Below, piece after piece: positions 1 through 64,000 of a DNA stretch of 64,000 nt. Source of the DNA: an uncultured Bacteroidales bacterium. Lineage in GTDB: Bacteria > Bacteroidota > Bacteroidia > Bacteroidales > Bacteroidaceae. The notes below the pieces were generated by a model, which saw only the letters and a program-made list of their open reading frames with translations, ran no database searches and had not been told where the DNA came from. Numbering within the stretch: position 1 is the first letter of the stretch; each line of letters begins with the position of its first letter. The translations under genes were made by a program, and so were the position numbers. The stretch lies in assembly GCA_902802285.1 (NCBI GenBank), contig CADCLI010000001.1:4010-68009 (forward strand), in the 5' to 3' direction.

Positions 1-151
1 ATGCCGCCACATATGGCAGATACTTTTGAATCAGGTTCTTGTTCATGACTATATCAGTTATTCAGAATGCGAAAATACGATTTTTATCCCCATCTCAGCC
101 ATTCGGGCCGTTTTTTATGTAAGTTTGTGTCTGAATCACACATATAAGGAT

Positions 152-1276
152 ATGAAAATAGTGTTATTAGGAACCGCTTGGCCATACCGTGGAGGGCTGG
201 CAGTCTACAATGAACGTCTGGCACGGCAGTTCGCACGCGAGGGTGACGATGTGACAATCCATACTTTCACGCTCCAGTATCCCTCATTCCTGTTCCCGGG
301 CAAGACACAGTATTCTACCGAACCCGCACCCGAAGGCCTGAATATTGTACGCAGCCTTAACTCCGTCAATCCGTTAAACTGGATCAGGACCGGACGTGCC
401 ATCAGAAAGCTTGCACCCGATATCCTTGTCATCAAGTTCTGGTTACCGTTCATGGCACCGGCATTGGGTACGGTGGCACGCATTGCAAGACGTAACCGCA
501 AGACCAAGGTAGTTTCCATACTTGACAACATAATTCCGCATGAACACCGTCCCGGCGACCGCCTTTTCGGAAAATATTTCACCCGCTCTGTAGACGGTTT
601 TGTGGCTATGTCCGATTCGGTACTTGAGGATCTGAGCCAGTTTGACACAGTCAAGCCCAGGGTTTTCTGCCGTCATCCGCTATATGACAACTTCGGAGCC
701 AGGACCACACGCGATGAAGCGCTGAAGTATCTTGGTCTGGACCCGGAACAGCGGTATATGCTGTTCTTTGGACTTATACGTGACTACAAGGGACTGGACC
801 TGATGCTCAAGGCATACGCTGACAGCCGTTTCCGCAATATGAACGTAAAGCTGATAGTGGCAGGTGAGTTCTACAGCGGATCGGAGAAATACTTTGAGTT
901 GGAGAAAGAGCTGGGTCTGGAGGGTATGGTAATCTGGAAGAGCGACTTTGTTCCGGACAGTGAGGTACGTTATTATTTCGGTGCTGCCGATATAATAGTA
1001 CAACCCTACAAATCGGCCACACAGAGCGGCGTGACCCAGATAGCCTATCATTTTGAGAAACCCATGCTTGTTACAGACGTTGGCGGACTGGCCGAGATAG
1101 TACCGGACGGCAAAGTAGGATATGTGGTTAACCCTGATGAGCATCAGATTGCCGATGCTTTGGTTGACTTCTTTGAAAACAGACGGCAGGACCAGTTTTC
1201 CCAGGGTATCCTATCCGAGAAAAAACAATATGACTGGTCAAATATGACAAGGTCTGTGAGGAAAGCCGCCGAGTAG
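152..1276 (+). CDS. Glycosyltransferase, GT4-type (GT-B fold)
   Basis: Lies in ORF 26..1276. The 26 start is a TTG in an unlikely N-terminal extension. The first ATG at 152 gives MKIVLLGTAWPYRGGLAVYNERLA. The C-terminal half reads ...QPYKSATQSGVTQIAYHFEKPMLVTDVGGLAEIV..., typical of Glycos_transf_1 enzymes. Confidence 0.75.
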   Translation: MKIVLLGTAWPYRGGLAVYNERLARQFAREGDDVTIHTFTLQYPSFLFPGKTQYSTEPAPEGLNIVRSLNSVNPLNWIRTGRAIRKLAPDILVIKFWLPFMAPALGTVARIARRNRKTKVVSILDNIIPHEHRPGDRLFGKYFTRSVDGFVAMSDSVLEDLSQFDTVKPRVFCRHPLYDNFGARTTRDEALKYLGLDPEQRYMLFFGLIRDYKGLDLMLKAYADSRFRNMNVKLIVAGEFYSGSEKYFELEKELGLEGMVIWKSDFVPDSEVRYYFGAADIIVQPYKSATQSGVTQIAYHFEKPMLVTDVGGLAEIVPDGKVGYVVNPDEHQIADALVDFFENRRQDQFSQGILSEKKQYDWSNMTRSVRKAAE

Positions 1277-1285
1277 AGCAGGCTT

Positions 1286-1756
1286 TTATTCCCAAATCAG
1301 GAAACGCATTCCGCAATTATCGGCAAAACTGCGGTCCGAAGGCTGGTCGCCTATCATAAGCGACCTTTCCATCGAAATATCCGGATAATCCATCATGGCC
1401 TGTTCTGCCATGCCGGTATTTGGTTTGCGCATGGGGTCACTGTCATCGGTTGCGGTACAGAGATAGATGCGGTCTATCCTTCCGCCTGCCCGGGCGATTT
1501 CCTCTAGCATACGTGAGTGTATCTGATCAAGCTGCTCAAGCGTCATTACGCCCTTACCCACGCCACGTTGGTTCGTCACAATGAGAACATGCCTGAAACG
1601 GTTTGAATATCGGCCGATGAAATCAAGGAATCCCTCATTGAAACGGAACTCGTTCCAACTCTTTACGTAATCTCCTGGAAGCCACACGTTAACCACACCG
1701 TCCCTGTCCAGAAACAGCGTGTCACAATCTTTAAGTATGGTTTCGGGAATAATCAT
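1286..1756 (-). CDS. gmhB: D-glycero-D-manno-heptose 1,7-bisphosphate phosphatase (HAD family)
   Basis: 156 aa. Carries the HAD motif I LFLDRDGVVN, then VTNQRGVGKG and a C-terminal GDQPSD. It is operonic with gmhA and a sugar-1-P nucleotidyltransferase. Confidence 0.8.
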   Translation of the reverse strand: MIIPETILKDCDTLFLDRDGVVNVWLPGDYVKSWNEFRFNEGFLDFIGRYSNRFRHVLIVTNQRGVGKGVMTLEQLDQIHSRMLEEIARAGGRIDRIYLCTATDDSDPMRKPNTGMAEQAMMDYPDISMERSLMIGDQPSDRSFADNCGMRFLIWE

Positions 1757-2466
1757 AACTTTACATTGGCCGGCAGGAATGTCTGTGCAAGAGCATAATC
1801 ATCCGGTATACCTATATCTATGAAACTGCCGTCCGATACGAATCCGGATAGATGACCATGGGTTGATTCCGGCTCCAGGACCTCTTTTTCAAATGAGAAT
1901 CTTTCGGGTTTGTCGTCCAGCAGGCCACTGAGTCTGTCTATACAGTAGATTCCTCCGTTGATTAGACCCTTCTCGCAGTAACGTTTCTCATTGAAAGAGC
2001 TGATACGCCTGTTGTCATCGAGAGTGACCGACCCGTAGCGTTCAAAACGCTCCATGGGTTTAAGCGCCATAGCCAAAGGGGTTCCAGTCTGTTCACGGAA
2101 AGAACATAGGGCATTAAGGTCTACATCAAAGAAGGTGTCACCGTTCAGTACAACGCATTGAGGGGCCGTAACCTTGGATAAAGCCAGTCTTATTCCGCCT
2201 CCTGTACCCAAAGGAGTATCCTCAATAACCCATTCTATAGGGATTGGATAGTCTTTCATGACAGTCTCCACCCAGTCCGTCACCACTTCCGACAGATAAC
2301 CCAGAGAGAGGATTATCTTACCGGGACGGAACGGCTCAATCCAGGCAAGCATCCATTCCAGGAACGGACGGCCTCCCACGGGTGCCATACACTTGGGTAC
2401 ATCGCTCACCACGCTGCGTAAGCGCGTTCCCAAACCGCCTGCCAGTATTACTGCGTCAAACATCAC
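1753..2466 (-). CDS. hddC: Sugar-1-phosphate nucleotidyltransferase, probably D-glycero-alpha-D-manno-heptose-1-phosphate guanylyltransferase
   Basis: 237 aa with N-terminal AVILAGGLGTRLRS (the G-x-G-T-R-L signature). Its ends overlap gmhB and gmhA by 4 nt each. The substrate is inferred from the gene context (gmhA, gmhB, and a GHMP kinase at 38615). Confidence 0.65.
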   Translation of the reverse strand: MMFDAVILAGGLGTRLRSVVSDVPKCMAPVGGRPFLEWMLAWIEPFRPGKIILSLGYLSEVVTDWVETVMKDYPIPIEWVIEDTPLGTGGGIRLALSKVTAPQCVVLNGDTFFDVDLNALCSFREQTGTPLAMALKPMERFERYGSVTLDDNRRISSFNEKRYCEKGLINGGIYCIDRLSGLLDDKPERFSFEKEVLEPESTHGHLSGFVSDGSFIDIGIPDDYALAQTFLPANVKL

Positions 2467-3041
2467 TTCTGTCCAAAGAGATTCTCCTCAACAATTGCGC
2501 AGATTATATGTCCAATGAGTATATGAGACTCCTGAATGCGTGGAGTGCAGTCCGAAGGTACTTTTATGCACAAGTCTGCCAGATCATCCATCTTGCAGGG
2601 CCTGCAGCCTGTAAAACCTATTGAAGTGATGCCTTTGGCACGACAGGTCTTAAGCGCCTCAATAATATTTTCTGAGTTTCCGGATGTGGAAATACCGATG
2701 AAAACGTCTCCTTTTGTTCCCTGAGCCTCAATCTGACGTGAAAACAGATACTTGTATCCTATGTCATTGCCTATGGCTGTCATGACCGATGTATCTGTAC
2801 TCAAAGAATGGGCCGGAATGCCCGGACGGGCAAAATAGAACTGATTGACAAGCTCACCTGCCAGGTGCTGTGCATCGGCTGCCGAACCTCCATTGCCTGC
2901 CAGCAGGGCGCTGTGCCCGTTCCGGTAGGCTTGGGTCATAATCTGTGCCGCCTGCTCTATCTTGGCCAGGATCTCATCATTGTCCAGTATAGCCTGTTTG
3001 GTTGCTATTGACTGGGCTATCTCCTCTCTTACGTTTTTCAT
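2463..3041 (-). CDS. gmhA: Phosphoheptose isomerase (SIS domain)
   Basis: 192 aa. The motifs LLAGNGGSAADAQHLAGEL and GISTSGNSENI are typical of GmhA. Confidence 0.85.
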   Translation of the reverse strand: MKNVREEIAQSIATKQAILDNDEILAKIEQAAQIMTQAYRNGHSALLAGNGGSAADAQHLAGELVNQFYFARPGIPAHSLSTDTSVMTAIGNDIGYKYLFSRQIEAQGTKGDVFIGISTSGNSENIIEALKTCRAKGITSIGFTGCRPCKMDDLADLCIKVPSDCTPRIQESHILIGHIICAIVEENLFGQK

Positions 3042-3075
3042 ATCAGTCTGAAACCTTGTTGTCTCTGCAAAAATA

Positions 3076-4431
3076 TCATTTATTTACCGCCCCGTCAAGT
3101 TCTTCGGTATAGAACCGTATAAGGCGTTCCAGCGAGCGTCGGCATACGGGACAGAACTCCGGGTATGTGTTGGTGTGCATCCGGCAGTCAAAAGATCCGC
3201 GCCACACGCCTTTGGACATATATCCGCCACCTTCGTACAGACCTACAGGCGGTAGTTTAGCTACAGCCTTACGCTGGTTTTCATCCATCCTGTCCCGAGG
3301 GTCATTAACCGGAACAGGAGTAGGTTGCTCAACCTTGGCCGGAATCATATCCTTCCATTTGGAGTCAAAATCCACCCTGGTGGTGAGATTGGGCTCCCAT
3401 GGTTCGGTCTCAGAATTGTAATACTGCTCATACTGGTCGTCGTAGTAATACTCATCGGCCAGACCTCCGAAACTGTGTCCGAATTCATGCACCACCACCG
3501 GAGCGAACTGTGCATGATGCGCTGTGGTCAAAGTGTAGGAGTTGAATATTCCGCCTCCGCCGTACACATCGGTATTGGCCAGGATTATTATGTGTTCATA
3601 AGGGACTCCCGCAAGCTTGTCATGAAGCTGTCTCAGCCTGAGTGTGGTCAGGTACCGGTCCGAATAGAAGGTACTGAAATGTGAGCTCAACGCAGTCTCG
3701 GTCCAAAGGCCCTGCAACGGGACACTGACCGCACCGTCTTTTGAGGCCAGTTCTACCGCCAGGATGTTGAACCTTTCCTGCAGGGTTTTGAAAGGCTCAT
3801 GTGACAGCAGACTGTTCACCGCAACACCTGCATCCTGGTAAAAAAGGTCCATTTCATCGGCGGTATAGCCTTCCGGGACTATCACCACATCTATACACTG
3901 CTCCGGACTGCCACCCTGGTGAAGGTATCTCCACTTGGGAGGATTCTGACCGATGCGGCGTATGAGTATGTCTTTCGGGTCAACAGTATGTCTCAGAGAT
4001 GCCACCACCTTATTGTAGTTGTCAGTAAGTTTAACCTCCACTACCGCTTTCCGCTGTGGCATGGGCAGCAGGAACACATTCTCAAAACTGCGGTCCACCT
4101 GCGTGGCCTCCTCGGTATTCTGCCACTCCTGGAAGAGTGTGGAGAAAGCGTTCCGGTAAAGGGTATCACCTGTCTGGGCATCGGTCATCATTATCTGACC
4201 GTTTCCGTCCAGATAGAGCTCTTTCATATTCACACGCCGACCGGCCCAACCGTCAGTCACGTTCAGGTCATCCAGATAGATGCGGCTCTCCCTGCTGTTG
4301 CCGGAGAAAGTATAATTCACCCTCAGCGTCCGTTCCTGTGCACTTGCACCCAAGGCCAAAGCCAAAGCCAAAGCCAACGTTATCTTACTCCTCAGTCGAA
4401 ACCAGCTCATAGTCCATCTGTTTTTTCTCAA
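3076..4431 (-). CDS. Secreted zinc metallopeptidase, IgA-peptidase M64 family
   Basis: 451 aa. Has a signal peptide (LALALALALGASAQE) and the motif VVHEFGHSFGGLADEY (HExxH plus downstream E). The start may instead be the internal MSWF (4410). Either start overlaps the 3' end of rnr. Confidence 0.8.
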   Translation of the reverse strand: MRKNRWTMSWFRLRSKITLALALALALGASAQERTLRVNYTFSGNSRESRIYLDDLNVTDGWAGRRVNMKELYLDGNGQIMMTDAQTGDTLYRNAFSTLFQEWQNTEEATQVDRSFENVFLLPMPQRKAVVEVKLTDNYNKVVASLRHTVDPKDILIRRIGQNPPKWRYLHQGGSPEQCIDVVIVPEGYTADEMDLFYQDAGVAVNSLLSHEPFKTLQERFNILAVELASKDGAVSVPLQGLWTETALSSHFSTFYSDRYLTTLRLRQLHDKLAGVPYEHIIILANTDVYGGGGIFNSYTLTTAHHAQFAPVVVHEFGHSFGGLADEYYYDDQYEQYYNSETEPWEPNLTTRVDFDSKWKDMIPAKVEQPTPVPVNDPRDRMDENQRKAVAKLPPVGLYEGGGYMSKGVWRGSFDCRMHTNTYPEFCPVCRRSLERLIRFYTEELDGAVNK

Positions 4432-6553
4432 GGTTGCAGCGCACCACCTTTATCTTGACATGGTCACCCAGACGATAACGCTTGCGGGTACGCTGTCCGG
4501 TGATGCAGTAGTTCTTCTCATCAAATTCAAAGTAGTCACCACCCAGGGAGCGTATGCCTATCATGCCTTCGCACTTGTTTTCTATGATTTCAGCGTATAT
4601 TCCCCACTCGGTGACACCGCTGATTACGGCATCAAACACCTGACCCATGCGGTCAGCCATGTATTCCACCTGCTTGTACTTGATGCTGGCGCGCTCGGCC
4701 TGCTCGGCCAGTTGCTCCCGGCCTGAGCAATGCTCGCAATACTCTTCATACTTGGGCTGGCTTACACTGCGTCCGCCACCCATGTAACGGGTGAGCAGTC
4801 GGTGTACCATCAGGTCGGGATAGCGGCGTATGGGCGATGTAAAGTGTGTGTAGAACTTGAATGCCAGTCCGTAGTGTCCGATGTTTTCGGTAGTATAGCA
4901 GGCCTTCTGCATGGAGCGGATGGAGATGGTCTCTATGAGTTCCTGCTCTTTCTTGCCCTTGACCTCCGATAACATCTTGTTCATGGACTTGGCCATCTCG
5001 GCGGGATCACCGTTGGTCTTGAGTTTGTAACCGAACTTGGCCACAAAGTTCTGCAGGTTCTCCATACGCTCCGGATCGGGCTCATCGTGTACACGGTAGA
5101 CGAATGTCTTGGGATTGCCGCCCTTGACATTCCCGATGAATTCGGCCACAGTGCGGTTGGCCAGCAGCATGAACTCCTCGACCAGCTGGTTGGCATCCTT
5201 GGACTCCTTGAAGAATACGCTTACAGGATGTCCTTTCTCATCTATCTCAAACCTGACCTCTACACGGTCAAAACTCAGGGCTCCGTCCTGGAAACGCTTG
5301 GCGCGCAGTATCTTGGCCAGGCTGTCCAGGGTCATTATCTCGGTCTTGAACTCATCGCCCGGCAGTTTCTCCTTTCCTCCCTGCTGCTCACGCTCAATGA
5401 TTGCCTGCACCTCCTCATAGGCAAAACGGCGGTTGCTGCGTATCACTGTACGTGCTATGCGGGAGCGTTTTACCACGCCGGCATCGGTCATTTCAAGAAT
5501 GACGGAGTATGTGAGTTTATCCTCATCCTGACGCAGGGAGCACAGGTTATTGCAGAGTTTCTCCGGCAGCATCGGTATGGTACGGTCCACCAGGTATACG
5601 GATGTAGCCCGTTTGAAAGCCTCTTTGTCGATGATACTACCCTCCTGGACATAATAACTTACGTCGGCGATATGCACGCCTACCTCCCACAAGCCTTTCT
5701 TTATGGGACGTATTGAAAGTGCGTCGTCAAAGTCCTTGGCGTCATGGGGGTCAATAGTGAAAGTGGTAACGTCGCGGAAATCCTCGCGGCCGGCCAGGGC
5801 GGCATCGGTAATCTCCGATGAAATCTGTTCGGCAGCCTGCTCCACGTTTTCAGGATATGTATATGGCAGTCCGTATTCAGCCAGGATTGCATGCATCTCG
5901 GTGTTGTTTTCACCTGCCACACCCAGAATGTCTATTACCTTGCCTACTGGATTGCGGTCAGGCGTATCGGGCCATTCCACGACCTTTACCACGGCTTTCT
6001 CGCCGTCCCGTCCTTTCTTTAGGCTGGCCATAGGGATATAGATATCCTTGTCTGATTTATCGGGAGTAACCAGATAGGCAAACTTGCCCTTGACCTGAAG
6101 GGTACCTACAAATGTGTCTTTAGCGCGTTTCAGTATCTCCGTTACCTCGCCTTCGGGCCCGGCATGCGGACGGCGTGCAAACAGGACTACCTTTACGCGG
6201 TCACCGTTTACCGCGCCAGCCGAATTCCGTTCCGCCACGAATACGGGATCGCTTCCGTCATCGGGAACAAGGAAGTTCTTTCCGCCGACACGGCGCTGCA
6301 GGACACCCTCAACGAACTTGCTCTTCTGCATAAGGCTGAACTGACCGTCTTTCTCCTTGAGGAAACCGTCTTCGGCCAACTCCAGAACGATGTCCAGGCA
6401 CATGCTGCGCATGGGATGAGTCTTGAGTTTCAACTCATCATACAGTCTTTTTACACTTATACTGCTCTCCTGATTGTCACGGAACCAGTCCGTAACAAGG
6501 TCCGTCATTGTCCTGCGGTTAAGACGGACACCTCCTTTATATGATCTTCCCAT
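4385..6553 (-). CDS. rnr: Ribonuclease R (RNB family 3'-5' exoribonuclease with C-terminal S1 domain)
   Basis: 722 aa. Has the RNB motifs FTIDPHDAKDFDDALS and HFTSPIRRYPDL, and an S1-like C-terminus (VFDAVISGVTEWGIYAEI). Confidence 0.9.
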   Translation of the reverse strand: MGRSYKGGVRLNRRTMTDLVTDWFRDNQESSISVKRLYDELKLKTHPMRSMCLDIVLELAEDGFLKEKDGQFSLMQKSKFVEGVLQRRVGGKNFLVPDDGSDPVFVAERNSAGAVNGDRVKVVLFARRPHAGPEGEVTEILKRAKDTFVGTLQVKGKFAYLVTPDKSDKDIYIPMASLKKGRDGEKAVVKVVEWPDTPDRNPVGKVIDILGVAGENNTEMHAILAEYGLPYTYPENVEQAAEQISSEITDAALAGREDFRDVTTFTIDPHDAKDFDDALSIRPIKKGLWEVGVHIADVSYYVQEGSIIDKEAFKRATSVYLVDRTIPMLPEKLCNNLCSLRQDEDKLTYSVILEMTDAGVVKRSRIARTVIRSNRRFAYEEVQAIIEREQQGGKEKLPGDEFKTEIMTLDSLAKILRAKRFQDGALSFDRVEVRFEIDEKGHPVSVFFKESKDANQLVEEFMLLANRTVAEFIGNVKGGNPKTFVYRVHDEPDPERMENLQNFVAKFGYKLKTNGDPAEMAKSMNKMLSEVKGKKEQELIETISIRSMQKACYTTENIGHYGLAFKFYTHFTSPIRRYPDLMVHRLLTRYMGGGRSVSQPKYEEYCEHCSGREQLAEQAERASIKYKQVEYMADRMGQVFDAVISGVTEWGIYAEIIENKCEGMIGIRSLGGDYFEFDEKNYCITGQRTRKRYRLGDHVKIKVVRCNLEKKQMDYELVSTEE

Positions 6554-6594
6554 TTTGAGATAGTTTTGTTCTGTTTACGAAGATACAAATTAAA

Positions 6595-6625
6595 AATCGG
6601 AAGCAATGCGCTGCCTCCGATTTTT
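6595..6625 (-). terminator. Intrinsic terminator downstream of the GntR/ABC operon
   Basis: On the minus strand, atcggaggc..gcttccgat forms a 9-bp stem. Its one non-Watson-Crick pair is G-U only in the minus-strand RNA. The stem is followed by uuuuaauuu. Confidence 0.5.
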
Positions 6626-6627
6626 AT

Positions 6628-6966
6628 TCAAAGCCCCAGGTCCGATGCCTTGAGCTGAAGTAGTTCCATCTTACGTTTGATTATCGGAACCTCATTGTCT
6701 ATAAAGTCAACCCGCATCTTCTCCAACGCTATGGCTTTTGCACCCTCGGACACAAAGTATCCGATGCCGCGCTGGTTGTATATGATGCCGTCCATTGTAA
6801 GTTTCTCGTAACTGCGCATGGCTGTGTTGGGGTTTACGCCCAACTCACCGCCCAGTTCGCGCACTGACAGTATCCTGTCACCCTCCTTCAGCTCGCCGCT
6901 CAGTATCTTTTCACTGATTCCATCGGCAATCTGGAGATATATCGGCTTGTTCTGACTGAATTCCAT
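6628..6966 (-). CDS. GntR-family transcriptional regulator, YtrA-like (short, winged HTH only)
   Basis: 112 aa. The motif LSVRELGGELGVNPNTAMRSYEKL is present. It is the last gene of an ABC ATPase / membrane protein / regulator operon, as in ytrA-type modules. Confidence 0.85.
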   Translation of the reverse strand: MEFSQNKPIYLQIADGISEKILSGELKEGDRILSVRELGGELGVNPNTAMRSYEKLTMDGIIYNQRGIGYFVSEGAKAIALEKMRVDFIDNEVPIIKRKMELLQLKASDLGL

Positions 6967-6978
6967 AATAAGTCCTTT

Positions 6979-7857
6979 TTAATGTTCCATCTTCTTAACC
7001 CTCAACCATATCAGTATAAAGAGTATTACGTTTACAATTGTATCACTAAGGGTATCTGTCAATACTGCATGTTTAACCATCCAGGTTATGAGGGGGAATG
7101 AATCCATCAGTTCCTCGGGGCTCATGCCACTGTTTGCCGCCTCCTGGAACCTTTCCAGTACTCCGCGTGTGAGAATCGGAGTCAGTAACATGCTGAGCAC
7201 AATGCTGAACAATATCATGAATCCTATTGTCTTGGCCGGCTTGGATGATTTGAACCACAGGGCACCAAGCAGGAAGATAAGTAGAATACCAGCCATATCA
7301 TCATAATACAACCAGGGATTGGAGAAGGCCTTTATATCCTCAAAATCGGGCATGACACTACCTATTTCAGAATACATTTTCCCCATTACATTGGATAGAT
7401 AGTACTGACCGTCATTGACTGCCATTATTATGGATTCGCCGCACGAACGGTCCAGCAGACATACTATCTGGTCCACCGACAGGTATATGGCAAGGAAGGC
7501 CAACGGGACTGCTATGCAGCATACTATCACCATTGAAACCGTCCTTTCCATCGTTGAAACCGGCATGGTCAGGAACGATGAACCCTCCTTCTTGTCGGTA
7601 AAGAAACCGTATATCTTTGAAGGGGAAGAGATGAGTATAACTACACCGGAGATAACAAACAGCGTAATCCTGCCGACTAAGTTCATACTGTACCATCCCT
7701 GACCCAGGAACGTTGAGAAGAATCCGGCCAACAGGTAACCTGCAAAACTGATAGATGCCATGACCAGCAGTGAAATGCCGTATCTGGCAATGGCATTCCT
7801 GATATCTGTCACAAGATAACGACCAAAACGGTTTATATTAAAGAAATCACTATTCAT
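6979..7857 (-). CDS. Polytopic membrane protein, probable permease partner of the adjacent ABC ATPase
   Basis: 292 aa with several long hydrophobic segments. It sits tightly between the ATPase and the GntR gene. No family motif was recognised. Confidence 0.55.
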   Translation of the reverse strand: MNSDFFNINRFGRYLVTDIRNAIARYGISLLVMASISFAGYLLAGFFSTFLGQGWYSMNLVGRITLFVISGVVILISSPSKIYGFFTDKKEGSSFLTMPVSTMERTVSMVIVCCIAVPLAFLAIYLSVDQIVCLLDRSCGESIIMAVNDGQYYLSNVMGKMYSEIGSVMPDFEDIKAFSNPWLYYDDMAGILLIFLLGALWFKSSKPAKTIGFMILFSIVLSMLLTPILTRGVLERFQEAANSGMSPEELMDSFPLITWMVKHAVLTDTLSDTIVNVILFILIWLRVKKMEH

Positions 7858-7869
7858 GCCGTAATCATT

Positions 7870-8697
7870 TTATTTGTTGAACATTTCCTTTATCATACCC
7901 TTGTGGAGCAGAACTGCGTTGAACAGTGCTTCAATGTTGACCTTGCTCTCAACGCCTTCCTTGTTTACAAGTACCTGGATGCTGCCGCCTGGAATCATCT
8001 CCGAATAGAGAGCAGAGGGATCAGCTTCGGACGTGTAGTCAAAATAGAGCTTACGGGCGATTTCATCGAGTGATGCGTTCAGAAGTACATCCCTGCGGTC
8101 CAGAATGATGATAGGATCGATGATTGCCTCCAGGTCACGTGCCTGATGGGTTGAGATGAGCAGGGTTGACTCATCGGATGTGTACTTTGAAACGGCCTTG
8201 CGGAACTGACCCTTGGAAGGTATGTCAAGTCCGTTGGTCGGCTCATCCATAAAGAGATACTTTGTGTTGCAAGCCAGTGCAAAACTGATGAAAGCCTTCT
8301 TGAGCTGACCGTATGACATATGGTCCATGCGCTGATTCTCATCTGTATCAAACACTTTCATTATCTCCGAAAACTTATCAATACTGAATTTGCTCCAGTA
8401 CTGGCCATGGTCACTTGCATAATCGATTGCCTTACGGCGCGGGGCCGGAACCTCATCGGGCAGATAATAGATATTGGAGAGGAATGACGGTGTGCGGTCA
8501 AACGGCTTCGGACCATCCACTTCAATAGATCCTTCCCTAACATCCTTAAGGCCGGCAAGCAAGGTCAGAAGTGTGGTCTTGCCCACTCCGTTCTCTCCCA
8601 GGAGTCCGTAAATGCGGCCCTCCTCAAGATTCATCGAAATGTCTTTCAGTACGACGTTGTCGCCGTAGCTGAATCCTAATTTCTTGATTGTAATCAT
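7870..8697 (-). CDS. ABC transporter ATP-binding protein
   Basis: Walker A GENGVGKTT, signature-like MSYGQLKK, and Walker B LFMDEPTNGLD. Confidence 0.85.
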   Translation of the reverse strand: MITIKKLGFSYGDNVVLKDISMNLEEGRIYGLLGENGVGKTTLLTLLAGLKDVREGSIEVDGPKPFDRTPSFLSNIYYLPDEVPAPRRKAIDYASDHGQYWSKFSIDKFSEIMKVFDTDENQRMDHMSYGQLKKAFISFALACNTKYLFMDEPTNGLDIPSKGQFRKAVSKYTSDESTLLISTHQARDLEAIIDPIIILDRRDVLLNASLDEIARKLYFDYTSEADPSALYSEMIPGGSIQVLVNKEGVESKVNIEALFNAVLLHKGMIKEMFNK

Positions 8698-8845
8698 TGT
8701 TGTATCGTTTGTTGTTGTTTGTTTATCGGTGTATTACTTTACTAAGACACTGCAAATATAAGGCGCAATTATTTACCGACAGCAGGATTAACATATTTTA
8801 ACTCTGTTCTGCGTATGTTTTACGCACGTGCGTACCTAATTAATT

Positions 8846-8985
8846 GCCATACCTATCACCACAGGCGTTGTAGCCCCGATTCCCTGCAAGTATGGCTCCA
8901 AAAATGGCCAAAACCCGGGTTTTCGCTGCCATACTTGCAGAAAACCGCCCTTTAAAGGCCATTTTACGCAGGTATGGCCATTTTT
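8846..8985. repeat. 140-bp nested-hairpin repeat, left copy (REPIN/MITE-like)
   Basis: Its reverse complement matches 12418..12557 with only a handful of mismatches by hand alignment. Internally, outer arms gccatacct/aggtatggc (8846-8854 / 8970-8978) enclose inner arms ctgcaagtatggc/gccatacttgcag (8884-8896 / 8928-8940). A central palindrome aaaacccgggtttt lies at 8910-8923. Confidence 0.85.
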
Positions 8986-9029
8986 AAAATACGCTGTACC
9001 TGCGTAACTGATTTGTCAGCAATTATCCA

Positions 9030-9037
9030 TATATTTG
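9030..9037 (+). promoter_or_regulatory. Candidate Bacteroidetes -7 promoter box (TAnnTTTG)
   Basis: tatatttg lies 28 nt upstream of the ATG at 9065. It overlaps the longer ORF start at 9035, which argues for the 9065 start. Confidence 0.35.
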
Positions 9038-9064
9038 CCAGACAAGAAACCTGATTACCATACT

Positions 9065-11215
9065 ATGAAAAAAGATCATCTCTTTGAACTGGCCGAGAGT
9101 TACATTTCCCAGACGGGAATATCGGTCTTTCTGACCGGCCGTGCAGGTACCGGAAAAACTACATTCCTCAAGTACATTGTTGAGAACACGCCCAAGCGCT
9201 GCGTAGTGCTGGCGCCAACAGGTGTGGCCGCAATCAATGCGGGCGGCGTTACGATCCATTCATTTTTCCAACTGCCGCTGTGCCCTTATCTTCCCGATGT
9301 CAAGGAACTGGTTACAGAGTATCAGTTGCCCGAGGCTCGACGTCAGTTGCGCAAGGAGAAGGTCAAGATAATAAAGACGCTGGACCTGCTGATAATAGAT
9401 GAGATATCCATGGTCCGCGCAGACCTGTTGGATGCCGTTGATGCCGTTATGCGCAGATACAGACACAACAGCAAACCTTTTGGCGGAGTGCAGTTGCTCA
9501 TGATAGGCGATGCACACCAGCTTCCGCCAGTAGTTACCGAACAGGATGAGCCATGGCTCAAAAAGGTATATCAGTCGCCTTTCTTCTTTCATTCCAAGGT
9601 GATGCAGCAGCTCAAATACGTTACTATAGAACTGCAAACGGTTTATCGTCAATCAGATACATCATTCCTGGATATACTCAACAGCATCCGTGGCGGAGTG
9701 ATGGACAACGCTACCTACCGCATGCTCAACAGCCGCCTGGATCCGCGTTTCAACCCCGATGACAGCTTTGCGTCATCGGGCCAACGATGGATCCACCTTA
9801 CCACCCACAACCGTCAGGCCGACAACATCAACCAGGAGAAAATGAAGGCCCTGAAAACAAGGTTGTACACATTCTACGCAGAGATAGAGGGCAATTTCCC
9901 TGAAAATACGCTTCCCGCTGAAAAGGTGCTACAACTCAAGGAAGGCGCACAGGTAATGTTCCTGCGCAATGACTCCCGCGAGGGACGGTACTATAACGGA
10001 AAGATAGCCACCGTAACCTCCATAGACTATGATGACGGCATCATAGTGACCGATGAAAACGGCGATGAAATCAATGTCCCGATTGAAAAATGGGAGAATA
10101 TCCAGTATGAGATAGACAAAGATACCAAGGAGATTGTACCCAAAGTAGAGGGAACTTTCTCACAGTATCCGCTGCGTGCCGCATGGGCTGTCACCATCCA
10201 CAAAAGCCAGGGACTGACGTTTGACAATGTAATCATTGATGCGGCATCGGCCTTCAGTTTCGGACAGGTTTATGTAGCTCTTTCACGCTGCCGTACCCTT
10301 GAAGGAATTGTTCTGAGCAGCCCCATATCGCAGTCCTGCCTGTTCAACAACAGCGATGTATCCGGATTCCATGAGCAGTTCCTGCCGGTATCCGAAATGG
10401 AACGTCAGTTGGAGGCATCTCGTGCTGAGTATTTCATGAACATTCTCAAAGAGTGTTTTAGGTTCAGCGAACTTGAAAGGCTTACCGGATGGGCAGGCGG
10501 TATATTCAACAATCATCTTAAAAACACCTATCCTGAGCAGACCGCCAGGATGGAAGAGAATCGCCGCAAGATCAGGGATATTGAAAAAGTAGCCGAGGCG
10601 TTCCGCCGTGAGTTGGACCGCATCGGCCTTACCGACAAGGCTCATTTAGATGAAAGAGTGGGCAAAGCGGCAGGATATTTCCTTCCGATACTTATTGAAG
10701 TGGCATCGGATGTAACTCCGATTATGTCCGTATCCATCGACAATAAGGATGTAAAGAAATCTCTTACTGAAGCATCGGGCGAACTTTTACCGGAGCTCTC
10801 CATGCACCTGCTAAGTATGAGAGAGATTCTTGATAAAGGATTCACGATTGAGTCATATCTCCGGATAAGAAATGATGCCCTGTTGTCATCCAAGCCTAAG
10901 ACAACGGTCAAGAATATAAAGGAGCCCAAGCCCGTAAAGGAGAAGGTTGTCAAGACCAAGCCCACAATAGAGGAAATCTACTCCGACAACCGCCACCCCG
11001 AACTCATCCAGCCGCTTATAGACTGGCGCACCGAACAATACATATCCCAGAACATCCGCGCCTACTGGGTACTCACCCAACGTACCCTCCTGGAAATAGC
11101 CGACACCTGCCCATCGACCAAAGAGGAACTCCTGGCCGTAAACGGATTCGGCCCCGCCAAATGGAAACAGTACGGCCAGCAGATCCTGGACCTGATAGCC
11201 AATCACAAAAAATAG
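9065..11215 (+). CDS. SF1B Pif1/RecD-family DNA helicase with C-terminal HRDC domain
   Basis: Walker A GRAGTGKTT, Walker B IIDEISMV, GDAHQLPPV and VTIHKSQGLTFD. The last roughly 75 aa (IDWRTEQYISQNIRAYWVLTQRTLLEIADTCPSTKEELLAVNGFGPAKWKQYGQQILDLI) look like an HRDC domain. The ORF track starts at 9035; ATG 9065 (MKKDHLFELAE) is preferred. Confidence 0.85.
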   Translation: MKKDHLFELAESYISQTGISVFLTGRAGTGKTTFLKYIVENTPKRCVVLAPTGVAAINAGGVTIHSFFQLPLCPYLPDVKELVTEYQLPEARRQLRKEKVKIIKTLDLLIIDEISMVRADLLDAVDAVMRRYRHNSKPFGGVQLLMIGDAHQLPPVVTEQDEPWLKKVYQSPFFFHSKVMQQLKYVTIELQTVYRQSDTSFLDILNSIRGGVMDNATYRMLNSRLDPRFNPDDSFASSGQRWIHLTTHNRQADNINQEKMKALKTRLYTFYAEIEGNFPENTLPAEKVLQLKEGAQVMFLRNDSREGRYYNGKIATVTSIDYDDGIIVTDENGDEINVPIEKWENIQYEIDKDTKEIVPKVEGTFSQYPLRAAWAVTIHKSQGLTFDNVIIDAASAFSFGQVYVALSRCRTLEGIVLSSPISQSCLFNNSDVSGFHEQFLPVSEMERQLEASRAEYFMNILKECFRFSELERLTGWAGGIFNNHLKNTYPEQTARMEENRRKIRDIEKVAEAFRRELDRIGLTDKAHLDERVGKAAGYFLPILIEVASDVTPIMSVSIDNKDVKKSLTEASGELLPELSMHLLSMREILDKGFTIESYLRIRNDALLSSKPKTTVKNIKEPKPVKEKVVKTKPTIEEIYSDNRHPELIQPLIDWRTEQYISQNIRAYWVLTQRTLLEIADTCPSTKEELLAVNGFGPAKWKQYGQQILDLIANHKK

Positions 11216-11276
11216 TACAATTGGGGTCTGACCCCATTGGTACTATTTCATCTGATTACCTTAAAAACAATATACT

Positions 11277-12413
11277 ATGAAACAAATGATTCACTGTTGT
11301 TTCACCTCTCACCACGAGGTGATGTTCCGTTGCCCGCAGGATGTGGGTTTCTTCCTTAACTTGCTTGCACTAACTTCATGGAAGTACGGTGTTGTTATTT
11401 TTGCCGATACCGAAATGTCAAACCATGTTCATTTATTGTTGTTTTCATCGGATAAAACCGAGAGTAGGCTGTCTGTTGGACCATATTCAAAGACCGTTAT
11501 TAAGCCCGGTTTTGACCGGGATGGCAGCATCCTATACTCCGAATCCAACCAGTTGTCAGATTTTATTACTGCCTTAAGAAAGCGGTATACATGGTATTTC
11601 ACTCAAAAATACCTGCGTGACTGCGGCGGAAGAATGGGTGAAAAATACTACTTCTCACTGATTATTGAGGGTAATTATCACATGATTTCAGCTTGCAGTT
11701 ATGTGCTCAGGAACGGCCTTCATCATGGAGTTTCAGGCACTTCATTCATGTATCCCTATTCATCCATCAATGATATGTTCATTCCCGAATTGGGAAAAAC
11801 GGAGCGCCCATACCAGGGAAACCGTAACCCTGATGAATACCACAAAAACAGGGCCGGTCACTGGATAAAGACAATATCTTCCGGGAACAAATCCACCCAT
11901 GGATTGGTCTTTCCCAACGGTTATTCTCCCATCACCAGCCGCAATGCCATAAAACTCTATCTGCCCAGGTATTCCGAATGGCCCGATGACTGGGTAATGT
12001 CTCCTTCCGGAGTATTCCTGAGGCCTTGTTTCGAGCAGTTGCGTCAAACCGAACTTCTGTTTGTTTCGCCCGGAGCATTTGAATACAATATGTTCCGCAA
12101 GACCGATGAAAAATGGCTTGAAGAGCAGGAGCAGGACAGAAACGGTAAGCCCGCAATAAGCATTTCCGACATAGAGCCAATCCACAATGAAGATGCCGTC
12201 AAATCCTATATGTACAATGAAAAGGCTGCTACTTTCCGTAACTGTCGAAGCGACATAGATTTGTGCGGCATTATTGACCGATGCATACTCCCTGAATTCA
12301 AATCTCCATCCATATACCAGCTCAGCCGCGATAAGCGGGAATCCATCAAAAGGATTCTAATGAATGATTTCCATGTGTCCGACAGTCAGGCCTCCCGCTG
12401 CCTGTGGCTGTAA
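11277..12413 (+). CDS. HUH single-tyrosine (Y1) nuclease/transposase-like protein, IS200/RAYT-like N-terminal domain with an extra roughly 200-aa C-terminal region
   Basis: HUH motif MSNHVHLLLF. Downstream, LRKRYTWYFTQKY...G and ACSYVLRNGLHHGV...YPYSS match the remembered Y1_Tnp layout (Y-x-x-x-N-P/G). The gene is flanked by hairpin repeats, as RAYT genes are. Confidence 0.6.
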   Translation: MKQMIHCCFTSHHEVMFRCPQDVGFFLNLLALTSWKYGVVIFADTEMSNHVHLLLFSSDKTESRLSVGPYSKTVIKPGFDRDGSILYSESNQLSDFITALRKRYTWYFTQKYLRDCGGRMGEKYYFSLIIEGNYHMISACSYVLRNGLHHGVSGTSFMYPYSSINDMFIPELGKTERPYQGNRNPDEYHKNRAGHWIKTISSGNKSTHGLVFPNGYSPITSRNAIKLYLPRYSEWPDDWVMSPSGVFLRPCFEQLRQTELLFVSPGAFEYNMFRKTDEKWLEEQEQDRNGKPAISISDIEPIHNEDAVKSYMYNEKAATFRNCRSDIDLCGIIDRCILPEFKSPSIYQLSRDKRESIKRILMNDFHVSDSQASRCLWL

Positions 12414-12417
12414 CGCA

Positions 12418-12557
12418 AAAAATGGCCATACCTGCGTAAAATGGCCTTTAAAAGGCGGTTTTTTGCAAGTATGGCAGCGAAAACCCGGGTTTTGGCCATT
12501 TTTGGAGCCATACTTGCAGAGAATCGGGGCTACAACGCTTGTGGTGACAGGTATGGC
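12418..12557. repeat. 140-bp nested-hairpin repeat, right copy (inverted relative to 8846..8985)
   Basis: Hand alignment of its reverse complement to 8846..8985 shows near identity over the full 140 nt, including the asymmetric arms. The inverted orientation is therefore real and not an artefact of the internal palindrome. Confidence 0.85.
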
Positions 12558-12577
12558 CGCAAAAGGGCGCAGGGGGT

Positions 12578-12617
12578 AAAAAAACAACGGCCCGCAACAG
12601 GAAGCTGCGGACCGTTG
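12578..12617 (-). terminator. Intrinsic terminator of the CoA-transferase gene
   Basis: On the minus strand, caacggtccgcag...ctgcgggccgttg forms a 13-bp stem including G-U pairs, followed by a run of 7 U. It lies directly downstream of the stop codon at 12636. Confidence 0.7.
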
Positions 12618-12635
12618 ATAGTACAAAGGCCTAGA

Positions 12636-14117
12636 TTAGAACTCGGCCAGGTGCATGTCGCCCTTCTCGGCCAGGGCCTTGTGCAGGGCAAAGGCTTTGT
12701 CGAGAGCGTGGCTGGTCTGACCCTTCTGGGCTATCTTGAGGTAATCCCACATGAGTTGCTTGTAGTCGGGGTGCACGCAGTTCTCGATGATGCACTTGGC
12801 GCGCTCGGCGGGTGACTTGCCGCGAAGGTCGGCTATACCCTGCTCAGTTATGAGAACCTTGACGCTGTGCTCGTTGTGGTCCACGTGTGTGCACATGGGA
12901 ACGATGGCGCTTATCTTGCCTCCCTTTGCTACTGACGGGCAGCTGAATATTGATATGAATGCGTTACGGGTGAAATCGGCAGATCCGCCTACGCCGTTCA
13001 TCATCTTGACACCGCTTACGTGGGTTGAGTTCACATTGCCGTAGATATCGGCCTCAAGGGCGGTGTTCATTGCGATAAGACCCAGACGGCGGGCAACCTC
13101 GGGGCTGTTGGAAATCTCGGTAGGACGGAGCACCAGCTTGTCCTTGAAGAAATCCATATCATCGTAGATGCTCTGCAGGGTCTCGTTGCTTACGCTCAGT
13201 GATGAGCTGGAGCCGAACTTGCAGTGACCCTCACGCATCAGGTTGATAACTGAATCCTGGATGACCTCTGTGTACATCTGGAATGCGGGAACCGACGGAT
13301 CCTCACCCAGGGCTCCCAGTACGGCGTTTGCCACATTACCCACACCGCTCTGCAAGGGCAGGAAAGTTGAAGGGATGATGCCGCGCTTAAGGTCAGAGAT
13401 AAGGAACTGTGCTACGTTGTGACCAATCTGGAGGGTGGTCTCATCGGGGGCGGTGAATCCGCGGGCCTCGTCGGGGATATTGACCTCTACTATGCCGATG
13501 ATCTTGGCAGGATCTACCTGAATGTAGTCCTTACCTATGTGGTCGCTGGGCTGATATACGGGAATCTCGCGGCGGTAAGGAGGATCGGCGGGCTCGTAGA
13601 TATCGTGCAGACCCTTGGCGCAACGGGCGTGGGCTGCATTGAGTTCGATGATGAGCTTATCGGCCAGACGGGCTACAGTTGGAGCGATACCGACACCGGC
13701 GGTTACCCAGATCTTTCCGTCCTCACTTACATCGAATGCCTCCATGATGCCGATGTTGAGCTTACCGTAGAATCCGTAACGGAGTTCCTGTGCCATCTGA
13801 CTCAGGTTGATATCGTTGTAAGCGATTTCACCGTTATTAACGGCTGTGCGGAAATCCTTGTTTGTGGTATAAGGGGCGCGATAGCGGATAGCGTGCTCAC
13901 GTGACAGTATGCCGTCACATGAATCGCCGGTGGATGCACCGGTGAATATGCTTATCTGGAACTCCTTACCCTGCTCATGAAGCTCATGGGCCATTAAACC
14001 GATCTCATGTGTTACGGCCTTGGGGGTACCGGCGGGGGTGAATCCGCTCAGACCTACGTTGTCACCGTTCTTGACAAAGCGTGCTGCCTCGGCAGCAGTC
14101 ATTTTTTTGAAAGCCAT
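12636..14117 (-). CDS. Acetyl-CoA hydrolase/transferase family enzyme (succinate/acetate CoA-transferase type)
   Basis: 493 aa. Shows N-terminal MTAAEAARFVKNGDNVGLSGFTPAGTPKA, then SGVGNVANAVL and NGVGGSADF, typical of the AcetylCoA_hydro/AcetylCoA_hyd_C family. Confidence 0.8.
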   Translation of the reverse strand: MAFKKMTAAEAARFVKNGDNVGLSGFTPAGTPKAVTHEIGLMAHELHEQGKEFQISIFTGASTGDSCDGILSREHAIRYRAPYTTNKDFRTAVNNGEIAYNDINLSQMAQELRYGFYGKLNIGIMEAFDVSEDGKIWVTAGVGIAPTVARLADKLIIELNAAHARCAKGLHDIYEPADPPYRREIPVYQPSDHIGKDYIQVDPAKIIGIVEVNIPDEARGFTAPDETTLQIGHNVAQFLISDLKRGIIPSTFLPLQSGVGNVANAVLGALGEDPSVPAFQMYTEVIQDSVINLMREGHCKFGSSSSLSVSNETLQSIYDDMDFFKDKLVLRPTEISNSPEVARRLGLIAMNTALEADIYGNVNSTHVSGVKMMNGVGGSADFTRNAFISIFSCPSVAKGGKISAIVPMCTHVDHNEHSVKVLITEQGIADLRGKSPAERAKCIIENCVHPDYKQLMWDYLKIAQKGQTSHALDKAFALHKALAEKGDMHLAEF

Positions 14118-14225
14118 TGCAATATGTTTTTATACTTGTTTGATTTCTTTGGCTTAAAACCGCGCAAAAGTAAACAATACCTTAAACAAAAACAACTAAA
14201 TTCGCAGCCGATTAGACAAAGGGAT

Positions 14226-15557
<1,332 letters not shown>

Positions 15558-15639
15558 AAAAACTTAAAACTCTTGACAAGGGGTATCTCGGGGTATTATC
15601 TTTGCGGTCGCTTTGCGCGTAGCGCGTGCGTACTCATAT

Positions 15640-16548
15640 ATGACCTATCAGGAGTTCAAGCCTTGTCCGTTATGTGGCGCACCGGAACAGATTCCGTTTG
15701 CCGGTTGCACTGATTTCATGGTAAGCAAGGAGTCATACACTCTCATGCGATGCCTCTCCTGCGGAGTGGTCTATACCCTGGATCCTCCTTCGGAAGAAGA
15801 GATGAAACGGTATGACAAGCTCAACCAGAAGCTAAAACTGGGTGAATCTCCCAGCGGACTTATCGGAAAACTCTATTTCAGAGTGAGGAACCATATGCTC
15901 AGACGCAAGGCAAAACTGGTGGAGACTCAGGCTTACCGCACAAACGGCTCCCTGCTCAACTACGGCGCAAAAACAGGTTTCTTCTCAAACAGGATGGAGA
16001 GACGCGGATGGAAAGTGACATCGGTAGAAAAATATCATGAAGAGAGGCTTTTCTCACTGGAGATGTTCCATCACCGCATGATTGATATCCCCGAGATGGA
16101 GAATCTCCATGACGGAACTTTTGATGTCATAACACTATGGCATGTGTTTGAACACTGCCACGACCCCAACGGACTTCTGGACCGGTTCTACAAGTTGCTC
16201 AGACCGGGAGGCATACTGATAATGGCATGCCCCAACATCCAGTCTACCGATGCGATGCACTACGGCCCCTACTGGGCTGCCTATGATGTACCGAGACACT
16301 TGTGGCATTTCTGCCCGAGTTCCATCAGCGGGCTGGCCTTAAGACACGGATTTACGCTGATGCACCACGAGAGGCTTCCGTTTGACAGTTTCTACATATC
16401 TGTCCTCTCCGAGAAGAGCATGAGGCACAGAATGGCATTCATTCGCGGCATGGCGGTAGGATTCCGTTCATGGATGGTTTCATTGACCAGGCGCGGCAAA
16501 AGCAGTTCGCTGGTTTACGTATTCAGAAAAAGACAAGAAACAGAGTGA
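15640..16548 (+). CDS. Class I SAM-dependent methyltransferase with N-terminal Cys4 zinc ribbon
   Basis: CPLCGA...CLSCG followed by a Methyltransf_23-like core (LLNYGAKTG, FDVITLWHVFEH, LRPGGILIMACPN). ATG 15640 is preferred over the TTG at 15613. Confidence 0.7.
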   Translation: MTYQEFKPCPLCGAPEQIPFAGCTDFMVSKESYTLMRCLSCGVVYTLDPPSEEEMKRYDKLNQKLKLGESPSGLIGKLYFRVRNHMLRRKAKLVETQAYRTNGSLLNYGAKTGFFSNRMERRGWKVTSVEKYHEERLFSLEMFHHRMIDIPEMENLHDGTFDVITLWHVFEHCHDPNGLLDRFYKLLRPGGILIMACPNIQSTDAMHYGPYWAAYDVPRHLWHFCPSSISGLALRHGFTLMHHERLPFDSFYISVLSEKSMRHRMAFIRGMAVGFRSWMVSLTRRGKSSSLVYVFRKRQETE

Positions 16549-16549
16549 T

Positions 16550-17422
16550 ATGGTTAAACAAAAGAAAAAAAGGAAAATAGACCTTCTGTTTATAACAGCC
16601 TGCATCAGCACGTCCCTGGTGCTGCTGCTCATAGGTATTGTAGCATTACTGCTTATAACGGCCAATGACCTGTCACGCCATCTCAAACAGGAGATGACGG
16701 TTGAGGTTATTCTGAAGGAGAGCATTACCGACACACAGTTTTCGGCACTCAGGCGCAGCATTGAGGCTTCACCTTATTGCGCCGTCTGCTCTTACATATC
16801 AAAGGAAGACGCCCTTAAGGACATGACCAAGGCTATGGGGACAGACCCGTCACAGTTCCTGGAGTACAACCCGTTCTATGCTTCACTCAACATCCGTCTG
16901 GAACCCCAATACGCCTGCAGCGACAGTCTGAAACTGATAGAGAAGAGAATATCCGCTTATGAGGGTGTACGTGAGGTTTCCTGGCAGAAAGACCTGCTGG
17001 ACATAATAAACAGCAACATCCGCAAGGTGGCCGGCATACTTCTCATTCTTGCACTCATACTCTCCCTGGTTTCGTTCACACTGATAAACAACACCATAAA
17101 ACTTACCATCTACTCCCAGCGTTTCATCCTGTATTCAATGAAACTGGTCGGCGCCAAATGGTCTTTCATACGCAAACCGTTCATCAGCAGGAATCTGTGG
17201 ATAGGTCTGGCATCATCTGCCCTGACCTGCCTGATGCTGTGGTACGGTATAAGGCTTGGACTCAAATATGAGCCTTGGCTGATCATGCTTTCAGAGCCCA
17301 AGATCATTATCCCCGTATTCATCATAGTCACGCTGATAGGACTACTCATAACCGGCGTATGCGCCCTCCATTCAGTGAACCGTTTTCTGCGTATGAAATC
17401 GGGTGAACTGCATTATGTCTGA
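16550..17422 (+). CDS. ftsX: Cell division protein FtsX-like permease
   Basis: 290 aa. The layout is N-terminal TM, periplasmic domain, then three C-terminal TMs. It lies in the ftsX-DUF3098-uppP-truB-queA arrangement, which I remember as conserved in Bacteroidetes. Confidence 0.7.
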   Translation: MVKQKKKRKIDLLFITACISTSLVLLLIGIVALLLITANDLSRHLKQEMTVEVILKESITDTQFSALRRSIEASPYCAVCSYISKEDALKDMTKAMGTDPSQFLEYNPFYASLNIRLEPQYACSDSLKLIEKRISAYEGVREVSWQKDLLDIINSNIRKVAGILLILALILSLVSFTLINNTIKLTIYSQRFILYSMKLVGAKWSFIRKPFISRNLWIGLASSALTCLMLWYGIRLGLKYEPWLIMLSEPKIIIPVFIIVTLIGLLITGVCALHSVNRFLRMKSGELHYV

Positions 17423-17439
17423 CAAATAATTTTTTCTGT

Positions 17440-17691
17440 ATGGATAAGAACAAATTCGCTTTTACAAGAACCAATTACATTCTGACTGCTGTCGGAATGG
17501 CTGTAATCATCATCGGACTGCTCCTTATGACCGGTCCAAACAGTACCAATGATTTCTTTGAACCCGATATTTTCAGCGTCCGCCGCGTCAAGGTGGCCCC
17601 GGTAGTAACCCTTATCGGATTCATAACGGTAATAGTGGCCATCGCCTACAAGCCCAAAACCGATAAAAAAGAGGAGGAGAAAACAGAATGA
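17440..17691 (+). CDS. Small two-TM membrane protein (DUF3098-like)
   Basis: 83 aa with two hydrophobic helices and a Lys/Glu-rich tail. Overlaps uppP by 4 nt. Confidence 0.55.
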
Positions 17692-18509
17692 GCTGGCTTG
17701 AATCACTCTTACTCGGCCTGTTGCAGGGGCTTACCGAATACCTGCCCATAAGCAGCAGCGGACACCTGGCTATAGCCTCATCCCTGTTCGGTATAGACGG
17801 AGAGCAGAATATGGCCTTTACGGTATTGGTGCATGTGGCAACCGTACTGAGCACTCTGGTGATCCTTTGGAAAGAGATTGTATGGATACTGCGTGACCTT
17901 TTCACCCGTCAGAGTTGGAAAAGTTACAGCGGACTCAATGAAGGAACCCGATATGCTATAAACATCCTTATCTCAATGATTCCGGTAGGAATCGTAGGAA
18001 TTTTTTTCAAGGACAGGATTGAATCGATATTCGGTTCGGGGACAACAGTCGTAGGCTGCTGTCTGCTTGTGACCGCTGCCCTGCTAACATTCTCATACTA
18101 TGCCAAACCGCGTCAGAGAGAACAGATCAGCGGCTGGCATGCCTTCATTATCGGAATCGCCCAGGCTGTAGCGGTTCTGCCGGGCATATCACGTTCCGGC
18201 TCCACTATCGCCACAGGTATAATGCTGGGAAACAAGAAGGAACGTCTGGCACAGTTCTCATTCCTGATGGTTATACCGCCTATCCTTGGCGAGGCATTGC
18301 TGGATATGAAAGACCTGATTGAGTCGGCAGGCTCTAGTGCCGCCGGCACTGATGCGGGTTTCGGTGTTCTGGCCATCGGGTTCGTGGCTGCATTCCTTTC
18401 CGGGTGTGCCGCCTGCAAGTGGATGATATCAATTGTGCGCAAGGGCAAACTCATATGGTTCGGCATCTACTGCGCTCTGGCAGGAATATTAACTCTTCTG
18501 TTCCTTTAA
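17688..18509 (+). CDS. uppP: Undecaprenyl-diphosphate phosphatase
   Basis: [14 protein letters not shown] and [10 protein letters not shown] motifs, on a polytopic membrane protein. Confidence 0.9.
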
Positions 18510-18512
18510 CTT

Positions 18513-19277
18513 ATGAACTTTGAAGAGGGTGTGATACTGGCTTTCGACAAACCTTACCGCTGGACATCGTTTAATGTGGTGGGTAAGGTCAGATGGCTTA
18601 TATGCCGCCGCCTGGGAGTGAAGAGACTGAAGGTGGGACATGCCGGAACCCTGGACCCTCTTGCCACGGGAGTACTGATTGTATGTACCGGGCGTGCCAC
18701 TAAACGCATTGAGGAACTGCAGTCAGGAACCAAAGAGTATTACGCCACGATACGTCTGGGAGCGACAACCCCGTCATATGACCTGGAGAAACCCATAGAC
18801 GCCACCTATCCCACCGGACACATCACCCGTGAAATGGTGGAACAGGTTCTGGAACGTTTCAGAGGTACCATCCAGCAGGTACCGCCCACATTCTCGGCCT
18901 GTAAGGTGGACGGCAAGCGCGCATATAAGATGGCCCGTCAGGGCGATGAGGTTGAACTCAAGCCCAAGACCCTGGTCATCGATGAACTGGAGCTGACCGA
19001 CTGCAACCTGCCGGATATAACCATCCGCGTGGTGTGCAGTAAAGGGACGTACATAAGGGCTTTGGCACGAGACATCGGTCAGGCGCTGGAGAGCGGAGGA
19101 CATCTGATTGCCTTAAGGCGTACCCGTGTGGGTGACTACAAGGTTGAGGATTGCCTGAACCCTGAAAAATTCACGGAGTGGCTGGACACCATTGAAATTG
19201 AGAATTTTTGGAGCAGTGAGAGGAGAGAAAGTTTACTTTCTATCCCGAATCGCGACAAAAATCATGGAACGAAGTGA
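18513..19277 (+). CDS. truB: tRNA pseudouridine(55) synthase
   Basis: The catalytic motif KVGHAGTLDPLATGVL is present. The last approximately 27 codons and the stop codon are encoded by the dispersed repeat at 19196..19298. Confidence 0.9.
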   Translation: MNFEEGVILAFDKPYRWTSFNVVGKVRWLICRRLGVKRLKVGHAGTLDPLATGVLIVCTGRATKRIEELQSGTKEYYATIRLGATTPSYDLEKPIDATYPTGHITREMVEQVLERFRGTIQQVPPTFSACKVDGKRAYKMARQGDEVELKPKTLVIDELELTDCNLPDITIRVVCSKGTYIRALARDIGQALESGGHLIALRRTRVGDYKVEDCLNPEKFTEWLDTIEIENFWSSERRESLLSIPNRDKNHGTK

Positions 19278-19298
19278 CATAATTGAGAATTGAGAATT
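19196..19298. repeat. Dispersed roughly 100-nt repeat with (GAGAATT)n tail, copy 1
   Basis: A 78-nt core (19196-19273) is identical to the reverse complement of 47817-47894. Similarity continues with 2 mismatches and 1 indel to 19298, which ends in aattgagaattgagaatt. Confidence 0.85.
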
Positions 19299-19324
19299 AA
19301 ATAACTATAAATACAAAAAAGGGA

Positions 19325-20443
19325 ATGAAACTATCACAATTCAAATTCAAACTCCCCGAAGACAGGATTGCACAGTATCCTGTAGAACACCGCGACGAGT
19401 CAAGACTGATGGTCGTGCACAAGAAATCGGATGAAATAGAACACGTGCTGTTCAAGGACATCCTTAACTTCTTTGATGAAAAGGACGTTTTTGTATTCAA
19501 TGACACCCGCGTATTCCCTGCCCGTATGTACGGCAACAAGGAGAAGACCGGTGCCCAGATTGAGGTATTCCTGCTGCGTGAACTTCGTGAGGAGAACCAG
19601 CTGTGGGATGTCCAGGTGGATCCGGCACGCAAGATACGTATCGGAAACAAACTCTATTTCGGCGAAGACAACTCTATGGTGGCCGAAGTGATTGACAACA
19701 CCACGTCAAGGGGTCGTGTACTGAGATTCCTGTATGACGGTCCTCATGACGAGTTCAAGAAGGCACTATATGCATTGGGCGAAGCACCTATACCAACTTA
19801 TCTCAAGCGTAAGGCATGCGCCTGGACTTTTGACGATGATGGAAAGATTATAACAAAGCCCATGTCCCAGAGAGAGAACGGGGATTTTTGTGATGAAGAG
19901 AGTTTCCAGACCATATTCGCCACAAACGAAGGTGCCGTAACCGCACCTACGGCCGGCCTTCATTTCAGCCGCGAACTTCTGAAACGCATGGAGATTAAAG
20001 GCATAGACCGTGCATTCATCACAATGCATTGCGGTCTAGGCAATTTCCGTGAGATTGACGTTGAGGACCTGACCAAGCACAAGATGGAGTCCGAGGAGAT
20101 GTACGTTACCCAGGAGTGCACCGAGATAGTGAACAATGCCAAACTGGGCGGCCACAAGATATGCGCCATAGGCAACACCGTGAATCGCGCCCTTGAGACC
20201 GTTGTGGGTACAGACCACCTGATCAAACCGTTTGACGGCTGGACCAACAAGTTCATATTCCCGCCATACACATTCAGTGTTGCAGACAGCATGGTAAGCA
20301 ACTTCCAGTTGCCGGAGTCCATTCAGCTCATGCTCACCTGTGCATACGGCGGATATGAGAAGATCATGGCCGCATACAACCTGGCCGTAAAGGATGGTTA
20401 CAGGTTTGGCTGCTACGGAGATGCAATGCTGATAACAGACTGA
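19325..20443 (+). CDS. queA: S-adenosylmethionine:tRNA ribosyltransferase-isomerase
   Basis: N-terminal FKFKLPEDRIAQYP and the motif VTAPTAGLHFS. The length is 372 aa. Confidence 0.9.
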   Translation: MKLSQFKFKLPEDRIAQYPVEHRDESRLMVVHKKSDEIEHVLFKDILNFFDEKDVFVFNDTRVFPARMYGNKEKTGAQIEVFLLRELREENQLWDVQVDPARKIRIGNKLYFGEDNSMVAEVIDNTTSRGRVLRFLYDGPHDEFKKALYALGEAPIPTYLKRKACAWTFDDDGKIITKPMSQRENGDFCDEESFQTIFATNEGAVTAPTAGLHFSRELLKRMEIKGIDRAFITMHCGLGNFREIDVEDLTKHKMESEEMYVTQECTEIVNNAKLGGHKICAIGNTVNRALETVVGTDHLIKPFDGWTNKFIFPPYTFSVADSMVSNFQLPESIQLMLTCAYGGYEKIMAAYNLAVKDGYRFGCYGDAMLITD

Positions 20444-20452
20444 TTTACGCCG

Positions 20453-20878
20453 ATGGCACAACTGTACCTTTCTCTTGGAACCAATCTGGGCAACAGGCGC
20501 TCCAATCTGGATACCGCCCTGGACCTGATTGCCCGTGAGGTAGGTATCATAAAGGCCAGGTCTAGCGTGATTGAGACAGAGCCTTGGGGGTTTGACAGCC
20601 CCAACAGTTTTCTGAACATGGCTATACTGGTACAGACGGACCTCAAGCCCCTGGAAGTACTTGACAGGACCCAAAGGATTGAGAAGGATATGGGGAGGAC
20701 TTCAAAGACCGGTGCAGACGGTTACCATGACAGGATCATAGACATTGACATACTCCTGTACGATGACCTGACTATGGATACCCCCAGACTGACAATACCC
20801 CATCCACGAATGTATCAGAGGAGATTTGTAATGGAGCCGCTTGCCCAGATAGCTCCGCATATTGTAAAGGACTATTGA
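20453..20878 (+). CDS. folK: 2-amino-4-hydroxy-6-hydroxymethyldihydropteridine diphosphokinase
   Basis: LSLGTNLGNR, ETEPWGF, RIIDIDILLY and IPHPRM motifs. Confidence 0.85.
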   Translation: MAQLYLSLGTNLGNRRSNLDTALDLIAREVGIIKARSSVIETEPWGFDSPNSFLNMAILVQTDLKPLEVLDRTQRIEKDMGRTSKTGADGYHDRIIDIDILLYDDLTMDTPRLTIPHPRMYQRRFVMEPLAQIAPHIVKDY

Positions 20879-20880
20879 TT

Positions 20881-21012
20881 ATGGCTGACAATTATCTGGA
20901 GAATCATTATGATGATTATCTCAAGCGCAAGGCCGCCTGGGAGAAATCACAGAAGCACGGAAAGTTTAAGACCAAGCCTGACGTTCATAGGCCTGATGAT
21001 GAAGCATTATAA
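20881..21012 (+). CDS. Small basic protein (43 aa), not in the ORF track
   Basis: An ATG at 20881 lies 2 nt after the folK stop. The ORF reads MADNYLENHYDDYLKRKAAWEKSQKHGKFKTKPDVHRPDDEAL and ends with taa at 21010-21012. It fills the folK-licD gap almost exactly. The N-terminus resembles a small conserved Bacteroidetes protein family that I recall only vaguely. Confidence 0.4.
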   Translation: MADNYLENHYDDYLKRKAAWEKSQKHGKFKTKPDVHRPDDEAL

Positions 21013-21034
21013 CAACCGTTAAAACCGGATTCCT

Positions 21035-21859
21035 ATGAAAGAGATGACTCTTAAGGACATTCAGGATGTATCGCTCCGGATACTCAAGACGGTGCACGGT
21101 TTCTGCGTTGAGAACGGCATCAGGTACTCATTGGCATACGGCACACTGATAGGAGCCGTACGCCATAAGGGGTTTGTCCCATGGGACGATGACCTGGATA
21201 TCATCATGCCAAGGCCGGACTATGACAGGTTCTGCAGTACATTCCGGGCCCAAGGGTATCAGGTGGTCTCCAGACAGAACCGCAAAGACTGCTTTATCCC
21301 CTTTGCCAGGGTCTGTGACACAGTATCCACATGCTTAATGACCATGGAACCATGGATCAGACAGCAGGGTGACCTGGGAGTCTGGATAGACATCTTTCCG
21401 GTCGATGCCGCCCCCGATGACAGGGATGCTTTCCATAATCTGTATCTCAAGGCAAGCCATCATCATGCCAAGTCCATAATGGCACGCAGGCCATTTAGGT
21501 CATTGACCGGAAGCAAGCCTTTAAAGTACAATCTCAACACTATTAAAAAGAGAATCTTTGCCCTGTTCCGGCATTCACCGGAATATCATCTTGACGCAAT
21601 GCAACAGATCATAGGCATGACTCCGTACGGGTCTACCTGCCATCTGGCTCAATTTGCATATCCCGCCAAAGAGGAGTACTTTGACGCCAAGGTTATGGAC
21701 GGATACCATCTTACGGATTTTGAGGACTCAAGGTTCTACGTCATTGACAGATATGACGAATTACTCAGGATGGAGTACGGTGATTATATGACACTGCCTC
21801 CTTTAGACCAGCAGAAACCCCAACAGGATTACATAACAATTTTTTGGAAGGACAAATAA
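21035..21859 (+). CDS. licD: LicD-family phospho(no)-head-group transferase
   Basis: YSLAYGTLIGAVRHKGFVPWDDDLDI and C-terminal EYGDYMTLPP, the LicD/FKTN-type nucleotidyltransferase-fold signature. Confidence 0.8.
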   Translation: MKEMTLKDIQDVSLRILKTVHGFCVENGIRYSLAYGTLIGAVRHKGFVPWDDDLDIIMPRPDYDRFCSTFRAQGYQVVSRQNRKDCFIPFARVCDTVSTCLMTMEPWIRQQGDLGVWIDIFPVDAAPDDRDAFHNLYLKASHHHAKSIMARRPFRSLTGSKPLKYNLNTIKKRIFALFRHSPEYHLDAMQQIIGMTPYGSTCHLAQFAYPAKEEYFDAKVMDGYHLTDFEDSRFYVIDRYDELLRMEYGDYMTLPPLDQQKPQQDYITIFWKDK

Positions 21860-21879
21860 AAACATAATTAACTGACCTT

Positions 21880-23889
21880 ATGAAAGCTATTATACTGAAT
21901 TCAGGATTAGGACACAGGATGGGATCCATTACCGACACCCATCCCAAGTGTATGACTGAGATCTCATCGGACAACACAATCCTGAGCCGTCAGCTCAAGA
22001 AACTGGTGGCATTCGGAATTAACCAGGTGGTAATGACCACGGGATATTATAACAGCATCCTTGAGGAGTACTGCAGCGGCTTGCATCTGCCCATAAGATT
22101 CACCTTTGTAAACAATCCGGTTTACGACAAGACAAATTACATATACAGTATCTATTGCGCCAAGGACCTGCTCAAGGATGATGACGTAATCCTTATGCAC
22201 GGCGACCTGGTGTTTGAGCCGCTGGTATTGGAAGCAATACTCAAAAGCGATGTCAGTTGCATGGCTGTAAGCAGTACACTGCCATTACCTGAGAAAGACT
22301 TCAAAGCCGTTATAAAAGACGGCCGTATAGAGAAAGTAGGCATTGAGTTCTTTGACAATGCTATGGCAGCCCAGCCCCTCTACAAACTGCTTAAGGAGGA
22401 CTGGCTGGTATGGCTTGAGGCTATAGAGCGTTTCTGTGAGAACGATGACCGCAAATGCTATGCCGAGAATGCTTTCAACCAGGTATCGGACCGTTGCCGC
22501 ATCTATCCTGTAGATGTCAGGGATATGCTCTGTGCAGAGATTGACACCCCGCAGGATCTTGAGGTTGTCAGCGCCCGTGTCAAGGAGGTCAACAACCGTA
22601 CGGTCTACATGTGCTGCTCGACCGACTACATTCACAGCGGACACATTGCCATAATAAAAAAAGCCTGCCGTTTGGGCCGATTGACGATTGGTGTACTGTC
22701 AGATGAGGCGGTAGCCAGTTACAAGCGTTATCCGCTGCTTCCGTTTGATGAACGCAAATCGCTGTTTGAGAACATAGCCGGAGTTGAGAAGGTTGTAGAA
22801 CAGAAGTCCCTGAGCTATGCCGATAATTTGAGGCTACTGAAACCTGATTATGTAGTTCATGGTGATGATTGGGTGGAGGGATTCCAGAAACCTATCCGCG
22901 AAGAGGTAATCGGAGTACTTAAGGAGTACGGCGGAAAACTGGTTGAATACCCTTACTCATCGGACCCCAAATACAAACAGCTGGACTCCACCCTGCGTGC
23001 CGAATTGGCTATGCCCGATATGCGCAGAGGGAGACTTCGCAAGCTCATCAGCATGAAGGGACTGGTAACCGCAATGGAAGCCCACAGCGGTATCACAGGT
23101 CTGATAGTTGAGAAAACTACCGTGCTTCAGGACGGCAAGACCTACCAGTTTGACGCCATGTGGATAAGTTCGCTGTGCGACTCCACCGCCAAGGGCAAAC
23201 CCGATATTGAGCTTGTGGATATGACCAGCCGTTTCCGCACCATTGATGACATAATGGAGGTAACCACCAAGCCTATCATATTTGACGGTGATACCGGCGG
23301 ATTGACCGAGCATTTTGTATATACGGTCCGTTCACTTGAACGCATGGGTGTATCTATGGTTATCATTGAGGACAAGACAGGACTCAAGAAAAACTCCCTG
23401 TTCGGCACTGAGGTAAAGCAGACTCAGGATTCAATTGAGAACTTCTGCGAGAAGATAAAAGCCGGAAAGCGTGCCCAGAAGACCAAGGAGTTCATGATAT
23501 GCGCCCGCATTGAGAGCCTCATCCTGGAGCAGGGGATGGAGGATGCACTGAAACGTGCGTTCGCGTTTACCGCCGCCGGAGCCGACGCCATAATGATACA
23601 CTCGCGCAAAAAGGATCCCGCCGAGATATTTGAGTTTGTGGAGAAGTTCCGTAAGGAGAACAAGGTCACCCCGATTGTGGTGGTACCGACATCATTCAAC
23701 ACCGTGACAGAGGATGAGTTCAAACAGCGCGGAGTCAATGTGGTGATTTATGCCAACCAACTGACCCGCACAGGATTCCCCGCCATGCAGGATGCGGCAC
23801 GCACCATACTGGAGAACCACCGCGCCAAGGAGTGCGATGACAAGTGTATGTCAATCAAGGATATAATAACACTTATTCCCGAAGAATAA
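21880..23889 (+). CDS. aepX: Tri-domain fusion: LicC-like NTP-transferase + TagD-like cytidylyltransferase + phosphoenolpyruvate mutase
   Basis: Residues 1 to about 237: MKAIILNSGLGHRMG...FVNNPVYDKTNYIYS, LicC/NTP_transf_3-like. Residues about 240-370: VYMCCSTDYIHSGHIAIIKKA, the HxGH cytidylyltransferase motif. Residues about 375-669: GLVTAMEAHSGITGLI...FDAMWISSLCDSTAKGKPDIELV...IIFDGDTGG...IIEDK, PEP mutase/isocitrate-lyase fold. Confidence 0.85.
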   Translation: MKAIILNSGLGHRMGSITDTHPKCMTEISSDNTILSRQLKKLVAFGINQVVMTTGYYNSILEEYCSGLHLPIRFTFVNNPVYDKTNYIYSIYCAKDLLKDDDVILMHGDLVFEPLVLEAILKSDVSCMAVSSTLPLPEKDFKAVIKDGRIEKVGIEFFDNAMAAQPLYKLLKEDWLVWLEAIERFCENDDRKCYAENAFNQVSDRCRIYPVDVRDMLCAEIDTPQDLEVVSARVKEVNNRTVYMCCSTDYIHSGHIAIIKKACRLGRLTIGVLSDEAVASYKRYPLLPFDERKSLFENIAGVEKVVEQKSLSYADNLRLLKPDYVVHGDDWVEGFQKPIREEVIGVLKEYGGKLVEYPYSSDPKYKQLDSTLRAELAMPDMRRGRLRKLISMKGLVTAMEAHSGITGLIVEKTTVLQDGKTYQFDAMWISSLCDSTAKGKPDIELVDMTSRFRTIDDIMEVTTKPIIFDGDTGGLTEHFVYTVRSLERMGVSMVIIEDKTGLKKNSLFGTEVKQTQDSIENFCEKIKAGKRAQKTKEFMICARIESLILEQGMEDALKRAFAFTAAGADAIMIHSRKKDPAEIFEFVEKFRKENKVTPIVVVPTSFNTVTEDEFKQRGVNVVIYANQLTRTGFPAMQDAARTILENHRAKECDDKCMSIKDIITLIPEE

Positions 23890-23895
23890 ACCGAT

Positions 23896-25026
23896 ATGAT
23901 AAGACCTGAATTCTTTATAGAGGCCCTCAGACAGAAAGGGATTGACTGTTTTGCCGGTGTGCCGGACAGCCTGCTCAAGAACATATGCGCCTACATAACA
24001 GACCACTTTGATGCCAGTCATAACATAATTGCTGCAAATGAAGGTGCTGCCGTAGGATTTGCCGCAGGTCACTATCTGGCCACAGGACAGCCGGCCTGCG
24101 TATATATGCAGAACAGCGGTGAAGGCAACATAATCAACCCTCTGGCATCACTTACAGACCGTGAAGTCTATAACATTCCGGTGCTGTTGCTTATAGGCTG
24201 GCGCGGTCGGCCCGGAGTCCATGACGAGCCCCAGCACGTAAAGCAGGGTAAGGTTACAACCGGTCTGCTCAATGTAATGGGTGTCAACTACGAGGTTCTG
24301 AGCAAAGAAGAGGACAAGGCTGCAAAGCAGATAGAAAAGGCTGCATCGGCACTCCTTGACAACGAGGTCTTTGCCCTGGTGATAGAGAAGGATACGTTTG
24401 ATGAGTACAAACTTCAGAACGTCAATGCCAATGACCTGACCATGACACGTGAAGAGGCTATCCAGACTGTGGCATCGGCCTTATCATCCAAAGACGTGAT
24501 AGTAAGCACCACCGGTATGATAAGCCGTGAGTTGTTTGAAGCACGTGCTGCATGGGGGCAGGGTCACGAACGTGATTTCCTGACAGTAGGCTCAATGGGA
24601 CATGCCAGCCAGATTGCATTAGGGATTGCCTTAGAGAAGACAGACCGTAGGATATGGTGTTTTGACGGTGACGGAGCCACAATAATGCACATGGGTTCAA
24701 TGGCAATAGTGGCCAGCAAGAAACCGGCCAACTACATACACGTGGTATTCAACAACGGAGCCCACGATTCCGTAGGCGGTCAACCAACTGTAGGACTTGC
24801 CATAGACCTTCCGGCAGTAGCCAAAGCCCTGGGTTATTCCGCAGCATTCAGTGTAAGCACCATACAGGAACTAAAATCTCAACTCTCAATTCTCAACTCT
24901 CAATTCTCAGAAGGTCCGGTACTGATTGAAGTAAAGGTAAAGAAAGGCAACCGCAAGGACCTGGGCCGTCCCACCACGACCCCCATAGAGAACAGGGATG
25001 CGCTGATGCAGTTCCTAAAGAAATGA
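23896..25026 (+). CDS. aepY: Phosphonopyruvate decarboxylase (TPP-dependent)
   Basis: 376 aa. Shows the TPP-binding motif CFDGDGATIMHMGS...VFNNGAHDSVGGQ. It lies immediately downstream of PEP mutase. Confidence 0.85.
   Translation: MIRPEFFIEALRQKGIDCFAGVPDSLLKNICAYITDHFDASHNIIAANEGAAVGFAAGHYLATGQPACVYMQNSGEGNIINPLASLTDREVYNIPVLLLIGWRGRPGVHDEPQHVKQGKVTTGLLNVMGVNYEVLSKEEDKAAKQIEKAASALLDNEVFALVIEKDTFDEYKLQNVNANDLTMTREEAIQTVASALSSKDVIVSTTGMISRELFEARAAWGQGHERDFLTVGSMGHASQIALGIALEKTDRRIWCFDGDGATIMHMGSMAIVASKKPANYIHVVFNNGAHDSVGGQPTVGLAIDLPAVAKALGYSAAFSVSTIQELKSQLSILNSQFSEGPVLIEVKVKKGNRKDLGRPTTTPIENRDALMQFLKK
24876..24909 (+). repeat. Imperfect heptanucleotide tract (YTCTCAA)x5 inside aepY
   Basis: The sequence is atctcaa ctctcaa ttctcaa ctctcaa ttctca, encoding SQLSILNSQFS. 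The same ttctcaa unit forms the tails of the dispersed repeat at 19283-19298 (reverse complement) and 47885-47915. Confidence 0.75.
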
Positions 25027-25030
25027 CATT

Positions 25031-26170
25031 ATGCAGAATATAATACAAGGCATAGACAAACTGCAGGATCTGGTCAGGACCATAGGGAGCCGTAAGCTGT
25101 TCATGGTCATAGACTCGTCATACCCGTTCCTTAACATAAAGGATAGGATTGAGGAGATAACCGTGCCTAAGGTCTGTTTCTCTGATTTCAGGCCTAACCC
25201 CCTGTATGAAGACGTGTGCAAAGGCATAGACCTGTTCCATAAGGAGGAGTGCGATGCCATACTGGCCGTAGGCGGCGGCAGCTCCATTGATGTGGCCAAA
25301 TGCATAAAGCTGGCTGTTTTAGCCCGTGAAGGACGTGAAGGGCTTATCCCTCCGCTGGTATCAAAGCGTCTTGATATAGACGGATCACGTATTCCGTTAA
25401 TTGCCATCCCCACAACGGCCGGTACCGGCAGCGAGTCAACCCACAATGCCGTAATGTATTATCAGGGCTCAAAGCAGACCGTAACCAATGACGGCGTCCT
25501 GCCCGATTATGCCCTGCTTGAGCCAAAAGTCCTGGCCACACTACCCCTCTACCAGAAAAAATGCACTATGATGGATGCCCTGTGTCAGGGTATTGAGAGC
25601 TGGTGGTCAGTAAACTCAACCGATGAGAGCAAGGGCTATGCCAAAATAGCAGTGGAACTCATTACCCAATACTGGCGCAAGTACATATTTGACAATGATG
25701 CCGATGCTGCCGCAAACATAATGCTGGCTGCCAACTATGCAGGCCGGGCCATAAACATATCGGCCACAACCGCAGCCCACGCCATGAGCTACAAGATAAC
25801 GTCAATGTACAAACTTCCTCATGGTCACGCAGTCGCAGTCTGCCTCCCGGAGATATGGGAATACATGACAGCCCATCCGGAACACTGCATCGACCCCAGA
25901 GGCAAGGAGTATCTGACCGATATCTTCAACCAAATATCTGAAAGTCTTGGAACAGCCGGACCAAAGGATTCGATAGTCTTTGTCCGCCAAATGATGAAAG
26001 AGATGGATATGGAGAATCCTGTTGCCGTCAACAGGGAACAGGAACTGGGACTGCTTACCGAATCGGTCAATCCGGTCAGACTCAAGAACAACCCGGTGGA
26101 ACTGACACGGGATACTCTATGCAACCTTTATGGTATTATCGTAAAAAGATCCGTTGTATTACATTGTTAA
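25031..26170 (+). CDS. Iron-containing (group III) alcohol dehydrogenase; candidate phosphonoacetaldehyde reductase
   Basis: AVGGGSSIDVAKC, and His-rich metal-site regions (TAAHAMSY, PHGHAVAV). The function is inferred from its position directly after Ppm-Ppd. Confidence 0.7.
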   Translation: MQNIIQGIDKLQDLVRTIGSRKLFMVIDSSYPFLNIKDRIEEITVPKVCFSDFRPNPLYEDVCKGIDLFHKEECDAILAVGGGSSIDVAKCIKLAVLAREGREGLIPPLVSKRLDIDGSRIPLIAIPTTAGTGSESTHNAVMYYQGSKQTVTNDGVLPDYALLEPKVLATLPLYQKKCTMMDALCQGIESWWSVNSTDESKGYAKIAVELITQYWRKYIFDNDADAAANIMLAANYAGRAINISATTAAHAMSYKITSMYKLPHGHAVAVCLPEIWEYMTAHPEHCIDPRGKEYLTDIFNQISESLGTAGPKDSIVFVRQMMKEMDMENPVAVNREQELGLLTESVNPVRLKNNPVELTRDTLCNLYGIIVKRSVVLHC

Positions 26171-26188
26171 ACAAATAACAGAAACACA

Positions 26189-28003
26189 ATGCAGGCAATA
26201 ATATTAGCAGCTGGAATGGGTAAAAGACTTGGTGAACTCACCAAGGATAACACCAAATGCATGATTGAGGTTAATGGGCAAAAGCTTATTGACAGAATGC
26301 TTGGCCAGCTGGCCAAGCTAAATCTGAAAAGAGTTATTATCGTCGTAGGTTATCAAGCCGAAAACCTGATAAACCATTTAGGTCATAGATATGACGATAT
26401 GCTAAATATTGAGTTTGTATTTAACCCTATCTATGATAAGACAAACAATATCTATTCTCTTGCCCTTGCTAAAGAAAAATTGCAGGAAGATGATACCCTC
26501 CTACTGGAAAGCGACTTGATATTTGAAGATCGTATGCTTAGATTGCTTACAGACAATCCATACCCTAATCTGGCTCTGGTGGCCAAATATGAAACATGGA
26601 TGGACGGAACTATGGTACGCATTGACAGCGAAAAAAATATAGTTAGTTTTGTTCCAAAAAAAGCATTCCGGTACAGTGACGTGCCTTACTATTACAAGAC
26701 ATGCAATATTTATAAATTCAGTAAAGAGTTCTCATGTAACCAATACGTTCCGTTTTTGGAAGCATACAGCAAGGCAATGGGCGACAATGAGTATTACGAG
26801 CAAGTTTTGCGCGTAATCACGGCTTTGGACAAATCAACACTCAGGGCTCTTCCCATCACAGACGAAAAATGGTACGAGATTGATGATATTCAGGACCGCG
26901 ACATCGCTGAAATCAAGTTCTCTGTAGGAACAGATATGCTAAAACGTTTCCATCAGTGTTATGGAGGCTACTGGAGATTCCCGCAAATGAAAGATTTCTG
27001 TTATTTAGTCAATCCATTCTTCCCAACAGACCGCATGAAGGATGAATTACGCGCTAATTTTGACACTCTGCTCACAGAATATCCTTCTGGAATGACGGTT
27101 AACTCTCTGCTTGCAGGGAAGTATTTCGGTATTAGACAAGAGTTAGTATGTGTAGGCAACGGTGCAGCCGAACTGATAAAATGTCTTATAGAGAACCACT
27201 GCTCTGGTAAAATCGGTTTCGTATTTCCTACCTTTGAAGAGTACCCTAACCGTACGAACCCGGACAACAGGATAATATTCACTCCTTCCAATCCCGATTT
27301 CAGTTATTCAGCTCACGACCTTAAACAGTTCTTCAAGGATAAGGGAATAAGAAACCTTCTTATCATCAACCCCGACAATCCATCTGGCAATTATATTCCG
27401 TTCAATGAACTGAGACAACTTATTGAGTGGACTGCTGAGAACTCCATCAACCTGATAGTAGATGAAAGTTTTGTCGATTTCACCGACAATCACGCTACTG
27501 CATCCTTGCTTCATAATGATATTCTCCTGTCCAATCCACACCTGACAGTTGTTAAGTCCATAAGCAAATCATATGGAGTTCCTGGACTGAGACTAGGAAT
27601 AGTAGCATCGGGCAATACCGTAATGATGGATGAAATACGCAAAGAGGTGGCCATTTGGAACATCAACTCATTTGCAGAGTTTTATATGCAGATATTCAAC
27701 AAATATGAGAAAGATTTCCTTGAGGCATGTGACAAGTTCATAGCAGAGAGAAGTCTCTTCTTTAAGGAACTTAGCGCCATAACTTTCTTGCGTGTAATAC
27801 CTTCACAGGCCAATTATTTCCTGTGCGAAATCATAGATAAGTACACATCGGCTCAACTTACAGGAAAACTTCTGGAGGAAAGCAATATTCTTATCAAGGA
27901 CTGCGGACAGAAAAGTGCTTTTGCCGGCAAGAACTATATAAGGATTGCCATAAGAGACAGAGAGGACAACAGCAAACTGGTTCAAAAACTAAGAGAACTA
28001 TGA
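26189..28003 (+). CDS. Fusion: LicC-type nucleotidyltransferase + class I/II (HisC/CobD-like) PLP aminotransferase/decarboxylase
   Basis: N-terminal MQAIILAAGMGKRLG...FVFNPIYDKTNNIYS is paralogous to the N-terminus of the Ppm fusion. The C-terminal domain carries NPDNPSGN and the PLP-lysine motif SISKSYGVPGLRLG. Confidence 0.75.
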   Translation: MQAIILAAGMGKRLGELTKDNTKCMIEVNGQKLIDRMLGQLAKLNLKRVIIVVGYQAENLINHLGHRYDDMLNIEFVFNPIYDKTNNIYSLALAKEKLQEDDTLLLESDLIFEDRMLRLLTDNPYPNLALVAKYETWMDGTMVRIDSEKNIVSFVPKKAFRYSDVPYYYKTCNIYKFSKEFSCNQYVPFLEAYSKAMGDNEYYEQVLRVITALDKSTLRALPITDEKWYEIDDIQDRDIAEIKFSVGTDMLKRFHQCYGGYWRFPQMKDFCYLVNPFFPTDRMKDELRANFDTLLTEYPSGMTVNSLLAGKYFGIRQELVCVGNGAAELIKCLIENHCSGKIGFVFPTFEEYPNRTNPDNRIIFTPSNPDFSYSAHDLKQFFKDKGIRNLLIINPDNPSGNYIPFNELRQLIEWTAENSINLIVDESFVDFTDNHATASLLHNDILLSNPHLTVVKSISKSYGVPGLRLGIVASGNTVMMDEIRKEVAIWNINSFAEFYMQIFNKYEKDFLEACDKFIAERSLFFKELSAITFLRVIPSQANYFLCEIIDKYTSAQLTGKLLEESNILIKDCGQKSAFAGKNYIRIAIRDREDNSKLVQKLREL

Positions 28004-29085
28004 TTCCATACAGAATCTGTATATGCGGTGGAGGAAATCTAGCCCATGTGGTGGGCGGATATCTGGCAGCCAAACCCGAGTGTGAGGTAAGGTTGCTAAC
28101 CCGTTATCCGGAAAAATGGCAGCCCGAAGGTATCTTGAAACTTACTGATAACAATGGTAAGATTTTCAATTCAAGATTTACCCTTATAAGCTCAAATCCT
28201 TCCCAGACTATAACAGGAGCCGATATGGTTTTGGTCTGCCTGCCCGGATTCGCAATTGCACAGGTTCTTGAATCAATCAAAGATTACATAAGTAAGGAAA
28301 CTGTAGTAGGTTCTATCGTCTCAAGTACAGGTTTCTTTCTTATGGCTAAAAAGATATTACCTGCCGGAACCAAATTGTTCGGTTTCCAGCGTGTACCCTT
28401 TATAGCCCGAACCAATGAATATGGAAAATCCGCTTCACTTCTTGGTTACAAACCTTCATTGACTTATGCTTCAATGAATATAAACGACATACAAAGTTTT
28501 AGTCGGACTATTTCAGCTCTCTTTGATGTTTCTGTTACATGGCTTGACAGTTATCTCAAGGTTACCCTTACTAACAGTAACCCTTTGTTGCATCCTTGCC
28601 GCCTTTATGGGATGTTCGGAAGAGGAAAAACAGCGTTTGACAAACCAATTCTTTTTTATGAAGAATGGGATAACTTCAGTTCTGAAATGTTAATTGACTG
28701 TGATCTTGAATTTAGACATCTACTTGACAAGTTGGATATCGCCAGAAATGAAATTGTTCCCATTCTAGATTATTATGAGAGTCATGACTCCCTGTCCCTT
28801 ACTGAAAAAATCAGGTCTATCCAGGCTTTCAAAGGACTCCAAGCTCCAATGATACAATTATCTGACGGCTATTATTATCCAGATTGGAATAACAGATATT
28901 TTACTGAAGATATACCTTTTGGGCTTCTAATTATCAAGGCGTTTTGTCGCAAATACGGAATTGACACTCCAAAGATTGACACAATATTGAGATGGGCACA
29001 AACAGGTATGAATAAGCAATACATAGTTGGTAAGGATTTGACCGGAAAAGATATTCATCAAACAATAGTTGACTATGTGGACTGA
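28000..29085 (+). CDS. NAD(P)-dependent oxidoreductase, octopine/nopaline dehydrogenase-like (GpsA-like N-terminal Rossmann domain)
   Basis: Rossmann motif ICICGGGNLAHVVGGYLA, and a central TNSNPLLHPCRLYGMF like the Octopine_DH helical domain. The start overlaps the upstream stop (ATGA at 28000-28003). Confidence 0.55.
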   Translation: MIPYRICICGGGNLAHVVGGYLAAKPECEVRLLTRYPEKWQPEGILKLTDNNGKIFNSRFTLISSNPSQTITGADMVLVCLPGFAIAQVLESIKDYISKETVVGSIVSSTGFFLMAKKILPAGTKLFGFQRVPFIARTNEYGKSASLLGYKPSLTYASMNINDIQSFSRTISALFDVSVTWLDSYLKVTLTNSNPLLHPCRLYGMFGRGKTAFDKPILFYEEWDNFSSEMLIDCDLEFRHLLDKLDIARNEIVPILDYYESHDSLSLTEKIRSIQAFKGLQAPMIQLSDGYYYPDWNNRYFTEDIPFGLLIIKAFCRKYGIDTPKIDTILRWAQTGMNKQYIVGKDLTGKDIHQTIVDYVD

Positions 29086-30325
29086 ATCATTGACATCCTC
29101 TTTCCAGAGTATAATGGCTGCATTGAAACTCAATATCTATGTATGTCTTTATAACTTGCATCTGAAGATCTTACTCCCAAAGATCTCCAAGCATAAACCT
29201 ATTAGGATTATGTTTTATGTCAATAATTTGTCCATGTGGAAAGGAGACAAACTGTTGGATTTACTAAAAAAGGATGATAGATTCGAGCCTTTTGCCGTTT
29301 CATATCTCTACTCATATCATTCCACAAAGGAAAATACAGAATGCGAACAGGAACTATCATCACATTTCAGTTCATTAGGTGTTCGTTATTTTAGTGGCTT
29401 TGATTTTATACGAAACAAAAATATTTCCATTTCCGAGTTTAAACCAGACATCATCTTTTTTCCTCAACCGTACATTAATTACAGATCTGCCATTCCGTTG
29501 AATGCCCTTTTGTCATATATTCCATACGGATTCAGCATAGAAGACTCCAAGAAATTTCATAATTCGTTATATCAGAATGTATGCTGGAAATATTTTGTTA
29601 CAAACCAGTTGCAAAAAGAGTTGAAAACAAAATATAATATAAATCACGGAGTAAATGTCGTCGTTTCAGGAGATCCGTTAGCTGATTATTTCTTTGACGG
29701 ACATACACCATCTTCTGACAGTTGGCCTATCAATAATCCTCAAATCAAAAGGATAATTTGGGCTCCCCACCATTCAATCACTCCACAAGATTGGCTAAAT
29801 TATTCCAACTTTCTGGAAATTGCGGACGATATGCTTAATTTGGCAAAAGAGTACAATGACAAAGCTCAGTTCGTATTCAAGCCCCATCCTATGCTCAAAG
29901 ATAAACTATACAAGCTTGATAGCTGGGGAGTTGAAAAAACCGATTCCTACTTTGACGCATGGAAATCATTACCAAACTGCAATTCTGCAGAAGGTAACTA
30001 CGTTGACCTATTCATGTCTTCTGATGCCATGATTCATGATTGTAGTGCTTTTACTGCTGAATATCTGTATGTAAACAAGCCTGTAATGTATTTGACAAAA
30101 GAAGAAAGAATGGAATCATTCAATCAGTTTGCAAATGAATGTTTCAAGGTACATTATCATGGCTCCTCTATCTCAGACATAAAAAATTTCATCGACAATG
30201 TCATTAAGGGTATAGATCCTTTGGCTGATGAAAGAACAAAATTGATTAAAGAACAATTAAGGCCCAAAGGCAATGAAACAGTTGCCGGAACCATATATAA
30301 GGAACTTTGTAAAATATTTGAATAA
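29069..30325 (+). CDS. CDP-glycerol/polyol-phosphate transferase-like protein (TagB/TagF, Glyphos_transf family)
   Basis: IIWAPHHS and FVFKPHPML resemble the YAPTWR / KxHP motifs of TagB/F enzymes. The start is uncertain (29069, 29114 or later); 29069 overlaps the upstream gene by 17 nt. Confidence 0.6.
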   Translation: MTMWTESLTSSFQSIMAALKLNIYVCLYNLHLKILLPKISKHKPIRIMFYVNNLSMWKGDKLLDLLKKDDRFEPFAVSYLYSYHSTKENTECEQELSSHFSSLGVRYFSGFDFIRNKNISISEFKPDIIFFPQPYINYRSAIPLNALLSYIPYGFSIEDSKKFHNSLYQNVCWKYFVTNQLQKELKTKYNINHGVNVVVSGDPLADYFFDGHTPSSDSWPINNPQIKRIIWAPHHSITPQDWLNYSNFLEIADDMLNLAKEYNDKAQFVFKPHPMLKDKLYKLDSWGVEKTDSYFDAWKSLPNCNSAEGNYVDLFMSSDAMIHDCSAFTAEYLYVNKPVMYLTKEERMESFNQFANECFKVHYHGSSISDIKNFIDNVIKGIDPLADERTKLIKEQLRPKGNETVAGTIYKELCKIFE

Positions 30326-31816
30326 ATGGCAGAAAACCTGAAATCGCAAACCGTAAGAGGTGTATGGTGGAGTTTCCTTGAAAGATATTCCACACAGGGG
30401 GTTTCTTTCCTTATAACCCTATTCATGGCCCGCATCCTTTCTCCAGGCGAATACGGATTAATAGGAATGATTGCCATTTTCATGGCTCTTGGACAGGTTT
30501 TTATTGACGGTGGTTTTGCCAATGCTTTAATCCAGAAAGAGACCCGAACTGAAACCGATTTTTCTACAGTTTTCTGGATAAATGTCTCAATAGGTTTTCT
30601 TTCATATTTAATCCTGTTTTTTGCAGCTCCGATTATTGCGTCTTTCTACAATGAAGAAATACTCATACCCATCATAAAGATTTACGGCCTCAACCTTGTG
30701 TTATCATCGCTTGCCGGCGTAAACAAAGTCAAACTGGTTATTGACATAAACTTCAGGACACAACTAAAGATATCATTGATTTCGGCCATTACCTCAGGCA
30801 TAACAGGTATTATATGTGCATTGAAGGGTTGCGGAGTATGGGCAATCGTAGCACAATCAAACGTAGCCGCAGCTCTTACGGCTGTGCTTAGTTTTGTATT
30901 TGTCAAATGGAAGCCTTCGCTTACTTTTTCACGGGAATCTTTCAAGTCGTTGTTCTCTTTTGGATCCAAACTATTGGTGGCGCAAATCATAAGTACTGCA
31001 TACACATATCTTTATAACATTGTTATTGGCAAGAAATACACAAAGGCGGAATTGGGTTTGTACACTAAAGCCGGTCTGTTTTCACAAATGGTAAGTACAT
31101 ATCTCACATCAGCAATGACCAGAGTTTCCTTCCCCGTTCTTAGTCGAGTTCAAAATGAAGATGACCAACTGATGGGAGCATACAGAAAATTCATAGGTAT
31201 GGTCGCTTTTATTGTCTTTCCTATTGCTCTTGGAGTATGCGGGATGGCCAGACCGCTAATATTGTCGCTTATTACCGAGAAATGGTTGGGTTGTGTACCC
31301 TTTATACAGATTCTGATATTTGCATATCTGTGTGACGGTATTACCATTGTTAATTTGAACCTGCTTTACGTTAAAGGCAAGTCTAATGTGGTTTTGCGTC
31401 TGGAAATCATTAAAAAAACAATTGCTATTACGATGCTATTTATAGCGGCACGATATGGAATAAAAGCTATCTGCTGTAGTCAGGTCATTTATGCAATTAT
31501 TGCTCTGATTCTCAATACAAGGAACACAAAGAAACTCTTGAATTATGGTTTGCTGAGCCAAATCAAGGATTTATTCCCATACTTTATCTGCTCACTTGTC
31601 ATAATGGCAATTGCCCTTGGAATGGACCATTTACTCAATAATAGTTGGATTGTCCTGGGCTTGTGCATTATTATTTGCCCAACGGTTTATCTCCTACTGT
31701 GTTATGCTTTCAATTTAAAAGCATTGAATGAGATGGCCTCAATAATAGCATCTAACCAGTATTGTCCTGGATGGCTCTGCAGGATCCTAGTTAAAATATA
31801 TCCCGAACTGAAATGA
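30326..31816 (+). CDS. wzx: Wzx-type oligosaccharide flippase (MOP superfamily, Polysacc_synt)
   Basis: 496 aa with about 12-14 hydrophobic helices. The N-terminal LKSQTVRGVWWSFLERYSTQGVSFLITLFMARILSPGEYGL is typical of Wzx/RfbX. Confidence 0.8.
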   Translation: MAENLKSQTVRGVWWSFLERYSTQGVSFLITLFMARILSPGEYGLIGMIAIFMALGQVFIDGGFANALIQKETRTETDFSTVFWINVSIGFLSYLILFFAAPIIASFYNEEILIPIIKIYGLNLVLSSLAGVNKVKLVIDINFRTQLKISLISAITSGITGIICALKGCGVWAIVAQSNVAAALTAVLSFVFVKWKPSLTFSRESFKSLFSFGSKLLVAQIISTAYTYLYNIVIGKKYTKAELGLYTKAGLFSQMVSTYLTSAMTRVSFPVLSRVQNEDDQLMGAYRKFIGMVAFIVFPIALGVCGMARPLILSLITEKWLGCVPFIQILIFAYLCDGITIVNLNLLYVKGKSNVVLRLEIIKKTIAITMLFIAARYGIKAICCSQVIYAIIALILNTRNTKKLLNYGLLSQIKDLFPYFICSLVIMAIALGMDHLLNNSWIVLGLCIIICPTVYLLLCYAFNLKALNEMASIIASNQYCPGWLCRILVKIYPELK

Positions 31817-32835
31817 TAATAATACTGCTCATATTACTTGCATTAACCTGTATCGGCTTGAAAAAAGCCGATGACCAGGAAGTGTGTCTTAAAAAAGAGC
31901 ACACTGATGCAATTAAAGGCTTTTTCATTATCATTGTTTTTTACAGTCATATATTACCTTATCTTACTTCATCAGGGGTCAGTTTCTCTCCTGTTTGGGA
32001 TATACCTGCCAATAACGTCATAAAAAAAATAGGACAACTGATGGTTGTTATGTTCCTGTTTTATTCAGGTTATGGAGTGATGGAATCAATACAAAGAAAA
32101 GGCGACAGCTATATACGAGCCATACCGGTAAAAAGAGTCCTTTCAACTTTTATAAACTATTCTATTGCCATATTAGTCTTTCTTTTAATGAACTCATTAT
32201 TGGGCATTCATTATCCTTTTAGACAATATCTATTATCCCTTATAGCATGGGAAAGTGTCGGCCAAAGTAACTGGTACATCTTTGCTATTATTTGCTGCTA
32301 CATTTCTACTTATATATCCTTCCTGCTGTTTAAGGAGAAAAGGATAGCTTTTCTTGCCACTCTATTATTACTCGGCGTATATATTTGCTTGCTTCACGAA
32401 TTTAAAGAAAACTGGTGGTACAATATTATTATGTCATATCCTGCAGGAATGATGATTTCACTTTACAAGAAAAACATTATGCCTTTTTTGGAACAGCGTT
32501 ACATTTTATGCCTTTCAGGACTAACACTGTTATTTGTTTTGCTCTTTCATTACAGGAATTCAACGCCCACTTATTTGGCATGCGCTATAACTTTCGCATA
32601 TCTTGTTTTCGTCATTTCTTATAAATTTGTCGTAAAAAATGCTTTTCTGACATGGTGCGGCAATAATTTATTCCAAATATACGTGTACCAGAGGATTCCT
32701 ATGATAGCTCTTTCAAGCCTATTCCCAGATTTTGTAAGATTGCACCATTATATTTATGTTTTAAGCTGTTTGGCTGTAACTATGCTTTTAGCTATTCTCA
32801 TAAAACCGCTTTCTATTAATCTCAACAACAAATAG
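31813..32835 (+). CDS. Acyltransferase family 3 membrane O-acyltransferase
   Basis: 340 aa, polytopic. DAIKGFFIIIVFYSHIL (the D/N..RG....V...H-type N-terminal motif) and NNLFQIYVYQRI near the C-terminus. Confidence 0.7.
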   Translation: MIIILLILLALTCIGLKKADDQEVCLKKEHTDAIKGFFIIIVFYSHILPYLTSSGVSFSPVWDIPANNVIKKIGQLMVVMFLFYSGYGVMESIQRKGDSYIRAIPVKRVLSTFINYSIAILVFLLMNSLLGIHYPFRQYLLSLIAWESVGQSNWYIFAIICCYISTYISFLLFKEKRIAFLATLLLLGVYICLLHEFKENWWYNIIMSYPAGMMISLYKKNIMPFLEQRYILCLSGLTLLFVLLFHYRNSTPTYLACAITFAYLVFVISYKFVVKNAFLTWCGNNLFQIYVYQRIPMIALSSLFPDFVRLHHYIYVLSCLAVTMLLAILIKPLSINLNNK

Positions 32836-32838
32836 AAA

Positions 32839-33798
32839 ATGCAAAAGCCCATTATTTCAGTAATCGTAGCCATCTACAACGCCCAGAAGACCCTGCCCCG
32901 GTTACTGGACAGCCTTAAGGCACAAACCATGCAGGAATTTGAGGCTTTGCTGATAGATGACGGCAGCACAGATGGCTCTGGTTCAGTGTGTGACCGTTAT
33001 GCCGCATCGGACTCCAGGTTCAAGGCTTTCCACAAGCCCAATGAAGGTATCGGCTCTACACGACAATTCGGAATAGAGCATGCCAGTGGAGAGTATACCA
33101 TTCATGCAGATGCCGATGACTGGGTGGAGCCGGATTATTTGAAGGAGCTCTATGACAAGGCCGTTGAAACTGATGCCGATATGGTCATATGTGATTTTTT
33201 TGTAGAGGACCGGAAAAGAACCATTTACAAGAAGCAAGAGCCTTCTTCATTAGACAGGGATTCAATTATAAACGACCTGTTATGCAAATTAAATGATGGA
33301 CCTTGCAACAAACTCCTTAAACGAAAGACTTATCTGGAACAAAACATTTCGTTTATGAAAGAATTGAATTATGGTGAAGACCAGTTATTTAATCTGCAAC
33401 TAATATGGCAAGGAGCATCTGTCTCTTACTTACCGAAAGCACTTTATCACTATGATGTTTCAGCCAATCCGGATTCTGCCGCACATGGCTATTCGCTCAA
33501 AAAAATACAAACCAGAGAAAAGTTCCTGATTGCACTCAACACTCTTCTGCCTGATAAATTTCAGAATGGTATTGACAATAAATACCTTGAGGTTGCTTAT
33601 ATGGCTGTGCAATCCAAGGAATTCACAAAAGCCCAATACCTAGAAAAGTACTCTTTCCTGTCGCGAGTAAAATACTGGGATTACAAGAATAAGGCTTTTT
33701 CTATCAAACTTGTGACCTGGATATCAATTAATTGTTCCTATCGCCTGGCCATATTCCTCTGTGACGTCAAAAAAGTGATACGTCGATTCCGGCGATAA
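32839..33798 (+). CDS. Glycosyltransferase family 2
   Basis: ISVIVAIYNAQKTLPRLLDSL, LLIDDGSTDGS and HADADDW (DxD). The 5' roughly 400 nt are GC-rich and the remainder is AT-rich. Confidence 0.85.
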   Translation: MQKPIISVIVAIYNAQKTLPRLLDSLKAQTMQEFEALLIDDGSTDGSGSVCDRYAASDSRFKAFHKPNEGIGSTRQFGIEHASGEYTIHADADDWVEPDYLKELYDKAVETDADMVICDFFVEDRKRTIYKKQEPSSLDRDSIINDLLCKLNDGPCNKLLKRKTYLEQNISFMKELNYGEDQLFNLQLIWQGASVSYLPKALYHYDVSANPDSAAHGYSLKKIQTREKFLIALNTLLPDKFQNGIDNKYLEVAYMAVQSKEFTKAQYLEKYSFLSRVKYWDYKNKAFSIKLVTWISINCSYRLAIFLCDVKKVIRRFRR

Positions 33799-33835
33799 AC
33801 TATTATTTATAACTTTGGATATAAAAACTTTTTGA

Positions 33836-34666
33836 ATGCAAGATATTTCTGTTTACAACAAGGAAGGTTCACCTTTACGCAAAGCCCAATTGGCTTCGCT
33901 TGATATTCTCATGGAAATAGATAGGGTGTGCAGGGAGAACAACCTGACTTATTGGATGGATTTCGGAACTCTTTTAGGGGCTATACGTCACAAAGGATTC
34001 GTGCCATGGGATGATGACATAGATATAACCATGCCTATCGATGATTTCAATGAATTTATCCGGATAGGTCAATCAAAACTAAAAAAAGGATTCTTTTTGC
34101 AGACAGAAAAGACAGATCCAGGTTCCAACATGGGTAAAGGTCTTTTCAAAGTACGCATGGACGGAACGTTGTTCATTAACGATTTTGACGATTTTTCAAA
34201 AAGTTACCATAAAGGCATTTCAATTGATGTTTTTGCCGAAGAACCATATCCCACTGTTTCTCCACGATTCCTGAACTTCATAAGAAAACGCATAAGCAAG
34301 GCTTTTGGCTTTTTTCATTATAACATAAAACTGAATTTCAAGAATATCGTCTCATACTTTTGCTTTCCAATTTCATATCTCTTTTTTAAAGGTCTGTGGA
34401 TTGTTATCTGCGCTTTGAAAAAGACAGACCGTGAATTTGTCAAGATAGAACGGGTGACCTACGGATATCCTACCCTGAGGACCGACATGTTACCGGTAAG
34501 TCAGATAGAGTTTGAAGGACATATGTTCAATGCTCCAAAAGTTCCGGAAGCAAGACTCAAAAACATATACGGAGACTACATGACCATCCCTCCTGTCGAA
34601 AAACAACGGATTCACGCCAAATTCATAAGCACGGATATTACAGATAATTACGTAAATCTTGATTAA
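33836..34666 (+). CDS. licD: LicD-family phospho(no)-head-group transferase (second paralog)
   Basis: YWMDFGTLLGAIRHKGFVPWDDDIDI and IYGDYMTIPP. It is paralogous to 21035..21859. Confidence 0.8.
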   Translation: MQDISVYNKEGSPLRKAQLASLDILMEIDRVCRENNLTYWMDFGTLLGAIRHKGFVPWDDDIDITMPIDDFNEFIRIGQSKLKKGFFLQTEKTDPGSNMGKGLFKVRMDGTLFINDFDDFSKSYHKGISIDVFAEEPYPTVSPRFLNFIRKRISKAFGFFHYNIKLNFKNIVSYFCFPISYLFFKGLWIVICALKKTDREFVKIERVTYGYPTLRTDMLPVSQIEFEGHMFNAPKVPEARLKNIYGDYMTIPPVEKQRIHAKFISTDITDNYVNLD

Positions 34667-34678
34667 AACTTCTCTGTT

Positions 34679-35776
34679 ATGAAGCAATACGACTATCTGA
34701 TAATAGGAGCCGGCCTCTTTGGCAGCATGTTTGCATTCCGCGCACGCAAGGCCGGTAAAAAATGTCTTGTAATTGACCGCAACCCGCATATCGGAGGAGG
34801 ATGCTACACTGAACAGATTAACGGTATTAATGTTCACAAATACGGTCCTCATATATTTCATACATCAAACAAACAGGTGTGGGATTTCATGAACGGTCTG
34901 GTTCCGTTCAATAATTTCATAAACTCCCCTATTGCCTGTTACAAGGGTAAGCGTTACAACCTGCCTTTCAACATGAACACTTTCCACCAGCTGTGGGGTG
35001 TTAACAATCCAGATGAGGCCAAGGCAATCATTGAAAGCCAAAGGGCCGAATATGCTGACATAGAGGAGCCTGCTAACCTAGAGGAACAGGCGCTCAAACT
35101 GGCCGGACGTGATATATATGAGACACTTGTCAAGGGTTACTCCGAGAAGCAATGGGGAATGAAAGCCACAGAGATACCAGCATTCGTCATCCGTAGACTG
35201 CCTTTCAGATTCGAGTTCAACAACAACTATTTCAACGACACCTTTCAGGGTATTCCCATAGGCGGTTACACTAAAATCTTTGAGAAACTGTTACAAGGTT
35301 GTGAGGTCAGGTTGGAAACGGAGTATTTTGAGAACAGGGAGTATTTTGACGGCTTGGCCGATAAGATAGTCTATACTGGTCAGATCGATGCTTTCTTCAA
35401 CTACCGATTTGGTGAACTTGATTTCCGTTCGCTATGTTTTGAGCATAAGGTATTGGAAGGTGTCAAGGATTTCCAAGGCAATGCCGTTGTCAACTATACC
35501 GAGGCTGAGATTCCTTACACACGGTGCATAGAGCACAAACACTTTGAATTCGGCAGGCAACCCGATACAGTCATAACATACGAGTATTCACGTAAATGGG
35601 AGAAAGGTGCTGCACCCTATTATCCCATAAACAATGACCGAAACAATGATGTGTTTGCCAGGTACGCCCAACTGGCCGCAAAAGAAAAGAACGTAATATT
35701 TGGCGGCCGTCTTGCGGAGTATAAGTATTACGATATGCACCAGATCGTTGAGAAAGTACTGGGAATGGAAATATGA
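34679..35776 (+). CDS. glf: UDP-galactopyranose mutase
   Basis: FAD motif YDYLIIGAGLFGSMFA, then VHKYGPHIFHT and GRLAEYKYYDMHQ. Confidence 0.9.
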   Translation: MKQYDYLIIGAGLFGSMFAFRARKAGKKCLVIDRNPHIGGGCYTEQINGINVHKYGPHIFHTSNKQVWDFMNGLVPFNNFINSPIACYKGKRYNLPFNMNTFHQLWGVNNPDEAKAIIESQRAEYADIEEPANLEEQALKLAGRDIYETLVKGYSEKQWGMKATEIPAFVIRRLPFRFEFNNNYFNDTFQGIPIGGYTKIFEKLLQGCEVRLETEYFENREYFDGLADKIVYTGQIDAFFNYRFGELDFRSLCFEHKVLEGVKDFQGNAVVNYTEAEIPYTRCIEHKHFEFGRQPDTVITYEYSRKWEKGAAPYYPINNDRNNDVFARYAQLAAKEKNVIFGGRLAEYKYYDMHQIVEKVLGMEI

Positions 35777-36396
35777 GCAGAGACTGGACCAAAATAGAGT
35801 CTGAAACCATTGACTGGCTGAGGCCGGTCATGGCTTGCAAGGTATTCATCGCCGTTCTGGCAGTACTGTTCATGATTGACATTTGGTTTCCTGTCTCGGG
35901 ATTCGGAATCAAGGCTACCTTCTTCTTTTCATGGGGCGCACTGTTCTCAATCAAAGGAAAAAGCTTTATCGAATCATTCCGAAAGTTCAGGATACCCTCT
36001 GCAGTACTGTTTGTAATGGGATTGTTTATTATTCCGTTTCTTTGGGACAATCACAGATATCTTTTCAATTCGGCCATACGGTTTTTTATCATAATAGAAT
36101 TGGTTTTCTGTTTCAATTCCGTCTCATCTTTGATTGAAACACAAAAAATACGGGTAAATACACAACTAAAAAACAGCAGTTTCTTTGTATATTGCTCACA
36201 CATGGTGATTGTGGCAAGTGCGGTAATGTGGCTGGTTATGCTACCACCGCAACAAACAGGAATAGTCATGACTTTGCTGTTTGTAATAGGAACCGTTGTG
36301 ATTTTCCTGATCTGTCATTTCATGTATTTGATTTTGGACCGATACTGTCCGTCAATAGCAGGAGTCTTGACAGGCGGACGAAACAATAACAAATAG
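35773..36396 (+). CDS. Membrane protein, possibly a short acyltransferase-3-like protein
   Basis: 207 aa with 5-6 hydrophobic segments. IDWLRPVMA and FFVYCSHMVI faintly resemble Acyl_transf_3 motifs. The gene overlaps glf by 4 nt. Confidence 0.4.
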   Translation: MSRDWTKIESETIDWLRPVMACKVFIAVLAVLFMIDIWFPVSGFGIKATFFFSWGALFSIKGKSFIESFRKFRIPSAVLFVMGLFIIPFLWDNHRYLFNSAIRFFIIIELVFCFNSVSSLIETQKIRVNTQLKNSSFFVYCSHMVIVASAVMWLVMLPPQQTGIVMTLLFVIGTVVIFLICHFMYLILDRYCPSIAGVLTGGRNNNK

Positions 36397-36400
36397 AACT

Positions 36401-37477
36401 ATGAGCAAACTCTTATCAATAATCATTCCCACTTACAACATGGAAGCTCTGCTCCCACGTTGTCTGGACTCACTGCTTGTTCCCGATGCATTGGAACGGT
36501 TGGAAGCAATCGTCGTAAATGACGGAAGCAAGGATGGTTCGCTGGCCATTGCCAACAGTTACAGAGAGCGGTTCCCCGATACCGTTACCGTTATAGACAA
36601 GCCTAACGGCAACTACGGATCGACAATCAATGCCGCCCTGCCCGTAGCAAAGGGAAAATACGTTAAGGTGCTGGATTCGGATGACTGGTTCAAATCCGAT
36701 TCACTTGTACAGTACCTTGACTCACTCCAAAAGGTGGATGCTGATTTCATAGTGACTCACTTTACCATAATACATCCGGGCGGAAAGAAGGAACTGGCCA
36801 AATATAATCTTTACGGCAAGGAGCCTTATGAATACGGTAAAGTGTATGACCTGAGTCATGTTCTTGGCGGTGGGTATATACGTTTCTTCATGATGCACGC
36901 CATTACATACAGGACCGACTTGTTAAGGGAGAACGGCTATGTGCAGACAGAAGGTATATCATATACAGATCTTGAATGGGATACTTATCCTATGTTCTAT
37001 GCAAAGGATGTGGTGTTCTTTGACATAGACCTCTATCAGTACAACATGGACCGTGAAGGACAGACCATGGATCCCAAGGTCCTGAACAAGAGCATTGCAC
37101 AACAGGAAAAGATAACTGAGAAGATATTGGCTTTCCTTGAAAACCGGGGACTTGATAATCTGGACAGTGACAGACAGGCATTCTTGCGTCAGTATTATCT
37201 GAACAGACTCAGACTGATCTGCAAAAGCCATCTGTTTGATATAAACCGTAATGAATTCAACCCTGAGCATTTTGCCCAGTTGGAGGAAAGATACCAAAAG
37301 GTTTGTCAGCGTTTTGAACTGGGTGAGATAAAGCTCTATCCCGAAAACAAGATAATCAGATGCAATGCCATGAAATACTGGCACAGGCATCACAAAAGAT
37401 GGCCTGCATGGTTTGAATTGTTCAACAGAGGTGTCAACGCAATAATGCGAACCCTTTATCTTAAACTGTTCCGATGA
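36401..37477 (+). CDS. Glycosyltransferase family 2
   Basis: LSIIIPTYNMEALLPRCLDSL, VVNDGSKDGS and VLDSDDW (DxD). Confidence 0.85.
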   Translation: MSKLLSIIIPTYNMEALLPRCLDSLLVPDALERLEAIVVNDGSKDGSLAIANSYRERFPDTVTVIDKPNGNYGSTINAALPVAKGKYVKVLDSDDWFKSDSLVQYLDSLQKVDADFIVTHFTIIHPGGKKELAKYNLYGKEPYEYGKVYDLSHVLGGGYIRFFMMHAITYRTDLLRENGYVQTEGISYTDLEWDTYPMFYAKDVVFFDIDLYQYNMDREGQTMDPKVLNKSIAQQEKITEKILAFLENRGLDNLDSDRQAFLRQYYLNRLRLICKSHLFDINRNEFNPEHFAQLEERYQKVCQRFELGEIKLYPENKIIRCNAMKYWHRHHKRWPAWFELFNRGVNAIMRTLYLKLFR

Positions 37478-38565
37478 AAAAACTGCTGTTCATAAGATAC
37501 AAGAAGACCGCGAACGTCTTGGAGGGCGGAGAGCAGGTTTCTCAGAAAAACTGGACAGTCCTTTCCGGACTGCTTGGCTCTGAGAACGTCACTACATACT
37601 ACATTCACGATGAGAACCGCAAGCGCACCCTTTCGGACTATATCCAAGGGGCATTCTGGTTTCCATTCGGTTACTTTTTCGGTATCACTCCCAAAAGGGT
37701 CAAAGAAATAGTGACTATGGCCGGGAGCTATGACTATGTATTCATAGACCGCAGCGTGTTCGGCATCATAGCAAAGAAACTCAAAGGAAGCGGATACAAA
37801 GGTCGTGTCATAGCATTCTTCCATAACGTTGAAAAGCTCTATTTCCAGGCTAAGTTGGGACACCGTCCGGGCAGCTTTATAGTAACCCGCTGTGCATCGA
37901 AGAATGACGGATGGAGTTGCCGTTATGCTGACCGCATAATCGCTCTGAATGCGCGTGATGCGGGTGTGATTGAGAGTATGTATTCACGTAAGACAGATGC
38001 TCTGGTACCGGTGGCCTTCACCGACAAATACAATCAGGACTCTTATCCTCAAGGCATGACATCCAAGAGGCCGCTCTGCCTGATACTTGGGGCGTATTTC
38101 GGACCTAACTGTGAAGGCATCGAATGGTTTGCCCAAAACGTGTTGCCGCATGTTGATATACGCATGAGGATAGTTGGAAAGGGTATGTCCCGAATCAGGG
38201 AGAACTATAAGATCCCCGATGAAGTGGAGGTTATAAGTGATGCGCCAGACCTTAAGCCCTATTTTGAGGAGGCCGATATCATGGTCCTGCCCATTTTCAA
38301 GGGCAGCGGCATGAAGGTAAAGACCTGCGAGAGCCTTATGTACGGCAAGAACATAATAGCAACCGATGAGGCTCTTGAGGGGTATGAACTGGATTATGAG
38401 CGTATGGGCGCTAAGTGTAACACCGCACAGGAATTCATTCAGGCCATCCGCTCCTTCATAGACAATCCGCGCCCCAGGTTCAACAGCTATTCACGCCGGA
38501 TATTTCTGGAGAAATACTCTGCCGACAGGGTTGTTGACTCTTTCAGGAACGTTCTTGAAAGATAA
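37474..38565 (+). CDS. Glycosyltransferase, GT4-type (GT-B)
   Basis: C-terminal ADIMVLPIFKGSGMKVKTCESLMYGKNIIATDEALEG, an E-x7-E-like motif. Overlaps the upstream GT2 gene by 4 nt. Confidence 0.7.
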   Translation: MKKLLFIRYKKTANVLEGGEQVSQKNWTVLSGLLGSENVTTYYIHDENRKRTLSDYIQGAFWFPFGYFFGITPKRVKEIVTMAGSYDYVFIDRSVFGIIAKKLKGSGYKGRVIAFFHNVEKLYFQAKLGHRPGSFIVTRCASKNDGWSCRYADRIIALNARDAGVIESMYSRKTDALVPVAFTDKYNQDSYPQGMTSKRPLCLILGAYFGPNCEGIEWFAQNVLPHVDIRMRIVGKGMSRIRENYKIPDEVEVISDAPDLKPYFEEADIMVLPIFKGSGMKVKTCESLMYGKNIIATDEALEGYELDYERMGAKCNTAQEFIQAIRSFIDNPRPRFNSYSRRIFLEKYSADRVVDSFRNVLER

Positions 38566-38614
38566 TCGCACAGATTTTTGTTATTTTGCACACTGAATTC
38601 ATACTCCACTATTT

Positions 38615-39631
38615 ATGATAATAACAAAGACCCCCTTCCGTATATCGTTCTTTGGAGGAGGAACAGATATGCCGTCTTTCTTTAACGAACATGGCGGAGC
38701 TGTCATTTCCACGACATTTGACAAATACTGCTATCTGGTAGTTCGTCACCTGCCGCCATTCAGGCCATATTATTCGGAGTTGGTCTACAGTAAGATGGAA
38801 AGGGTGAACACTATTGATGAGATACAACACCCCGCTATCCGCGAGGCAATGCGTATGCTGGATATTCATGAGATACGTCTGTCTTATGAGGGAGACCTGC
38901 CTGCCCGCACAGGCCTTGGTTCCAGCAGCACCTTTGCCGTGGGTATGCTAAACGCTTTCTATGCCCTTAAAGGCAAGATGGTAGGCAAACGCAAGCTTGC
39001 CCAGGATGCCATCTATCTGGAGCGTGAACTCTGCAAGGAGAGCGGCGGTTGGCAAGACCAGATTGCTGCCGCATTCGGAGGATTGAACCGCATTGATTTT
39101 GCCGACAACCAGTTCAAAGTCACTCCCATCATCATACATCCGGAGCGCAAGGCTTTGCTAAACGAGAGCCTTCTGCTATTCTACACCGGTATCTCCCGCT
39201 ATTCGGCCGAAGTCCAGAAGGACACCATGTCCAGACAGCAGGACAAGATAGCACAGTTCAAGGAGATGCTTCAGCTTGTAGATGAAGCACAGGCTATCCT
39301 TGAGAACAAGCACTCTGATTTTAATGATTTCGGGCGGTTGCTTGACCATACCTGGAGACTGAAACGCGCCACCGGAGGCAAGGTAAGCAACAGTTTTATC
39401 GATGAAATTTACGATAAAGGTATCAAAGCCGGCGCATTGGGAGGCAAACTGCTGGGTGCAGGCGGAGGCGGTTTCCTGCTTTTCTATGTGGAACCCGATA
39501 AGCGTCAGAACGTATTGAACGCACTTGACAATCTGATGAACGTTCCTTTTGCCTTTGAGAACGAAGGAACAAACATAGCTTACTACAATCCCGAAACGTA
39601 CATTCCCAGAAAGGAAATAACGATTGACTGA
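38615..39631 (+). CDS. hddA: GHMP-family sugar kinase, probably D-glycero-alpha-D-manno-heptose 7-phosphate kinase
   Basis: MIITKTPFRISFFGGGTD, GHMP motif PARTGLGSSSTFAVG and C-terminal GAGGGGFLLFY. The substrate is inferred from the presence of gmhA/gmhB/hddC-like genes at 1286-3041. Confidence 0.7.
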   Translation: MIITKTPFRISFFGGGTDMPSFFNEHGGAVISTTFDKYCYLVVRHLPPFRPYYSELVYSKMERVNTIDEIQHPAIREAMRMLDIHEIRLSYEGDLPARTGLGSSSTFAVGMLNAFYALKGKMVGKRKLAQDAIYLERELCKESGGWQDQIAAAFGGLNRIDFADNQFKVTPIIIHPERKALLNESLLLFYTGISRYSAEVQKDTMSRQQDKIAQFKEMLQLVDEAQAILENKHSDFNDFGRLLDHTWRLKRATGGKVSNSFIDEIYDKGIKAGALGGKLLGAGGGGFLLFYVEPDKRQNVLNALDNLMNVPFAFENEGTNIAYYNPETYIPRKEITID

Positions 39632-39643
39632 CAATTGTTATTG

Positions 39644-40585
39644 ATGAAAAGACAAGGTCTGCTATTCTATCATCTGTTGGCCACCCTGATAGTTACGGTC
39701 TGGGGTGTAACGTTCATCTCAACCAAGGTTCTGATTAACTCAGGCCTTACTCCCGCTCAGATATTTACCATCCGATTCACTATTGCCTATATCGGAATAT
39801 GGATAGTCTGCCTTATCAAAGGCGGCAGGGACAAGGTTCTGTTTACCTGCAACCTGAAGGAAGAGTTGATGATGGTATTTCTGGGTGTAACAGGCGGATC
39901 TCTCTATTTCCTTACCGAGAACACGGCTCTGGCCCACACCCAGGCATCGAACGCCGCATTCATAGTATGTATTGCACCACTACTGACACTGCTCATGACT
40001 CTGCTCCTTAAACGTCTGTTCAAGGGGCCGCTGATAGACGGGCTTGAGGATGTAAGGTTGGGGTTCCCGCTCATTGGCGGCACTGTCATGGCGCTTACCG
40101 GTATGTTCCTGGTGGTATTTAACGGATACACACTGCACATATCGCCCAAGGGAGACCTGCTGGCATTCGGAGCAGCCCTGTGCTGGGCTCTCTACAGCCA
40201 ATTCATGAGCCAGATGACATTGCGCTACGGAACGTTCTTTGCCACCAGGAAAGTGTTCTTCTACGGACTCATTACCATCATCCCGGTAATACTTTTGAGC
40301 GACAACTCAAATCTTCCGGACGTACAATTCAGCGCCATCCAGGTCTGGGGTAATCTGCTGTTCCTGTCCGTATTGGCCTCATTGTTCTGTTTTATAGGCT
40401 GGAACAGGGTTATGGCAGCAATCGGGAACGTAACTTCCACAAATTATGTATATTTGAATCCTGTTATCACACTCATTGCCGCCATTATCATTCTGGGAGA
40501 GAGCATGACCGTTACCGCCGCAATAGGATCGGCCATGATTCTGGGCGGCGTGATACTGGCGGGAGTCAAGACAAAAAAGGACTGA
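39644..40585 (+). CDS. EamA/DMT-superfamily transporter
   Basis: Ten hydrophobic helices in two EamA-like halves. ATG 39644 (MKRQGLLFYH) is preferred over the TTG at 39635. Confidence 0.75.
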   Translation: MKRQGLLFYHLLATLIVTVWGVTFISTKVLINSGLTPAQIFTIRFTIAYIGIWIVCLIKGGRDKVLFTCNLKEELMMVFLGVTGGSLYFLTENTALAHTQASNAAFIVCIAPLLTLLMTLLLKRLFKGPLIDGLEDVRLGFPLIGGTVMALTGMFLVVFNGYTLHISPKGDLLAFGAALCWALYSQFMSQMTLRYGTFFATRKVFFYGLITIIPVILLSDNSNLPDVQFSAIQVWGNLLFLSVLASLFCFIGWNRVMAAIGNVTSTNYVYLNPVITLIAAIIILGESMTVTAAIGSAMILGGVILAGVKTKKD

Positions 40586-40608
40586 ACAAACAAACAAAAT
40601 AATAAACG

Positions 40609-42603
40609 ATGAAAACAATCTTTAAAGTTATGATGATGACTGGTGTGCTGGCCATAACAGCCGGCTGCGGACAGAAAAAGAGTGATTTCAAGTATCTGCT
40701 TGATGAGTTTGCCGACCTTAAGGTGATGCGTTACCAGATTCCCGGATGGGAGGAACTGACCCTGCAGCAGAAAGAGTACGCATACCATCTGGCCGAGGCT
40801 GCCAAGTGGGGACGCGACATCCACTGGGACCAGAACTGCAAGTGGAACCTGCCCATACGTCACACTGTTGAGAATATACTTAACAACTACAAGGGTGACC
40901 GCACCACAAAGGAGTTCGATCAGTTTACCGTATATGCCAAGCGTCTTTTCTTTGCCAACGGCATACATCACCACTATGCCGAGGACAAGTTCTTCCCCGA
41001 GTGCCCCAAGGCATATTTCCAGTCTCTCATGGAGGCTGTGGGCGACGGCAGCAAGTGCGCCGAGTTGCTGGATGTGATCTACAACCCCAACACCCTGCAG
41101 CAGCGCCGCTCAACCAGCACCGACGGTGATATCGTAGTCCTGTCAGCAGGTAACTTCTATGAGGGCGTTACCCGCGATGAGGTAGAGAAATACTACGCAT
41201 CCATCGAGGATAAGACCGATGAGACTCCCATTGCCTACGGTCTGAACACCAAGGTTACCAAGGATAAGGACGGAAACATAGTTGAGATTCCCTGGAAGAT
41301 TGACGGCATGTACGGACCTGCCATCAAGAAGATCTGCGAGGAGCTCAAGCTGGCAGCCGCCTGTGCTGAGAACGATATCCAGAAACGTGCTCTGGGACTG
41401 CTCATAAAGTACTATGAGACCGGTGACCTCAAGATCTGGGATGAGTTCAACATCGAATGGGTAAAGGATACTATAGGAACTGTTGATTTCATCAACGGAT
41501 TCATAGAGGATTACAACGACCCGCTTGGCCGCAAGGGTGCGTGGGAAGGCTACGTGAACATCAAGGACCACAAGGCATCCGAGCGCTCCACCATACTGAG
41601 TGCCAACGCACAGTGGTTTGAGGACCACTCGCCGGTTGACCCCCGCTTTAAGAAGAAGGAGTGCAAGGGCATATCGGCCAAGGTCATCAACGCAGTCTGC
41701 CTGGCAGGTGACTCATATCCTTCAACTCCTATAGGCATCAACCTGCCCAACGCCGACTGGATCCGTAAGATGTACGGCAGCAAGAGCGTGACCATTGCCA
41801 ACATCACACACGCATATGATTACGCCGCACAGGAATCTCCCACCAGCACTCTGGATGAGTTTGCATGGGATGAGGCCGAGAAGGCATTCTACCGCGAGTG
41901 GGGTTCTTGGGCCGATGAGATTCATACCGACCTTCATGAGTGCCTGGGTCACGGAAGCGGCCAGCTGCTGCCCGGTGTATCAACCACCGCTATGGGTGAG
42001 TATGCATCGGCCCTGGAGGAGGCACGCGCCGACCTCTTCGGTCTCTATTTCACAGCCGATCCCAAGATGGTTGAGCTGGGTATCATGCCCAACAAGGATG
42101 CCTACAAGGCCGAGTATGCCAACTATATCCGCAACGGTCTGATGGTGCAGTTCACTCGCGTGGAGCTGGGACGTCCCAACACCGAGGCCCACATGCAGAA
42201 CCGCAAGCTCATTGCCGAGTGGTGCTATGAGAAGGGCCGTAAGGACAATGTGATAGAGAAGAAGGTTCGTGACGGCAAGACCTACTTTGTGGTCAACGAC
42301 TACGAGAAACTGCGTAATCTCTTTGCCCAGCTGCTGGCCGAGATCCAGCGCATCAAGTCCGAGGGTGACTACGAGGCCGGCAAATATCTGATTGAGACCT
42401 ACGCCGTCAACATTGACCCCACCCTGCACAAGGAGGTCAAGCAGCGTTATGAGGCCCTGAACCTGAAGCCCTACGGCGGTTTCATCAACCCTGACATTGT
42501 TCCGGTTGAGAAGGGTGGCAAGATTGTTGACTACAAGGTTGTCTACAATGACGACTACCTTAAGCAGCAGCTTGACTACGGCCGCAAGTACGGCGCACTG
42601 TAA
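40609..42603 (+). CDS. Dipeptidyl-peptidase III (M49 family), lipoprotein
   Basis: Lipobox LAITAGCGQ and the M49 zinc motifs HECLGHGSG and EEARADL. Confidence 0.85.
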   Translation: MKTIFKVMMMTGVLAITAGCGQKKSDFKYLLDEFADLKVMRYQIPGWEELTLQQKEYAYHLAEAAKWGRDIHWDQNCKWNLPIRHTVENILNNYKGDRTTKEFDQFTVYAKRLFFANGIHHHYAEDKFFPECPKAYFQSLMEAVGDGSKCAELLDVIYNPNTLQQRRSTSTDGDIVVLSAGNFYEGVTRDEVEKYYASIEDKTDETPIAYGLNTKVTKDKDGNIVEIPWKIDGMYGPAIKKICEELKLAAACAENDIQKRALGLLIKYYETGDLKIWDEFNIEWVKDTIGTVDFINGFIEDYNDPLGRKGAWEGYVNIKDHKASERSTILSANAQWFEDHSPVDPRFKKKECKGISAKVINAVCLAGDSYPSTPIGINLPNADWIRKMYGSKSVTIANITHAYDYAAQESPTSTLDEFAWDEAEKAFYREWGSWADEIHTDLHECLGHGSGQLLPGVSTTAMGEYASALEEARADLFGLYFTADPKMVELGIMPNKDAYKAEYANYIRNGLMVQFTRVELGRPNTEAHMQNRKLIAEWCYEKGRKDNVIEKKVRDGKTYFVVNDYEKLRNLFAQLLAEIQRIKSEGDYEAGKYLIETYAVNIDPTLHKEVKQRYEALNLKPYGGFINPDIVPVEKGGKIVDYKVVYNDDYLKQQLDYGRKYGAL

Positions 42604-42610
42604 AAATAAG

Positions 42611-42636
42611 GGGGCGGTTCTTCCGCCCCTTTTCTT
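42611..42636 (+). terminator. Intrinsic terminator of the DPP III gene
   Basis: The hairpin ggggcgg-ttct-tccgcccc is followed by ttttctt, starting 8 nt after the stop codon. Confidence 0.75.
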
Positions 42637-42645
42637 TACCCCCAT

Positions 42646-42783
42646 CTGACCTTAGGGAGTCAGAATATAGGTAGAGCCATTTCTCTCCCTAAGGTGAGCC
42701 TGAAATACACTTTTCCCCGGGCAACCCCCTGACCTTAGGGAGTCAGAACGCAGGTACGGCCATTTCTCTCCCTAAGGTGAGCC
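42646..42783. repeat. Two tandem copies (period 83 nt) of a 55-nt hairpin repeat
   Basis: ctgaccttagggagtcagaa..N..gccatttctctccctaaggtgagcc occurs at 42646-42700 and 42729-42783. In each copy accttagggag pairs with ctccctaaggt (11-bp stem). Confidence 0.8.
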
Positions 42784-42792
42784 GCGTAAAAA

Positions 42793-42832
42793 ACATCTAA
42801 AAGTTTTGCGGTTACATCTAATTTATTTAGAT
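42793..42832 (+). promoter_or_regulatory. Candidate BlaI-type operator
   Basis: acatctaa occurs twice (42793-42800 and 42814-42821), and the inverted half-site ttagat lies at 42827-42832. The resulting dyad atctaa-tttat-ttagat is about 35 nt upstream of the blaI-like ATG. Confidence 0.35.
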
Positions 42833-42863
42833 TTGCCGCGAAAACCTTTCAAAATTCATTGAA

Positions 42864-43220
42864 ATGAGGCAGTTGACCAAGAAAGAGAAGGAGATAATGG
42901 AGTTCTTCTGGAACAGGGGACCCATGTTTATAAGGGAGCTTCAGGGATGCTATGAAAAGGAGCCTAACTTCAGTACCCTTTCAACTCAGGTCCATACGCT
43001 CCAGGTGGACGGTTTCCTGGACCGGGAGGCATTCGGGAGCAATTACCGCTACTATCCGGTTGTAAGTGCCAGCGAATACTGCAACAGCGGCATACACGGT
43101 CTTATTGACCAATACCTGGACAGTTCATATTCAAGCGTGGTAATGGGATTCGTCAAGAACGAGAAACTATCTGTCGATGACCTTAAACGCATTATTGACA
43201 AGATTGAGAACGGCCAATGA
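42864..43220 (+). CDS. blaI: BlaI/MecI/CopY-family winged-helix transcriptional repressor
   Basis: 118 aa. N-terminal LTKKEKEIMEFFWNRGPMFIRELQ is typical of the Penicillinase_R family. It is translationally coupled (ATGA) to the M56 gene. Confidence 0.85.
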   Translation: MRQLTKKEKEIMEFFWNRGPMFIRELQGCYEKEPNFSTLSTQVHTLQVDGFLDREAFGSNYRYYPVVSASEYCNSGIHGLIDQYLDSSYSSVVMGFVKNEKLSVDDLKRIIDKIENGQ

Positions 43221-46200
43221 CTGCTTTCCTTATATATATAATGAAGGTGGCCATCCTGTCGGCTGTTTTCATAGTCCTTTACCACCTTCTGCTGCGGCAC
43301 GATACTTTCCACAGGGTGAACAGAATTGTTCTGGTTTCATCGCTGGTACTTTCCTATATCCTGCCGTTCGTGGTCATAACTGTACACAAGGATGGAGTGC
43401 CTGTCAGAAGAACCGGGATTGTGAATGAAAGACACGTTCAGGAGCAGGTCGCCCTGCCTTACCAGCCGGTCATCACCAGCGGAAGCGTATATTCATCGGC
43501 CCCAATGGATGAGACGGCTCAAGCAGACCACAGGCAGAACCTTACGCAGGTGATTGAGGTTACCGGCCGGGACTATAACCCCGAACCGGCGGTTGCACCA
43601 CGTAAAACCATACGGATTGACTGGCTGAAAGTACTGGCAGGAGTATATTTACTTGGGCTACTGATTGTGCTGGTGTATCGTATCCTAAGCACCACTAAAG
43701 TCATTGGAATAATACAGAAAGCCGATGTGGTTGAAAAGAACAGTGATTTCACGCTTGTTCAGACCAGACAGTCAGTACATCCTTTCAGCTGGATGAGATA
43801 CATAGTATTGCCGCGGGAGGGTAAAGCCTCCGGACAGACTCCTATCCTGGACCATGAGAAGGCACATCTGGCGCATCATCACTCACAGGAACTGCTCTGG
43901 ACCGATGTTCTGTCCGCCCTGCAGTGGTTCAACCCCGTCATGCTTCTTTTCCGCCGGGACCTCTACTCTATTCATGAGTTCCAGGCCGATGCCGACGTGC
44001 TCCAAAAGGGGGTTGACCGCAAGCAGTACCAGTACCTGATGCTGGACTGCGCTACCGACAAGACGGAATTCAGAGCCGCCAATACATTCAGAAAAAGTAC
44101 CTTAGAAGGAAGAATCGATATGATCAACAAAAAAAATTCCGCAAGAACTAGCCTTTTGAAACTTGCCTACATTCCGGTCCTGTTGCTATTTGCAATGAAC
44201 GCGTTTGCCGAGAGAGTTTATGACGATGACCTCAGTGAGGTCCTTGAAGTTGACAACTATGTCCGTATTGACGGCCTTTGGTATAAGTTCAAAGGCAATC
44301 AGGTGCGTGTGGTAAGCCGCAAGACTAAGCACGACTATCCCGCTGAAATAGTGATTCCCGACACTATCATCTACAAGAATGTAAAGTATCCGGTCACCTC
44401 AATCGGAAGCATGGCATTCCAGCATGATGAGAAGATAAAGTCTGTGACCATTCCATCCACGGTCAAGGAGATTGAGGAGGGTTCTTTTTACAGTTGTACG
44501 GGACTTGAACGGATTGTAATCCCTGCATCGGTCAGAAGTATCGGAGATAGAGCTTTTGTAGAGTGTCGCAATCTGAAGTCAATATCCATTCCGGCCTCTG
44601 TAAGACAGATAGGATACGCGGCATTTGCGGGTACAGGACTTGAATCCATAACCGTACAGGAAGGAAACCCGTACTATGACAGCCGTCTGGACTGCAACGC
44701 CATTATTGAAACCGCATCCAACACCCTGCTTTACGGATCCTCAAAAACCGTAATACCGCCAACAGTTACAGCCATAGGCGAATCGGCTTTTGCAGGAAAC
44801 ACCAAGCTGAAAACAATTGGAATTCCGGCCAGTGTCACCACTATAGGAAACCGTGCATTCACGGAATGCACTTCACTACAGTCAATCGTAATTCCGGGTA
44901 CGGTACAGAAGCTTGATTACGGTTGCTTTCAGCACACAGGTATAAAAAGCCTCACAATAAACGGAAGTATTGAATTGCTTTCTTACGCGTTCACGGAATG
45001 CGACTCACTGGAAACGGTTATTTACGGTCCGGGAGCAACATCTGTAGATATACCTCGCAGATGTCCCAATCTGAGACACCTGTTCATCCCGGCAACCGTC
45101 ACACAAATACAGAATAATCAGAATAACTATCAACTGAATCTGGAATCAATCATAGTTGAGGAGGGCAATCCTGTATATGACAGTCGTGAGGATTGCAATG
45201 CAATTATAGAGACTGCCACAGACAGGCTGATTCTGGGCTGCAGCAATACCGTCATTCCCAACACTGTCAGGTCCATATCGAATTACGCTTTCACCGGCGG
45301 TCATCTCAAGGAACTGAATATTCCGGCATCGGTCAGAGAAATAGGCCCATACATATTTCAGAATCCGTTTGATGCCCGATCTGTTAACGCTCCAAATTAC
45401 ATCAAGGACCTGAACAGGATTGTGGTTGACCCCGCCAATCCGGTCTATGACAGCCGTGAGGGTTGTAATGCCATAATATGGAAGGCCACCAACCTATTGC
45501 TGATTGCATGTAAGTCAACCACCATTCCTGAATCTGTCAGGTCTATTGCCGAAAACGCATTCATGAAACAGGACGGCCTGACGGAGCTCACAATCCCCGA
45601 TGGTGTGACTACAATAATGACAGGTGCATTCTCATACTGCACCAATCTGGAGAAGATAAAAATAGGTGCAGGCCTTAAAGAGTTGTCTCCCAATGCTTTC
45701 ATGGGCTGCCCCAATATATCGGAAATAAAGGTCAGTCCGTCCAACAGGACTTATGACAGCCGTAATGACTGCAATGCCGTTATCGAGACTGCAACCGGAA
45801 AACTGGTAATGGGAAGTGCCAACACCGTAATACCTGACGGGGTGACCACTATAGGGCAGAACGCTTTCTTATCAAACCAGAAGATCACATCGATAAAACT
45901 GCCTCAATCGGTAAACACGATTGAAGATTATGCTTTTTACAATTGCACCAATCTGGAAGAGATAAACCTGGACAACATTATAAGGAAAGGAGACAGGGCG
46001 CTTGACGGGACTGCATCCGTCAGATTCACTTATGCTGACAGCATAAACGGATTCATGCATTTCCAGCTGCGCGGAAAGGAGGCTATTCTTTACCATGTAT
46101 GGGATAACGCCCCTGCAAAAGTCGCCATACCTCAATCTTTTGATTACAACGGAAAGACATATACCGTCACCGAGATTGCAGACAATGCTTTCAGTTCAAA

Positions 46201-47776
46201 TTCCGCTATAGAGTCAGTTTCCGTACCGGGTTCGGTGAGGATAATCGGACAAGATGCTTTCTCCGAATGTTCGGGACTCAAGAGAGTTATACTTGACAAT
46301 GGCCTGACTGCCATCCAGGATAACGCTTTTGCATACTGCAGCAGTCTTGAAAGCATAGAACTGCCTGCAACACTTGAGCATATAGGTAGAGCCGCTTTTA
46401 CCCGGAGCGGTCTCAAATCACTTGATATTCCGGCCTCTGTGACCTCTTTGGGGCGGAACATAACTCTTGACTGCAGGTATCTCAAATCGATTAAAGTCAA
46501 TTCCGCCAACAAGGTGTTTGACAGCCGCAGGAACTGCAACGCCATAATCAAGACCGATATCAACCTGCTCCTGGAGGGCTGCCGCAGCACAAGGATACCC
46601 AAGGATATTGTTGCTATAGGACCCTACGCATTTGCAGGTGCTTCCGGACTCAAAAGGATAGATATTCCGTCATCGGTACAATACATATTTGACCGCGCAT
46701 TTGCTTTCTGCCCGTTGCAGAAGATTGAGATTCCGGCATCGGTATCGCTCATGGATGACAATCCTTTCTTCGGTTGCGGCAGTATCCGCTCCATCACTGT
46801 CAAAAGCGGCAACCCCAGTTATTCCAGCCCATCCGGGTGCAATGCCATAATATCAAACGGAAATGACATCAGGGTTATACGCTATCCCGAAGTCAAGGTT
46901 TTACTGGATTATCTTAAAGAGGGACAATACATGAGCCGGAGACCCGGTACGCTTATACAGGGATGCCGCAATACAGTGATTTCTGCATCATGCACAATCA
47001 TCGGTTACCAATCATTTGCGTATTGTGAAGGGCTTGAAAGGATTGACATACCTGAAGGCGTGGTTACCGTAGAACATAATGCTTTTGAAAAATGTCCGGA
47101 CCTGAAAGAGTTGCATCTCTCCGCTACCGTGACAGATTTCAACAAATCCGATTATTGTCCTGAACTGGCAATAATAACCGTTGACCCAGCAAATCCTGTA
47201 TATGACAGCCGTGAGGGTTGCAATGCCATAATTGAAACTGAACATGACAATCTGATATTAGGCTGCAGGAATACCGTCATACCTTCAACGGTCAAGTATA
47301 TTGACGGTAATGCCTTTGCCCACGTACGCGGATTAAAGTCAATTGTCATTCCTGATTCTGTAGAGAGATTAGGTTATCAGTCATTCAGGGATTGCGCAGA
47401 TTTGGAATCCGTATTCATTTCAAGTTCTGTAAGATACTTGTCTTCATCATACTGGCAGGAAGACAGAGGTGAGGATAATGTTATCCCCCAGCAACCGTTC
47501 TATTACTGTCCCAAACTGACACGCATTACCGTTGACAGTGAAAATCCATATTTTGACAGCCGTGATAATTGCAATGCCATAATTGAGACATCAACCAGAA
47601 ACCTTAGAGTGGGCTGTAGCGGCACCATTGAACCCGAAAGCATGTCATCAGTCAGGCCTGACGCTTATCAGACCCTGGAAAATGACATCTACGAAACAGA
47701 TTACCTCAGCACCTCCTGGGTTTTCCCCGACGGACGAATGGTCCACACCTACTATGCCGAAGACTACGATGATTAA
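43217..47776 (+). CDS. BlaR1-like M56 membrane metalloprotease/sensor fused to a roughly 1150-aa BspA-type leucine-rich-repeat ectodomain
   Basis: N-terminal TM helices plus HEKAHLAHHH...FNPV...HEFQADADV (the M56 signature). After a TM segment near residue 320 (LLKLAYIPVLLLFAMNAFA) come many approximately 23-aa LRR_5 units (IPxSVxxIGxxAFxxCxxL). These are punctuated 8 times by the motif NPxYDSRxxCNAIIE. Confidence 0.8.
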   Translation: MTAFLIYIMKVAILSAVFIVLYHLLLRHDTFHRVNRIVLVSSLVLSYILPFVVITVHKDGVPVRRTGIVNERHVQEQVALPYQPVITSGSVYSSAPMDETAQADHRQNLTQVIEVTGRDYNPEPAVAPRKTIRIDWLKVLAGVYLLGLLIVLVYRILSTTKVIGIIQKADVVEKNSDFTLVQTRQSVHPFSWMRYIVLPREGKASGQTPILDHEKAHLAHHHSQELLWTDVLSALQWFNPVMLLFRRDLYSIHEFQADADVLQKGVDRKQYQYLMLDCATDKTEFRAANTFRKSTLEGRIDMINKKNSARTSLLKLAYIPVLLLFAMNAFAERVYDDDLSEVLEVDNYVRIDGLWYKFKGNQVRVVSRKTKHDYPAEIVIPDTIIYKNVKYPVTSIGSMAFQHDEKIKSVTIPSTVKEIEEGSFYSCTGLERIVIPASVRSIGDRAFVECRNLKSISIPASVRQIGYAAFAGTGLESITVQEGNPYYDSRLDCNAIIETASNTLLYGSSKTVIPPTVTAIGESAFAGNTKLKTIGIPASVTTIGNRAFTECTSLQSIVIPGTVQKLDYGCFQHTGIKSLTINGSIELLSYAFTECDSLETVIYGPGATSVDIPRRCPNLRHLFIPATVTQIQNNQNNYQLNLESIIVEEGNPVYDSREDCNAIIETATDRLILGCSNTVIPNTVRSISNYAFTGGHLKELNIPASVREIGPYIFQNPFDARSVNAPNYIKDLNRIVVDPANPVYDSREGCNAIIWKATNLLLIACKSTTIPESVRSIAENAFMKQDGLTELTIPDGVTTIMTGAFSYCTNLEKIKIGAGLKELSPNAFMGCPNISEIKVSPSNRTYDSRNDCNAVIETATGKLVMGSANTVIPDGVTTIGQNAFLSNQKITSIKLPQSVNTIEDYAFYNCTNLEEINLDNIIRKGDRALDGTASVRFTYADSINGFMHFQLRGKEAILYHVWDNAPAKVAIPQSFDYNGKTYTVTEIADNAFSSNSAIESVSVPGSVRIIGQDAFSECSGLKRVILDNGLTAIQDNAFAYCSSLESIELPATLEHIGRAAFTRSGLKSLDIPASVTSLGRNITLDCRYLKSIKVNSANKVFDSRRNCNAIIKTDINLLLEGCRSTRIPKDIVAIGPYAFAGASGLKRIDIPSSVQYIFDRAFAFCPLQKIEIPASVSLMDDNPFFGCGSIRSITVKSGNPSYSSPSGCNAIISNGNDIRVIRYPEVKVLLDYLKEGQYMSRRPGTLIQGCRNTVISASCTIIGYQSFAYCEGLERIDIPEGVVTVEHNAFEKCPDLKELHLSATVTDFNKSDYCPELAIITVDPANPVYDSREGCNAIIETEHDNLILGCRNTVIPSTVKYIDGNAFAHVRGLKSIVIPDSVERLGYQSFRDCADLESVFISSSVRYLSSSYWQEDRGEDNVIPQQPFYYCPKLTRITVDSENPYFDSRDNCNAIIETSTRNLRVGCSGTIEPESMSSVRPDAYQTLENDIYETDYLSTSWVFPDGRMVHTYYAEDYDD

Positions 47777-47792
47777 GTTACCCAAAAAGTAC

Positions 47793-47915
47793 AATTCTCA
47801 ATTTTCAATTATGTAATTCGTTCCATGATTTTTGTCGCGATTCGGGATAGAAAGTAAACTTTCTCTCCTCTCACTGCTCCAAAAATTCTCAATTCTCAAT
47901 TCTCAATTCTCAATT
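47793..47915. repeat. Dispersed roughly 100-nt repeat with (AATTCTC)n tail, copy 2 (inverted relative to copy 1)
   Basis: Core 47817-47894 is the exact reverse complement of 19196-19273. It is flanked by aattctcaattttcaatt (47793-47810) and by ttctcaa x4 (47886-47915). Confidence 0.85.
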
Positions 47916-47933
47916 TATATTAGTACCTTTGCA

Positions 47934-48083
47934 GCGGACAATGTGGAAAGATTTGCGGGACTGATGGTTCCGGACAGCTTGCAACCACACAAAAAAATGC
48001 TAAAAGTCAATCTTTTAACACGCTTTGAATGAGTACCGTTGCGGTCCCATTGTCCACAAGACAGTGGGACTTTTATTTTTTTT
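47934..48083 (+). promoter_or_regulatory. metK leader with mutually exclusive antiterminator/terminator; candidate SAM-responsive riboswitch (class undetermined)
   Basis: The terminator ends 6 nt before the metK ATG, so metK must be transcribed through it. ggacaatg (47936-47943) is complementary to cattgtcc (48048-48055) in the 5' arm of the terminator. The helix aaagatt/aatcttt (47947-47953 / 48009-48015) encloses a 55-nt core that contains GGGACUG, UUGCAACC and AUGCUAAAAG. Confidence 0.45.
48044..48083 (+). terminator. Intrinsic terminator/attenuator immediately upstream of metK
   Basis: gtcccattgtc-cacaa-gacagtgggac forms an 11-bp stem with one G-U pair on the plus strand. It is followed by ttttatttttttt. 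Confidence 0.7.
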
Positions 48084-48088
48084 GATAT

Positions 48089-49381
48089 ATGTCATACCTA
48101 TTCACATCCGAATCGGTGTCCGAGGGACACCCTGACAAGGTAGCGGACCAGATATCCGATGCCGTCGTTGACGAACTTCTGGCCTTTGACCCAGACTCAA
48201 AGGTAGCATGTGAGACCCTTGTCACCACCGGACAGGTGGTGCTGGCAGGTGAGGTCAAATCCCGCGCATATGTAGATTTGCAGGATATTGCCCGCCAAGT
48301 GATTAACCGTATAGGCTATACCCGCTCCGAGTACAAGTTTGACGGAGACTCATGCGGTGTATTCAGCGCCATACACGAGCAGAGCGCCGACATAAACCGC
48401 GGCGTGGAGCGCGAGGACCCCGAGAACCAGGGAGCCGGTGACCAGGGTATGATGTTCGGTTACGCCACAAACGAGACCGATGAATACATGCCGGTTTCGC
48501 TTGCCCTGTCACACCGTATACTGCGTGTTCTGGCCGATATCCGCCGCGAGGGCAAGCAGATGACCTATCTGCGTCCCGACTCCAAGAGCCAGGTGACTGT
48601 TGAGTACAATGACAACGGCAAGCCCGTACGCATAGATACAATCGTGGTTTCAACCCAGCACGATGAGTTCATTGCACCTGAGAAAGATACTGTTGAGGCT
48701 CAGCTGGAGGCTGATGCCAAGATGCTGGCACAGATTGAGAGCGATGTTAAGAACATTCTGATACCGCGTGTAGTCAGCACCATTACATCGGACAAGGTCA
48801 AGGCTCTTTTTAACGGTGAAATCAAGTATTTTGTCAATCCCACCGGCAAGTTCGTGATTGGCGGACCGCACGGAGACACAGGTCTTACAGGCCGTAAGAT
48901 AATTGTCGATACCTACGGAGGCAAGGGAGCCCACGGCGGCGGTGCATTCAGCGGCAAGGACCCCAGCAAGGTGGACCGCAGTGCCGCATACGCAACACGT
49001 CACATAGCCAAGAACCTGGTTGCCGCAGGTGTGGCCGATGAGGTGCTGGTGCAGGTATCATACGCCATCGGCGTGGCCAAGCCCATCAACATATTTGTAA
49101 ACACCTACGGCACCAGCCACGTCAGACTGACCGATGCCCAGATAGCCGATAAGGTGAATGAGATTTTCGATATGCGCCCCAAGGCCATTGAAAACCGTCT
49201 CAAGCTGCGCAACCCCATCTACAGCGAGACTGCAGCCTACGGACACATGGGTCGTGAGCCCCAGACCGTTACCAAGGTCTTTACATCACACTACATGCCG
49301 GCCAAGACCGTCACGGTGGAGCTATTCACCTGGGAAAAACTTGACTACGTAGACAAAATCAAGCAAGCCTTCAATCTTTAA
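48089..49381 (+). CDS. metK: S-adenosylmethionine synthetase
   Basis: [31 protein letters not shown] and [16 protein letters not shown]. Confidence 0.95.
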
Positions 49382-49387
49382 AATGAT

Positions 49388-49412
49388 ACAAAAGGGGACT
49401 GTCCCCTTTTGT
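49388..49412. terminator. Bidirectional intrinsic terminator between convergent metK and the transglycosylase gene
   Basis: The palindrome acaaaaggggac-t-gtccccttttgt is flanked by A/T runs on both sides. Confidence 0.7.
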
Positions 49413-49413
49413 A

Positions 49414-50349
49414 CTATTTTACCCAGGCGGGGCTGTGAACCTTGGTCTTGGAAGGATCGTAATGCTCCGCCTTTACATCGGGAATGGCAACGTAGTAGGT
49501 GCGGTGGGATTTGTTGTTTAGCTTGGACTCACGCAGCCAGAGGTTGGCCCGCTTGAGATCGGCATAAGATACACCGTGTTTCTCGGCAAAATCCACCAAA
49601 TCCTCAACAGGATCGGTTATCTTGACCTGCTCCTTGATGGGGATATACGGATAGAGGTCCTCGCGCCTGAAACTGAATCCGAACCGGGCGGGATCCTCAA
49701 ACATCATCTTGACCGCCAGCAGGCGGAACATGTAGCGCGAGGTCTCCTCGACCAACCACATATCCATGGCATCTTTCTGATGCTGTGCCTCTATGCGGCG
49801 GTCCATGCCCTGCTGACCGCCGTTGTAACTGGCTGCTACTGTCATCCAGTTGCCATACTTGCTGTATGCCTCCTTCAGGAAACGGCATGCAGCCTCGGTT
49901 GCCTTTTCGGTATTGAAACGCTCATCGATATTGGCATTCACCTCTAGTCCGTAAGCACGACCGGTGGACTGGGTAAACTGCCATAGGCCGGCTGCGCCCG
50001 CACCCGACTGGGCCTGCGGGTCCAGGTTGCTCTCAATCACCATCAGGTACTTAAGGTCATCGGGCACTCCCATACGCTCCAGAATGGGTTCTATCTGCGG
50101 AAAATACCGGTTGGCCCTCCTTATCATCAGTGTGGATGTGGAGTGCGTATATGTGAATGCTATAAGCTCACGGTCCATTCGTTCCCTCAGGTCGGCCCGG
50201 TCCAGTCTTACGGTTTGACCGGCAAATACTACCGATTGGGGAACAGAAGGCGGAGCAGGCTGTACGGGCTGTCCTGATGTTGGAATCGTAACTGATGCCA
50301 TAGCGAAAGAAATCAGTCCGGTAAAGAGAATATGCAATTGCCTTTTCAT
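49414..50349 (-). CDS. Lytic murein transglycosylase (SLT domain, MltD-like)
   Basis: Signal peptide present. The SLT catalytic region is LMVIESNLDPQAQSGAGAAGLWQFTQSTG (catalytic E-S motif). Confidence 0.8.
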   Translation of the reverse strand: MKRQLHILFTGLISFAMASVTIPTSGQPVQPAPPSVPQSVVFAGQTVRLDRADLRERMDRELIAFTYTHSTSTLMIRRANRYFPQIEPILERMGVPDDLKYLMVIESNLDPQAQSGAGAAGLWQFTQSTGRAYGLEVNANIDERFNTEKATEAACRFLKEAYSKYGNWMTVAASYNGGQQGMDRRIEAQHQKDAMDMWLVEETSRYMFRLLAVKMMFEDPARFGFSFRREDLYPYIPIKEQVKITDPVEDLVDFAEKHGVSYADLKRANLWLRESKLNNKSHRTYYVAIPDVKAEHYDPSKTKVHSPAWVK

Positions 50350-50479
50350 AAAAAACGGATAAGTATGAATATTTGGTTATTCGGGACTGCAAAAATATGA
50401 TGTTTTTGCCTATTAATTGTAAAAAGTAAAACTGATTCACTACTTTTGTTGAACTAACCAAGTAAACCCATCAGACATA

Positions 50480-52807
50480 ATGAAAAAAACCGCGTTATTT
50501 GTTTTGCTTTCTGCTTTAGCCCTTTCGGCCTGCAGCCAGGCTCCAATCAAGTCACAAGACAACATGCTGTCAATTGGCATGCCCGACGGAACCCTCTACG
50601 TAACCCCTATGGCCGATGACGCCATCCGTGTACAGTACATTCCCGAAGGTATAGAACTGCCACAACTGGAAAACCTGATTTATACAGAGAAACAGGAAAA
50701 CCGCGCATGCAATTATTCCCAGTCCGGCAATAAGGTTACCGTCAGCGCACATGGCGACGGCTTGCGTGCCGTGGTCAATACCCGTACCGGACAGATCAGA
50801 TTCTTAGACTCAAAAGGAAAGGTTATCCTGTCAGAGGATGTCCGTTCCATACAGGCCGGCAAGACGGGTGACCTGAATTCACTCTCCGTAAGCCAGTCAT
50901 TCAAGACCGCCCCTGATGAGTTCCTCTTTGGTACCGGCCAGTTCCAGGACGGCTACCTGAACATACGCGGACTGACCCGCCGCCTTACACAGGTGAACAC
51001 CCAGATTTCAATACCGATGATTATCTCCAACAAGGGATACGGAATCCTGTGGAACAACTACGGACTGACCGATTACAACCCCTCGGACTTTACGGTTGAG
51101 TTGCAGCAGGGCGGATCGGACGGTACGGCTGTGACAGTAAATGCCACCGGTACTGCCGGTAACGTCAGGGAACGCCGCGTTTTCAACGATTTCAGCGGTG
51201 AAATCGAGGTAAAGGAGAGCGGTGACTACTCCATCCTGCTGGACGTAGGCCAGTCGATGGCCCGCAAGCATCTGCTCTCCATTGACGGCGACACCATAAT
51301 CAACGCCAACAACACCTGGCTGCCGCCTACATCATCGGCCATAACCCATCTGGACAAGGGTACACATAAGGTGTTTGTAAGCGGATCACGCGGTGACAAG
51401 CCGTCGGTTGGCGTACGCAAGGTTACCGATGTCACCACATTCAGCTCGCCCGTAGCCGTGGCACTTGACTACACCGTATTTGCCGGCACTGCCGATGAGA
51501 TAATAAGTTCATACCGCAACCTGACCGGTAAGGTTCCGCAGATGCCCGACTGGGCTTTCGGTTACATTCACTGCCGTGAGCGCTATGACAGCCAGAAAGA
51601 GCTGCTTGAGAACGCCCACCGTCTCAAGGATGAGGGCTACCGCACCAGCGTGATTGTACAGGACTGGCAGTGGTGGGGCAAGTACGGCTGGAACGCCATG
51701 CAGTTTGACGAGGGCAAGTACCCCGATCCCAAGGCTATGACCGACGAGCTTCACGCCATGGACATGAAACTTATGCTCTCAGTATGGTCCAAGATAGACA
51801 AGAACAGTGAGGTGGGCCGTCAGATGAACGCCGCCGGCTATTACATAAAGGGAACTGACTGGATAGACTTCTTCAATCCCGATGCAGCCGCAGCCTACTG
51901 GAAGAACTTCAGCGAGCGTCTGCTTCCCACAGGCATAGACGCCTGGTGGCAGGATGCTACCGAGCCTGAGAACGATGACCTTAAGGGCCGTATGGTGGCC
52001 GGCGGTAAGATTCCCGGTGAGTTCTACCGCAACGCCTACCCCAACATGGTTAACCACACCGTTTACAACGGACTTATCAAAGATCAGCCCGACCGTGACC
52101 CGATGATCCTGACCCGCAGCGGATTTACCGGAATACAGCGCTACGGCGCCATCAACTGGTCAGGCGATGTAGGCAATGACTGGGAGACCCTGCGTCGTCA
52201 GATAGCAGGCGGACTCAGCCTGATGGCCACAGGACAGCCCTGGTGGACATACGATGCAGGCGGATTCTTCCGTCCCGGCAACCAATATACCGATGCCGAT
52301 TATCAGGAGCGTATGCTGCGTTGGATACAGACTGCCGTATATCTGCCGTTCATGCGTGTACACGGTTATATGAGCCGCACCGAGCCCTGGAACTACTCAG
52401 AGGAGACACAACAGATATTCCGCAAGCAGATAGACCTGCGCTACAAACTCCAGCCTTACATCCTGGAGTGCGCCAAAAAGGTAACTGAGGAGAACTACAC
52501 CATGATGCGTCCGCTGGTATTTGATTATCCCGATGATACTGAGGCTCTCAAGCAGCAGACGGAATTCATGTTCGGTCCGTCACTGCTGGTATGTCCTGTA
52601 ACTGAGCCCGGTATAAAGACAATGCGCGTATATCTGCCGGGTGACGGACAGGATTGGGTTTCATTCAACGCCTTGGTTAATGCATCAGAGCGTGGCATCA
52701 TGGTCAAACCTTATGTCTATAAGGGAGGCACTTACGTTGATGTTGAGGTTTCAAAGGACTGCATACCCGTATTTGAAAAAGCTGATCACTTAATTGAATT
52801 GAAATAA
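50480..52807 (+). CDS. Glycoside hydrolase family 31 (alpha-glucosidase/alpha-xylosidase type), lipoprotein
   Basis: Lipobox LALSACS. Also VIVQDWQWWG..., GIDAWWQDATEPE (nucleophile region), INWSGDV and FMRVHG, typical GH31 blocks. Confidence 0.8.
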   Translation: MKKTALFVLLSALALSACSQAPIKSQDNMLSIGMPDGTLYVTPMADDAIRVQYIPEGIELPQLENLIYTEKQENRACNYSQSGNKVTVSAHGDGLRAVVNTRTGQIRFLDSKGKVILSEDVRSIQAGKTGDLNSLSVSQSFKTAPDEFLFGTGQFQDGYLNIRGLTRRLTQVNTQISIPMIISNKGYGILWNNYGLTDYNPSDFTVELQQGGSDGTAVTVNATGTAGNVRERRVFNDFSGEIEVKESGDYSILLDVGQSMARKHLLSIDGDTIINANNTWLPPTSSAITHLDKGTHKVFVSGSRGDKPSVGVRKVTDVTTFSSPVAVALDYTVFAGTADEIISSYRNLTGKVPQMPDWAFGYIHCRERYDSQKELLENAHRLKDEGYRTSVIVQDWQWWGKYGWNAMQFDEGKYPDPKAMTDELHAMDMKLMLSVWSKIDKNSEVGRQMNAAGYYIKGTDWIDFFNPDAAAAYWKNFSERLLPTGIDAWWQDATEPENDDLKGRMVAGGKIPGEFYRNAYPNMVNHTVYNGLIKDQPDRDPMILTRSGFTGIQRYGAINWSGDVGNDWETLRRQIAGGLSLMATGQPWWTYDAGGFFRPGNQYTDADYQERMLRWIQTAVYLPFMRVHGYMSRTEPWNYSEETQQIFRKQIDLRYKLQPYILECAKKVTEENYTMMRPLVFDYPDDTEALKQQTEFMFGPSLLVCPVTEPGIKTMRVYLPGDGQDWVSFNALVNASERGIMVKPYVYKGGTYVDVEVSKDCIPVFEKADHLIELK

Positions 52808-55191
52808 TGAAAAGATTACTGACCCTTTGCATTGCGCTTACCGGTGTGTTCGCCGTTTGCAGCGCACAAGAGCCTGATGACTGGACCACAAAGGTTACAT
52901 TCTTCAGCCCGTCCATAGTAAGAATCTACAAGACCGGACCTGACAATCCTGACAAGAAACAGAGTCTGTCCGTTACGATGCAGCCGCAGCAGGTCAAGGT
53001 TTCCCAATCGGTCGATAAGAACGGAGCCCAGGTTTATAAGAGTCCGGCTCTGACGGTTAAGGTATCGGGAAACGATGTCACATTCATGGACAGCAAGGGT
53101 AAGGTCCTGCTGGCCGAGAACGGTTACGGTCACGGCAACGTGGCCATGACACGCCCCGAGTATGCCGATATACCCGTTGACCAGGGTTTTAACCTTGATG
53201 CCGATGAGCCTCTCTACGGAATAGGAATACAGCAGGACGGCAAGATGGCCAAGAGCGGAACCTACCGCCGCATGATTCAGGGCAATACCGATGACTACTG
53301 CAACATAATCCAATCCATCAAGGGATACGGCCTGTTCTGGGACAACTACTCTCCCACCACACTGGGCATTGAGGATGGCAAGTTCTACTTTACCTCTGAG
53401 AACGCCGGCTGCGTGGATTACTACTTTATCTGGGGCGGTAATGCCGACGGCGTCATAGCCGGTATCCGCCAACTGACCGGCACAGTACCCATGCTGCCGC
53501 TCTGGAGCTACGGATTCATGCAGAGCCGCGAGCGTTACAAGTCATCGGCCGAACTGACCGAGGTGCTGGACCGCTACCGCTCAATCGGAGTGCCTATCGA
53601 CGTGATGATCCAGGACTGGCAGTACTGGGGCAGCAACTACCTGTGGAACGCCATGGAGTTCAATGCACCTGAGTTCAGCAATCCCGAGCGCTGGATTAAG
53701 CATATCCATGACCAGAACGCCAAACTGATGATTTCCATCTGGTCATCGTTCGGTCCCATGACCAAGCCCTACCGCGAGCTGGAGCCCAAGAACCTGCTCA
53801 TCGATATAGAGACCTGGCCGCAGAGCGGACTTACCGACTGGCCTCCACGCAGGGACTATCCGTCAGGAGTACGTCCGTATGACCCCTACAGCAAGGAGGC
53901 GCGTGATATATACTGGAACCACCTGACACGCCTGTATGACCTTAACATTGACGGCTGGTGGATGGACTCTACCGAGCCTGACCACATGGACTTTAAGGAG
54001 ACTGACCTGGACCTGCCCACGGCAATGGGTCCTTGGCGCAGGGTTCGTAACGCATTCCCGCTTATGGCAGTGGGCGGTGTCTATGACAACCAGCGTGCCA
54101 TGGAGAATGGCTCCGACAAGCGTGTGCTTATACTGACCCGTTCAGTGTTTGCAGGCCAGCAGCGCTACGGCTCCAACACATGGTCCGGTGATGTTCAGTC
54201 CAACTGGAATTCTCTCAGGAATCAGGTTCCCGCAGGCCTTAACTTTGCCCTGACCGGCAACCCCAATTTTAACAGTGACCTGGGCGGATTCTTTGCCAAC
54301 AGCTATAACGAGCGCTCACAGGACGGCAGCGCAACCCGCAACCCGCTCTATCAGGAGCTCTACGTACGCTGGATGCAGTACGGCGTGTTCTGCCCCATGA
54401 TGCGCAGCCACGGTACCGAGGTCCCGCGTGAACTCTACTACTACGGCCAGGCCGGCGAGCCAGTATTTGATGCCCTGCTGGGTGCCGTAAAGATGCGCTA
54501 CAGCCTTCTGCCCTACATCTACTCAGTGGCTCACGATGTCAATGCCAACAACGGCACCTATCAGCGCGCCCTGATGATGGATTTCAGAAATGACCGTAAG
54601 GTGTGGGACATCAACAACGAGTTCATGTTTGGACGCTCACTGCTGGTAGCTCCGGTCCTTGAGGCCAAATACACACCTGAGAGAGCACAGAGCAAGAGCC
54701 GCGCCGGAATTGGTGATGTGGATTTTCTGGAAACAAAGAGCACCAAGGTCTATCTGCCGGCAGGTACCAAGTGGTATGACTTTGAGACCATGAAGCTGTA
54801 TAATGGCGGTCAGGAGATAGAGCGTGAGGTAAACATCAAGAGCATCCCGCTCTTTGTCAAGGCCGGCACCATCCTGCCCATAGGCCCCGATGTACAGTAC
54901 TCTACAGAGAAGCCTTGGGATGACCTGGAGATACGCGTCTATGCCGGAGCCGGCGGCACATTCTGCCTCTACGAGGATGAGTTTGACAACTACAACTACG
55001 AGAACGGAGCCTGCTCAACCATAGAATTCAGCTATAACGGCAAGAACAGCCTGACCATCGGAGCCCGCCAAGGCTCATTTGATGGCATGATACAGAACCG
55101 CAAGTTCCGCATAATCCTGATCAAGGACGGAAAGCAGAGCGAGCCCAAAACCGTAAGCTACTCCGGCAAGAAAGTTTCAATAAAATTATAA
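52807..55191 (+). CDS. Glycoside hydrolase family 31 (second paralog), secreted
   Basis: VMIQDWQYWG, IDGWWMDSTEPD, NTWSGDV and MMRSHG. Its start codon overlaps the upstream stop codon. Confidence 0.8.
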   Translation: MKRLLTLCIALTGVFAVCSAQEPDDWTTKVTFFSPSIVRIYKTGPDNPDKKQSLSVTMQPQQVKVSQSVDKNGAQVYKSPALTVKVSGNDVTFMDSKGKVLLAENGYGHGNVAMTRPEYADIPVDQGFNLDADEPLYGIGIQQDGKMAKSGTYRRMIQGNTDDYCNIIQSIKGYGLFWDNYSPTTLGIEDGKFYFTSENAGCVDYYFIWGGNADGVIAGIRQLTGTVPMLPLWSYGFMQSRERYKSSAELTEVLDRYRSIGVPIDVMIQDWQYWGSNYLWNAMEFNAPEFSNPERWIKHIHDQNAKLMISIWSSFGPMTKPYRELEPKNLLIDIETWPQSGLTDWPPRRDYPSGVRPYDPYSKEARDIYWNHLTRLYDLNIDGWWMDSTEPDHMDFKETDLDLPTAMGPWRRVRNAFPLMAVGGVYDNQRAMENGSDKRVLILTRSVFAGQQRYGSNTWSGDVQSNWNSLRNQVPAGLNFALTGNPNFNSDLGGFFANSYNERSQDGSATRNPLYQELYVRWMQYGVFCPMMRSHGTEVPRELYYYGQAGEPVFDALLGAVKMRYSLLPYIYSVAHDVNANNGTYQRALMMDFRNDRKVWDINNEFMFGRSLLVAPVLEAKYTPERAQSKSRAGIGDVDFLETKSTKVYLPAGTKWYDFETMKLYNGGQEIEREVNIKSIPLFVKAGTILPIGPDVQYSTEKPWDDLEIRVYAGAGGTFCLYEDEFDNYNYENGACSTIEFSYNGKNSLTIGARQGSFDGMIQNRKFRIILIKDGKQSEPKTVSYSGKKVSIKL

Positions 55192-55231
55192 CCAAGCGTT
55201 TCCTATTGTGTAAATAAACCTGATTGCACAG

Positions 55232-55492
55232 AACTTTTTGGGGTATCGGTATCGGAAACCATGGCCGCCCGTGGGCTTGTGAACCGACGAACGAAGAGAG
55301 AGTAGAGAAAGCTCGCTTACTCTACCGAACGAGGAGGAGGTCTAGAACGAAGTTCTGAACGGGAGGGGCCCGTCACTAAGAAGATGCTCTGGAAGATGGG
55401 AGTTTACTCACGTCTTTCAGAGCGTCTTATTAGGGATGGGAGGGATAGCGCCGCAAGGCGCGTAGTTTCAGATACTGATACCCCAAAAAGTT
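55232..55492 (+). ncRNA. Candidate structured RNA or MITE-like element of unknown class
   Basis: A 22-bp closing helix joins aactttttggggtatcggtatc (55232-55253) and gatactgataccccaaaaagtt (55471-55492), with one G-U pair in the plus-strand reading. Internal hairpins lie at 55302-55325, 55344-55356 (GAA loop), 55386-55423 (13-bp stem) and 55448-55461 (GCAA tetraloop). There is no ORF. I recognised no motifs of RNase P, tmRNA, SRP or the common riboswitches. Confidence 0.4.
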
Positions 55493-55548
55493 ATCCTTAA
55501 TATCGTAGATTTTACAAAGAAAGAACCTTCCTTATTTTTACTTTTTTG

Positions 55549-55556
55549 TAATTTTG
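55549..55556 (+). promoter_or_regulatory. Candidate -7 promoter box (TAnnTTTG) for the methyltransferase-purD unit
   Basis: taattttg lies 26 nt upstream of ATG 55582. Confidence 0.3.
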
Positions 55557-55581
55557 CCGTTTGAAACATCATCAGTTGTAG

Positions 55582-57048
55582 ATGACAGAATTTGAAATGA
55601 TTGCCAAGACCTTCCAGGGGCTGGAAGAGATTCTTGCAAAAGAACTTATTGATCTGGGAGCCAATGGGGTGGCCATTGGTAACCGAATGGTGTCCTTTAA
55701 GGGAGACAAGGCCCTGATGTACAAGGCCAATTTCCATCTACGTACCGCAATCCGAATACTTAAACCTTTCCTGCACTTCAAGGCCGACAGCGCCGATGAC
55801 GTGTATGAGATATGCCGCAAGGTGGACTGGGAGAAGTACATGGACCTGAGTGACAGCTTTGCCGTTGACTCTGTTGTCTATAGCGAGGATTTCCGTCACT
55901 CCAAGTTTGTGGCGTACCGGGTAAAAGATGCCATAGCCGACTTTTTCCGTGACAAATACGGCAAACGACCAAACGTCAGCGTAGCCAATCCGGACCTTAC
56001 GTTCCATATCCATATATCACATGATGACTGCTCGCTCTCTCTTGACAGCAGCGGAGAGTCACTGCACAAGCGCGGTTACCGTCAGGAGGCCATGGAAGCC
56101 CCTCTGAACGAGGTACTGGCTGCAGGCATGATACTGATGTCGGGCTGGGACGGCAAGTGCGATTTTGTAGATCCTATGTGCGGATCGGGCACAATTCCCA
56201 TAGAGGCCGCACTTATTGCCAGGAACATGGCACCGGGTCTGTTCCGAAGCAGTTTCGCCTTTGAGAAATGGAAGGATTTTGACCGTGATCTGTTTGAGGA
56301 GATATACAATGATGACTCGCAGGAGCGTGATTTTGAATTCACCATCAGGGGTTATGACAAAGACCCCAAGGCCATACTGACCGCAAAGCGCAACGCCAAG
56401 GCTGCCGGTCTGCTGGATACCATCCGGTTTGAGCAGCGTGACTTCAAGGATTTTGAACCTGTAAAACAGCGTACCGTAATCATAACCAATCCTCCTTACG
56501 GAGAGCGTCTGGTAGAGGACAACCTGCTTGGACTTTACGAGATGATAGGCGAGCGGCTAAAACATGCCCTGATAGGCGGCGAGGCCTGGATTATCAGCTA
56601 TCACTACGAGTGTTTTGACAAGATAGGCCTCAAACCGTCGGCCAAGATACCCCTGTTTAACGGCGCCCTGCCCTGTGAATTGCGCAAGTACGAGATATTT
56701 GACGGACGCTATAATGATTTCCGCGGAGGTGACCGCCGTCTCAAGAAGGATGACCTGCCCACCCGCCGCAGCAGCACCCTGCGCCACAAGGCCCGTTTGG
56801 CCGAGAAGCAGGAGGCAAAGGAGGCTGATAAGCCGCTCCGTAAGACCGATGAGCGCAAGCCTTTCCGCAAGGCCGATGACCACAAGCCTTTCCGCAAGGC
56901 TGAAGGCGGAAAGCCTTTCCATAAATCAGATGGAAAGAAGCCGCTACGCAGGAATGAAAGTGGAGCCAAACCTTTCCGCAAGAGTGAAGGTGGAGCCAAA
57001 CCTTTCCGTAAAACTGATAAGAAACCGTTCAGAAACAATAGGAAATGA
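55582..57048 (+). CDS. THUMP-domain class I SAM-dependent RNA methyltransferase (RlmL/UPF0020-like) with a Lys/Arg-rich repeat tail
   Basis: An N-terminal THUMP-like region is followed by [13 protein letters not shown] (SAM motif I) and [10 protein letters not shown] (motif IV). The last 106 aa carry about 8 copies of KPFRK-type repeats. Confidence 0.8.
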
Positions 57049-58316
57049 AGATTCTGTTACTAGGAAGCGGAGGCCGTGAGCATGCTCTGGCCTGGAAGAT
57101 AGCGCAAAGCCCGCAGCTTGAAAAGCTTTTCATAGCTCCCGGCAATGCCGGCACCGCAAACGTAGGTGAGAACGTAGCCATACAGGCCAGTGACTTTGAC
57201 GCCATCAAGACATTTGTTCTTGAAAAGAAGATAGACATGGTAGTTGTAGGTCCCGAGGATCCTCTGGTAAACGGCATCTATGACTATTTCAAGAATGACG
57301 CGGCACTTAAAGCCATCCCCGTCATCGGCCCGTCCAAGGCCGCCGCACAGATGGAGGGCAGTAAGGATTTTGCCAAGCGTTTCATGCAGCGCCACAACAT
57401 ACCAACTGCAGCATATCAGACATTCACCGGTGAGAACCTGGAGGAGGGACTCAAATTTCTGGAGACACTCAAGGCTCCATACGTACTCAAGGCCGACGGC
57501 CTGTGCGCAGGCAAGGGTGTACTGATTCTGCCTACTCTGGACGAGGCGAAGAGGGAGCTGAAGGAGATGCTGGGTGGTATGTTCGGTAATGCATCGTCCC
57601 GTGTGGTGATTGAGGAGTTCATGAGCGGCATAGAGTGCTCGGTATTTGTCCTGACTGACGGCAAACACTACAAGATACTGCCCGAAGCTAAGGATTACAA
57701 GCGTATAGGCGAGCATGACACCGGTCTCAACACCGGCGGCATGGGTTCAGTGTCACCTGTTCCGTTTGCCACAAAGGAGTGGATGCAGAAGGTTGAGGAC
57801 CGGATAATCCGTCCCACAGTAGATGGCCTGGCACAGGACGGCCTGGACTACAAGGGATTCATATTCTTTGGTCTGATAAATGTGGACGGTAATCCTAGGG
57901 TAATTGAGTATAACGTGCGAATGGGCGACCCTGAGACCGAAACCGTCATGCTTCGCCTCAAGAGCGACATAATAGAGTTGTTCAAGGGTGTTGCACAGGG
58001 CAACCTGGACACCAAGACCCTGGAGCAGGACCCGCGGTCGGCCGTTTGCGTGATGCTTGTATCAGGCGGATATCCGCAGCACTATGACAAGGGATATGTG
58101 ATAAGCGGAATAGATAAAGTCCGGGAGAGCGTGGTGTTCCACGCAGGCACTGCTTTCGATGCCAACGGTAACGTGGTAACCGCAGGCGGACGCGTGATAG
58201 CCGTAAGCTCATACGGAAAGGATAAGGAGGAGGCTCTGGCGCTGTCATTCAAGGGTGCCAACCTTATTGAATTTGAAAAGAAATATTTCCGCAGAGACAT
58301 AGGTCAGGACCTGTAA
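57045..58316 (+). CDS. purD: Phosphoribosylamine--glycine ligase
   Basis: [19 protein letters not shown] and an ATP-grasp core. The start overlaps the upstream stop (ATGA). Confidence 0.95.
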
Positions 58317-58416
58317 GCCTCTGCGTCAATAACAAATAATAACTGACAATTGACGGCCTTTAACCATTAAAGAGGTATCTTTGAGGCTCTCAAAAGATTA
58401 TTAATTCATAGAAAAG

Positions 58417-61400
58417 ATGAATTACAAAAGACTGAACACCATTATCGGATGGCTGGTATTCGCTGTCGCTGCAGTCACATACTGCATGACAATTGAGCCT
58501 ACAGCCAGCTTCTGGGACTGCCCGGAGTTCATAACCACCGGCTACAAGCTGGAAGTGGGTCACCCCCCCGGGGCACCGATATTCATGCTGACAGCAAACC
58601 TTTTCTCACAGTTTACAAGTGACCCGGGCAAGGTAGCAATGATGGTTAACATCATGTCGGCCATGCTCAGCGCGTTATGCATACTGTTCCTGTTCTGGAG
58701 CATAACCATGCTTGTAAAGAAACTGGTGGCAGGAACCAAGGATCCTGATATGTGGCAGATGATTACCATTTTCGGTTCCGGAATAGTAGGCGCCCTGGCA
58801 TACACCTGGAGCGATACTTTCTGGTTCAGCGCCGTTGAGGGTGAGGTCTACGCATATTCTTCATTCTGCACCGCCGTTACATTCTGGCTTATACTCAAGT
58901 GGGAGGAGAATGCAGACCTGCCGCACAGTTCACGCTGGCTTGTACTCATTGCATACCTGATAGGTGTCTCTGTCGGTGTCCACCTGCTGAACCTGCTTTG
59001 TATCACAGCCATTGTTCTTGTCTATTATTTCAAGAAGTCCGAAAATCCCACTTGGAAAGGCGGCCTTCTGGCATTTGTCCTTTCGGGAGTCATAATAGCC
59101 GCTGTACTGTACGGAATAGTTCCCGGCATCGTGAAGGTGGGCGGATGGTTTGAACTTCTGTTCGTGAACGGACTGGGCATGCCATTCAATACAGGACTGA
59201 TAATCTATATCATCCTGTTGGCCTGTACCTTTCATTCCTGCTTACCGTAGCTTTTGCCGGAATTCCGTTTTACGGACACAAGGCATCAGGTATCATCCTG
59301 GGTCTTGTAATACTGGGTGCATGCGCATTCTATCTTTTCTCAAAAGGTGTACCTCAGAATGTCAAGCCCACTGCCAGTCTCCTGAACACCATAATGCTTT
59401 GCGTCATGATGATCACAATCGGCTATTCATCATATGCCGTTATTGTAATACGTTCCACGGCCAATCCTCCGATGGACCAGAACTCCCCCGAAGACATTTT
59501 CTCTCTCGGCGATTATCTGGCACGTGAACAGTACGGTTCCAGACCTCTGCTTTACGGACAGGCTTACAGTTCGGAATATAAGTACAACTACAATCCTGAA
59601 GGCAAATATTACGAGCCTGAATATGAGGTGACAGGTAAATCATACGGCCGTCTTGAAAAGAAATCAGCCGATGAGAAAGACCGTTACTATGTAATGGATG
59701 AGAAAAGAGAGTGGAAATATGCCCAGAACATGCTGTTCCCGCGCATGTACAGTTCAGAGCCCGATCACAAGCGCGAGTATATAAACTGGTGCGGCGGAAT
59801 CAAAGGACGTACATACACCTATAACCAGTTCGGACAGAATATAAAGGTAACTATCCCCACGCAGGCAGAGAACCTTAAGTTCTTTATCCGTTATCAGGTG
59901 AATTTCATGTACTGGAGATACTTCCTCTGGAATTTTGCCGGACGCCAGAATGACTCTCAGAACCAGTTTGGAGAACCGGAGAACGGTAACTGGATAACCG
60001 GATTCCGTTTCATTGACCGCAAACTTACCGGTGGAGACCCGGCCATGCTGCCGGAGGCATTCAAGGGAAAGGGACATAACGTATTCTACTGCCTGCCTCT
60101 GCTGCTGGGACTGATCGGTCTGCTATGGCAGGTAGGCAAGGGCAAGAAAGGGACACAACAGTTCTTTGTGGTACTTGCCCTGTTTATCATGACAGGACTG
60201 GCTATCGTGGTTTACCTGAATCAGACCCCGCGTCAGCCCCGTGAGCGTGATTACGCCTATGCCGGATCATTCTACGCTTTCGCCATATGGATAGGTATGG
60301 GCGTGGCTGCCATCTCCGAATGGATCAAATATTTGGCCGGAAAGAAGATAGCCCCGATAGTGGCATCACTGTTATGCCTGCTTGTTCCCATCCAGATGGT
60401 AAGCCAGACATGGGATGACCATGACCGTAGCGGACGTTATACCTGCAGGGATTTCGGTCAGAACTACCTTACCACACTTCAGGAAAAAGGCAATCCCATC
60501 ATATTCACCAACGGAGACAACGATACATTCCCCCTCTGGTACAATTTTGAAACCGAAGGATTCCGTACCGATGCACGCTGCTGCAACTTGAGTTATCTCA
60601 TGACCGACTGGTACATTGACCAGATGAAAAGGCCTGCATATGACTCACCGGCATTGCCGATATCATTTGAGAGAATTGATTACCAGACAGGAACCAATGA
60701 CGTCGTTCCTATCAGACCCGAAGCCAAGGAGACCCTGTTGAGCAGAAACTCCAGGGAGGTGGTAGAGAATTCTTTTGAACTCAAGAACGTGCTTGATTAC
60801 TGGATCAGACAGAATCACGTAATTCCTACCGATACCATATGGTTCAAGATTGACAAGGATGCCGTTATCCGTTCCGGTATGAAAATACCCGATCAGTTCC
60901 GCGGAGCTACAGATGAGGAGACCAAGGCAAAATTGCCGGATAAGATGGTTATCTCACTTAAGGGCAAGTCCCGTCTGTTCAAGAATGAGATAATGATGCT
61001 TGACCTCATTGCACATTGCAATTGGGAAAGGCCTCTTTACATGGCAACAACCGTTCCTTCCAGCAGTTATATGAACCTTGGGGATTATTTCCTGCTTGAA
61101 GGTCTGGCTTTCCGTATCACTCCATTCAATTGGACAGCTCTGAAAGAAAGCCCGGTGGATACCGAAAAGATGTACGCAAACATGATGAATTTCAAGTTTG
61201 GCGGTGCAGACAATCCCGACCTCTATCTTGATGAGACCGTCCGCCGTATGTGCATCTCACATCGCCGTCTGTTTTCTCAACTTGCATCAGAACTGTATGA
61301 GGAGGGGCAGAAAGAGAAGGCTCTTCAGATCCTCAACAAGGTTGAAGCCGGCATATCCGACAAACTGCTTCCTCAGAATGACCTGTTCTGTGTTGAGACA

Positions 61401-61670
61401 GCAAACCTTTATCTGGTTTTGGGAGAAGTGGAGAAAGGTGGAAGGATGTTGACATCAATCACAGAGAACCTGATGAGTCAGATGTACTGGTATCTCTCTA
61501 TGAACAACAGGAACCTCAGGCATTCCGAGGCAGATTTCACAGAGATAAGGAAACGGCTGAAGTCATTTGTATTCCCCTTGCTTTCATACTGTCTGGACGA
61601 ACAGTCGTTTGAATCAATCAATACGCAGTACAACGAAATCTGTGATGAATTTGACAGACGAATGAAATAA
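58417..61670 (+). pseudogene. DUF2723-family large membrane protein (putative glycosyltransferase), interrupted by a -1 frame change
   Basis: ORF 58417..59250 (frame 1) begins TIEPTASFWDCPEFITTGYKLEVGHPPGAPIF, typical of DUF2723. Frame 3 is open from 59154 and continues as GLYLSFLLTVAFAGIPFYG... to 61670. The combined length of about 1080 aa matches the intact family size as I remember it. The interruption could be a real pseudogene, a sequencing indel or recoding. Confidence 0.6.
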
Positions 61671-61672
61671 GG

Positions 61673-62281
61673 ATGTTACTGGAGCAGCCTACATCTATAC
61701 TGAGTAAGATATACCCCAAGGGCATATTCCGGAAAAATCCGGATGAACATGCGGTATATCTTACCTTTGATGACGGACCTATACCCGAAGTTACCCCATG
61801 GCTTCTGGACATACTGGACCAATACGGGGTTAAAGCCACTTTCTTTGTAGTGGGCGATAATGTCCGCAAGCATCCTGACGTATACAGGATGGTTGTGGAA
61901 AGGGGACATCAGATAGGAAACCACACTTTCAATCACGTACGTGGTATGCGTATGCGTAACCATGACTACATTGATAACGTGAAGAAATGTGACTCACTGA
62001 TATCAACCCGGCTTTTCCGCCCGCCTCATGGAGTATTGCGTCGCTGGACATACCGATACATGAAAGATGACTTTGACATCATATTCTACGATGTGATAAC
62101 CCGTGACTATAATGAAAAACTCAAGCCTGAAAAGGTTCTTGAGATTGTAAAGAAATACACGCGCAACGGATCGGTAATTGTGTTCCATGACTCTCTGCGC
62201 AGTCAGAAGAACCTGCGTTGGGTGTTGCCTAAAGCCATCGAATGGCTTAAGGAGCAAGGATATGAATTCAAGCAGCTTTAG
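61673..62281 (+). CDS. Polysaccharide deacetylase (CE4, NodB homology domain)
   Basis: VYLTFDDGP, ATFFVVGDN, IGNHTFNH and LFRPPHG motifs. Confidence 0.8.
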   Translation: MLLEQPTSILSKIYPKGIFRKNPDEHAVYLTFDDGPIPEVTPWLLDILDQYGVKATFFVVGDNVRKHPDVYRMVVERGHQIGNHTFNHVRGMRMRNHDYIDNVKKCDSLISTRLFRPPHGVLRRWTYRYMKDDFDIIFYDVITRDYNEKLKPEKVLEIVKKYTRNGSVIVFHDSLRSQKNLRWVLPKAIEWLKEQGYEFKQL

Positions 62282-62283
62282 TT

Positions 62284-63699
62284 TTATCTGCCCAACTCAC
62301 ACAGCACGGAACATATCTTATCCTGAACTTTTCTTGAGGGTGCCATCTTAACGGCACCCTCATTCATTATGCAGAATGCCAGGTCCCGGCCATCGGCGGT
62401 GTGGACATATCCTGCAAGAGTGCAGGATCCGGTCACCGAACCTGTCTTGGCATGAACCTTGTTAAGCGTAGACTTGTCATTGAGACGTGTCTTGAGAGTA
62501 CCGTCAACACCGGATATCGGAAGGCTCTTATACAATATCGGGAAAAGGTCCGTGTCCCTGTAGATAAGAGTGAGCATATCGACAATGAACATGGGCGAAC
62601 ACATGTCATACATGGAGAGTCCGCATCCGTCCACGATATTGAATGAAGCCGTATACAAACCGAACTTACGGGATACGAAATCCTGAAGGAACTTGGCGGC
62701 GTCCTTGAACTTAATCTCCTTGGGGTATTTGATGCGGCCCATCTGCAGGAACATTGCTTCGGCAAACAGATTGTTGCTCTCCTTGAGCGCCTCCTTGATT
62801 ATAGCGGGCAAAGCATGTGATACCTCCGATATGTCACTCGCAATGACAGGACATGCACCGAAGCCGTATTTACCGTAGTTTATCCCTGCTTCATCCAGAT
62901 ACTGACGGAACAGGGCGAATGTAAAGTCGGCCGATCCCACAACACTCAAGTCTGTCGACTGACGGCGTTTGCAATTACCCTCCACAATGATTGTATTGTC
63001 ACCATGCATCCAGTCTCGGGTTATGGTAAGAGGTCCCAGGGAGTTATCCTGAGTCCTGGCTCTGTTCACTACCTTAATGAAACCGTTGGACGGATAGATA
63101 TTCACCTGGGGTGCTTCACCCTTCGAAGTCGGTTTCACCTCCACGCCTACAAAACCCTGATGTACCATCAACGGTGAGATATATGGCTGGAAACTGGCGG
63201 GTGCGTCATCCCAGCACCACCCTGAGGCCCAATAGGTAGAATCCATTATGGAAACATCTGCATAGAGCGTACCGTTAATACGCTTAACCCCCGCTTTCTG
63301 AAGATCATCTACCATTTTGCGGAGTTCCTGCTCTGTAAGTGCCGGATCAAGGCCACCTACCAGATACAGATCTCCGTCCAGGACTCCGTTATCGCCGATT
63401 GCGCCTTGAGTCCTGAGCGTTGTCCTGAATTTGTAGTCAGGCCCCAACGATGACAATGCGCTTACTGCAGTGATTACCTTCTGCACAGAAGCGGGGCGGC
63501 ACATGATCTTTTCCCTGTAAGCGTAAAGCGTAGTATCATTTGTAAGGTCATATACCATAAGGGCTATGTCTGTCCCCTCCGGTAACTCCTCATAAATGAT
63601 CCTGTCTATAGACTCGGTTACCGAATCAAGGTCAGTGCTTGCTATAGGCAATGATACGACAAGCAGCAATGAAAGGCAAAGTGTTCTGAATATGTTCAT
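62284..63699 (-). CDS. dacB: D-alanyl-D-alanine carboxypeptidase/endopeptidase (PBP4, S13 family)
   Basis: Signal peptide, then SxxK as PASVQKV, SxN as ESNNLFAE, and KTG as HAKTGSVTG. Confidence 0.85.
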   Translation of the reverse strand: MNIFRTLCLSLLLVVSLPIASTDLDSVTESIDRIIYEELPEGTDIALMVYDLTNDTTLYAYREKIMCRPASVQKVITAVSALSSLGPDYKFRTTLRTQGAIGDNGVLDGDLYLVGGLDPALTEQELRKMVDDLQKAGVKRINGTLYADVSIMDSTYWASGWCWDDAPASFQPYISPLMVHQGFVGVEVKPTSKGEAPQVNIYPSNGFIKVVNRARTQDNSLGPLTITRDWMHGDNTIIVEGNCKRRQSTDLSVVGSADFTFALFRQYLDEAGINYGKYGFGACPVIASDISEVSHALPAIIKEALKESNNLFAEAMFLQMGRIKYPKEIKFKDAAKFLQDFVSRKFGLYTASFNIVDGCGLSMYDMCSPMFIVDMLTLIYRDTDLFPILYKSLPISGVDGTLKTRLNDKSTLNKVHAKTGSVTGSCTLAGYVHTADGRDLAFCIMNEGAVKMAPSRKVQDKICSVLCELGR

Positions 63700-63700
63700 A

Positions 63701-64000
63701 TCAATAAGATACTGAAGTATTGAAACCTCTCTCCCTCAGAAGGGCGGCAATACGGTCAAGCTCCTGATGGCTGGCCTTGCACAGAGTTGGGACCGGTGTC
63801 TCACGATCTATTGTATATATCATTACCTGACTAGGTTTTATCTTTACAAGAGTTTCTATCCATGGCATCACATACTCATCGGTAGTATTGTCCATATTAC
63901 GTCCGTCAAGGGTTCCGGTCAGGAACATGGTCTGTATAATGACATGACCCTGAAACTCACACAAAGCCTTTATGACCGCATCCAGGTCATAATGACCTAC
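63701..64000 (-). CDS. C-terminal part of a radical-SAM-family protein (gene continues beyond the window)
   Basis: The frame stays open to position 64000 (VGHYDLDAVIKALCEFQGHVIIQTMFL...IYTIDRETP...). This resembles the C-terminus of a Bacteroidetes radical SAM family from memory. The Cys cluster lies outside the window. Confidence 0.45.
   Translation of the reverse strand, partial: VGHYDLDAVIKALCEFQGHVIIQTMFLTGTLDGRNMDNTTDEYVMPWIETLVKIKPSQVMIYTIDRETPVPTLCKASHQELDRIAALLRERGFNTSVSY

Follow-up and report, generated by a model that had tools for sequence, protein, structure and literature searches.

Comparison of related loci indicated that the 140-nt inverted repeats, which in the window (the whole 64-kb stretch of DNA analyzed) enclose a helicase gene and an HUH nuclease gene, are associated with the HUH gene and not with the helicase-HUH pair. 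The arrangement is probably a REPtron-like unit, in which a RAYT-like protein and its cognate double-hairpin elements lie beside an unrelated resident helicase. The features of the region are listed in Table 1.

Table 1. Features of the helicase-HUH region, in window coordinates.
Feature	Position	Strand	Basis or remark
ABC ATPase, first gene of flanking block X	7870..8697	-	outside the element
Left element copy	8846..8985	+	~140-nt double-hairpin; repeat search, stem search, fold z-scores
Left-arm stem motif GCCATACCTATC	8846-8857		
Left-arm stem motif TGCAAGTATGGC	8885-8896		
Left-arm stem motif GCCATACTTGCA	8928-8939		
Left-arm stem motif CGCAGGTATGGCC	8967-8979		
Extra half-hairpin arm, GTACCTGCGTAA at 8996-9007	8986..9007	+	pairs with 8964-8985
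Pif1/RecD-like SF1B helicase with C-terminal HRDC, 716 aa	9065..11215	+	Pfam
Terminator-like 40-nt palindrome between helicase and HUH gene	11209..11248	.	
Divergent Y1 HUH (RAYT/TnpA_REP-like) protein, 378 aa	11277..12413	+	motifs, fold match, family alignment
Right element copy	12418..12557	-	inverted relative to the left copy
Right-arm stem motifs	12425-12436, 12464-12475, 12507-12518, 12547-12557		
Acetyl-CoA hydrolase/transferase gene (12636-14117) with terminator-like hairpin (12585-12617)	12585..14117	-	

The sequence-only reading had described near-identical inverted repeats closely bracketing both genes, and this was confirmed. The left copy and the reverse complement of the right copy were identical at 135 of 140 positions, and the repeat search identified this pair (arms of 140 nt each, 96% complementary, separated by 3432 nt) as the longest inverted repeat of the window. 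The left arm stops 79 nt upstream of the helicase ATG, and the right arm begins 4 nt past the last base of the HUH stop codon. Within each arm a 12-nt motif occurs four times, its orientation alternating from copy to copy. A search with the 12-mer stem, allowing one mismatch, returned the four stem sites within both arms and one unrelated site at 49852, but no third copy of the element in the window. The element can be described as a doublet, in which two hairpin units of ~50 nt each lie 82 nt apart, with stems of 12-14 bp and loops of 23-33 nt; z-scores for folding as single-stranded DNA were -3.5 and -3.8. When stems were compared across clades, most had a hairpin foot of the form (T)GCC...GGC(A), and the GTAG/CGTC foot tetranucleotide of canonical REPs was absent. 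A longer form of the repeat (164-180 nt) occurs in relatives, and the half-hairpin arm next to the left copy belongs to it (relatives L010, L005, and L011); its counterpart is absent beside the right copy in the window. Protein binding to double-stranded DNA could explain four motif copies of alternating orientation just as well; covarying stems fit both possibilities alike and do not discriminate between them. Copies from other species shared 93-99% identity with the window element, and elements were 93-94% identical between species with a gene dS of 0.4-0.9. By this measure, the whole element, including its loops, is far more conserved than synonymous sites.

The assignment of the second gene to the Y1 HUH nucleases stood with regard to motifs, fold, and family, while the window protein itself scored below the curated cut-offs, with 11.9 bits for Pfam Y1_Tnp (PF01797; gathering cut-off 23) and 12 bits for NCBIfam NF047646 (REP_Tyr_transpos equivalog; cut-off 80). 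Pfam Y1_Tnp was matched by 12 of 45 family members at E ≤ 0.01 (best E 2e-6), and a profile search against PDB sequences gave no match. The HVH motif occupies residues 50-52 and the catalytic-type Tyr142 lies within YVLRNGLHHG. H50, H52, Y142, R145, H149, and H150 were invariant and N146 nearly invariant among 45 homologs with 34-95% identity. The AlphaFold model (pLDDT 85.8) was compared to the PDB with Foldseek, and the top 30 matches were all IS200/IS605 TnpA proteins or the E. coli RAYT 4er8 (probability 0.97-1.00, with 1.00 in 26 of 30; target TM 0.50-0.66 over ~135 residues). Residues 65-89 form a disordered insert, and from about residue 170 to 378 extends a C-terminal domain that is specific to the family and gave no fold match. 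The protein carries NHVH and Y-x-x-x-N-[PG], signatures that PMC6006769 assigns to its class 2 (RAYT-like). The family comprises 58 homolog clusters with proteins of 300-378 aa, and dN/dS values of 0.06-0.14 suggest that the gene is under selection, as are the elements. The conserved residues, the Y1_Tnp matches within the family, and the fold match supported that the ORF encodes a member of the Y1 HUH superfamily. On the best reading it is a new, C-terminally extended and previously unannotated member, closest to RAYT/TnpA_REP.

The first gene was correctly recognized as a Pif1-family helicase with HRDC domain, as both domains scored above the curated cut-offs (PIF1: E 3.2e-30, 105.8 bits, cut-off 25.9; HRDC: E 7.2e-16, 58.4 bits, cut-off 23.8). 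The listed ORF starts upstream of the ATG at 9065, at an in-frame TTG at 9035; since the homologs have 715-717 aa, the start at 9065 fits. At least 8000 homolog clusters were found, which puts the helicase family at 100 times the size of the HUH family or more. The amino acid identity in relatives (92-95%) and dN/dS values of 0.04-0.06 indicate that the helicase evolves like the housekeeping genes at its flanks. By reading the sequence, a Bacteroides-type promoter motif for the helicase was located inside the repeat-bounded segment, and no such motif was evident before the HUH gene. The palindrome between the two genes belongs to a separate GGGG..CCCC palindrome family with a related copy at 49381-49420. 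The helicase looks like an ancestral resident gene of the housekeeping type and like a bystander rather than a partner of the HUH protein.

The sequence-only reading had proposed a split Rep-plus-helicase module and had suggested that synteny and empty sites be compared. The loci of relatives spoke against the module, with the two genes mostly unlinked, an outcome that this reading had itself named as refuting. No helicase was present within 10 kb of the HUH gene at 69 of 80 related genome loci (L012-L080), and the two genes were linked at 10 of the 80, all in a single genus-level clade. Empty sites were indeed found in related species: in L081 and L082 (helicase 83% identical) and L083 (78%) the helicase lies between the same CoA-transferase and ABC genes, and both the HUH gene and the element are absent from this locus. 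L127 shows the same arrangement with the HUH gene and one element added downstream of the helicase, and no element upstream of it.

The repeats followed the HUH gene also where the helicase was missing, and the analogy to RAYT genes and their REPIN hairpins held at distant loci. Outside the window clade, the HUH gene alone was bracketed by repeats (roughly 50-500 nt, typically 100-150 nt, within 1.3 kb of the gene) at 45 of 66 evaluable loci, with direct flanking copies at 37 and inverted copies at 8 of them. In the 200 nt past the HUH stop, hairpins whose stems reach 11 bp or more occurred at 52 of 80 loci versus 53 of 1580 control windows. The repeats are thus not intergenic elements without preferential association, as the earlier reading had considered possible, but their preference is for the HUH gene and not for the gene pair. 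Stem sequences varied by clade while the architecture was retained over the 80 loci, down to 30% protein identity, and some HUH loci carried tandem repeat arrays with an 83-nt period. HUH paralogs on one contig (L010/L049 and L011/L050) had different repeats. Among neighboring genes, no other family was shared by more than 11 of 81 loci. Solo intergenic copies of related elements were present in other metagenomic contigs, three of them on one 125-kb contig, with no more than 70-85% identity to any copy linked to an HUH gene. On contigs of 299 kb and 192 kb from the window species, the HUH locus alone matched the element. As surveyed on these contigs and the 64-kb window, it is apparently present in two copies and not as a dispersed repeat there.

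The gene blocks around the elements were rearranged among relatives. Block X continues after the ABC ATPase with a 292-aa ORF without Pfam match, a GntR-family regulator, and RNase R, and its orientation relative to the enclosed segment varies between relatives. Block S2 comprises the CoA-transferase gene, its hairpin, and a MiaB-like gene; some relatives have a third copy of the element at its boundary. Blocks X, S1, S2, and Y occurred in at least five arrangements, each with elements at its junctions, and the alignment breakpoints between the window and L123 lay inside the elements. The orientation of the segment varied repeatedly among species, and both orientations occurred within one species (window, L130, and L122 versus L123). 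Within this species the two orientations showed 8.6% nucleotide divergence inside the segment versus ~2% in the flanks, so the inversion is old and not a fast switch. Between opposite orientations, the helicase had a dS of 0.57 versus 0.075 for the flanking CoA-transferase. These alignments indicate that the repeats served as breakpoints of repeated inversions in this chromosome region. The caution of the sequence-only reading about mobility of the unit was justified. In every locus of the window clade with flanking genes visible, the unit lay among the same four gene blocks, and it was single-copy per contig, including contigs of 192-299 kb.

For the REPtron-like unit we propose the following course. 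The 140-nt repeats would be cognate elements of the HUH protein, comparable to REPIN/BIME. If it works like TnpA_REP and the TnpA of IS200/IS605, the protein would bind the hairpins on single-stranded DNA and would cleave and rejoin at the hairpin foot; Tyr142 would form a covalent intermediate with the DNA, and H50 and H52 would hold the metal ion. In this lineage the HUH gene and one element lie just downstream of the helicase and a second element lies upstream, so the pair happens to enclose both genes. Recombination between two copies in inverted orientation would flip the 3.4-kb segment, and a third nearby copy would let neighboring gene blocks flip too. Flipping of segment and blocks, as shown by the comparison among relatives, may be due either to the HUH enzyme or to general homologous recombination.

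With the RAYT/TnpA_REP proteins (REPtron of E. coli and Pseudomonas; PDB 4er8) the system shares the Y1 HUH fold with its catalytic motifs, a single gene copy for each repeat type, flanking palindromic repeats of its own that form doublets and in some cases alternating tandem arrays, stems that covary with the protein clade, extragenic copies, and vertical inheritance at a fixed locus. The window family differs in its length and its ~200-residue C-terminal domain without fold match, it fails the curated HMMs, its hairpins are larger than REPs and lack their foot, its flanking copies are mostly direct, and the window species has apparently two copies rather than tens to hundreds. The IS200/IS605 TnpA proteins (IS608, ISDra2), which gave the best structural matches, recognize subterminal hairpins on single-stranded DNA. 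Unlike these elements, the window unit is single-copy at a fixed locus, gene and ends do not travel together, near-identical repeats form the flanks in place of distinct left and right ends, tnpB is missing, and N instead of Q is found at position +4 of the Y motif. Among the TnpA_Y1 subclasses of Quentin et al. 2018 (PMC6006769), subclass 2.6 from Bacteroidetes has 'atypical secondary structures' and proteins of about 179 aa, while subclasses 2.1 and 2.3 have large C-terminal domains and no REPs. The window family resembles these subclasses in its NHVH and Y-x-x-x-N-P signatures of the class 2 type, in the atypical structures at its flanks, in having an additional C-terminal domain, and in its Bacteroidota host. 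Judged from the published descriptions, the window family is set apart by uniting a large C-terminal domain with flanking repeats, by its Y motif (YVLRN[GP]LHHG, not YIH[QN]NP), by a WQ/WE motif that is not evident, and, relative to subclass 2.6, by its greater length.

We considered whether the two genes form a lineage-specific module, in which the HUH protein recruited the adjacent Pif1-like helicase to unwind DNA and expose the hairpins, resembling a split Helitron machine. In the window clade the two genes are strictly adjacent, share a strand, and lie ~50-65 nt apart at every locus that spans the junction (roughly 20, of which 10 are genome loci and the others metagenomic). An element was never found between them in this clade, so the two invert together. 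Both proteins work on single-stranded DNA, and the HUH gene has no obvious promoter before it. A functional link specific to this clade is therefore possible. The module is nevertheless unlikely in view of the empty sites with the helicase alone at the same locus, the many HUH loci without helicase, the far larger helicase family with its housekeeping-like evolution, the terminator-like palindrome between the genes, and the lack of an upstream element in L127. The eukaryotic rolling-circle transposase RepHel of Helitrons likewise encodes an HUH nuclease together with a Pif1-family helicase, but the window genes are separate and have separate evolutionary histories, the nuclease has one catalytic-type Tyr (Y1) and not the two (Y2) of Helitron Rep, inverted repeats take the place of the Helitron termini, and only one genus-level clade shows the linkage. 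Near-identical inverted repeats so close to two DNA-processing genes might also be the 140-bp ends of a TIRYT- or IS-like transposon that moves both genes, and Y1 genes with terminal inverted repeats (TIRYT) have already been described (PMC6006769). This is hardly credible for a unit with a constant position among the four blocks and one copy per contig, whose element was not found in viral contigs and whose relatives mostly have direct flanking copies. Since the empty sites retain the helicase, the inserted unit was the HUH gene with an element and not the gene pair.

A programmed invertible switch (inverton) regulating enclosed or neighboring genes would fit a segment bounded by inverted repeats that occurs in both orientations within one species and varies repeatedly among species. 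We regarded it as very unlikely, because the inversion is old, the helicase promoter motif lies inside the segment, and no serine or tyrosine invertase gene is present in or adjoining it. It is also highly improbable that the elements serve the host in regulation or structure (as terminators, mRNA stabilizers, or a small RNA), are unrelated to the HUH protein, and are merely common between genes. In favor of this, copies frequently begin 1-6 nt past a stop codon, and the elements are strongly structured as single strands and far more conserved than synonymous sites. Against this, the architecture with clade-specific stems follows the HUH gene over 80 loci, the element has no Rfam match, and the only copies found in the window species are at the HUH locus.

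As in inversions mediated by IS, REP, or rrn repeats, inverted copies bound segments of variable orientation between strains and species; here the repeats are ~140 nt, clustered in two or three copies, and shuffle small housekeeping blocks at one locus. We put forward only tentatively, and as rather doubtful, that the HUH enzyme and its double-hairpin sites form a chromosomal shuffling system, in which cleavage and rejoining by the enzyme at the elements inverts and permutes housekeeping blocks, possibly helped in this clade by the helicase exposing single strands. If this were true, the very strong conservation of the 140-nt element would reflect its role as a recombination site, and the locus would represent a shufflon driven by a Y1 HUH nuclease and not by a serine or tyrosine recombinase.

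The two arms of the inverted repeat showed 96% complementarity over 140 nt in the repeat search of the window and enclosed two co-directional ORFs, the helicase gene and the HUH gene. The helicase ATG is separated from the left arm by 79 nt, and the stop of the second ORF from the right arm by 4 nt. The sequence-only reading had described this repeat-bounded ORF pair accurately with regard to arms, complementarity, enclosed ORFs and close spacing. A search with the 12-nt stem (one mismatch allowed) matched four stem sites within the two arms and one unrelated site, and revealed no third copy of the element in the 64-kb window. The 12-nt motif is present four times per arm in alternating orientation and forms two hairpin units of about 50 nt, which lie 82 nt apart and in the left arm span 8846-8896 and 8928-8979; a nested single hairpin is also possible. 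Single-strand folding of the element was better than that of 200 out of 200 shuffled sequences (z -3.5 to -4.1). The motif may function in hairpin form or as four sites in duplex DNA. In relatives, a fifth arm lengthens the repeat to 164-180 nt; in the window it was kept beside the left copy and lost beside the right copy. Since an Rfam search (E<=1) of positions 8000-13500 yielded no more than two chance matches to miRNA models, the element represents no known RNA family.

Coordinates of the features of the HUH locus, of other parts of the window and of related loci (L numbers)
Feature	Source	Position	Strand or note
Element, left arm	window	8846-8985	+
Motif GCCATACCTATC	window	8846	left arm
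Motif TGCAAGTATGGC	window	8885	left arm
Motif GCCATACTTGCA	window	8928	left arm
Motif CGCAGGTATGGCC	window	8967	left arm
Fifth arm	window	8996-9007	beside left copy
Helicase ORF	window	9065-11215	+; 716 aa; listed ORF starts at in-frame TTG 9035
HUH ORF	window	11277-12413	+; 378 aa
Element, right arm	window	12418-12557	-
About 40-nt palindromes	window	11209-11248; 49381-49420	gene ends
About 40-nt palindrome	L002	1-60	
About 40-nt palindromes	L009	9944-9984; 14223-14264	
About 40-nt palindrome	L127	5965-6005	
Perfect 78-nt inverted repeat	window	19196-19273; 47817-47894	arms 28.5 kb apart
ORF overlapped at its 3' end by one 78-nt arm	window	18513-19277	
Repeat-domain ORF	window	43217-47776	1519 aa
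Disrupted HUH gene	L011	10001-10861	
Disrupted HUH gene	L097	1267-1793	
Disrupted HUH gene	L104	2266-2792	
83-nt-unit arrays	L029	8408-8949; 10928-12510	
HUH gene and ABC/GntR operon homologue	L079	26-2716	
Helicase gene	L081	6001-8148	
Empty site	L081	8146-8156	
Helicase gene	L083	6001-8190	
Inverted allele	L123	4328-8041	

Neither Pfam nor NCBIfam recognised the product of the second ORF at their curated cut-offs: it reached 11.9 bits against Y1_Tnp (cut-off 23) and 12 bits against REP_Tyr_transpos (cut-off 80) and falls outside the curated RAYT (REP-associated tyrosine transposase) models. The sequence-only reading had proposed a Y1 HUH protein next to a Pif1-like helicase with an HRDC domain. 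The helicase part was confirmed by profile matches (Pfam PIF1, E 3.2e-30; HRDC, E 7.2e-16); the HUH protein stayed below the Y1_Tnp cut-off, and its assignment as Y1 HUH is supported by motifs and fold. Homologues fell into 58 clusters, all unnamed or "hypothetical" and all from metagenome-assembled genomes of Bacteroidaceae/Bacteroidales. In an alignment of 45 homologues (34-95% identity to the window protein), H50, H52, Y142, R145, H149 and H150 were invariant and N146 nearly so, within the conserved motifs H-V-H and Y-V-L-R-N-[GP]-L-H-H-G; 12 of the 45 family members matched Pfam Y1_Tnp with E<=0.01. The family has the NHVH and Y-x-x-x-N-P signatures of class 2 (RAYT-like) as defined by Quentin et al. 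(PMC6006769), IS200-type class 1 having Y-x-x-x-Q. The AlphaFold model (pLDDT 85.8, pTM 0.85) gave as its best 30 PDB fold matches exclusively IS200/IS605 TnpA proteins (ISDra2, IS608, IS200) or the E. coli RAYT 4er8, with probabilities of 0.97-1.00 (1.00 in 26 of 30) and target-normalised TM scores of 0.50-0.66 over the N-terminal ~135 residues. Family members have a conserved C-terminal half, roughly residues 170-378, which matched no solved structure; modelled alone it reached pLDDT 77 and pTM 0.37, with a best Foldseek E-value of only 1.7, and the family profile found nothing among PDB sequences even at E<=10.

An exhaustive profile search retrieved 206 representatives at E<=1e-30 and 12,585 at E<=1e-3, indicating a family of moderate size with weak links to a far larger superfamily. 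The HUH protein had no match in PADLOC or PHROGs, and literature searches returned no description of the family or of an HUH-Pif1 pair in Bacteroidales. The dN/dS of 0.06-0.14 revealed purifying selection on the HUH gene. Three frameshifted or internally deleted copies with retained flanking elements (L011, L097, L104) indicate that the gene is dispensable in some lineages. In RAYT subclass 2.4, elements have been reported to insert in frame into the gene; we considered the same origin for the disordered insert at residues 65-89 of the long clade and rejected it, as the insert has no similarity to the element.

We scanned relatives, one genome per species, and kept 80 of 159 returned loci. Only L002-L011, with an HUH identity of at least 74%, have the helicase immediately upstream of the HUH gene; in L012-L080 it was absent within 10 kb of that gene. 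Clustering of neighboring ORFs found no gene family common to more than 11 of 81 loci. Outside the window clade 66 loci could be evaluated, and in 45 of these a repeat pair within 1.3 kb enclosed the HUH gene alone. These repeats (37 direct, 8 inverted) measure roughly 50-500 nt, typically 100-150 nt, and the downstream copy usually lies 5-30 nt past the HUH stop codon. They share the build of two hairpin units about 82 nt apart and differ in their stems (e.g., TGCCGCGTTTACAC, TGCCGTGTTGACAC, GCCAAACTTGCA, GCCAATACTGCA). Because the hairpins were chosen for complementarity, a covariation test would be circular, and they were assessed by enrichment over control windows from the same loci. Hairpins with a stem of at least 11 bp occurred in the 200 nt after the HUH stop in 52/80 loci (two or more in 32/80), compared to 53/1580 control windows (two or more in 8/1580). 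The repeats belong with the HUH gene and not with the HUH-helicase pair.

Some loci carry tandem arrays with a period of 83 nt, e.g., 9.1 units in L029. Long arrays of this type lie directly beside short-clade HUH genes in L029, L031 and L058; a run holds at most 9.1 copies, the total is about 1.6 kb, and the arrays are similar to BIME-2-type REP clusters. In L079, from a distant Bacteroidales genome, a short-clade HUH gene (31% identical) adjoins a homologue of the ABC/GntR operon (ABC 62% identical). The adjacency may go back to an old position common to both or be coincidental; a short way upstream of the HUH gene the contig stops.

The helicase homologues (715-717 aa) form at least 8000 clusters with a smooth identity gradient in Bacteroidaceae; identity among close relatives is 92-95%, and dN/dS (0.04-0.06) is similar to that of the flanking CoA-transferase. 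In L081 and L082 (helicase 83% identical) the gene order is MiaB-like, CoA-transferase, helicase, ABC ATPase, GntR, RNase R, with gaps of 120 and 115 nt, and HUH gene and element are absent from this helicase locus. Both are also absent from L083 (helicase 78%), which has the order ABC, helicase, CoA-transferase. L127 has the gene order of L081 plus the HUH gene and a single element, an insertion bounded on one side by the helicase stop and on the other by TGTTAAAGTGTGTTAATTG, a conserved sequence upstream of ABC; no element lies upstream of the helicase. L081-L083 (empty), L127 (simply filled) and the doubly flanked loci represent three states of one locus, from which it follows that the inserted unit is HUH gene plus element.

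The sequence-only reading had taken helicase and HUH gene as a Helitron-like split Rep-plus-helicase module. The arrangement in the window does look like one, but the resemblance arises because the insertion adjoins a resident helicase gene: the helicase is missing near the HUH gene in L012-L080 and stands alone at L081-L083, so that the module is unsupported. A functional link between the two genes restricted to this lineage is unlikely. PADLOC and PHROGs gave only generic SF1B or Dda-like partial matches for the helicase and did not support a known defence system or a phage origin; the element pattern was absent from viral contigs. We conclude that the helicase is a resident neighbor of the inserted HUH gene and element.

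From the helicase stop onward, the empty site of L081 reads GCCAT and continues with the conserved ABC-upstream sequence. GCCAT equals the first five bases of the stem motif and could be a footprint or chance. The helicase is oriented oppositely relative to ABC and CoA-transferase in L081 and L083; either elements were once present and were lost after inversion, or the gene flips by another route.

For comparison of gene order we defined the blocks X (RNase R, GntR, 292-aa ORF, ABC ATPase), S1 (helicase, HUH), S2 (CoA-transferase, MiaB-like) and Y (gene at 15613 onward). The arrangement X(-) S1(+) S2 Y(+) was found in the window, L006, L009, L011, L118, L122 and L130. S1 was inverted in place in L007, L008, L010, L112, L117 and L123; the S1+S2 block was inverted in L003-L005 and L094, which have a third element where S2 meets X; S1 adjoined Y in L002, L107 and L124; and L093 had the order Y, S1, X. 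The flanks of L123 are 98.6% and 97.8% identical to the window at the nucleotide level, which places it in the same species. Its S1 is inverted relative to the window, with alignment breakpoints inside both elements, and identity within the inverted segment falls to 91.4%. The helicase reached a dS of 0.57 (88.7% nucleotide identity), compared to 0.075 for the CoA-transferase flank. This divergence inside the segment indicates that the two orientations are old alleles and not states of a fast switch. The elements are thus inversion and rearrangement junctions; the inversions were made either by the HUH enzyme or by homologous recombination between the 140-nt repeats. The inverted allele of L123 is a mosaic, its HUH gene (dS 0.13, 96.0%) lying beside the diverged helicase, for which no closely matching allele was found among the sampled species (best 90.3%).

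The window also contains a perfect 78-nt inverted repeat, with one arm at the 3' end of an ORF and the other 40 nt past the stop codon of the 1519-aa ORF. It was tested as a tRNA and is not one; it could bound another large invertible segment or form a further repeat family. The 1519-aa ORF has at least 8 diverged internal repeats with a conserved core of ~45 nt at a spacing of 270-765 nt and encodes a repeat-domain protein unrelated to the HUH/element locus.

A pattern scan of metagenome contigs returned 61 stretches: 19 represented the HUH/helicase locus, 41 were solo copies, and one (L120) matched the pattern and lacked the element architecture. The solo copies have the full four-motif architecture, are intergenic, often 1-6 nt from a stop codon, and are only 70-85% identical to HUH-linked copies. 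Several share one flank between contigs and differ in the other, which indicates rearrangement at the element. Dispersal is therefore real in some genomes; in the window's species, two contigs (192 and 299 kb) matched the pattern at the S1 locus only. The elements of the window share 93.5-94% identity with those of L005 or L010 across all 140 nt despite a dS of 0.43-0.95 for coding genes, and one element copy of L008 is 99% identical to the right arm of the window. The whole element including its loops is thus either under strong constraint or homogenised by conversion or transfer. Palindromes of ~40 nt (GTACAA..GGGGxC..GxCCCC..TTGTAC) at gene ends, found in the window and in L002, L009 and L127 and also beside several solo elements, are probably intrinsic terminators of these Bacteroidales.

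By motifs and fold the protein is a Y1 HUH nuclease, and throughout the family its gene is tied to clade-specific double hairpins. By analogy to the biochemistry of TnpA_REP and IS608/ISDra2, the protein would bind the element hairpins on single-stranded DNA and cleave and rejoin them via a Tyr142-DNA intermediate with a metal on H50/H52; this activity would copy or maintain the elements. The locus would resemble in its function a REPtron, a RAYT gene with its cognate repeats. It shares with REPtrons the bracketing of the HUH gene by cognate repeats, but its hairpins are atypically large and have no GTAG foot. No described TnpA_Y1 subclass combines flanking repeats and a large C-terminal domain as this family does.

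When an HUH gene and a Pif1 helicase gene lie side by side within inverted repeats, they can mimic a Helitron-type module, and similar arrangements should be read with caution. With the Helitron-like reading gone, two things are left: a RAYT-like family that is unannotated and has unusual repeats, and a well-resolved series of insertions and inversions. The family adds a sizeable branch of RAYT/REPtron systems, about 200 clusters at 50% identity from rumen and gut Bacteroidales, with members currently "hypothetical" in databases. Its C-terminal domain is new, and its double-hairpin repeats are unusually large. The single locus provides a natural series of an empty site, HUH gene plus one element, two or three elements in several block orders, and an old within-species inversion. 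This series can be used to ask whether RAYT-type enzymes cause rearrangements and why single-copy enzymes persist.

Follow-up and report, generated by a model that had tools for sequence, protein, structure and literature searches.

The protein described here combines three domains and, together with the two genes downstream of it, would make and activate 2-hydroxyethylphosphonate (HEP), a group with which a surface glycan would be decorated. It is encoded in the window, the whole stretch of 64,000 nucleotides from an uncultured Bacteroidales bacterium that was analysed. The best explanation, of moderate confidence, is that the N-terminal LicC/PntC-type nucleotidyltransferase (NTase) domain produces CMP-HEP and that the middle, Fom1-type cytidylyltransferase-like (CyTase-like) domain is probably a non-catalytic relic. 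The C-terminal domain is a PEP mutase (Ppm). Three observations carry this explanation: the loss of a CTP-binding signature from the middle domain, the strict co-occurrence of that loss with a LicC-type transferase, and the independent fusion of the N-terminal clade to a phosphonoacetaldehyde reductase. They point to a single activation chemistry, formation of CMP-HEP, with the LicC-type domain as the replacement for the Fom1-type domain. On the same grounds, the original prediction is probably wrong in reading the fusion as a sign that two activation chemistries are channelled or co-regulated with phosphonate synthesis.

Domain make-up of the protein

The three modules announced by the original prediction (LicC-like, HxGH cytidylyltransferase-like and PEP mutase, in one 669-aa frame without internal stops) were recovered by a Pfam search, without overlap and each above its own gathering score. 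The sequence strings it quoted are also present: GLGHRMG at aa 9–15, NPVYDKTNYIYS at aa 79–90 of the N-terminal domain, and CCSTDYIHSGH at aa 245–255. Its claim that the first 237 residues form a nucleotidyltransferase is borne out by matches at aa 2–122 to NTP_transf_3 (PF12804; 33.1 bits, gathering score 27) and NTP_transferase (PF00483; 31.9 bits, gathering score 21.2). The N-terminal domain reaches well past the Pfam match, as PDB 4JD0 aligns with aa 2–227 and NF041135 with aa 1–229. The middle module matches CTP_transf_like (PF01467) at aa 249–343 (47.5 bits, gathering score 21). PF13714 covers aa 386–644 (191 bits, gathering score 31.5), and the C-terminal domain belongs to the PEP mutase equivalog family TIGR02320 of NCBIfam (410 bits, cutoff 319.55). 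The xGLKKNS portion of its EDKxxxxxNS motif is nearly invariant in 72 homologues, which were themselves extracted by the EDK…NS pattern. The gene for phosphonopyruvate decarboxylase (Ppd) starts 7 nt downstream, and the operon therefore couples Ppm to a consumer of phosphonopyruvate.

Table 1. Features of the triple fusion and neighbouring genes (positions are those of the window; aa, residues of the fusion protein).
Feature	Position	Strand	Evidence or remark
LicD-family phosphotransferase	21035..21859	+	PF04991, E 7.6e-41
Triple fusion NTase / CyTase-like / Ppm, whole ORF	21880..23889	+	ATG start, 669 codons plus stop, no internal stop
LicC/PntC-type NTase, "HGD" clade, predicted HEP cytidylyltransferase, aa 1–237	21880..22590	+	Pfam, PDB, clade signatures
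GLGHRx8PK, aa 9–23, GXG(T/S)RX4-8PK pyrophosphate / alpha-phosphate site	21904..21948	+	Arg13 and Lys23 kept; T/S replaced by His
MHGD, aa 106–109	22195..22206	+	His107 at Tde-PntC Glu104 position
EIDTPQDL, aa 220–227, conserved C-terminal acidic motif of NTase fold	22537..22560	+	Invariant as EIDTPxDL in 72 sequences
Fom1-type cytidylyltransferase-like domain, aa 241–372	22600..22995	+	PF01467, 5X3D, Foldseek
HSGH, aa 252–255, HxGH signature	22633..22644	+	Invariant in 72 triple fusions
PYSSDPKYKQLDSTL, aa 358–372, site of PYT.GISST in Fom1 and most CyTase-Ppm proteins	22951..22995	+	Motif absent, stretch variable
Conserved linker, aa 373–385, ...MPDMRRGRLRK	22996..23034	+	Common to two-domain CyTase-Ppm proteins
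PEP mutase domain, aa 386–669	23035..23886	+	PF13714, TIGR02320
EDKTGLKKNS, aa 497–506, Ppm-specific EDKxxxxxNS	23368..23397	+	Separates Ppm from other isocitrate-lyase superfamily members
Phosphonopyruvate decarboxylase (Ppd)	23896..25026	+	TIGR03297 equivalog, 515 bits, cutoff 312.5
Fe-dependent alcohol dehydrogenase (Fe-ADH), predicted phosphonoacetaldehyde reductase, PhpC/FomC-like role	25031..26170	+	PF00465, PF25137

Motif loss and selection in the middle domain

The middle domain had been described as TagD-like. This is correct at the family level, as TagD/TarD enzymes (GCT/CCT/ECT) share its Rossmann-like fold and HxGH motif. However, they are only 21–23% identical to it, and Fom1-like is the more exact description. 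The CyTase domain of Fom1 (PDB 5X3D) matches the middle domain with an E value of 1.3e-41 and 54% identity. The predicted fold of the middle domain (model pLDDT 70–94) superimposes on 5X3D with a target-normalised TM-score of 0.92 and an rmsd of 1.5 Å (Foldseek).

Enzymes of this family have two CTP-binding signatures, HxGH and RTxGISTT; TagD cannot do without Arg113, which belongs to the second. The second signature (RTxGISTT or GISST) is missing from the middle domain. In the alignment, PYTPGISSTR of Fom1 corresponds to PYSSDPKYKQ, and the site lacks the motif and is variable in all triple fusions. The pattern YT.G[IVF]SS[ST] is present in Fom1, in most CyTase-Ppm representatives and in all 80 of the loci L091–L170. 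Selection on aa 358–372 is relaxed, with a dN/dS of 0.205 compared to 0.085 for the rest of the domain; these values are approximate, as dS is near saturation (about 1). Because the GISST signature is lost, the middle domain should, for now, not be filed as a functional cytidylyltransferase. The second motif does tolerate some change, since Fom1 itself lacks the Arg of RTxGISTT, and the loss of GISST might be offset by some other residue.

A middle domain in decay was considered and ruled out by the dN/dS of 0.085 and the many invariant residues. These include HSGH, R283, and the flanking HG and DW of HGDDW. K282 and R283 align, by sequence alignment only, with the segment containing Lys44 and Lys46 of TagD; K282 is kept in at least 90% of the sequences and R283 in all. 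It seems likely that the middle domain is inactive, although an active enzyme would equally show an invariant HxGH and strong purifying selection.

The state of the CyTase motif and the presence of a LicC-type NTase are strictly linked. A LicC-type NTase was found in none of the 84 loci with a motif-intact CyTase (L089, L091–L170, L171, L176 and L177), whereas all 85 loci with a motif-defective CyTase have one (the 80 triple fusions plus L083, L084, L085, L088 and L173). The loci in these counts are phylogenetically non-independent, and the intact set is mostly one clade (57–68% identity to P0126) with many short contigs. With the triple fusions taken as a single lineage, Fisher's exact test gives P = 4e-5. 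In a neighbour-joining tree without bootstrap, the triple fusions form one clade nested inside a lineage that has kept HxGH and lost ISST, indicating that motif loss preceded fusion. The pairing of NTase and CyTase-like domains persists without Ppm, as P0129 has the order NTase-CyTase and P0125 the order NTase-CyTase-Fe-ADH. At L083, an NTase-CyTase-Fe-ADH protein stands beside a CyTase-Ppm. The same domains also occur in split arrangements in other organisms. The nearest two-domain relative, P0122, is encoded on a 3.7 kb contig with no NTase in view, making its context uninformative; the gene upstream of it is DAHP synthase-like by eye. The contigs of P0129 and P0133 are too short for context.

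In the best explanation, the middle domain derives from the domain that serves as HEP cytidylyltransferase in Fom1-like CyTase-Ppm enzymes. The GISST nucleotide-phosphate signature would have been lost in this lineage after a LicC-type transferase entered the cluster, while the domain stayed under purifying selection with HxGH and the basic residues intact. The role left to the domain is most likely non-catalytic, for example dimerisation, docking, or the binding of CTP or a CMP-phosphonate. A more specific proposal is offered tentatively, with somewhat less confidence than the explanation as a whole. The middle domain would be a conserved pseudo-cytidylyltransferase whose catalytic job was taken over, within one biosynthetic unit, by an unrelated LicC-fold enzyme, and the latter would found a PntC subfamily that is new and HEP-specific. 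What remains of the old domain would serve for dimerisation or docking, or for sensing of CMP-phosphonate or CTP, and would assemble or regulate a metabolon of Ppm, NTase and Fe-ADH. The putative signature of the subfamily under this proposal is ILNSGxGxRMG...TNYIYS...LHGDL...KDFKA. If true, the proposal explains both the recurrence of dead CyTase domains on Ppm proteins and the persistence of NTase-CyTase pairs where Ppm is a separate gene.

Alternatively, as in the original prediction, both transferase domains could be active in a trifunctional protein, acting on two substrates or on HEP with two nucleotides, and yielding two activated donors right where the phosphonate is synthesised. This is considered unlikely. 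The invariant HSGH, the retained basic residues aligned to Lys44 and Lys46 of TagD, and a predicted fold very near that of HEP-CMP-bound Fom1 would all suit an active middle domain, but there is no GISST signature, and the residues at its site vary. A dN/dS of about 0.08 for either domain, and an NTase-CyTase pair that is kept even where Ppm is separate, would fit as well. Yet a defective CyTase always accompanies a LicC-type NTase and an intact one never does, a pattern of replacement and not of complementation. More than one donor could be used by the products of the window locus, which has a TagF-like gene besides two LicD genes; however, neither the second LicD gene nor the TagF-like gene is conserved with the fusion, and both are better matched to a separate NTase-PLP enzyme in the window. 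Two activities are also at odds with the conserved cassette, which offers a single obvious substrate, HEP, and with the NTase-Fe-ADH fusion polypeptides, which contain no CyTase domain. Replacement of the Fom1-type activity by the LicC-type domain is therefore preferred.

The N-terminal transferase and the proposed HEP cassette

The best PDB sequence match of the N-terminal domain is LicC of Streptococcus pneumoniae, a CTP:phosphocholine cytidylyltransferase (1JYK; E 2.4e-7); 6PD1 (Tde-PntC; E 5.5e-7) and 4JD0 are also matched. The GXG(T/S)RX4-8PK consensus, including the catalytic Arg and Lys, is found in the domain with His at the T/S position, which is H, R, Q or S across the triple fusions. 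Arg13 and Lys23 correspond to Arg15 and Lys25 of Tde-PntC, both of which are required for activity. Asp109 of MHGD aligns with the Asp of the ESD motif of Tde-PntC and is assumed to bind metal. Across the 72 sequences, which come from two phyla, Gly9, Gly11, Arg13, Lys23, HGD and EIDTPxDL never vary, and dN/dS for the domain is 0.08. With all catalytic residues present, the domain looks competent. An AlphaFold model of aa 1–385, built on a shallow alignment (24 sequences at ≥76% identity) and with a mean pLDDT of 60, represents the N-terminal domain poorly and at low confidence, and is usable for the middle domain only; the assignment of the N-terminal domain as an NTase is made at the sequence level.

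The domain resembles characterised PntC enzymes, Tde1415 (PntC-AEPT; PDB 6PD1/6PD2) and Ari1348, which are LicC-fold NTases with GXGxRX8PK and the catalytic Arg and Lys. PntC and the fusion also both occur in phosphonate clusters with LicD-type transferases. With LicC of S. pneumoniae the fusion shares the logic in which a head group is activated as a CMP or CDP conjugate and then transferred by LicD. The characterised PntCs prefer AEP, and Tde1415 contacts the amine through Glu104 and Glu196. In contrast, the N-terminal clade has His at the Glu104 position in 20 of 20 clade representatives and in 72 of 72 triple fusions, and so lacks the amine-contacting acidic residue (Glu104 of Tde-PntC, Asp105 of LicC) that marks use of AEP or phosphocholine. 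The domain differs further from LicC in being fused to phosphonate synthesis, and from Tde-PntC in its low sequence identity and in its association with Fe-ADH (HEP) instead of AEP transaminase. Since His107 is invariant, it would be unwarranted to class the domain with the AEP-type PntCs or to call it a LicC orthologue. The NTase-PLP fusion of the window has Glu at the Glu104 position (LLLESD). The stand-alone NTase of L084, a cluster containing AEPT, is a protein outside the aligned set and reads CEADLY in the corresponding stretch.

NTases of the N-terminal clade are fused directly to Fe-ADH in four separate 50%-identity clusters (P0199, P0226, P0242 and P0266). The NTase portions of these fusions are 49–57% identical to the N-terminal domain. 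Gene fusion, gene context and one residue together suggest that HEP is the substrate of the N-terminal domain.

The genes around the fusion point in the same direction. Among the 80 related loci, 76 have Ppd and 75 have Fe-ADH; the best NCBIfam match of Fe-ADH is TIGR03405 (Phn_Fe-ADH), below its cutoff. By analogy with Fom1, Fom2 and FomC, the conserved cassette of fusion, Ppd and Fe-ADH would be a HEP-making gene set. When the 80 related loci were compared with the genes of the window, neither a homologue of AEP transaminase nor a choline-pathway gene was detected in them, and a scan of the locus genes turned up neither a choline kinase nor a choline transporter. AEP was considered as the product of the conserved cassette and rejected, as this comparison detected no AEP transaminase homologue and Fe-ADH is conserved instead. 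The additional NTase-PLP enzyme of the window could make an amino compound.

The roles of the two transferase domains could also be reversed, with the middle domain making CMP-HEP and the N-terminal domain activating another compound destined for that glycan, for example phosphocholine, AEP, an amino-alcohol phosphate or a sugar-1-phosphate. The closest characterised relative of the middle domain is indeed the HEP cytidylyltransferase of Fom1, and LicC-family enzymes characterised to date use phosphocholine or AEP. Reversal is nevertheless quite improbable. It conflicts with the direct joining of the N-terminal clade to Fe-ADH in four independent clusters, with His where an acidic residue would touch the AEP or choline amine, and with the failure to detect AEP transaminase homologues or choline-pathway genes when the related loci were compared with the genes of the window. 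It would also assign CMP-HEP synthesis to the domain without the GISST signature.

With the N-terminal domain as the HEP cytidylyltransferase, the following pathway can be proposed. The Ppm domain, judged by its family membership and motif, is predicted to convert PEP to phosphonopyruvate. Ppd would form phosphonoacetaldehyde and so pull the unfavourable Ppm equilibrium forward, and Fe-ADH would reduce phosphonoacetaldehyde to HEP. The N-terminal domain would then form CMP-HEP from HEP and CTP. The locus is a surface-glycan locus that includes LicD, downstream glycosyltransferases and a Wzx flippase. The LicD protein encoded immediately upstream of the fusion is the predicted transferase that would take the HEP-phosphonyl group of CMP-HEP and attach it to the glycan, a polysaccharide that the downstream glycosyltransferases and flippase would make and export. 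LicD-like genes occur near 35 of the 80 related loci.

Fom1 of Streptomyces wedmorensis is a close known parallel. It likewise has a CyTase-like domain directly N-terminal to Ppm, and it works with Ppd and Fe-ADH partners in making HEP. However, Fom1 is a proven HEP cytidylyltransferase (forming HEP-CMP) with an intact motif, whereas the window protein has lost the motif and has an extra LicC-type domain. Fom1 also feeds an antibiotic pathway (Fom3 methylation), whereas the cassette described here is found with LicD and Wzx.

Occurrence and meaning of the triple fusion

The triple fusion is encoded at full length by species-level genomes of two phyla, at least 80 in number. Mis-assembly, or a frameshift joining separate genes, can be dismissed as the origin of the ORF. 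The same 669-aa product (84–100% identity) recurs across NCBI, ENA, JGI and Logan assemblies, which are four independent sources of data, and fills more than 120 protein clusters there. It is full length at each of the 80 best loci of species-level genomes, among which are two cultured isolates, Xylanibacter ruminicola D31d and Lachnospiraceae LC2019. Its domain junctions are conserved, and every segment is under purifying selection. At 50% clustering, the triple fusions collapse to a single representative, indicating one tight clade.

The window protein has all the features (PF12804, PF01467, PF13714 and EDKxxxxxNS) that define the triple-fusion Ppm proteins of Rice et al. (2019, Nat Commun 10:3698; PMC6697681). 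Those authors counted 42 "triple fusions", which made up about 2.8% of the Ppm proteins in non-redundant RefSeq, and their survey supports the statement in the original prediction that two-domain Ppm fusions with either transferase type are known. The architecture had been called unusual. It is a minority form, but the term is overstated, as the architecture is already published and is common in rumen and gut genomes. The architecture itself is thus not a discovery. Rice et al. counted the triple fusions only, and the paper is silent on their motif states, substrate and active domain. The present analysis adds that they form a single clade, are linked to HEP and not AEP, and contain a CyTase domain without GISST. 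A literature search found no characterised or assayed triple fusion, and no LicC-type HEP cytidylyltransferase or rumen phosphonoglycan, beyond Rice et al. (2019) and Li & Horsman (2022).

Many phosphonate clusters encode more than one nucleotidyltransferase, and the reason was left open (Rice et al. 2019; PMC6697681). The triple fusion is an extreme case of this puzzle. Loss of the CTP-binding signature from the Fom1-type domain wherever a LicC-type transferase is present is suggestive of non-orthologous displacement in which the older domain survives because it does something else. Many cell surfaces are decorated with phosphonates, but the later steps of this decoration are poorly understood. 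The results point to a probable HEP-specific PntC subfamily, and suggest that glycans decorated with HEP are common among Bacteroidales and Clostridia of the rumen and gut, which would share the trait horizontally. The idea is testable in cultured strains that carry the fusion, such as X. ruminicola D31d with its two copies.

Residues 1–13 of the protein are conserved across phyla in the homologue comparison, from which it follows that the ATG at 21880 is the true start. The same conservation disfavours a start at Met14, which some gene callers choose, giving 656-aa products.

Domain composition and gene neighbourhood

The 669-aa triple fusion comprises a LicC/PntC-type nucleotidyltransferase (NTase; N-domain, aa 1-237), a Fom1-type HxGH cytidylyltransferase (CyTase)-like middle domain (aa 241-372) and a PEP mutase (Ppm, aa 386-669). 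On balance, it is probably a Ppm joined to a LicC-type 2-hydroxyethylphosphonate (HEP) cytidylyltransferase, with the middle domain a selected relic of the displaced Fom1-type enzyme, non-catalytic or altered in role. The original prediction of three modules in one frame is borne out by non-overlapping Pfam matches, the NCBIfam PEP-mutase equivalog TIGR02320 (410 bits; cutoff 319.55), the Ppm-specific EDKxxxxxNS motif at aa 497-506 and the single stop-free ORF; every sequence string it quoted was found in the product. The doubt that the first 237 aa might not be a nucleotidyltransferase is removed by Pfam, PDB 4JD0 and NF041135; the latter two align aa 2-227 and 1-229, respectively, a complete NTase domain.

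Features of the triple fusion and its surroundings (positions in the window unless marked aa)
Feature	Position	Strand	Remarks
BacA, TruB, QueA, HPPK	upstream of glycan locus		housekeeping
LicD	from 21035		first gene of glycan locus
Triple-fusion ORF	21880-23889	+	ATG start, 669 codons, zero internal stops
NTP_transf_3/NTP_transferase module	aa 2-122		Pfam, above gathering score
CTP_transf_like module	aa 249-343		Pfam, above gathering score
PEP_mutase module	aa 386-644		Pfam, above gathering score
Phosphonopyruvate decarboxylase (Ppd)	3' of triple fusion		TIGR03297, 515 bits; cutoff 312.5
Fe-ADH	3' of triple fusion		best NCBIfam match Phn_Fe-ADH, below its cutoff
NTase-PLP enzyme fusion	3' of triple fusion
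Octopine-dehydrogenase-like gene	3' of triple fusion
TagF-like gene	3' of triple fusion
Wzx	3' of triple fusion
Acyltransferases, glycosyltransferases	3' of triple fusion
Second LicD	3' of triple fusion, 33836-34666	+
Glf	3' of triple fusion
GHMP kinase	3' of triple fusion

Across the best 80 of 569 related loci, the only co-travelling genes are the triple fusion, Ppd (76/80) and Fe-ADH (75/80), ordered fusion-Ppd-ADH in Bacteroidales, whereas Clostridia have fusion-ADH-Ppd. In 35 of the 80 loci there is a LicD-like gene close by. No AEP transaminase (AEPT) homologue was seen when these 80 loci were compared with the window's genes. Together with the conserved trio, this indicates a route from PEP through phosphonopyruvate and phosphonoacetaldehyde to HEP. 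All three enzyme types are those of Fom1, Fom2 and FomC in fosfomycin biosynthesis, where HEP-CMP is made by the CyTase domain of Fom1.

Several features suggest an active N-domain directed to HEP. PntC enzymes have the consensus GXG(T/S)RX4-8PK, and changing Arg15 or Lys25 of Tde-PntC to Ala leaves less than 10% activity. The window N-domain has GLGHRx8PK, and 72 triple fusions share, without exception, Gly9, Gly11, Arg13, Lys23, MHGD (aa 106-109) and EIDTPxDL (aa 220-227). Its nearest kin outside the triple fusion include four 50%-identity clusters (P0199, P0226, P0242 and P0266; 589-616 aa) which, as predicted beforehand and confirmed by Pfam, join an NTase to Fe-ADH and have no CyTase domain, a Rosetta-stone link between the N-domain clade and a HEP-making enzyme. 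All 20 clade representatives share ILNSGxGxRMG..., TNYIYS, [LM]HGDL and KDFKA. The His of HGD occupies the position of Tde-PntC Glu104 (LicC Asp105), which touches the amine of AEP or choline; a neutral His would suit a substrate bearing a hydroxyl. The window's NTase-PLP fusion keeps Glu at this position (LLLESD), and the stand-alone NTase of L084, an AEPT-containing cluster, compared outside the alignment, has CEADLY in the corresponding stretch.

Proposed displacement of the Fom1-type domain

The Fom1-like middle domain is missing one of the two signatures for CTP binding. It shares 54% identity with the CyTase domain of Fom1 (5X3D; E 1.3e-41), and the well-modelled part of an AlphaFold model fits HEP-CMP-bound 5X3D at rmsd 1.5 A (target-normalised TM-score 0.92). 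The conserved CTP-binding motifs of the CyTase family are HxGH and RTxGISTT, and TagD requires His14, His17 and Arg113 (PMC8262930). In triple fusions HSGH (aa 252-255) is invariant; at the site of Fom1 PYTPGISSTR the window has PYSSDPKYKQ, and the former GISST stretch varies (SSDPKYKQ, SNNPMYKE, SKTDTYLE, TNDEKLKE). YT.GISST is present in most of 65 CyTase-bearing representatives and absent from the triple-fusion clade, its nearest two-domain relatives (P0122, P0124, P0133, P0144, P0196) and P0125, P0129 and P0123. Both HxGH and GISST are degenerate in P0132, P0137, P0152, P0155 and P0179, CyTase-Ppm representatives of ~430 aa that still keep the domain. Such recurrent loss of catalytic signatures in retained Ppm-fused domains argues for a structural role.

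The modules are paired even without Ppm, as NTase-CyTase in P0129 (375 aa; L082 562-1689) and as NTase-CyTase-Fe-ADH in P0125 (751 aa; L083 8001-10256), whose cluster also holds CyTase-Ppm and four LicD genes. P0123 (585 aa) has a decayed N-domain without GxGxR ahead of CyTase-Ppm.

Approximate dN/dS values (59 sequence pairs, dS near 1) are 0.080 for the N-domain, 0.085 for the middle domain, 0.205 for the former GISST site, 0.07 for the linker and 0.041 for Ppm. Invariant middle-domain residues are R283, E291/R292, Q308, the HG and DW flanks of HGDDW, and Q336/R340; K282 is conserved in at least 90% of sequences.

It was predicted in advance that a LicC-type NTase in the cluster would accompany a defective CyTase on Ppm, and an intact CyTase no such NTase. 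Defective domains occur with NTase-Fe-ADH at L085 (PYSQGNGIEQ) and L088 (PYARDEKYAA), with NTase-CyTase-Fe-ADH at L083 (PYTWNEIVAK), with a stand-alone NTase and AEPT at L084 (PYTVGDDVRR), with a 251-aa NTase at L173 (HxGH broken to HPGI) and, with GISST lost, alongside an NTase in cis in the 80 triple fusions (best of 569). HxGH and G[IVF]SS[ST] are present in 80/80 metagenomic loci (L091-L170), which have Fe-ADH in 59 and Ppd in 70; a LicC-type NTase was found in 0/80 (blastp E<1e-8 over at least 100 aa), nor was one found in motif-intact L089, L171, L176 and L177. Fisher's exact test gave P = 3e-47 on raw counts of related sequences, and P = 4e-5 with the triple fusions taken as one lineage and only 24 well-flanked control loci; the controls are related sequences mostly from one clade, many on short contigs. 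P0122, with a defective CyTase, lies on a 3.7-kb contig uninformative for NTase presence. A small APS-kinase-like gene (PF01583) adjoins CyTase-Ppm at L085 (9911-10429), L171 (7448-7999) and L177 (4188-4733); such neighbours occur in unrelated clusters, motif-intact and motif-defective alike.

The proposal of two activation chemistries is probably wrong, since the middle domain lacks GISST and the defective-CyTase loci all have a LicC-type NTase. That both transferase domains are active is accordingly doubtful, although invariant HxGH and strong selection are equally expected of an active domain, and the Arg of RTxGISTT is missing from Fom1 itself. A reversal of the two domains' roles is quite improbable given the NTase-Fe-ADH fusions, His107 in the N-domain and the lost middle-domain motif.

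Under the favoured displacement reading, the LicC-type enzyme would have replaced the Fom1-type HEP cytidylyltransferase, leaving the middle domain as a relic kept by selection in a non-catalytic or altered role. This may be dimerisation or docking, given that GCT-family enzymes dimerise via the RYVDEVI region (PMC8262930) and that other Ppm proteins retain domains in which both motifs are lost. Alternatively, it may have a regulatory or hand-off function through binding of CTP or CMP-HEP, as HxGH and basic residues remain without the phosphate-binding motif. The adjoining LicD would in turn receive CMP-HEP, yielding a surface-glycan ester.

Origin and distribution

A neighbour-joining tree of the CyTase and Ppm region (no bootstrap) places all triple fusions in one clade inside the lineage that kept HxGH and lost GISST, with L088 CyTase-Ppm, directly followed 3' by an NTase-Fe-ADH gene, as sister. 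This nesting suggests that motif loss preceded a single fusion event, after which the gene spread between phyla. Identity of 75-79% across the two phyla likewise points to horizontal transfer. Between L001-L035 (Bacteroidales) and L036-L080 (Clostridia), Ppd and Fe-ADH share only 43-56% identity and their order is reversed, suggesting that transfer of the fusion gene was somewhat independent of these partners.

An assembly or frameshift artefact, the other doubt raised originally, is refuted: more than 120 protein clusters of 669 aa and 84-100% identity come from NCBI, ENA, JGI and Logan assemblies, and the best 80 of 569 relatives returned from one genome per species, taken as related loci, are full length in 80/80 (74-96% identity). 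Their hosts are rumen and gut Bacteroidales, including Prevotella and the isolate Xylanibacter ruminicola D31d, and Clostridia, including Oscillospiraceae, Christensenellaceae and Lachnospiraceae isolate LC2019. In X. ruminicola D31d, a cultured isolate from the rumen, two full-length triple fusions lie on separate contigs (L016, NZ_FNRF01000003.1; L019, NZ_FNRF01000004.1), each with Ppd and Fe-ADH next in line, which makes this isolate a convenient experimental organism. When 1.8 billion proteins are clustered at 50%, all full-length examples fall under one representative, P0121, and thus form a single tight family. Some gene callers start at Met14, but residues 1-13 are conserved, favouring the ATG at 21880. 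Met14-start entries (656 aa) among near-identical database proteins lose the GLGHR nucleotide-binding loop, indicating mis-called starts (window 21880-21918).

The architecture is already known. An inventory of 1485 non-redundant RefSeq Ppm proteins, with 33% fused to PF12804 and 23.6% to PF01467, catalogued 42 triple fusions, about 2.8% of the total, without further analysis (Rice et al. 2019, PMC6697681), and no paper characterising them was found in the searchable literature. Calling the architecture unusual is therefore fair as to frequency but not as to novelty. New here are a testable account of the two coexisting transferase modules and a candidate HEP-specific PntC subfamily.

Apparently variable part of the glycan locus

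Two genes between Fe-ADH and the TagF-like gene (window 26189-29085, + strand) are absent from all of the best 80 loci; in the closest, L001-L004, the TagF-like gene lies directly 3' of Fe-ADH. The first encodes 604 aa, a LicC-type NTase with Glu at the amine-contact site joined to a CobD/HisC-like PLP enzyme (best NCBIfam match threonine-phosphate decarboxylase, below cutoff), and the second an octopine-dehydrogenase/ApbA-like protein. Between them, the two products might provide another activated head group, this one carrying an amine, for example AEP or an amino-alcohol phosphate. GC content falls from ~0.49 at 14-26 kb, phosphonate cassette included, to 0.355-0.41 at 26000-35000, and the downstream part of the glycan locus resembles a variable segment that is exchanged separately. 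The second LicD-family gene lies beside GT2 and Glf genes. With two LicD genes and two motif-intact LicC-type NTases, the glycan may carry two different phospho/phosphono head groups.

Follow-up and report, generated by a model that had tools for sequence, protein, structure and literature searches.

Two putative head-group cassettes, possibly joined within a single variable locus for surface glycans in an uncultured Bacteroidaceae bacterium

Organisation of the Locus

The window, which is the whole 64,000-nucleotide stretch analysed here from an uncultured Bacteroidaceae bacterium, contains a variable glycan locus that is preceded by folK/HPPK (20453-20878) and begins with LicD 1, adjoining the Ppm fusion (Table 1). 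The genes for an alcohol dehydrogenase (Fe-ADH), a LicC-PLP fusion and an opine-dehydrogenase-like enzyme (OpDH) lie on the + strand directly downstream of Ppm and Ppd, and they are real genes and not chance open reading frames, as each of the three proteins has thousands of homologues. The ATGA overlap between the last two was confirmed, with the OpDH ATG at 28000-28002 and the fusion TGA at 28001-28003, and the same -4 overlap is present in 25 related loci. Two units can be recognised: module A (21035-26170), comprising LicD, PntC-CyT-Ppm, Ppd and Fe-ADH, and module B (26189-30325), which would need no phosphonate.

Table 1. Features of the glycan locus in the window.
Feature	Position	Strand	Length	Models or basis
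LicD 1, LicD-family phospho-head-group transferase	21035-21859	+		PF04991, 141 bits
Ppm triple fusion: LicC/PntC-type nucleotidyltransferase, TagD/Fom1-type cytidylyltransferase, PEP mutase	21880-23889	+		PF12804, PF01467, TIGR02320
Ppd, phosphonopyruvate decarboxylase	23896-25026	+		TIGR03297
Fe-ADH, group III (Fe/Zn) alcohol dehydrogenase, last module A gene	25031-26170	+	379 aa	PF00465, PF25137
Junction of modules A and B (mosaic boundary)	26171-26188	.		GC break, identity split
LicC-PLP fusion	26189-28003	+	604 aa	
LicC/PntC-type cytidylyltransferase domain of the fusion	26189-26938	+		PF12804, PF00483
PLP-dependent class I/II domain, CobD / L-serine-phosphate-decarboxylase-like	26939-28003	+		6oux, 1lc5, TIGR01140
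OpDH, opine-dehydrogenase family, translationally coupled to the fusion (ATGA)	28000-29085	+	361 aa	PF02317
TagF-like (Glyphos_transf) phospho-head-group transferase	29069-30325	+		PF04464, 37 bits
Wzx-type flippase	30326-31816	+		PF13440, 301 bits
LicD 2, second LicD-family transferase	33836-34666	+		PF04991, 112 bits
UDP-galactopyranose mutase (Glf)	34679-35776			PF03275

Module A and Its Boundary

Ppm and Ppd score above the NCBIfam trusted cut-offs of their models (410 bits for Ppm with TIGR02320, cut-off 319.55; 515 bits for Ppd with TIGR03297, cut-off 312.5), and Ppm bears the motif EDKTGLKKNS at residue 497. Its triple-fusion type is already known, with 42 cases making up 2.8% of Ppm proteins (PMC6697681). 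The unit of triple-fusion Ppm, Ppd and Fe-ADH is also found without module B, in loci L087, L088/89 and L090/91.

Regarding Fe-ADH (PF00465, 113 bits; PF25137, 86 bits), it has the group III fold common to the PhpC/FomC-type reductases and to 6JKP. Its top NCBIfam match is the phosphonate-associated Fe-ADH model TIGR03405, at 148 bits and thus under the cut-off of 423.7, while the second-best PDB match is sulfoacetaldehyde reductase (6jko/6jkp), to whose metal-site residues D182, Q186, H250 and H264 align. As its second metal ligand Fe-ADH has Gln, like that reductase, whereas PhpC has His. Meanwhile, K148 aligns to the clamp Lys of PhpC, R350 lies near the position of the clamp Arg, and Y254 occupies the position of the PhpC-specific Tyr264 (PMC13576164). 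Because of this Tyr and of the Lys/Arg anion clamp, Fe-ADH is predicted to be a phosphonoacetaldehyde reductase that probably makes 2-hydroxyethylphosphonate, a role already proposed in the first-pass annotation and further supported by four independent contexts in which the gene keeps its synteny with Ppm-Ppd. The position of the gene directly after Ppd and the Fom1-type cytidylyltransferase domain in the same cluster also recall the PhpC/FomC-type systems, although Fe-ADH belongs to a glycan locus and not to an antibiotic cluster. In module A, phosphonoacetaldehyde from Ppm and Ppd would be reduced by Fe-ADH to 2-hydroxyethylphosphonate, converted to its CMP conjugate by one of the two Ppm-fused nucleotidyltransferase domains and then attached to the glycan by a LicD-type transferase.

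The junction with module B is placed near 26,180 because the GC content breaks there, dropping from 0.50 (24001-26000) to 0.41 and then 0.375, and because the identity to L007, the species-representative genome locus with the closest relative, which served as the reference, splits at this point: the module B genes are 99-100% identical, compared with 95, 81 and 90% for Ppm, Ppd and Fe-ADH. In addition, the chromosomal site after queA-folK is occupied by module A only (L088, L090), by module B only (L008, L009, L060) or by both (the window, L007), which does not support a tie of the last two genes to the phosphonate genes.

The LicC-PLP Fusion Protein

The fusion matches NTP_transf_3 at residues 3-134 and Aminotran_1_2 at residues 311-601. 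Its LicC domain is related to LicC (1jyk, E 3.3e-13) and PntC (6pd1, E 9.5e-10) in the PDB, and its LLLESD motif is the same as in Tde-PntC, including E107, which aligns to Glu104, the residue contacting the AEP amine in PntC (PMC6697681). The PntC-AEPT fusion Tde1415 of Treponema denticola (6PD1/6PD2), which makes CMP-AEP, likewise joins an N-terminal LicC-type cytidylyltransferase to an amine-supplying PLP enzyme and keeps the amine-contacting Glu. However, 6PD1 matches the window fusion in the LicC half only (E 3.5e-9), the C-terminal domain is of the class I/II CobD-like type and not a class V AEP transaminase, and module B, unlike the Tde1415 system, normally occurs without Ppm. The earlier remark on LicC-aminotransferase fusions in CMP-AEP formation agrees with the LicC half but not with the class of the PLP domain.

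This second domain is led in the PDB by 6oux (E 7e-41), about 50 bits ahead of the other matches, followed by CobD (1lc5, E 2e-24) and by HisC at E 2e-20 or weaker. Both the CobD model TIGR01140 (160 bits, cut-off 290.55) and the hisC model TIGR01141 (140 bits, cut-off 276.55) remain under their thresholds. The PLP lysine lies within SISKSYG, and the DESF motif, kept in 65 of 66 full-length homologues, has Phe as in the two decarboxylases compared (DEAF, DESF), while the compared HisC has DEAY. The best sequence relatives are decarboxylases, the L-serine O-phosphate decarboxylase SMUL_1544 (6OUX) and the L-threonine O-phosphate decarboxylase CobD (1LC5), in both of which the PLP lysine and a DE(A/S)F motif are found as in the domain; those enzymes are stand-alone and engaged in cobamide biosynthesis, whereas the window domain is fused to a cytidylyltransferase, occurs in glycan loci and falls below the CobD equivalog cut-off. 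Judged by sequence, the domain appears closest to L-serine-phosphate decarboxylase, in line with the phospho-amino-acid decarboxylase role that had been considered for a HisC/CobD-like enzyme.

The Opine-Dehydrogenase-like Enzyme

OpDH scores 111 bits with Octopine_DH (PF02317), a model whose cut-off is 30, and is homologous over its full length to the octopine dehydrogenase (OcDH) of Pecten maximus (3c7a, E 4.8e-42), in a family that includes CENDH and the staphylopine, yersinopine and pseudopaline dehydrogenases. Its AF2 model (pLDDT 92.3) retrieves opine dehydrogenases as all top 12 Foldseek matches, for which the reading of OpDH as a GpsA-like polyol-phosphate dehydrogenase was rejected: neither its PDB sequence matches with E<=0.01 nor its 50 best Foldseek matches include a GpsA, and the weak matches to GpsA (E 1.8e-4) and ketopantoate reductase (E 2.2e-6) are at the Rossmann level.

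H198, R299 and D304 align to the OcDH catalytic triad, which we take to be His212/Arg324/Asp329, and are near-invariant in the family. At the position of OcDH Gln118, presumably the pyruvate-binding residue, the OpDH family invariably has Ser, which makes the carbonyl partner uncertain. The guanidinium (arginine) binders of OcDH, Glu142 and Trp278 (PMC2924402), are not kept, as the former aligns to Gln130, adjoining the near-invariant Arg131, and the latter falls inside a 7-residue deletion. Hence OpDH is, by model and alignment, a true opine-dehydrogenase fold with the catalytic triad but without the arginine binders of octopine dehydrogenase.

Unlike the known opine dehydrogenases, OpDH is coupled to a nucleotidyltransferase gene and in other lineages is fused to LicD (in both orders) or to a PF01467 cytidylyltransferase, which suggests that it acts between nucleotide activation and transfer. 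Because of these couplings and fusions, OpDH probably acts on an aminoethyl phosph(on)ate in nucleotide-activated form rather than on a free amino acid.

Distribution and Independence of Module B

Among the species-representative genomes of GTDB, 513 loci carry a relative of OpDH; the best 80 of these were surveyed with 10-kb flanks, and recurrent partners were sought by unbiased clustering of the neighbouring genes. They are few: a LicC-containing gene in 75 of the 80 loci, LicD in 48 (including 15 OpDH-LicD fusions) and a cluster of ~480-aa neighbours, which includes Wzx homologues, in 34; no recurrent kinase was found among the neighbours in these 80 loci. The LicC-PLP fusion is present in 71/80, usually directly upstream of OpDH, and 69 of these 71 loci (69 of the 80 sampled species) have no Ppm within 10 kb, most of the genomes being MAGs in which a distant ppm locus is possible. 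Ppm/Ppd lie within 10 kb in only seven of the 80, and Fe-ADH accompanies OpDH in L007 alone among the best 80 of 513. Module B is thus a self-contained, widespread and uncharacterised gut-Bacteroidales pair of fusion and OpDH, and the three genes of the interval do not form a single tailoring line acting on phosphonoacetaldehyde, contrary to the first-pass annotation.

In one clade of OpDHs (L019-L022, L024), the place of the fusion directly upstream of OpDH is taken by Ppm and Ppd together with an AEP transaminase of class V; LicC is encoded there by a gene of its own, and a TagF-like gene is present as well. As this set substitutes for the fusion, the partner of OpDH appears always to supply a 2-aminoethyl-phosph(on)ate, which, together with the opine-dehydrogenase fold and triad, supports the earlier proposal of an N-carboxyalkyl opine-type head group. 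Its specific form, an N-carboxyalkyl-AEP, probably applies to that clade (L019-L024), but not to the window, which lacks an AEP transaminase.

Proposed Pathway and Alternatives

The interval is best explained, at about even probability, as two separate head-group cassettes joined inside one variable surface-glycan locus. The domain identities, the independence of the two modules, the fusions and the conserved catalytic residues are observed features, and the substrates, the sequence of reactions and the choice of oxo acid are proposed from them. We infer for module B, with a similarly balanced confidence, a route that starts from the central metabolite L-serine O-phosphate. The CobD-like domain would decarboxylate it to phosphoethanolamine, from which the LicC domain of the same protein would make CDP-ethanolamine, and OpDH with NAD(P)H would reductively condense the free amine of the latter with a 2-oxo acid (pyruvate being the simplest choice), giving CDP-N-(1-carboxyalkyl)ethanolamine. 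The phospho-opine head group would then be transferred to the glycan by the TagF-like enzyme, a role that LicD, often fused to OpDH, would take in other species. Since the window lacks an AEP transaminase, phosphoethanolamine is the most likely amine there, rather than AEP, and the placing of cytidylylation before reductive condensation follows the fusion logic alone. Module B probably makes an opine-like phosphoethanolamine decoration for surface glycans, with no phosphonate involved.

With pyruvate, the predicted head group is of exactly the kind carried by the Proteus mirabilis O-polysaccharide, which has N-[(R)-1-carboxyethyl]ethanolamine phosphate as a substituent (PMC9630907). This substituent is known there as a chemical structure only, in an unrelated bacterium. 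The R configuration of the Proteus substituent corresponds to the D-centre formed by opine dehydrogenases.

Other assignments of the PLP domain and of OpDH must be weighed against this route. The domain could be a keto-phosphate aminotransferase, for example converting dihydroxyacetone phosphate to serinol phosphate, as Campylobacter Cj1437 reportedly does, with a CDP-serinol-type head group N-alkylated by OpDH. The HisC model is only 20 bits under the CobD model, both below cut-off, and no kinase would be required, consistent with the minimal contexts; but the lead of the decarboxylase among solved relatives, the Phe of DESF against the Tyr of HisC, and the substitution by AEPT, which suggests an unbranched 2-aminoethyl product, make this unlikely. 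It is very improbable that OpDH is a plain carbonyl reductase, GpsA-like or Gtp1-like (CDP-2-glycerol), giving the TagF-like enzyme a polyol phosphate. Beyond the Rossmann-level matches, what speaks for it is the similar layout of the pneumococcal wchX-gtp1-gtp2-gtp3 capsule locus, which likewise combines a dehydrogenase with a TagF-like transferase and a LicC-like nucleotidyltransferase, compared by layout and annotation only; there, however, Gtp3 carries a phosphotransferase annotation rather than that of a PLP enzyme, and both alternative partners of OpDH, the decarboxylase-like fusion and AEPT, give amines and not ketones, in addition to the structural matches and the near-invariant triad.

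Two further readings would connect OpDH to phosphonoacetaldehyde. One of them, which we consider improbable, is that OpDH reductively aminates the aldehyde from Ppm-Ppd with phosphoethanolamine or CDP-ethanolamine, so that the head group would be an N-(2-phosphonoethyl)ethanolamine. In its favour, Fibrobacter succinogenes needs no AEP transaminase to make N-hydroxyethyl-AEP, for which a reductive amination with ethanolamine was proposed (PMC8942020); Fibrobacter MAGs (L057, L071, L077) have module B, and the modules are adjacent in the window and in L010. Against it, close homologues in L008 and L009 (OpDH 72-74% and fusion domains 83-89% identical to those of the window) work without Ppm at the locus, the checked OpDH residues, triad and basic, are near-invariant over the sampled loci with or without Ppm, and phosphonoacetaldehyde would already be used by Fe-ADH, in a unit that recurs alone. 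N-(2-phosphonoethyl)ethanolamine and N-hydroxyethyl-AEP are related compounds. The other, the formation of N-(carboxyalkyl)-AEP in the window, with transamination of phosphonoacetaldehyde to AEP by the PLP domain, CMP-AEP synthesis by LicC and OpDH acting last, is highly improbable: the gene run directly after Ppm-Ppd, the OpDH placed directly after the canonical Ppm-Ppd-AEPT set in L019-L024 and the PntC-like Glu of the LicC domain favour it, but the fusion and OpDH mostly occur without a nearby Ppm, the PLP domain has the decarboxylase-type motif, the AEP-using clades have a class V AEPT and lack the fusion, and the mosaic boundary separates Fe-ADH from the fusion gene.

Downstream Transferases

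The TagF-like gene overlaps the end of the OpDH gene, with an ATG at 29075 as a possible true start, and its counterpart likewise follows OpDH in L008 and L009 (66-67% identity), where module B occurs alone, and in L023, three loci in which no LicD-like gene was found within 7 kb. The module B product is likely to be transferred by the TagF-like enzyme. The Wzx homologues of L008/L009 belong to the ~480-aa neighbour cluster. The candidate transferases of the window, encoded by the two LicD genes and the TagF-like gene, equal its nucleotidyltransferase domains in number (three each), and several pairings between them are possible. LicD 2 is followed by Glf, and this LicD-Glf pair is also present in the module-A-only locus L088.

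Organisation of the locus

As proposed in the first-pass annotation, three consecutive genes directly follow the Ppm-Ppd genes, which is borne out by the ORF layout and by the scores of the PEP mutase (Ppm; TIGR02320, 410 bits) and the phosphonopyruvate decarboxylase (Ppd; TIGR03297, 515 bits), both above the NCBIfam equivalog cut-offs. The Ppm motif EDKTGLKKNS agrees with EDKxxxxxNS, and the Ppm protein joins a LicC/PntC-type NTP transferase, a PF01467 cytidylyltransferase and the mutase, a triple fusion already known from 42 cases (PMC6697681). The PF01467 domain fused to Ppm in the window is of the type found in Fom1, where it cytidylylates 2-hydroxyethylphosphonate (PMC6697681). The locus comprises three nucleotidyltransferase domains, two in the Ppm fusion and the LicC domain at 26189, as well as three candidate head-group transferases, two LicD and one TagF-like; further transferases lie downstream of Glf, reaching 38565. 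The ATGA overlap reported at 28000 between the fusion gene and the dehydrogenase gene is real, and the same -4 overlap is repeated in 25 related loci. Where the TagF-like gene starts is ambiguous: the ORF as listed begins with the TTG at 29069, and the in-frame ATG codons at 29075 and 29114 are likelier, the former still overlapping the dehydrogenase stop codon (29083-29085).

Genes of the head-group region and their positions in the window
Gene	Position	Strand	Remark
LicD	21035-21859	+	first in a closely spaced run
PntC(LicC-type)-cytidylyltransferase-Ppm triple fusion	21880-23889	+	
Ppd	23896-25026	+	
Fe-ADH	25031-26170	+	
LicC + class I/II PLP enzyme fusion	26189-28003	+	
Opine-dehydrogenase-like (OpDH)	28000-29085	+	
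TagF-like	29069-30325	+	
Wzx	30326-31816	+	
Acyltransferase	31813-32835	+	
GT2	32839-33798	+	
Second LicD	33836-34666	+	
Glf	34679-35776	+	

Independence of the two gene modules

The pair of LicC-decarboxylase fusion and opine dehydrogenase, which together with the TagF-like gene is called here module B, is independent of the phosphonate genes adjoining it in the window (module A, from the first LicD to Fe-ADH). When the dehydrogenase profile was run against 185,579 GTDB species-representative genomes, 513 loci with a relative were obtained, and the best 80, mostly from Bacteroidales and Fibrobacter of gut and rumen, were fetched with 10-kb flanks and searched by tblastn with the window proteins. 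The LicC-PLP fusion is found within the flanks of 71 of these 80 loci, mostly immediately upstream of the dehydrogenase, and Ppm/Ppd in just seven. The only fusion-bearing loci that also possess Ppm are L007, from the closest relative, and L010, from a related Bacteroidaceae; in the other 69, no Ppm was found within 10 kb of the pair, the distance to which all presence calls apply, in genomes that are mostly MAGs. Among the same 80 loci, Fe-ADH occurs in L007 alone. Thus, of the earlier proposal that the three genes act as tailoring steps on phosphonoacetaldehyde, the Fe-ADH part fits, but the last two genes form a pair of their own.

Unbiased clustering of all neighbouring ORFs of the 80 loci, applied to find recurrent partners, recovered a LicC-containing gene in 75, LicD in 48 (15 of them dehydrogenase-LicD fusions) and a cluster of approximately 480 amino acids including Wzx homologues in 34; a conserved kinase or phosphatase partner of the dehydrogenase, sought in the same clustering, was not found. 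The GHMP kinase at 38615-39631 of the window was considered as a PduX-like threonine kinase supplying threonine phosphate and was discarded, as it resembles HddA/fucokinase-type sugar kinases. A GHMP kinase is also present at the right edge of L090, a locus with module A only.

The modules share a common chromosomal site, bacA-truB-queA-folK, followed by a glycan locus. After queA-folK, module A stands alone in L088 and L090, module B stands alone in L008, L009 and L060, and both are present in the window and L007. Downstream of the dehydrogenase, L008 and L009 continue as in the window, the TagF-like gene being followed by genes for a flippase, an acyltransferase-like protein and GT2. As the TagF-like gene is the sole candidate transferase detected within 7 kb in these two loci, we infer that its counterpart in the window would belong to module B, while the two LicD genes of the window are tentatively assigned to the phosphonate. 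The LicD-Glf (UDP-galactopyranose mutase) pair at 33836-35776 is also seen in L088 (13048-15032), which hints that the second LicD decorates a galactofuranose-containing unit.

L007 comes from a red-deer MAG of an uncultured Bacteroidaceae, the closest relative among the GTDB species-representative genomes. Its module B genes are 99-100% identical to those of the window, compared with 95% for Ppm, 81% for Ppd and 90% for Fe-ADH, a split expected of a recombination junction at about 26,180. In addition, the GC content passes from 0.50 to 0.41 and 0.375, the fall starting near 26,000. The sharp GC drop and the identity jump at about 26000-26200 suggest that head-group cassettes were recently shuffled by recombination at a fixed site after queA-folK. 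For genome mining, this would correct the reading of such clusters: a gene beside ppm does not have to act on the phosphonate, and mosaic loci can be misleading.

The Fe-ADH of the phosphonate module

The top NCBIfam model for Fe-ADH is that of the phosphonate-associated Fe-ADH (TIGR03405), scoring 148.2 bits, below its cut-off of 423.7. Its second-best solved relative is 6jko/6jkp, the template on which PhpC was modelled in a 2026 study (PMC13576164). In the alignment via 6jko, D182, Q186, H250 and H264 of Fe-ADH correspond to the metal-site residues, K148 corresponds to the clamp lysine of PhpC, and Y254 stands where PhpC has Tyr264. This tyrosine is reported to be invariant in PhpC, with phenylalanine in its place in sulfoacetaldehyde reductases (PMC13576164). 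R350 lies near the position of the clamp arginine, beside a one-residue gap that makes this equivalence less certain. The enzyme thus bears the PhpC-type signature, consisting of the PF00465 fold, the tyrosine and the Lys/Arg anion clamp.

Fe-ADH adjoins Ppm and Ppd in the window, L007, L087, L088/89 and L090/91. In the last three, its homologues (70-82% identical) are all part of a unit of triple-fusion Ppm, Ppd and Fe-ADH, and none of these loci has the LicC-PLP/dehydrogenase pair. Because the PhpC-type residues, Y254 and K148 among them, come together with fixed synteny, the reduction of phosphonoacetaldehyde to 2-hydroxyethylphosphonate, as first suggested, is well supported as the predicted reaction, and Fe-ADH is an ordinary representative of an already known kind of enzyme.

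The LicC-PLP fusion

The CMP-AEP-forming fusion 6PD1 matches the N-terminal half of the LicC-PLP fusion only (E 9.5e-10 for the N-domain). The motif LLLESD of this LicC domain is shared with Tde-PntC, whose Glu104, part of the motif, touches the primary amine of 2-aminoethylphosphonate (AEP). The C-domain differs, since fusions of PntC with AEP transaminase (AEPT) of the Tde1415 type have a class V enzyme (PF00266), whereas that of the window belongs to PF00155, class I/II. Its closest match is 6OUX (E 7e-41), followed by CobD (2e-24) and HisC (2e-20 or weaker). The 6OUX record is titled 'threonine phosphate decarboxylase-like enzyme', and we take it to be SMUL_1544, an L-serine O-phosphate decarboxylase. 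As the domain reaches neither the equivalog cut-off of CobD (TIGR01140, 159.6 bits against 290.55) nor that of HisC (TIGR01141, 139.5 against 276.55), it is, judged by these profiles, a distinct subfamily.

The PLP lysine is located in SISKSYG and is accompanied by the motif DESF, each kept in 65-66 of 66 full-length homologues (DESF in 65), which corresponds to the CobD/SMUL_1544-type pattern of PLP lysine with phenylalanine in DE(A/S)F. This phenylalanine is shared with two decarboxylases (DEAF, DESF), in contrast to DEAY in the HisC shown, a Phe/Tyr difference that is a reading of four alignments and not a published rule. An alternative role of the domain as an aminotransferase, leading to a product of the serinol-phosphate type, seems improbable. 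In minimal contexts, the pair stands alone beside ribosomal genes (L002) or with a flippase only (L001). Serine phosphate is a central metabolite, and as such it would fit these contexts as the substrate.

The opine-type dehydrogenase

The dehydrogenase matches Pecten octopine dehydrogenase (OcDH) over its whole length (E 4.8e-42). Its C-terminal helical domain is recognised as Octopine_DH (PF02317) with 111.1 bits against the Pfam gathering cut-off of 30, and its Rossmann motif CICGGGNLAH aligns with CVCGGGNGAH of OcDH, the three glycines being invariant in the family. H198, R299 and D304 align with OcDH His212, Arg324 and Asp329, the catalytic His-Arg-Asp triad, and each is kept in 77 or more of 78 sequences, the AEPT-linked clade among them. 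The AF2 model (pLDDT 92.3) has the two-domain fold, with OcDH 3iqd as the best Foldseek match (E 1.6e-32, TM 0.82); ranks 1-12 are all opine dehydrogenases, followed by ketopantoate reductases and mandelate dehydrogenases.

In OcDH, the side chains of Glu142 and Trp278 hold the guanidinium of arginine (PMC2924402). Neither is kept in the dehydrogenase, Glu142 being replaced by Gln130 and Trp278 falling in a seven-residue deletion, so that the arginine specificity of octopine dehydrogenase is not indicated. Near-invariant basic residues of the family, Arg131 (beside Gln130), Arg137, Arg201 and Lys270, would suit an anionic substrate end. The predicted reaction is the one typical of the opine dehydrogenase family, in which an amine and a 2-oxo acid are reductively condensed at the expense of NAD(P)H.

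The first-pass alternative of a GpsA-like polyol-phosphate dehydrogenase is rejected, as the best fold matches are opine dehydrogenases and GpsA is absent from both the Foldseek top 50 and the PDB sequence matches at E<=0.01. With a cut-off of 603, the GpsA profile NF000944 reaches 20.5 bits, and its match covers no more than the N-terminal 100 residues. On the NCBIfam scores, PDB matches and Foldseek together, a ketopantoate reductase is likewise rejected.

Proposed order of steps, product and alternatives

The decarboxylase-like domain is fused to LicC, and the dehydrogenase is joined elsewhere to LicD, which may come first or second, or to a PF01467 cytidylyltransferase. Only one linear order would place the partners of every fusion at neighbouring steps, namely PLP enzyme, cytidylyltransferase, dehydrogenase and transferase, and the putative substrate of the dehydrogenase would then be a CDP- or CMP-activated amine. 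With pyruvate, this step would give N-(1-carboxyethyl)ethanolamine phosphate, a known substituent of the O-polysaccharide of Proteus mirabilis (PMC9630907).

In Alistipes and other Bacteroidales (L019-L022 and L024), the LicC-PLP fusion is absent, and CyT-Ppm, Ppd and a class V AEP transaminase are followed directly by the dehydrogenase, with a separate LicC gene upstream and Wzx and a TagF-like gene downstream. Their dehydrogenases group in a single clade that shares about 50% identity with the remainder. A PLP enzyme thus stands beside the dehydrogenase in every case, either the AEP transaminase in this clade or the decarboxylase-like domain, with AEP and phosphoethanolamine, respectively, as the expected products. 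Since both settings would supply an amine, the substrate is obvious for an opine dehydrogenase that condenses amines, whereas for a plain carbonyl reductase it is not.

Another possible role, where the two modules meet, is a cross-talk in which the dehydrogenase joins phosphoethanolamine to phosphonoacetaldehyde, since reductive amination was proposed for the N-hydroxyethyl-AEP of Fibrobacter succinogenes (PMC8942020); however, the close homologues without Ppm argue against it as the function of the module. The pneumococcal CDP-2-glycerol genes, annotated as 'glycerol-2-phosphate dehydrogenase' (Gtp1), 'nucleotidyl transferase' (Gtp2) and 'phosphotransferase' (Gtp3), make a weak candidate for a homologous system, the comparison being one of annotations.

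The LicC-decarboxylase and opine-dehydrogenase pair is a variant of known enzyme families that is widespread and apparently uncharacterised. The fuller reading, which we hold at somewhat short of an even chance, is a widespread and undescribed opine-dehydrogenase branch acting on nucleotide-activated 2-aminoethyl phosph(on)ates. Its members would produce phospho-opine (N-carboxyalkyl-phosphoethanolamine) glycan decorations with the LicC-serine-phosphate-decarboxylase fusion and, in one clade, a phosphono-opine (N-carboxyalkyl-AEP) with Ppm-Ppd-AEPT. A literature search, with thin coverage of subscription journals, returned no description of the LicC-PLP/opine-dehydrogenase module, nor of an N-carboxyalkyl-AEP head group. 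If true, the central metabolites serine phosphate, CTP and a 2-oxo acid would be turned by a two-gene route into a charged head group of the opine type on glycans of abundant gut and rumen bacteria. Charged surface groups of this sort could, as a general expectation, influence recognition by the host immune system, the adsorption of phages and the resistance to cationic peptides. The reading would also offer a candidate genetic basis for the Proteus substituent, and for the Alistipes-like clade it predicts that an undescribed N-carboxyalkyl-AEP is made. Carboxyethyl-ethanolamine genes are not discussed in the Proteus O-antigen gene-cluster paper, and nothing on them was retrieved in the literature search. 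The system is tractable, with soluble enzymes and the cultured carriers Parabacteroides sp. PH5-46 (NZ_JARXXA010000014.1) and Bacteroides sp. 224 (NZ_QVMK01000001.1), both of which have module B only.

Related loci

L092 (21-6243) contains a more distant fusion of a cytidylyltransferase with the dehydrogenase. Its neighbours are Ppm, a class V aminotransferase, a beta-hydroxyacid-dehydrogenase-like gene and a 564-aa protein with a cytidylyltransferase domain; Ppd is not visible on this short contig, which may encode a phosphonopyruvate-derived amino-phosphonate route. A fusion of the same kind (P0452) is also carried by a short contig. In L010 (7301-19845), module B is followed by a different phosphonate gene set, composed of CyT-Ppm, a radical-SAM/SPASM protein fused to a cytidylyltransferase, Ppd, a DegT-type aminotransferase, a metallo-beta-lactamase-fold protein, an ATP-grasp ligase, an SDR and a second LicD, which may encode an unusual phosphonate. 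The LicD-opine-dehydrogenase fusion occurs in reverse domain order on marine (TARA) contigs (L094:5053-6768, L095:8001-9716 and L096:1972-3687), with neighbours that look eukaryotic or giant-virus-like, such as ERCC4/MUS81, zf-MYND and a fatty-acid desaturase.
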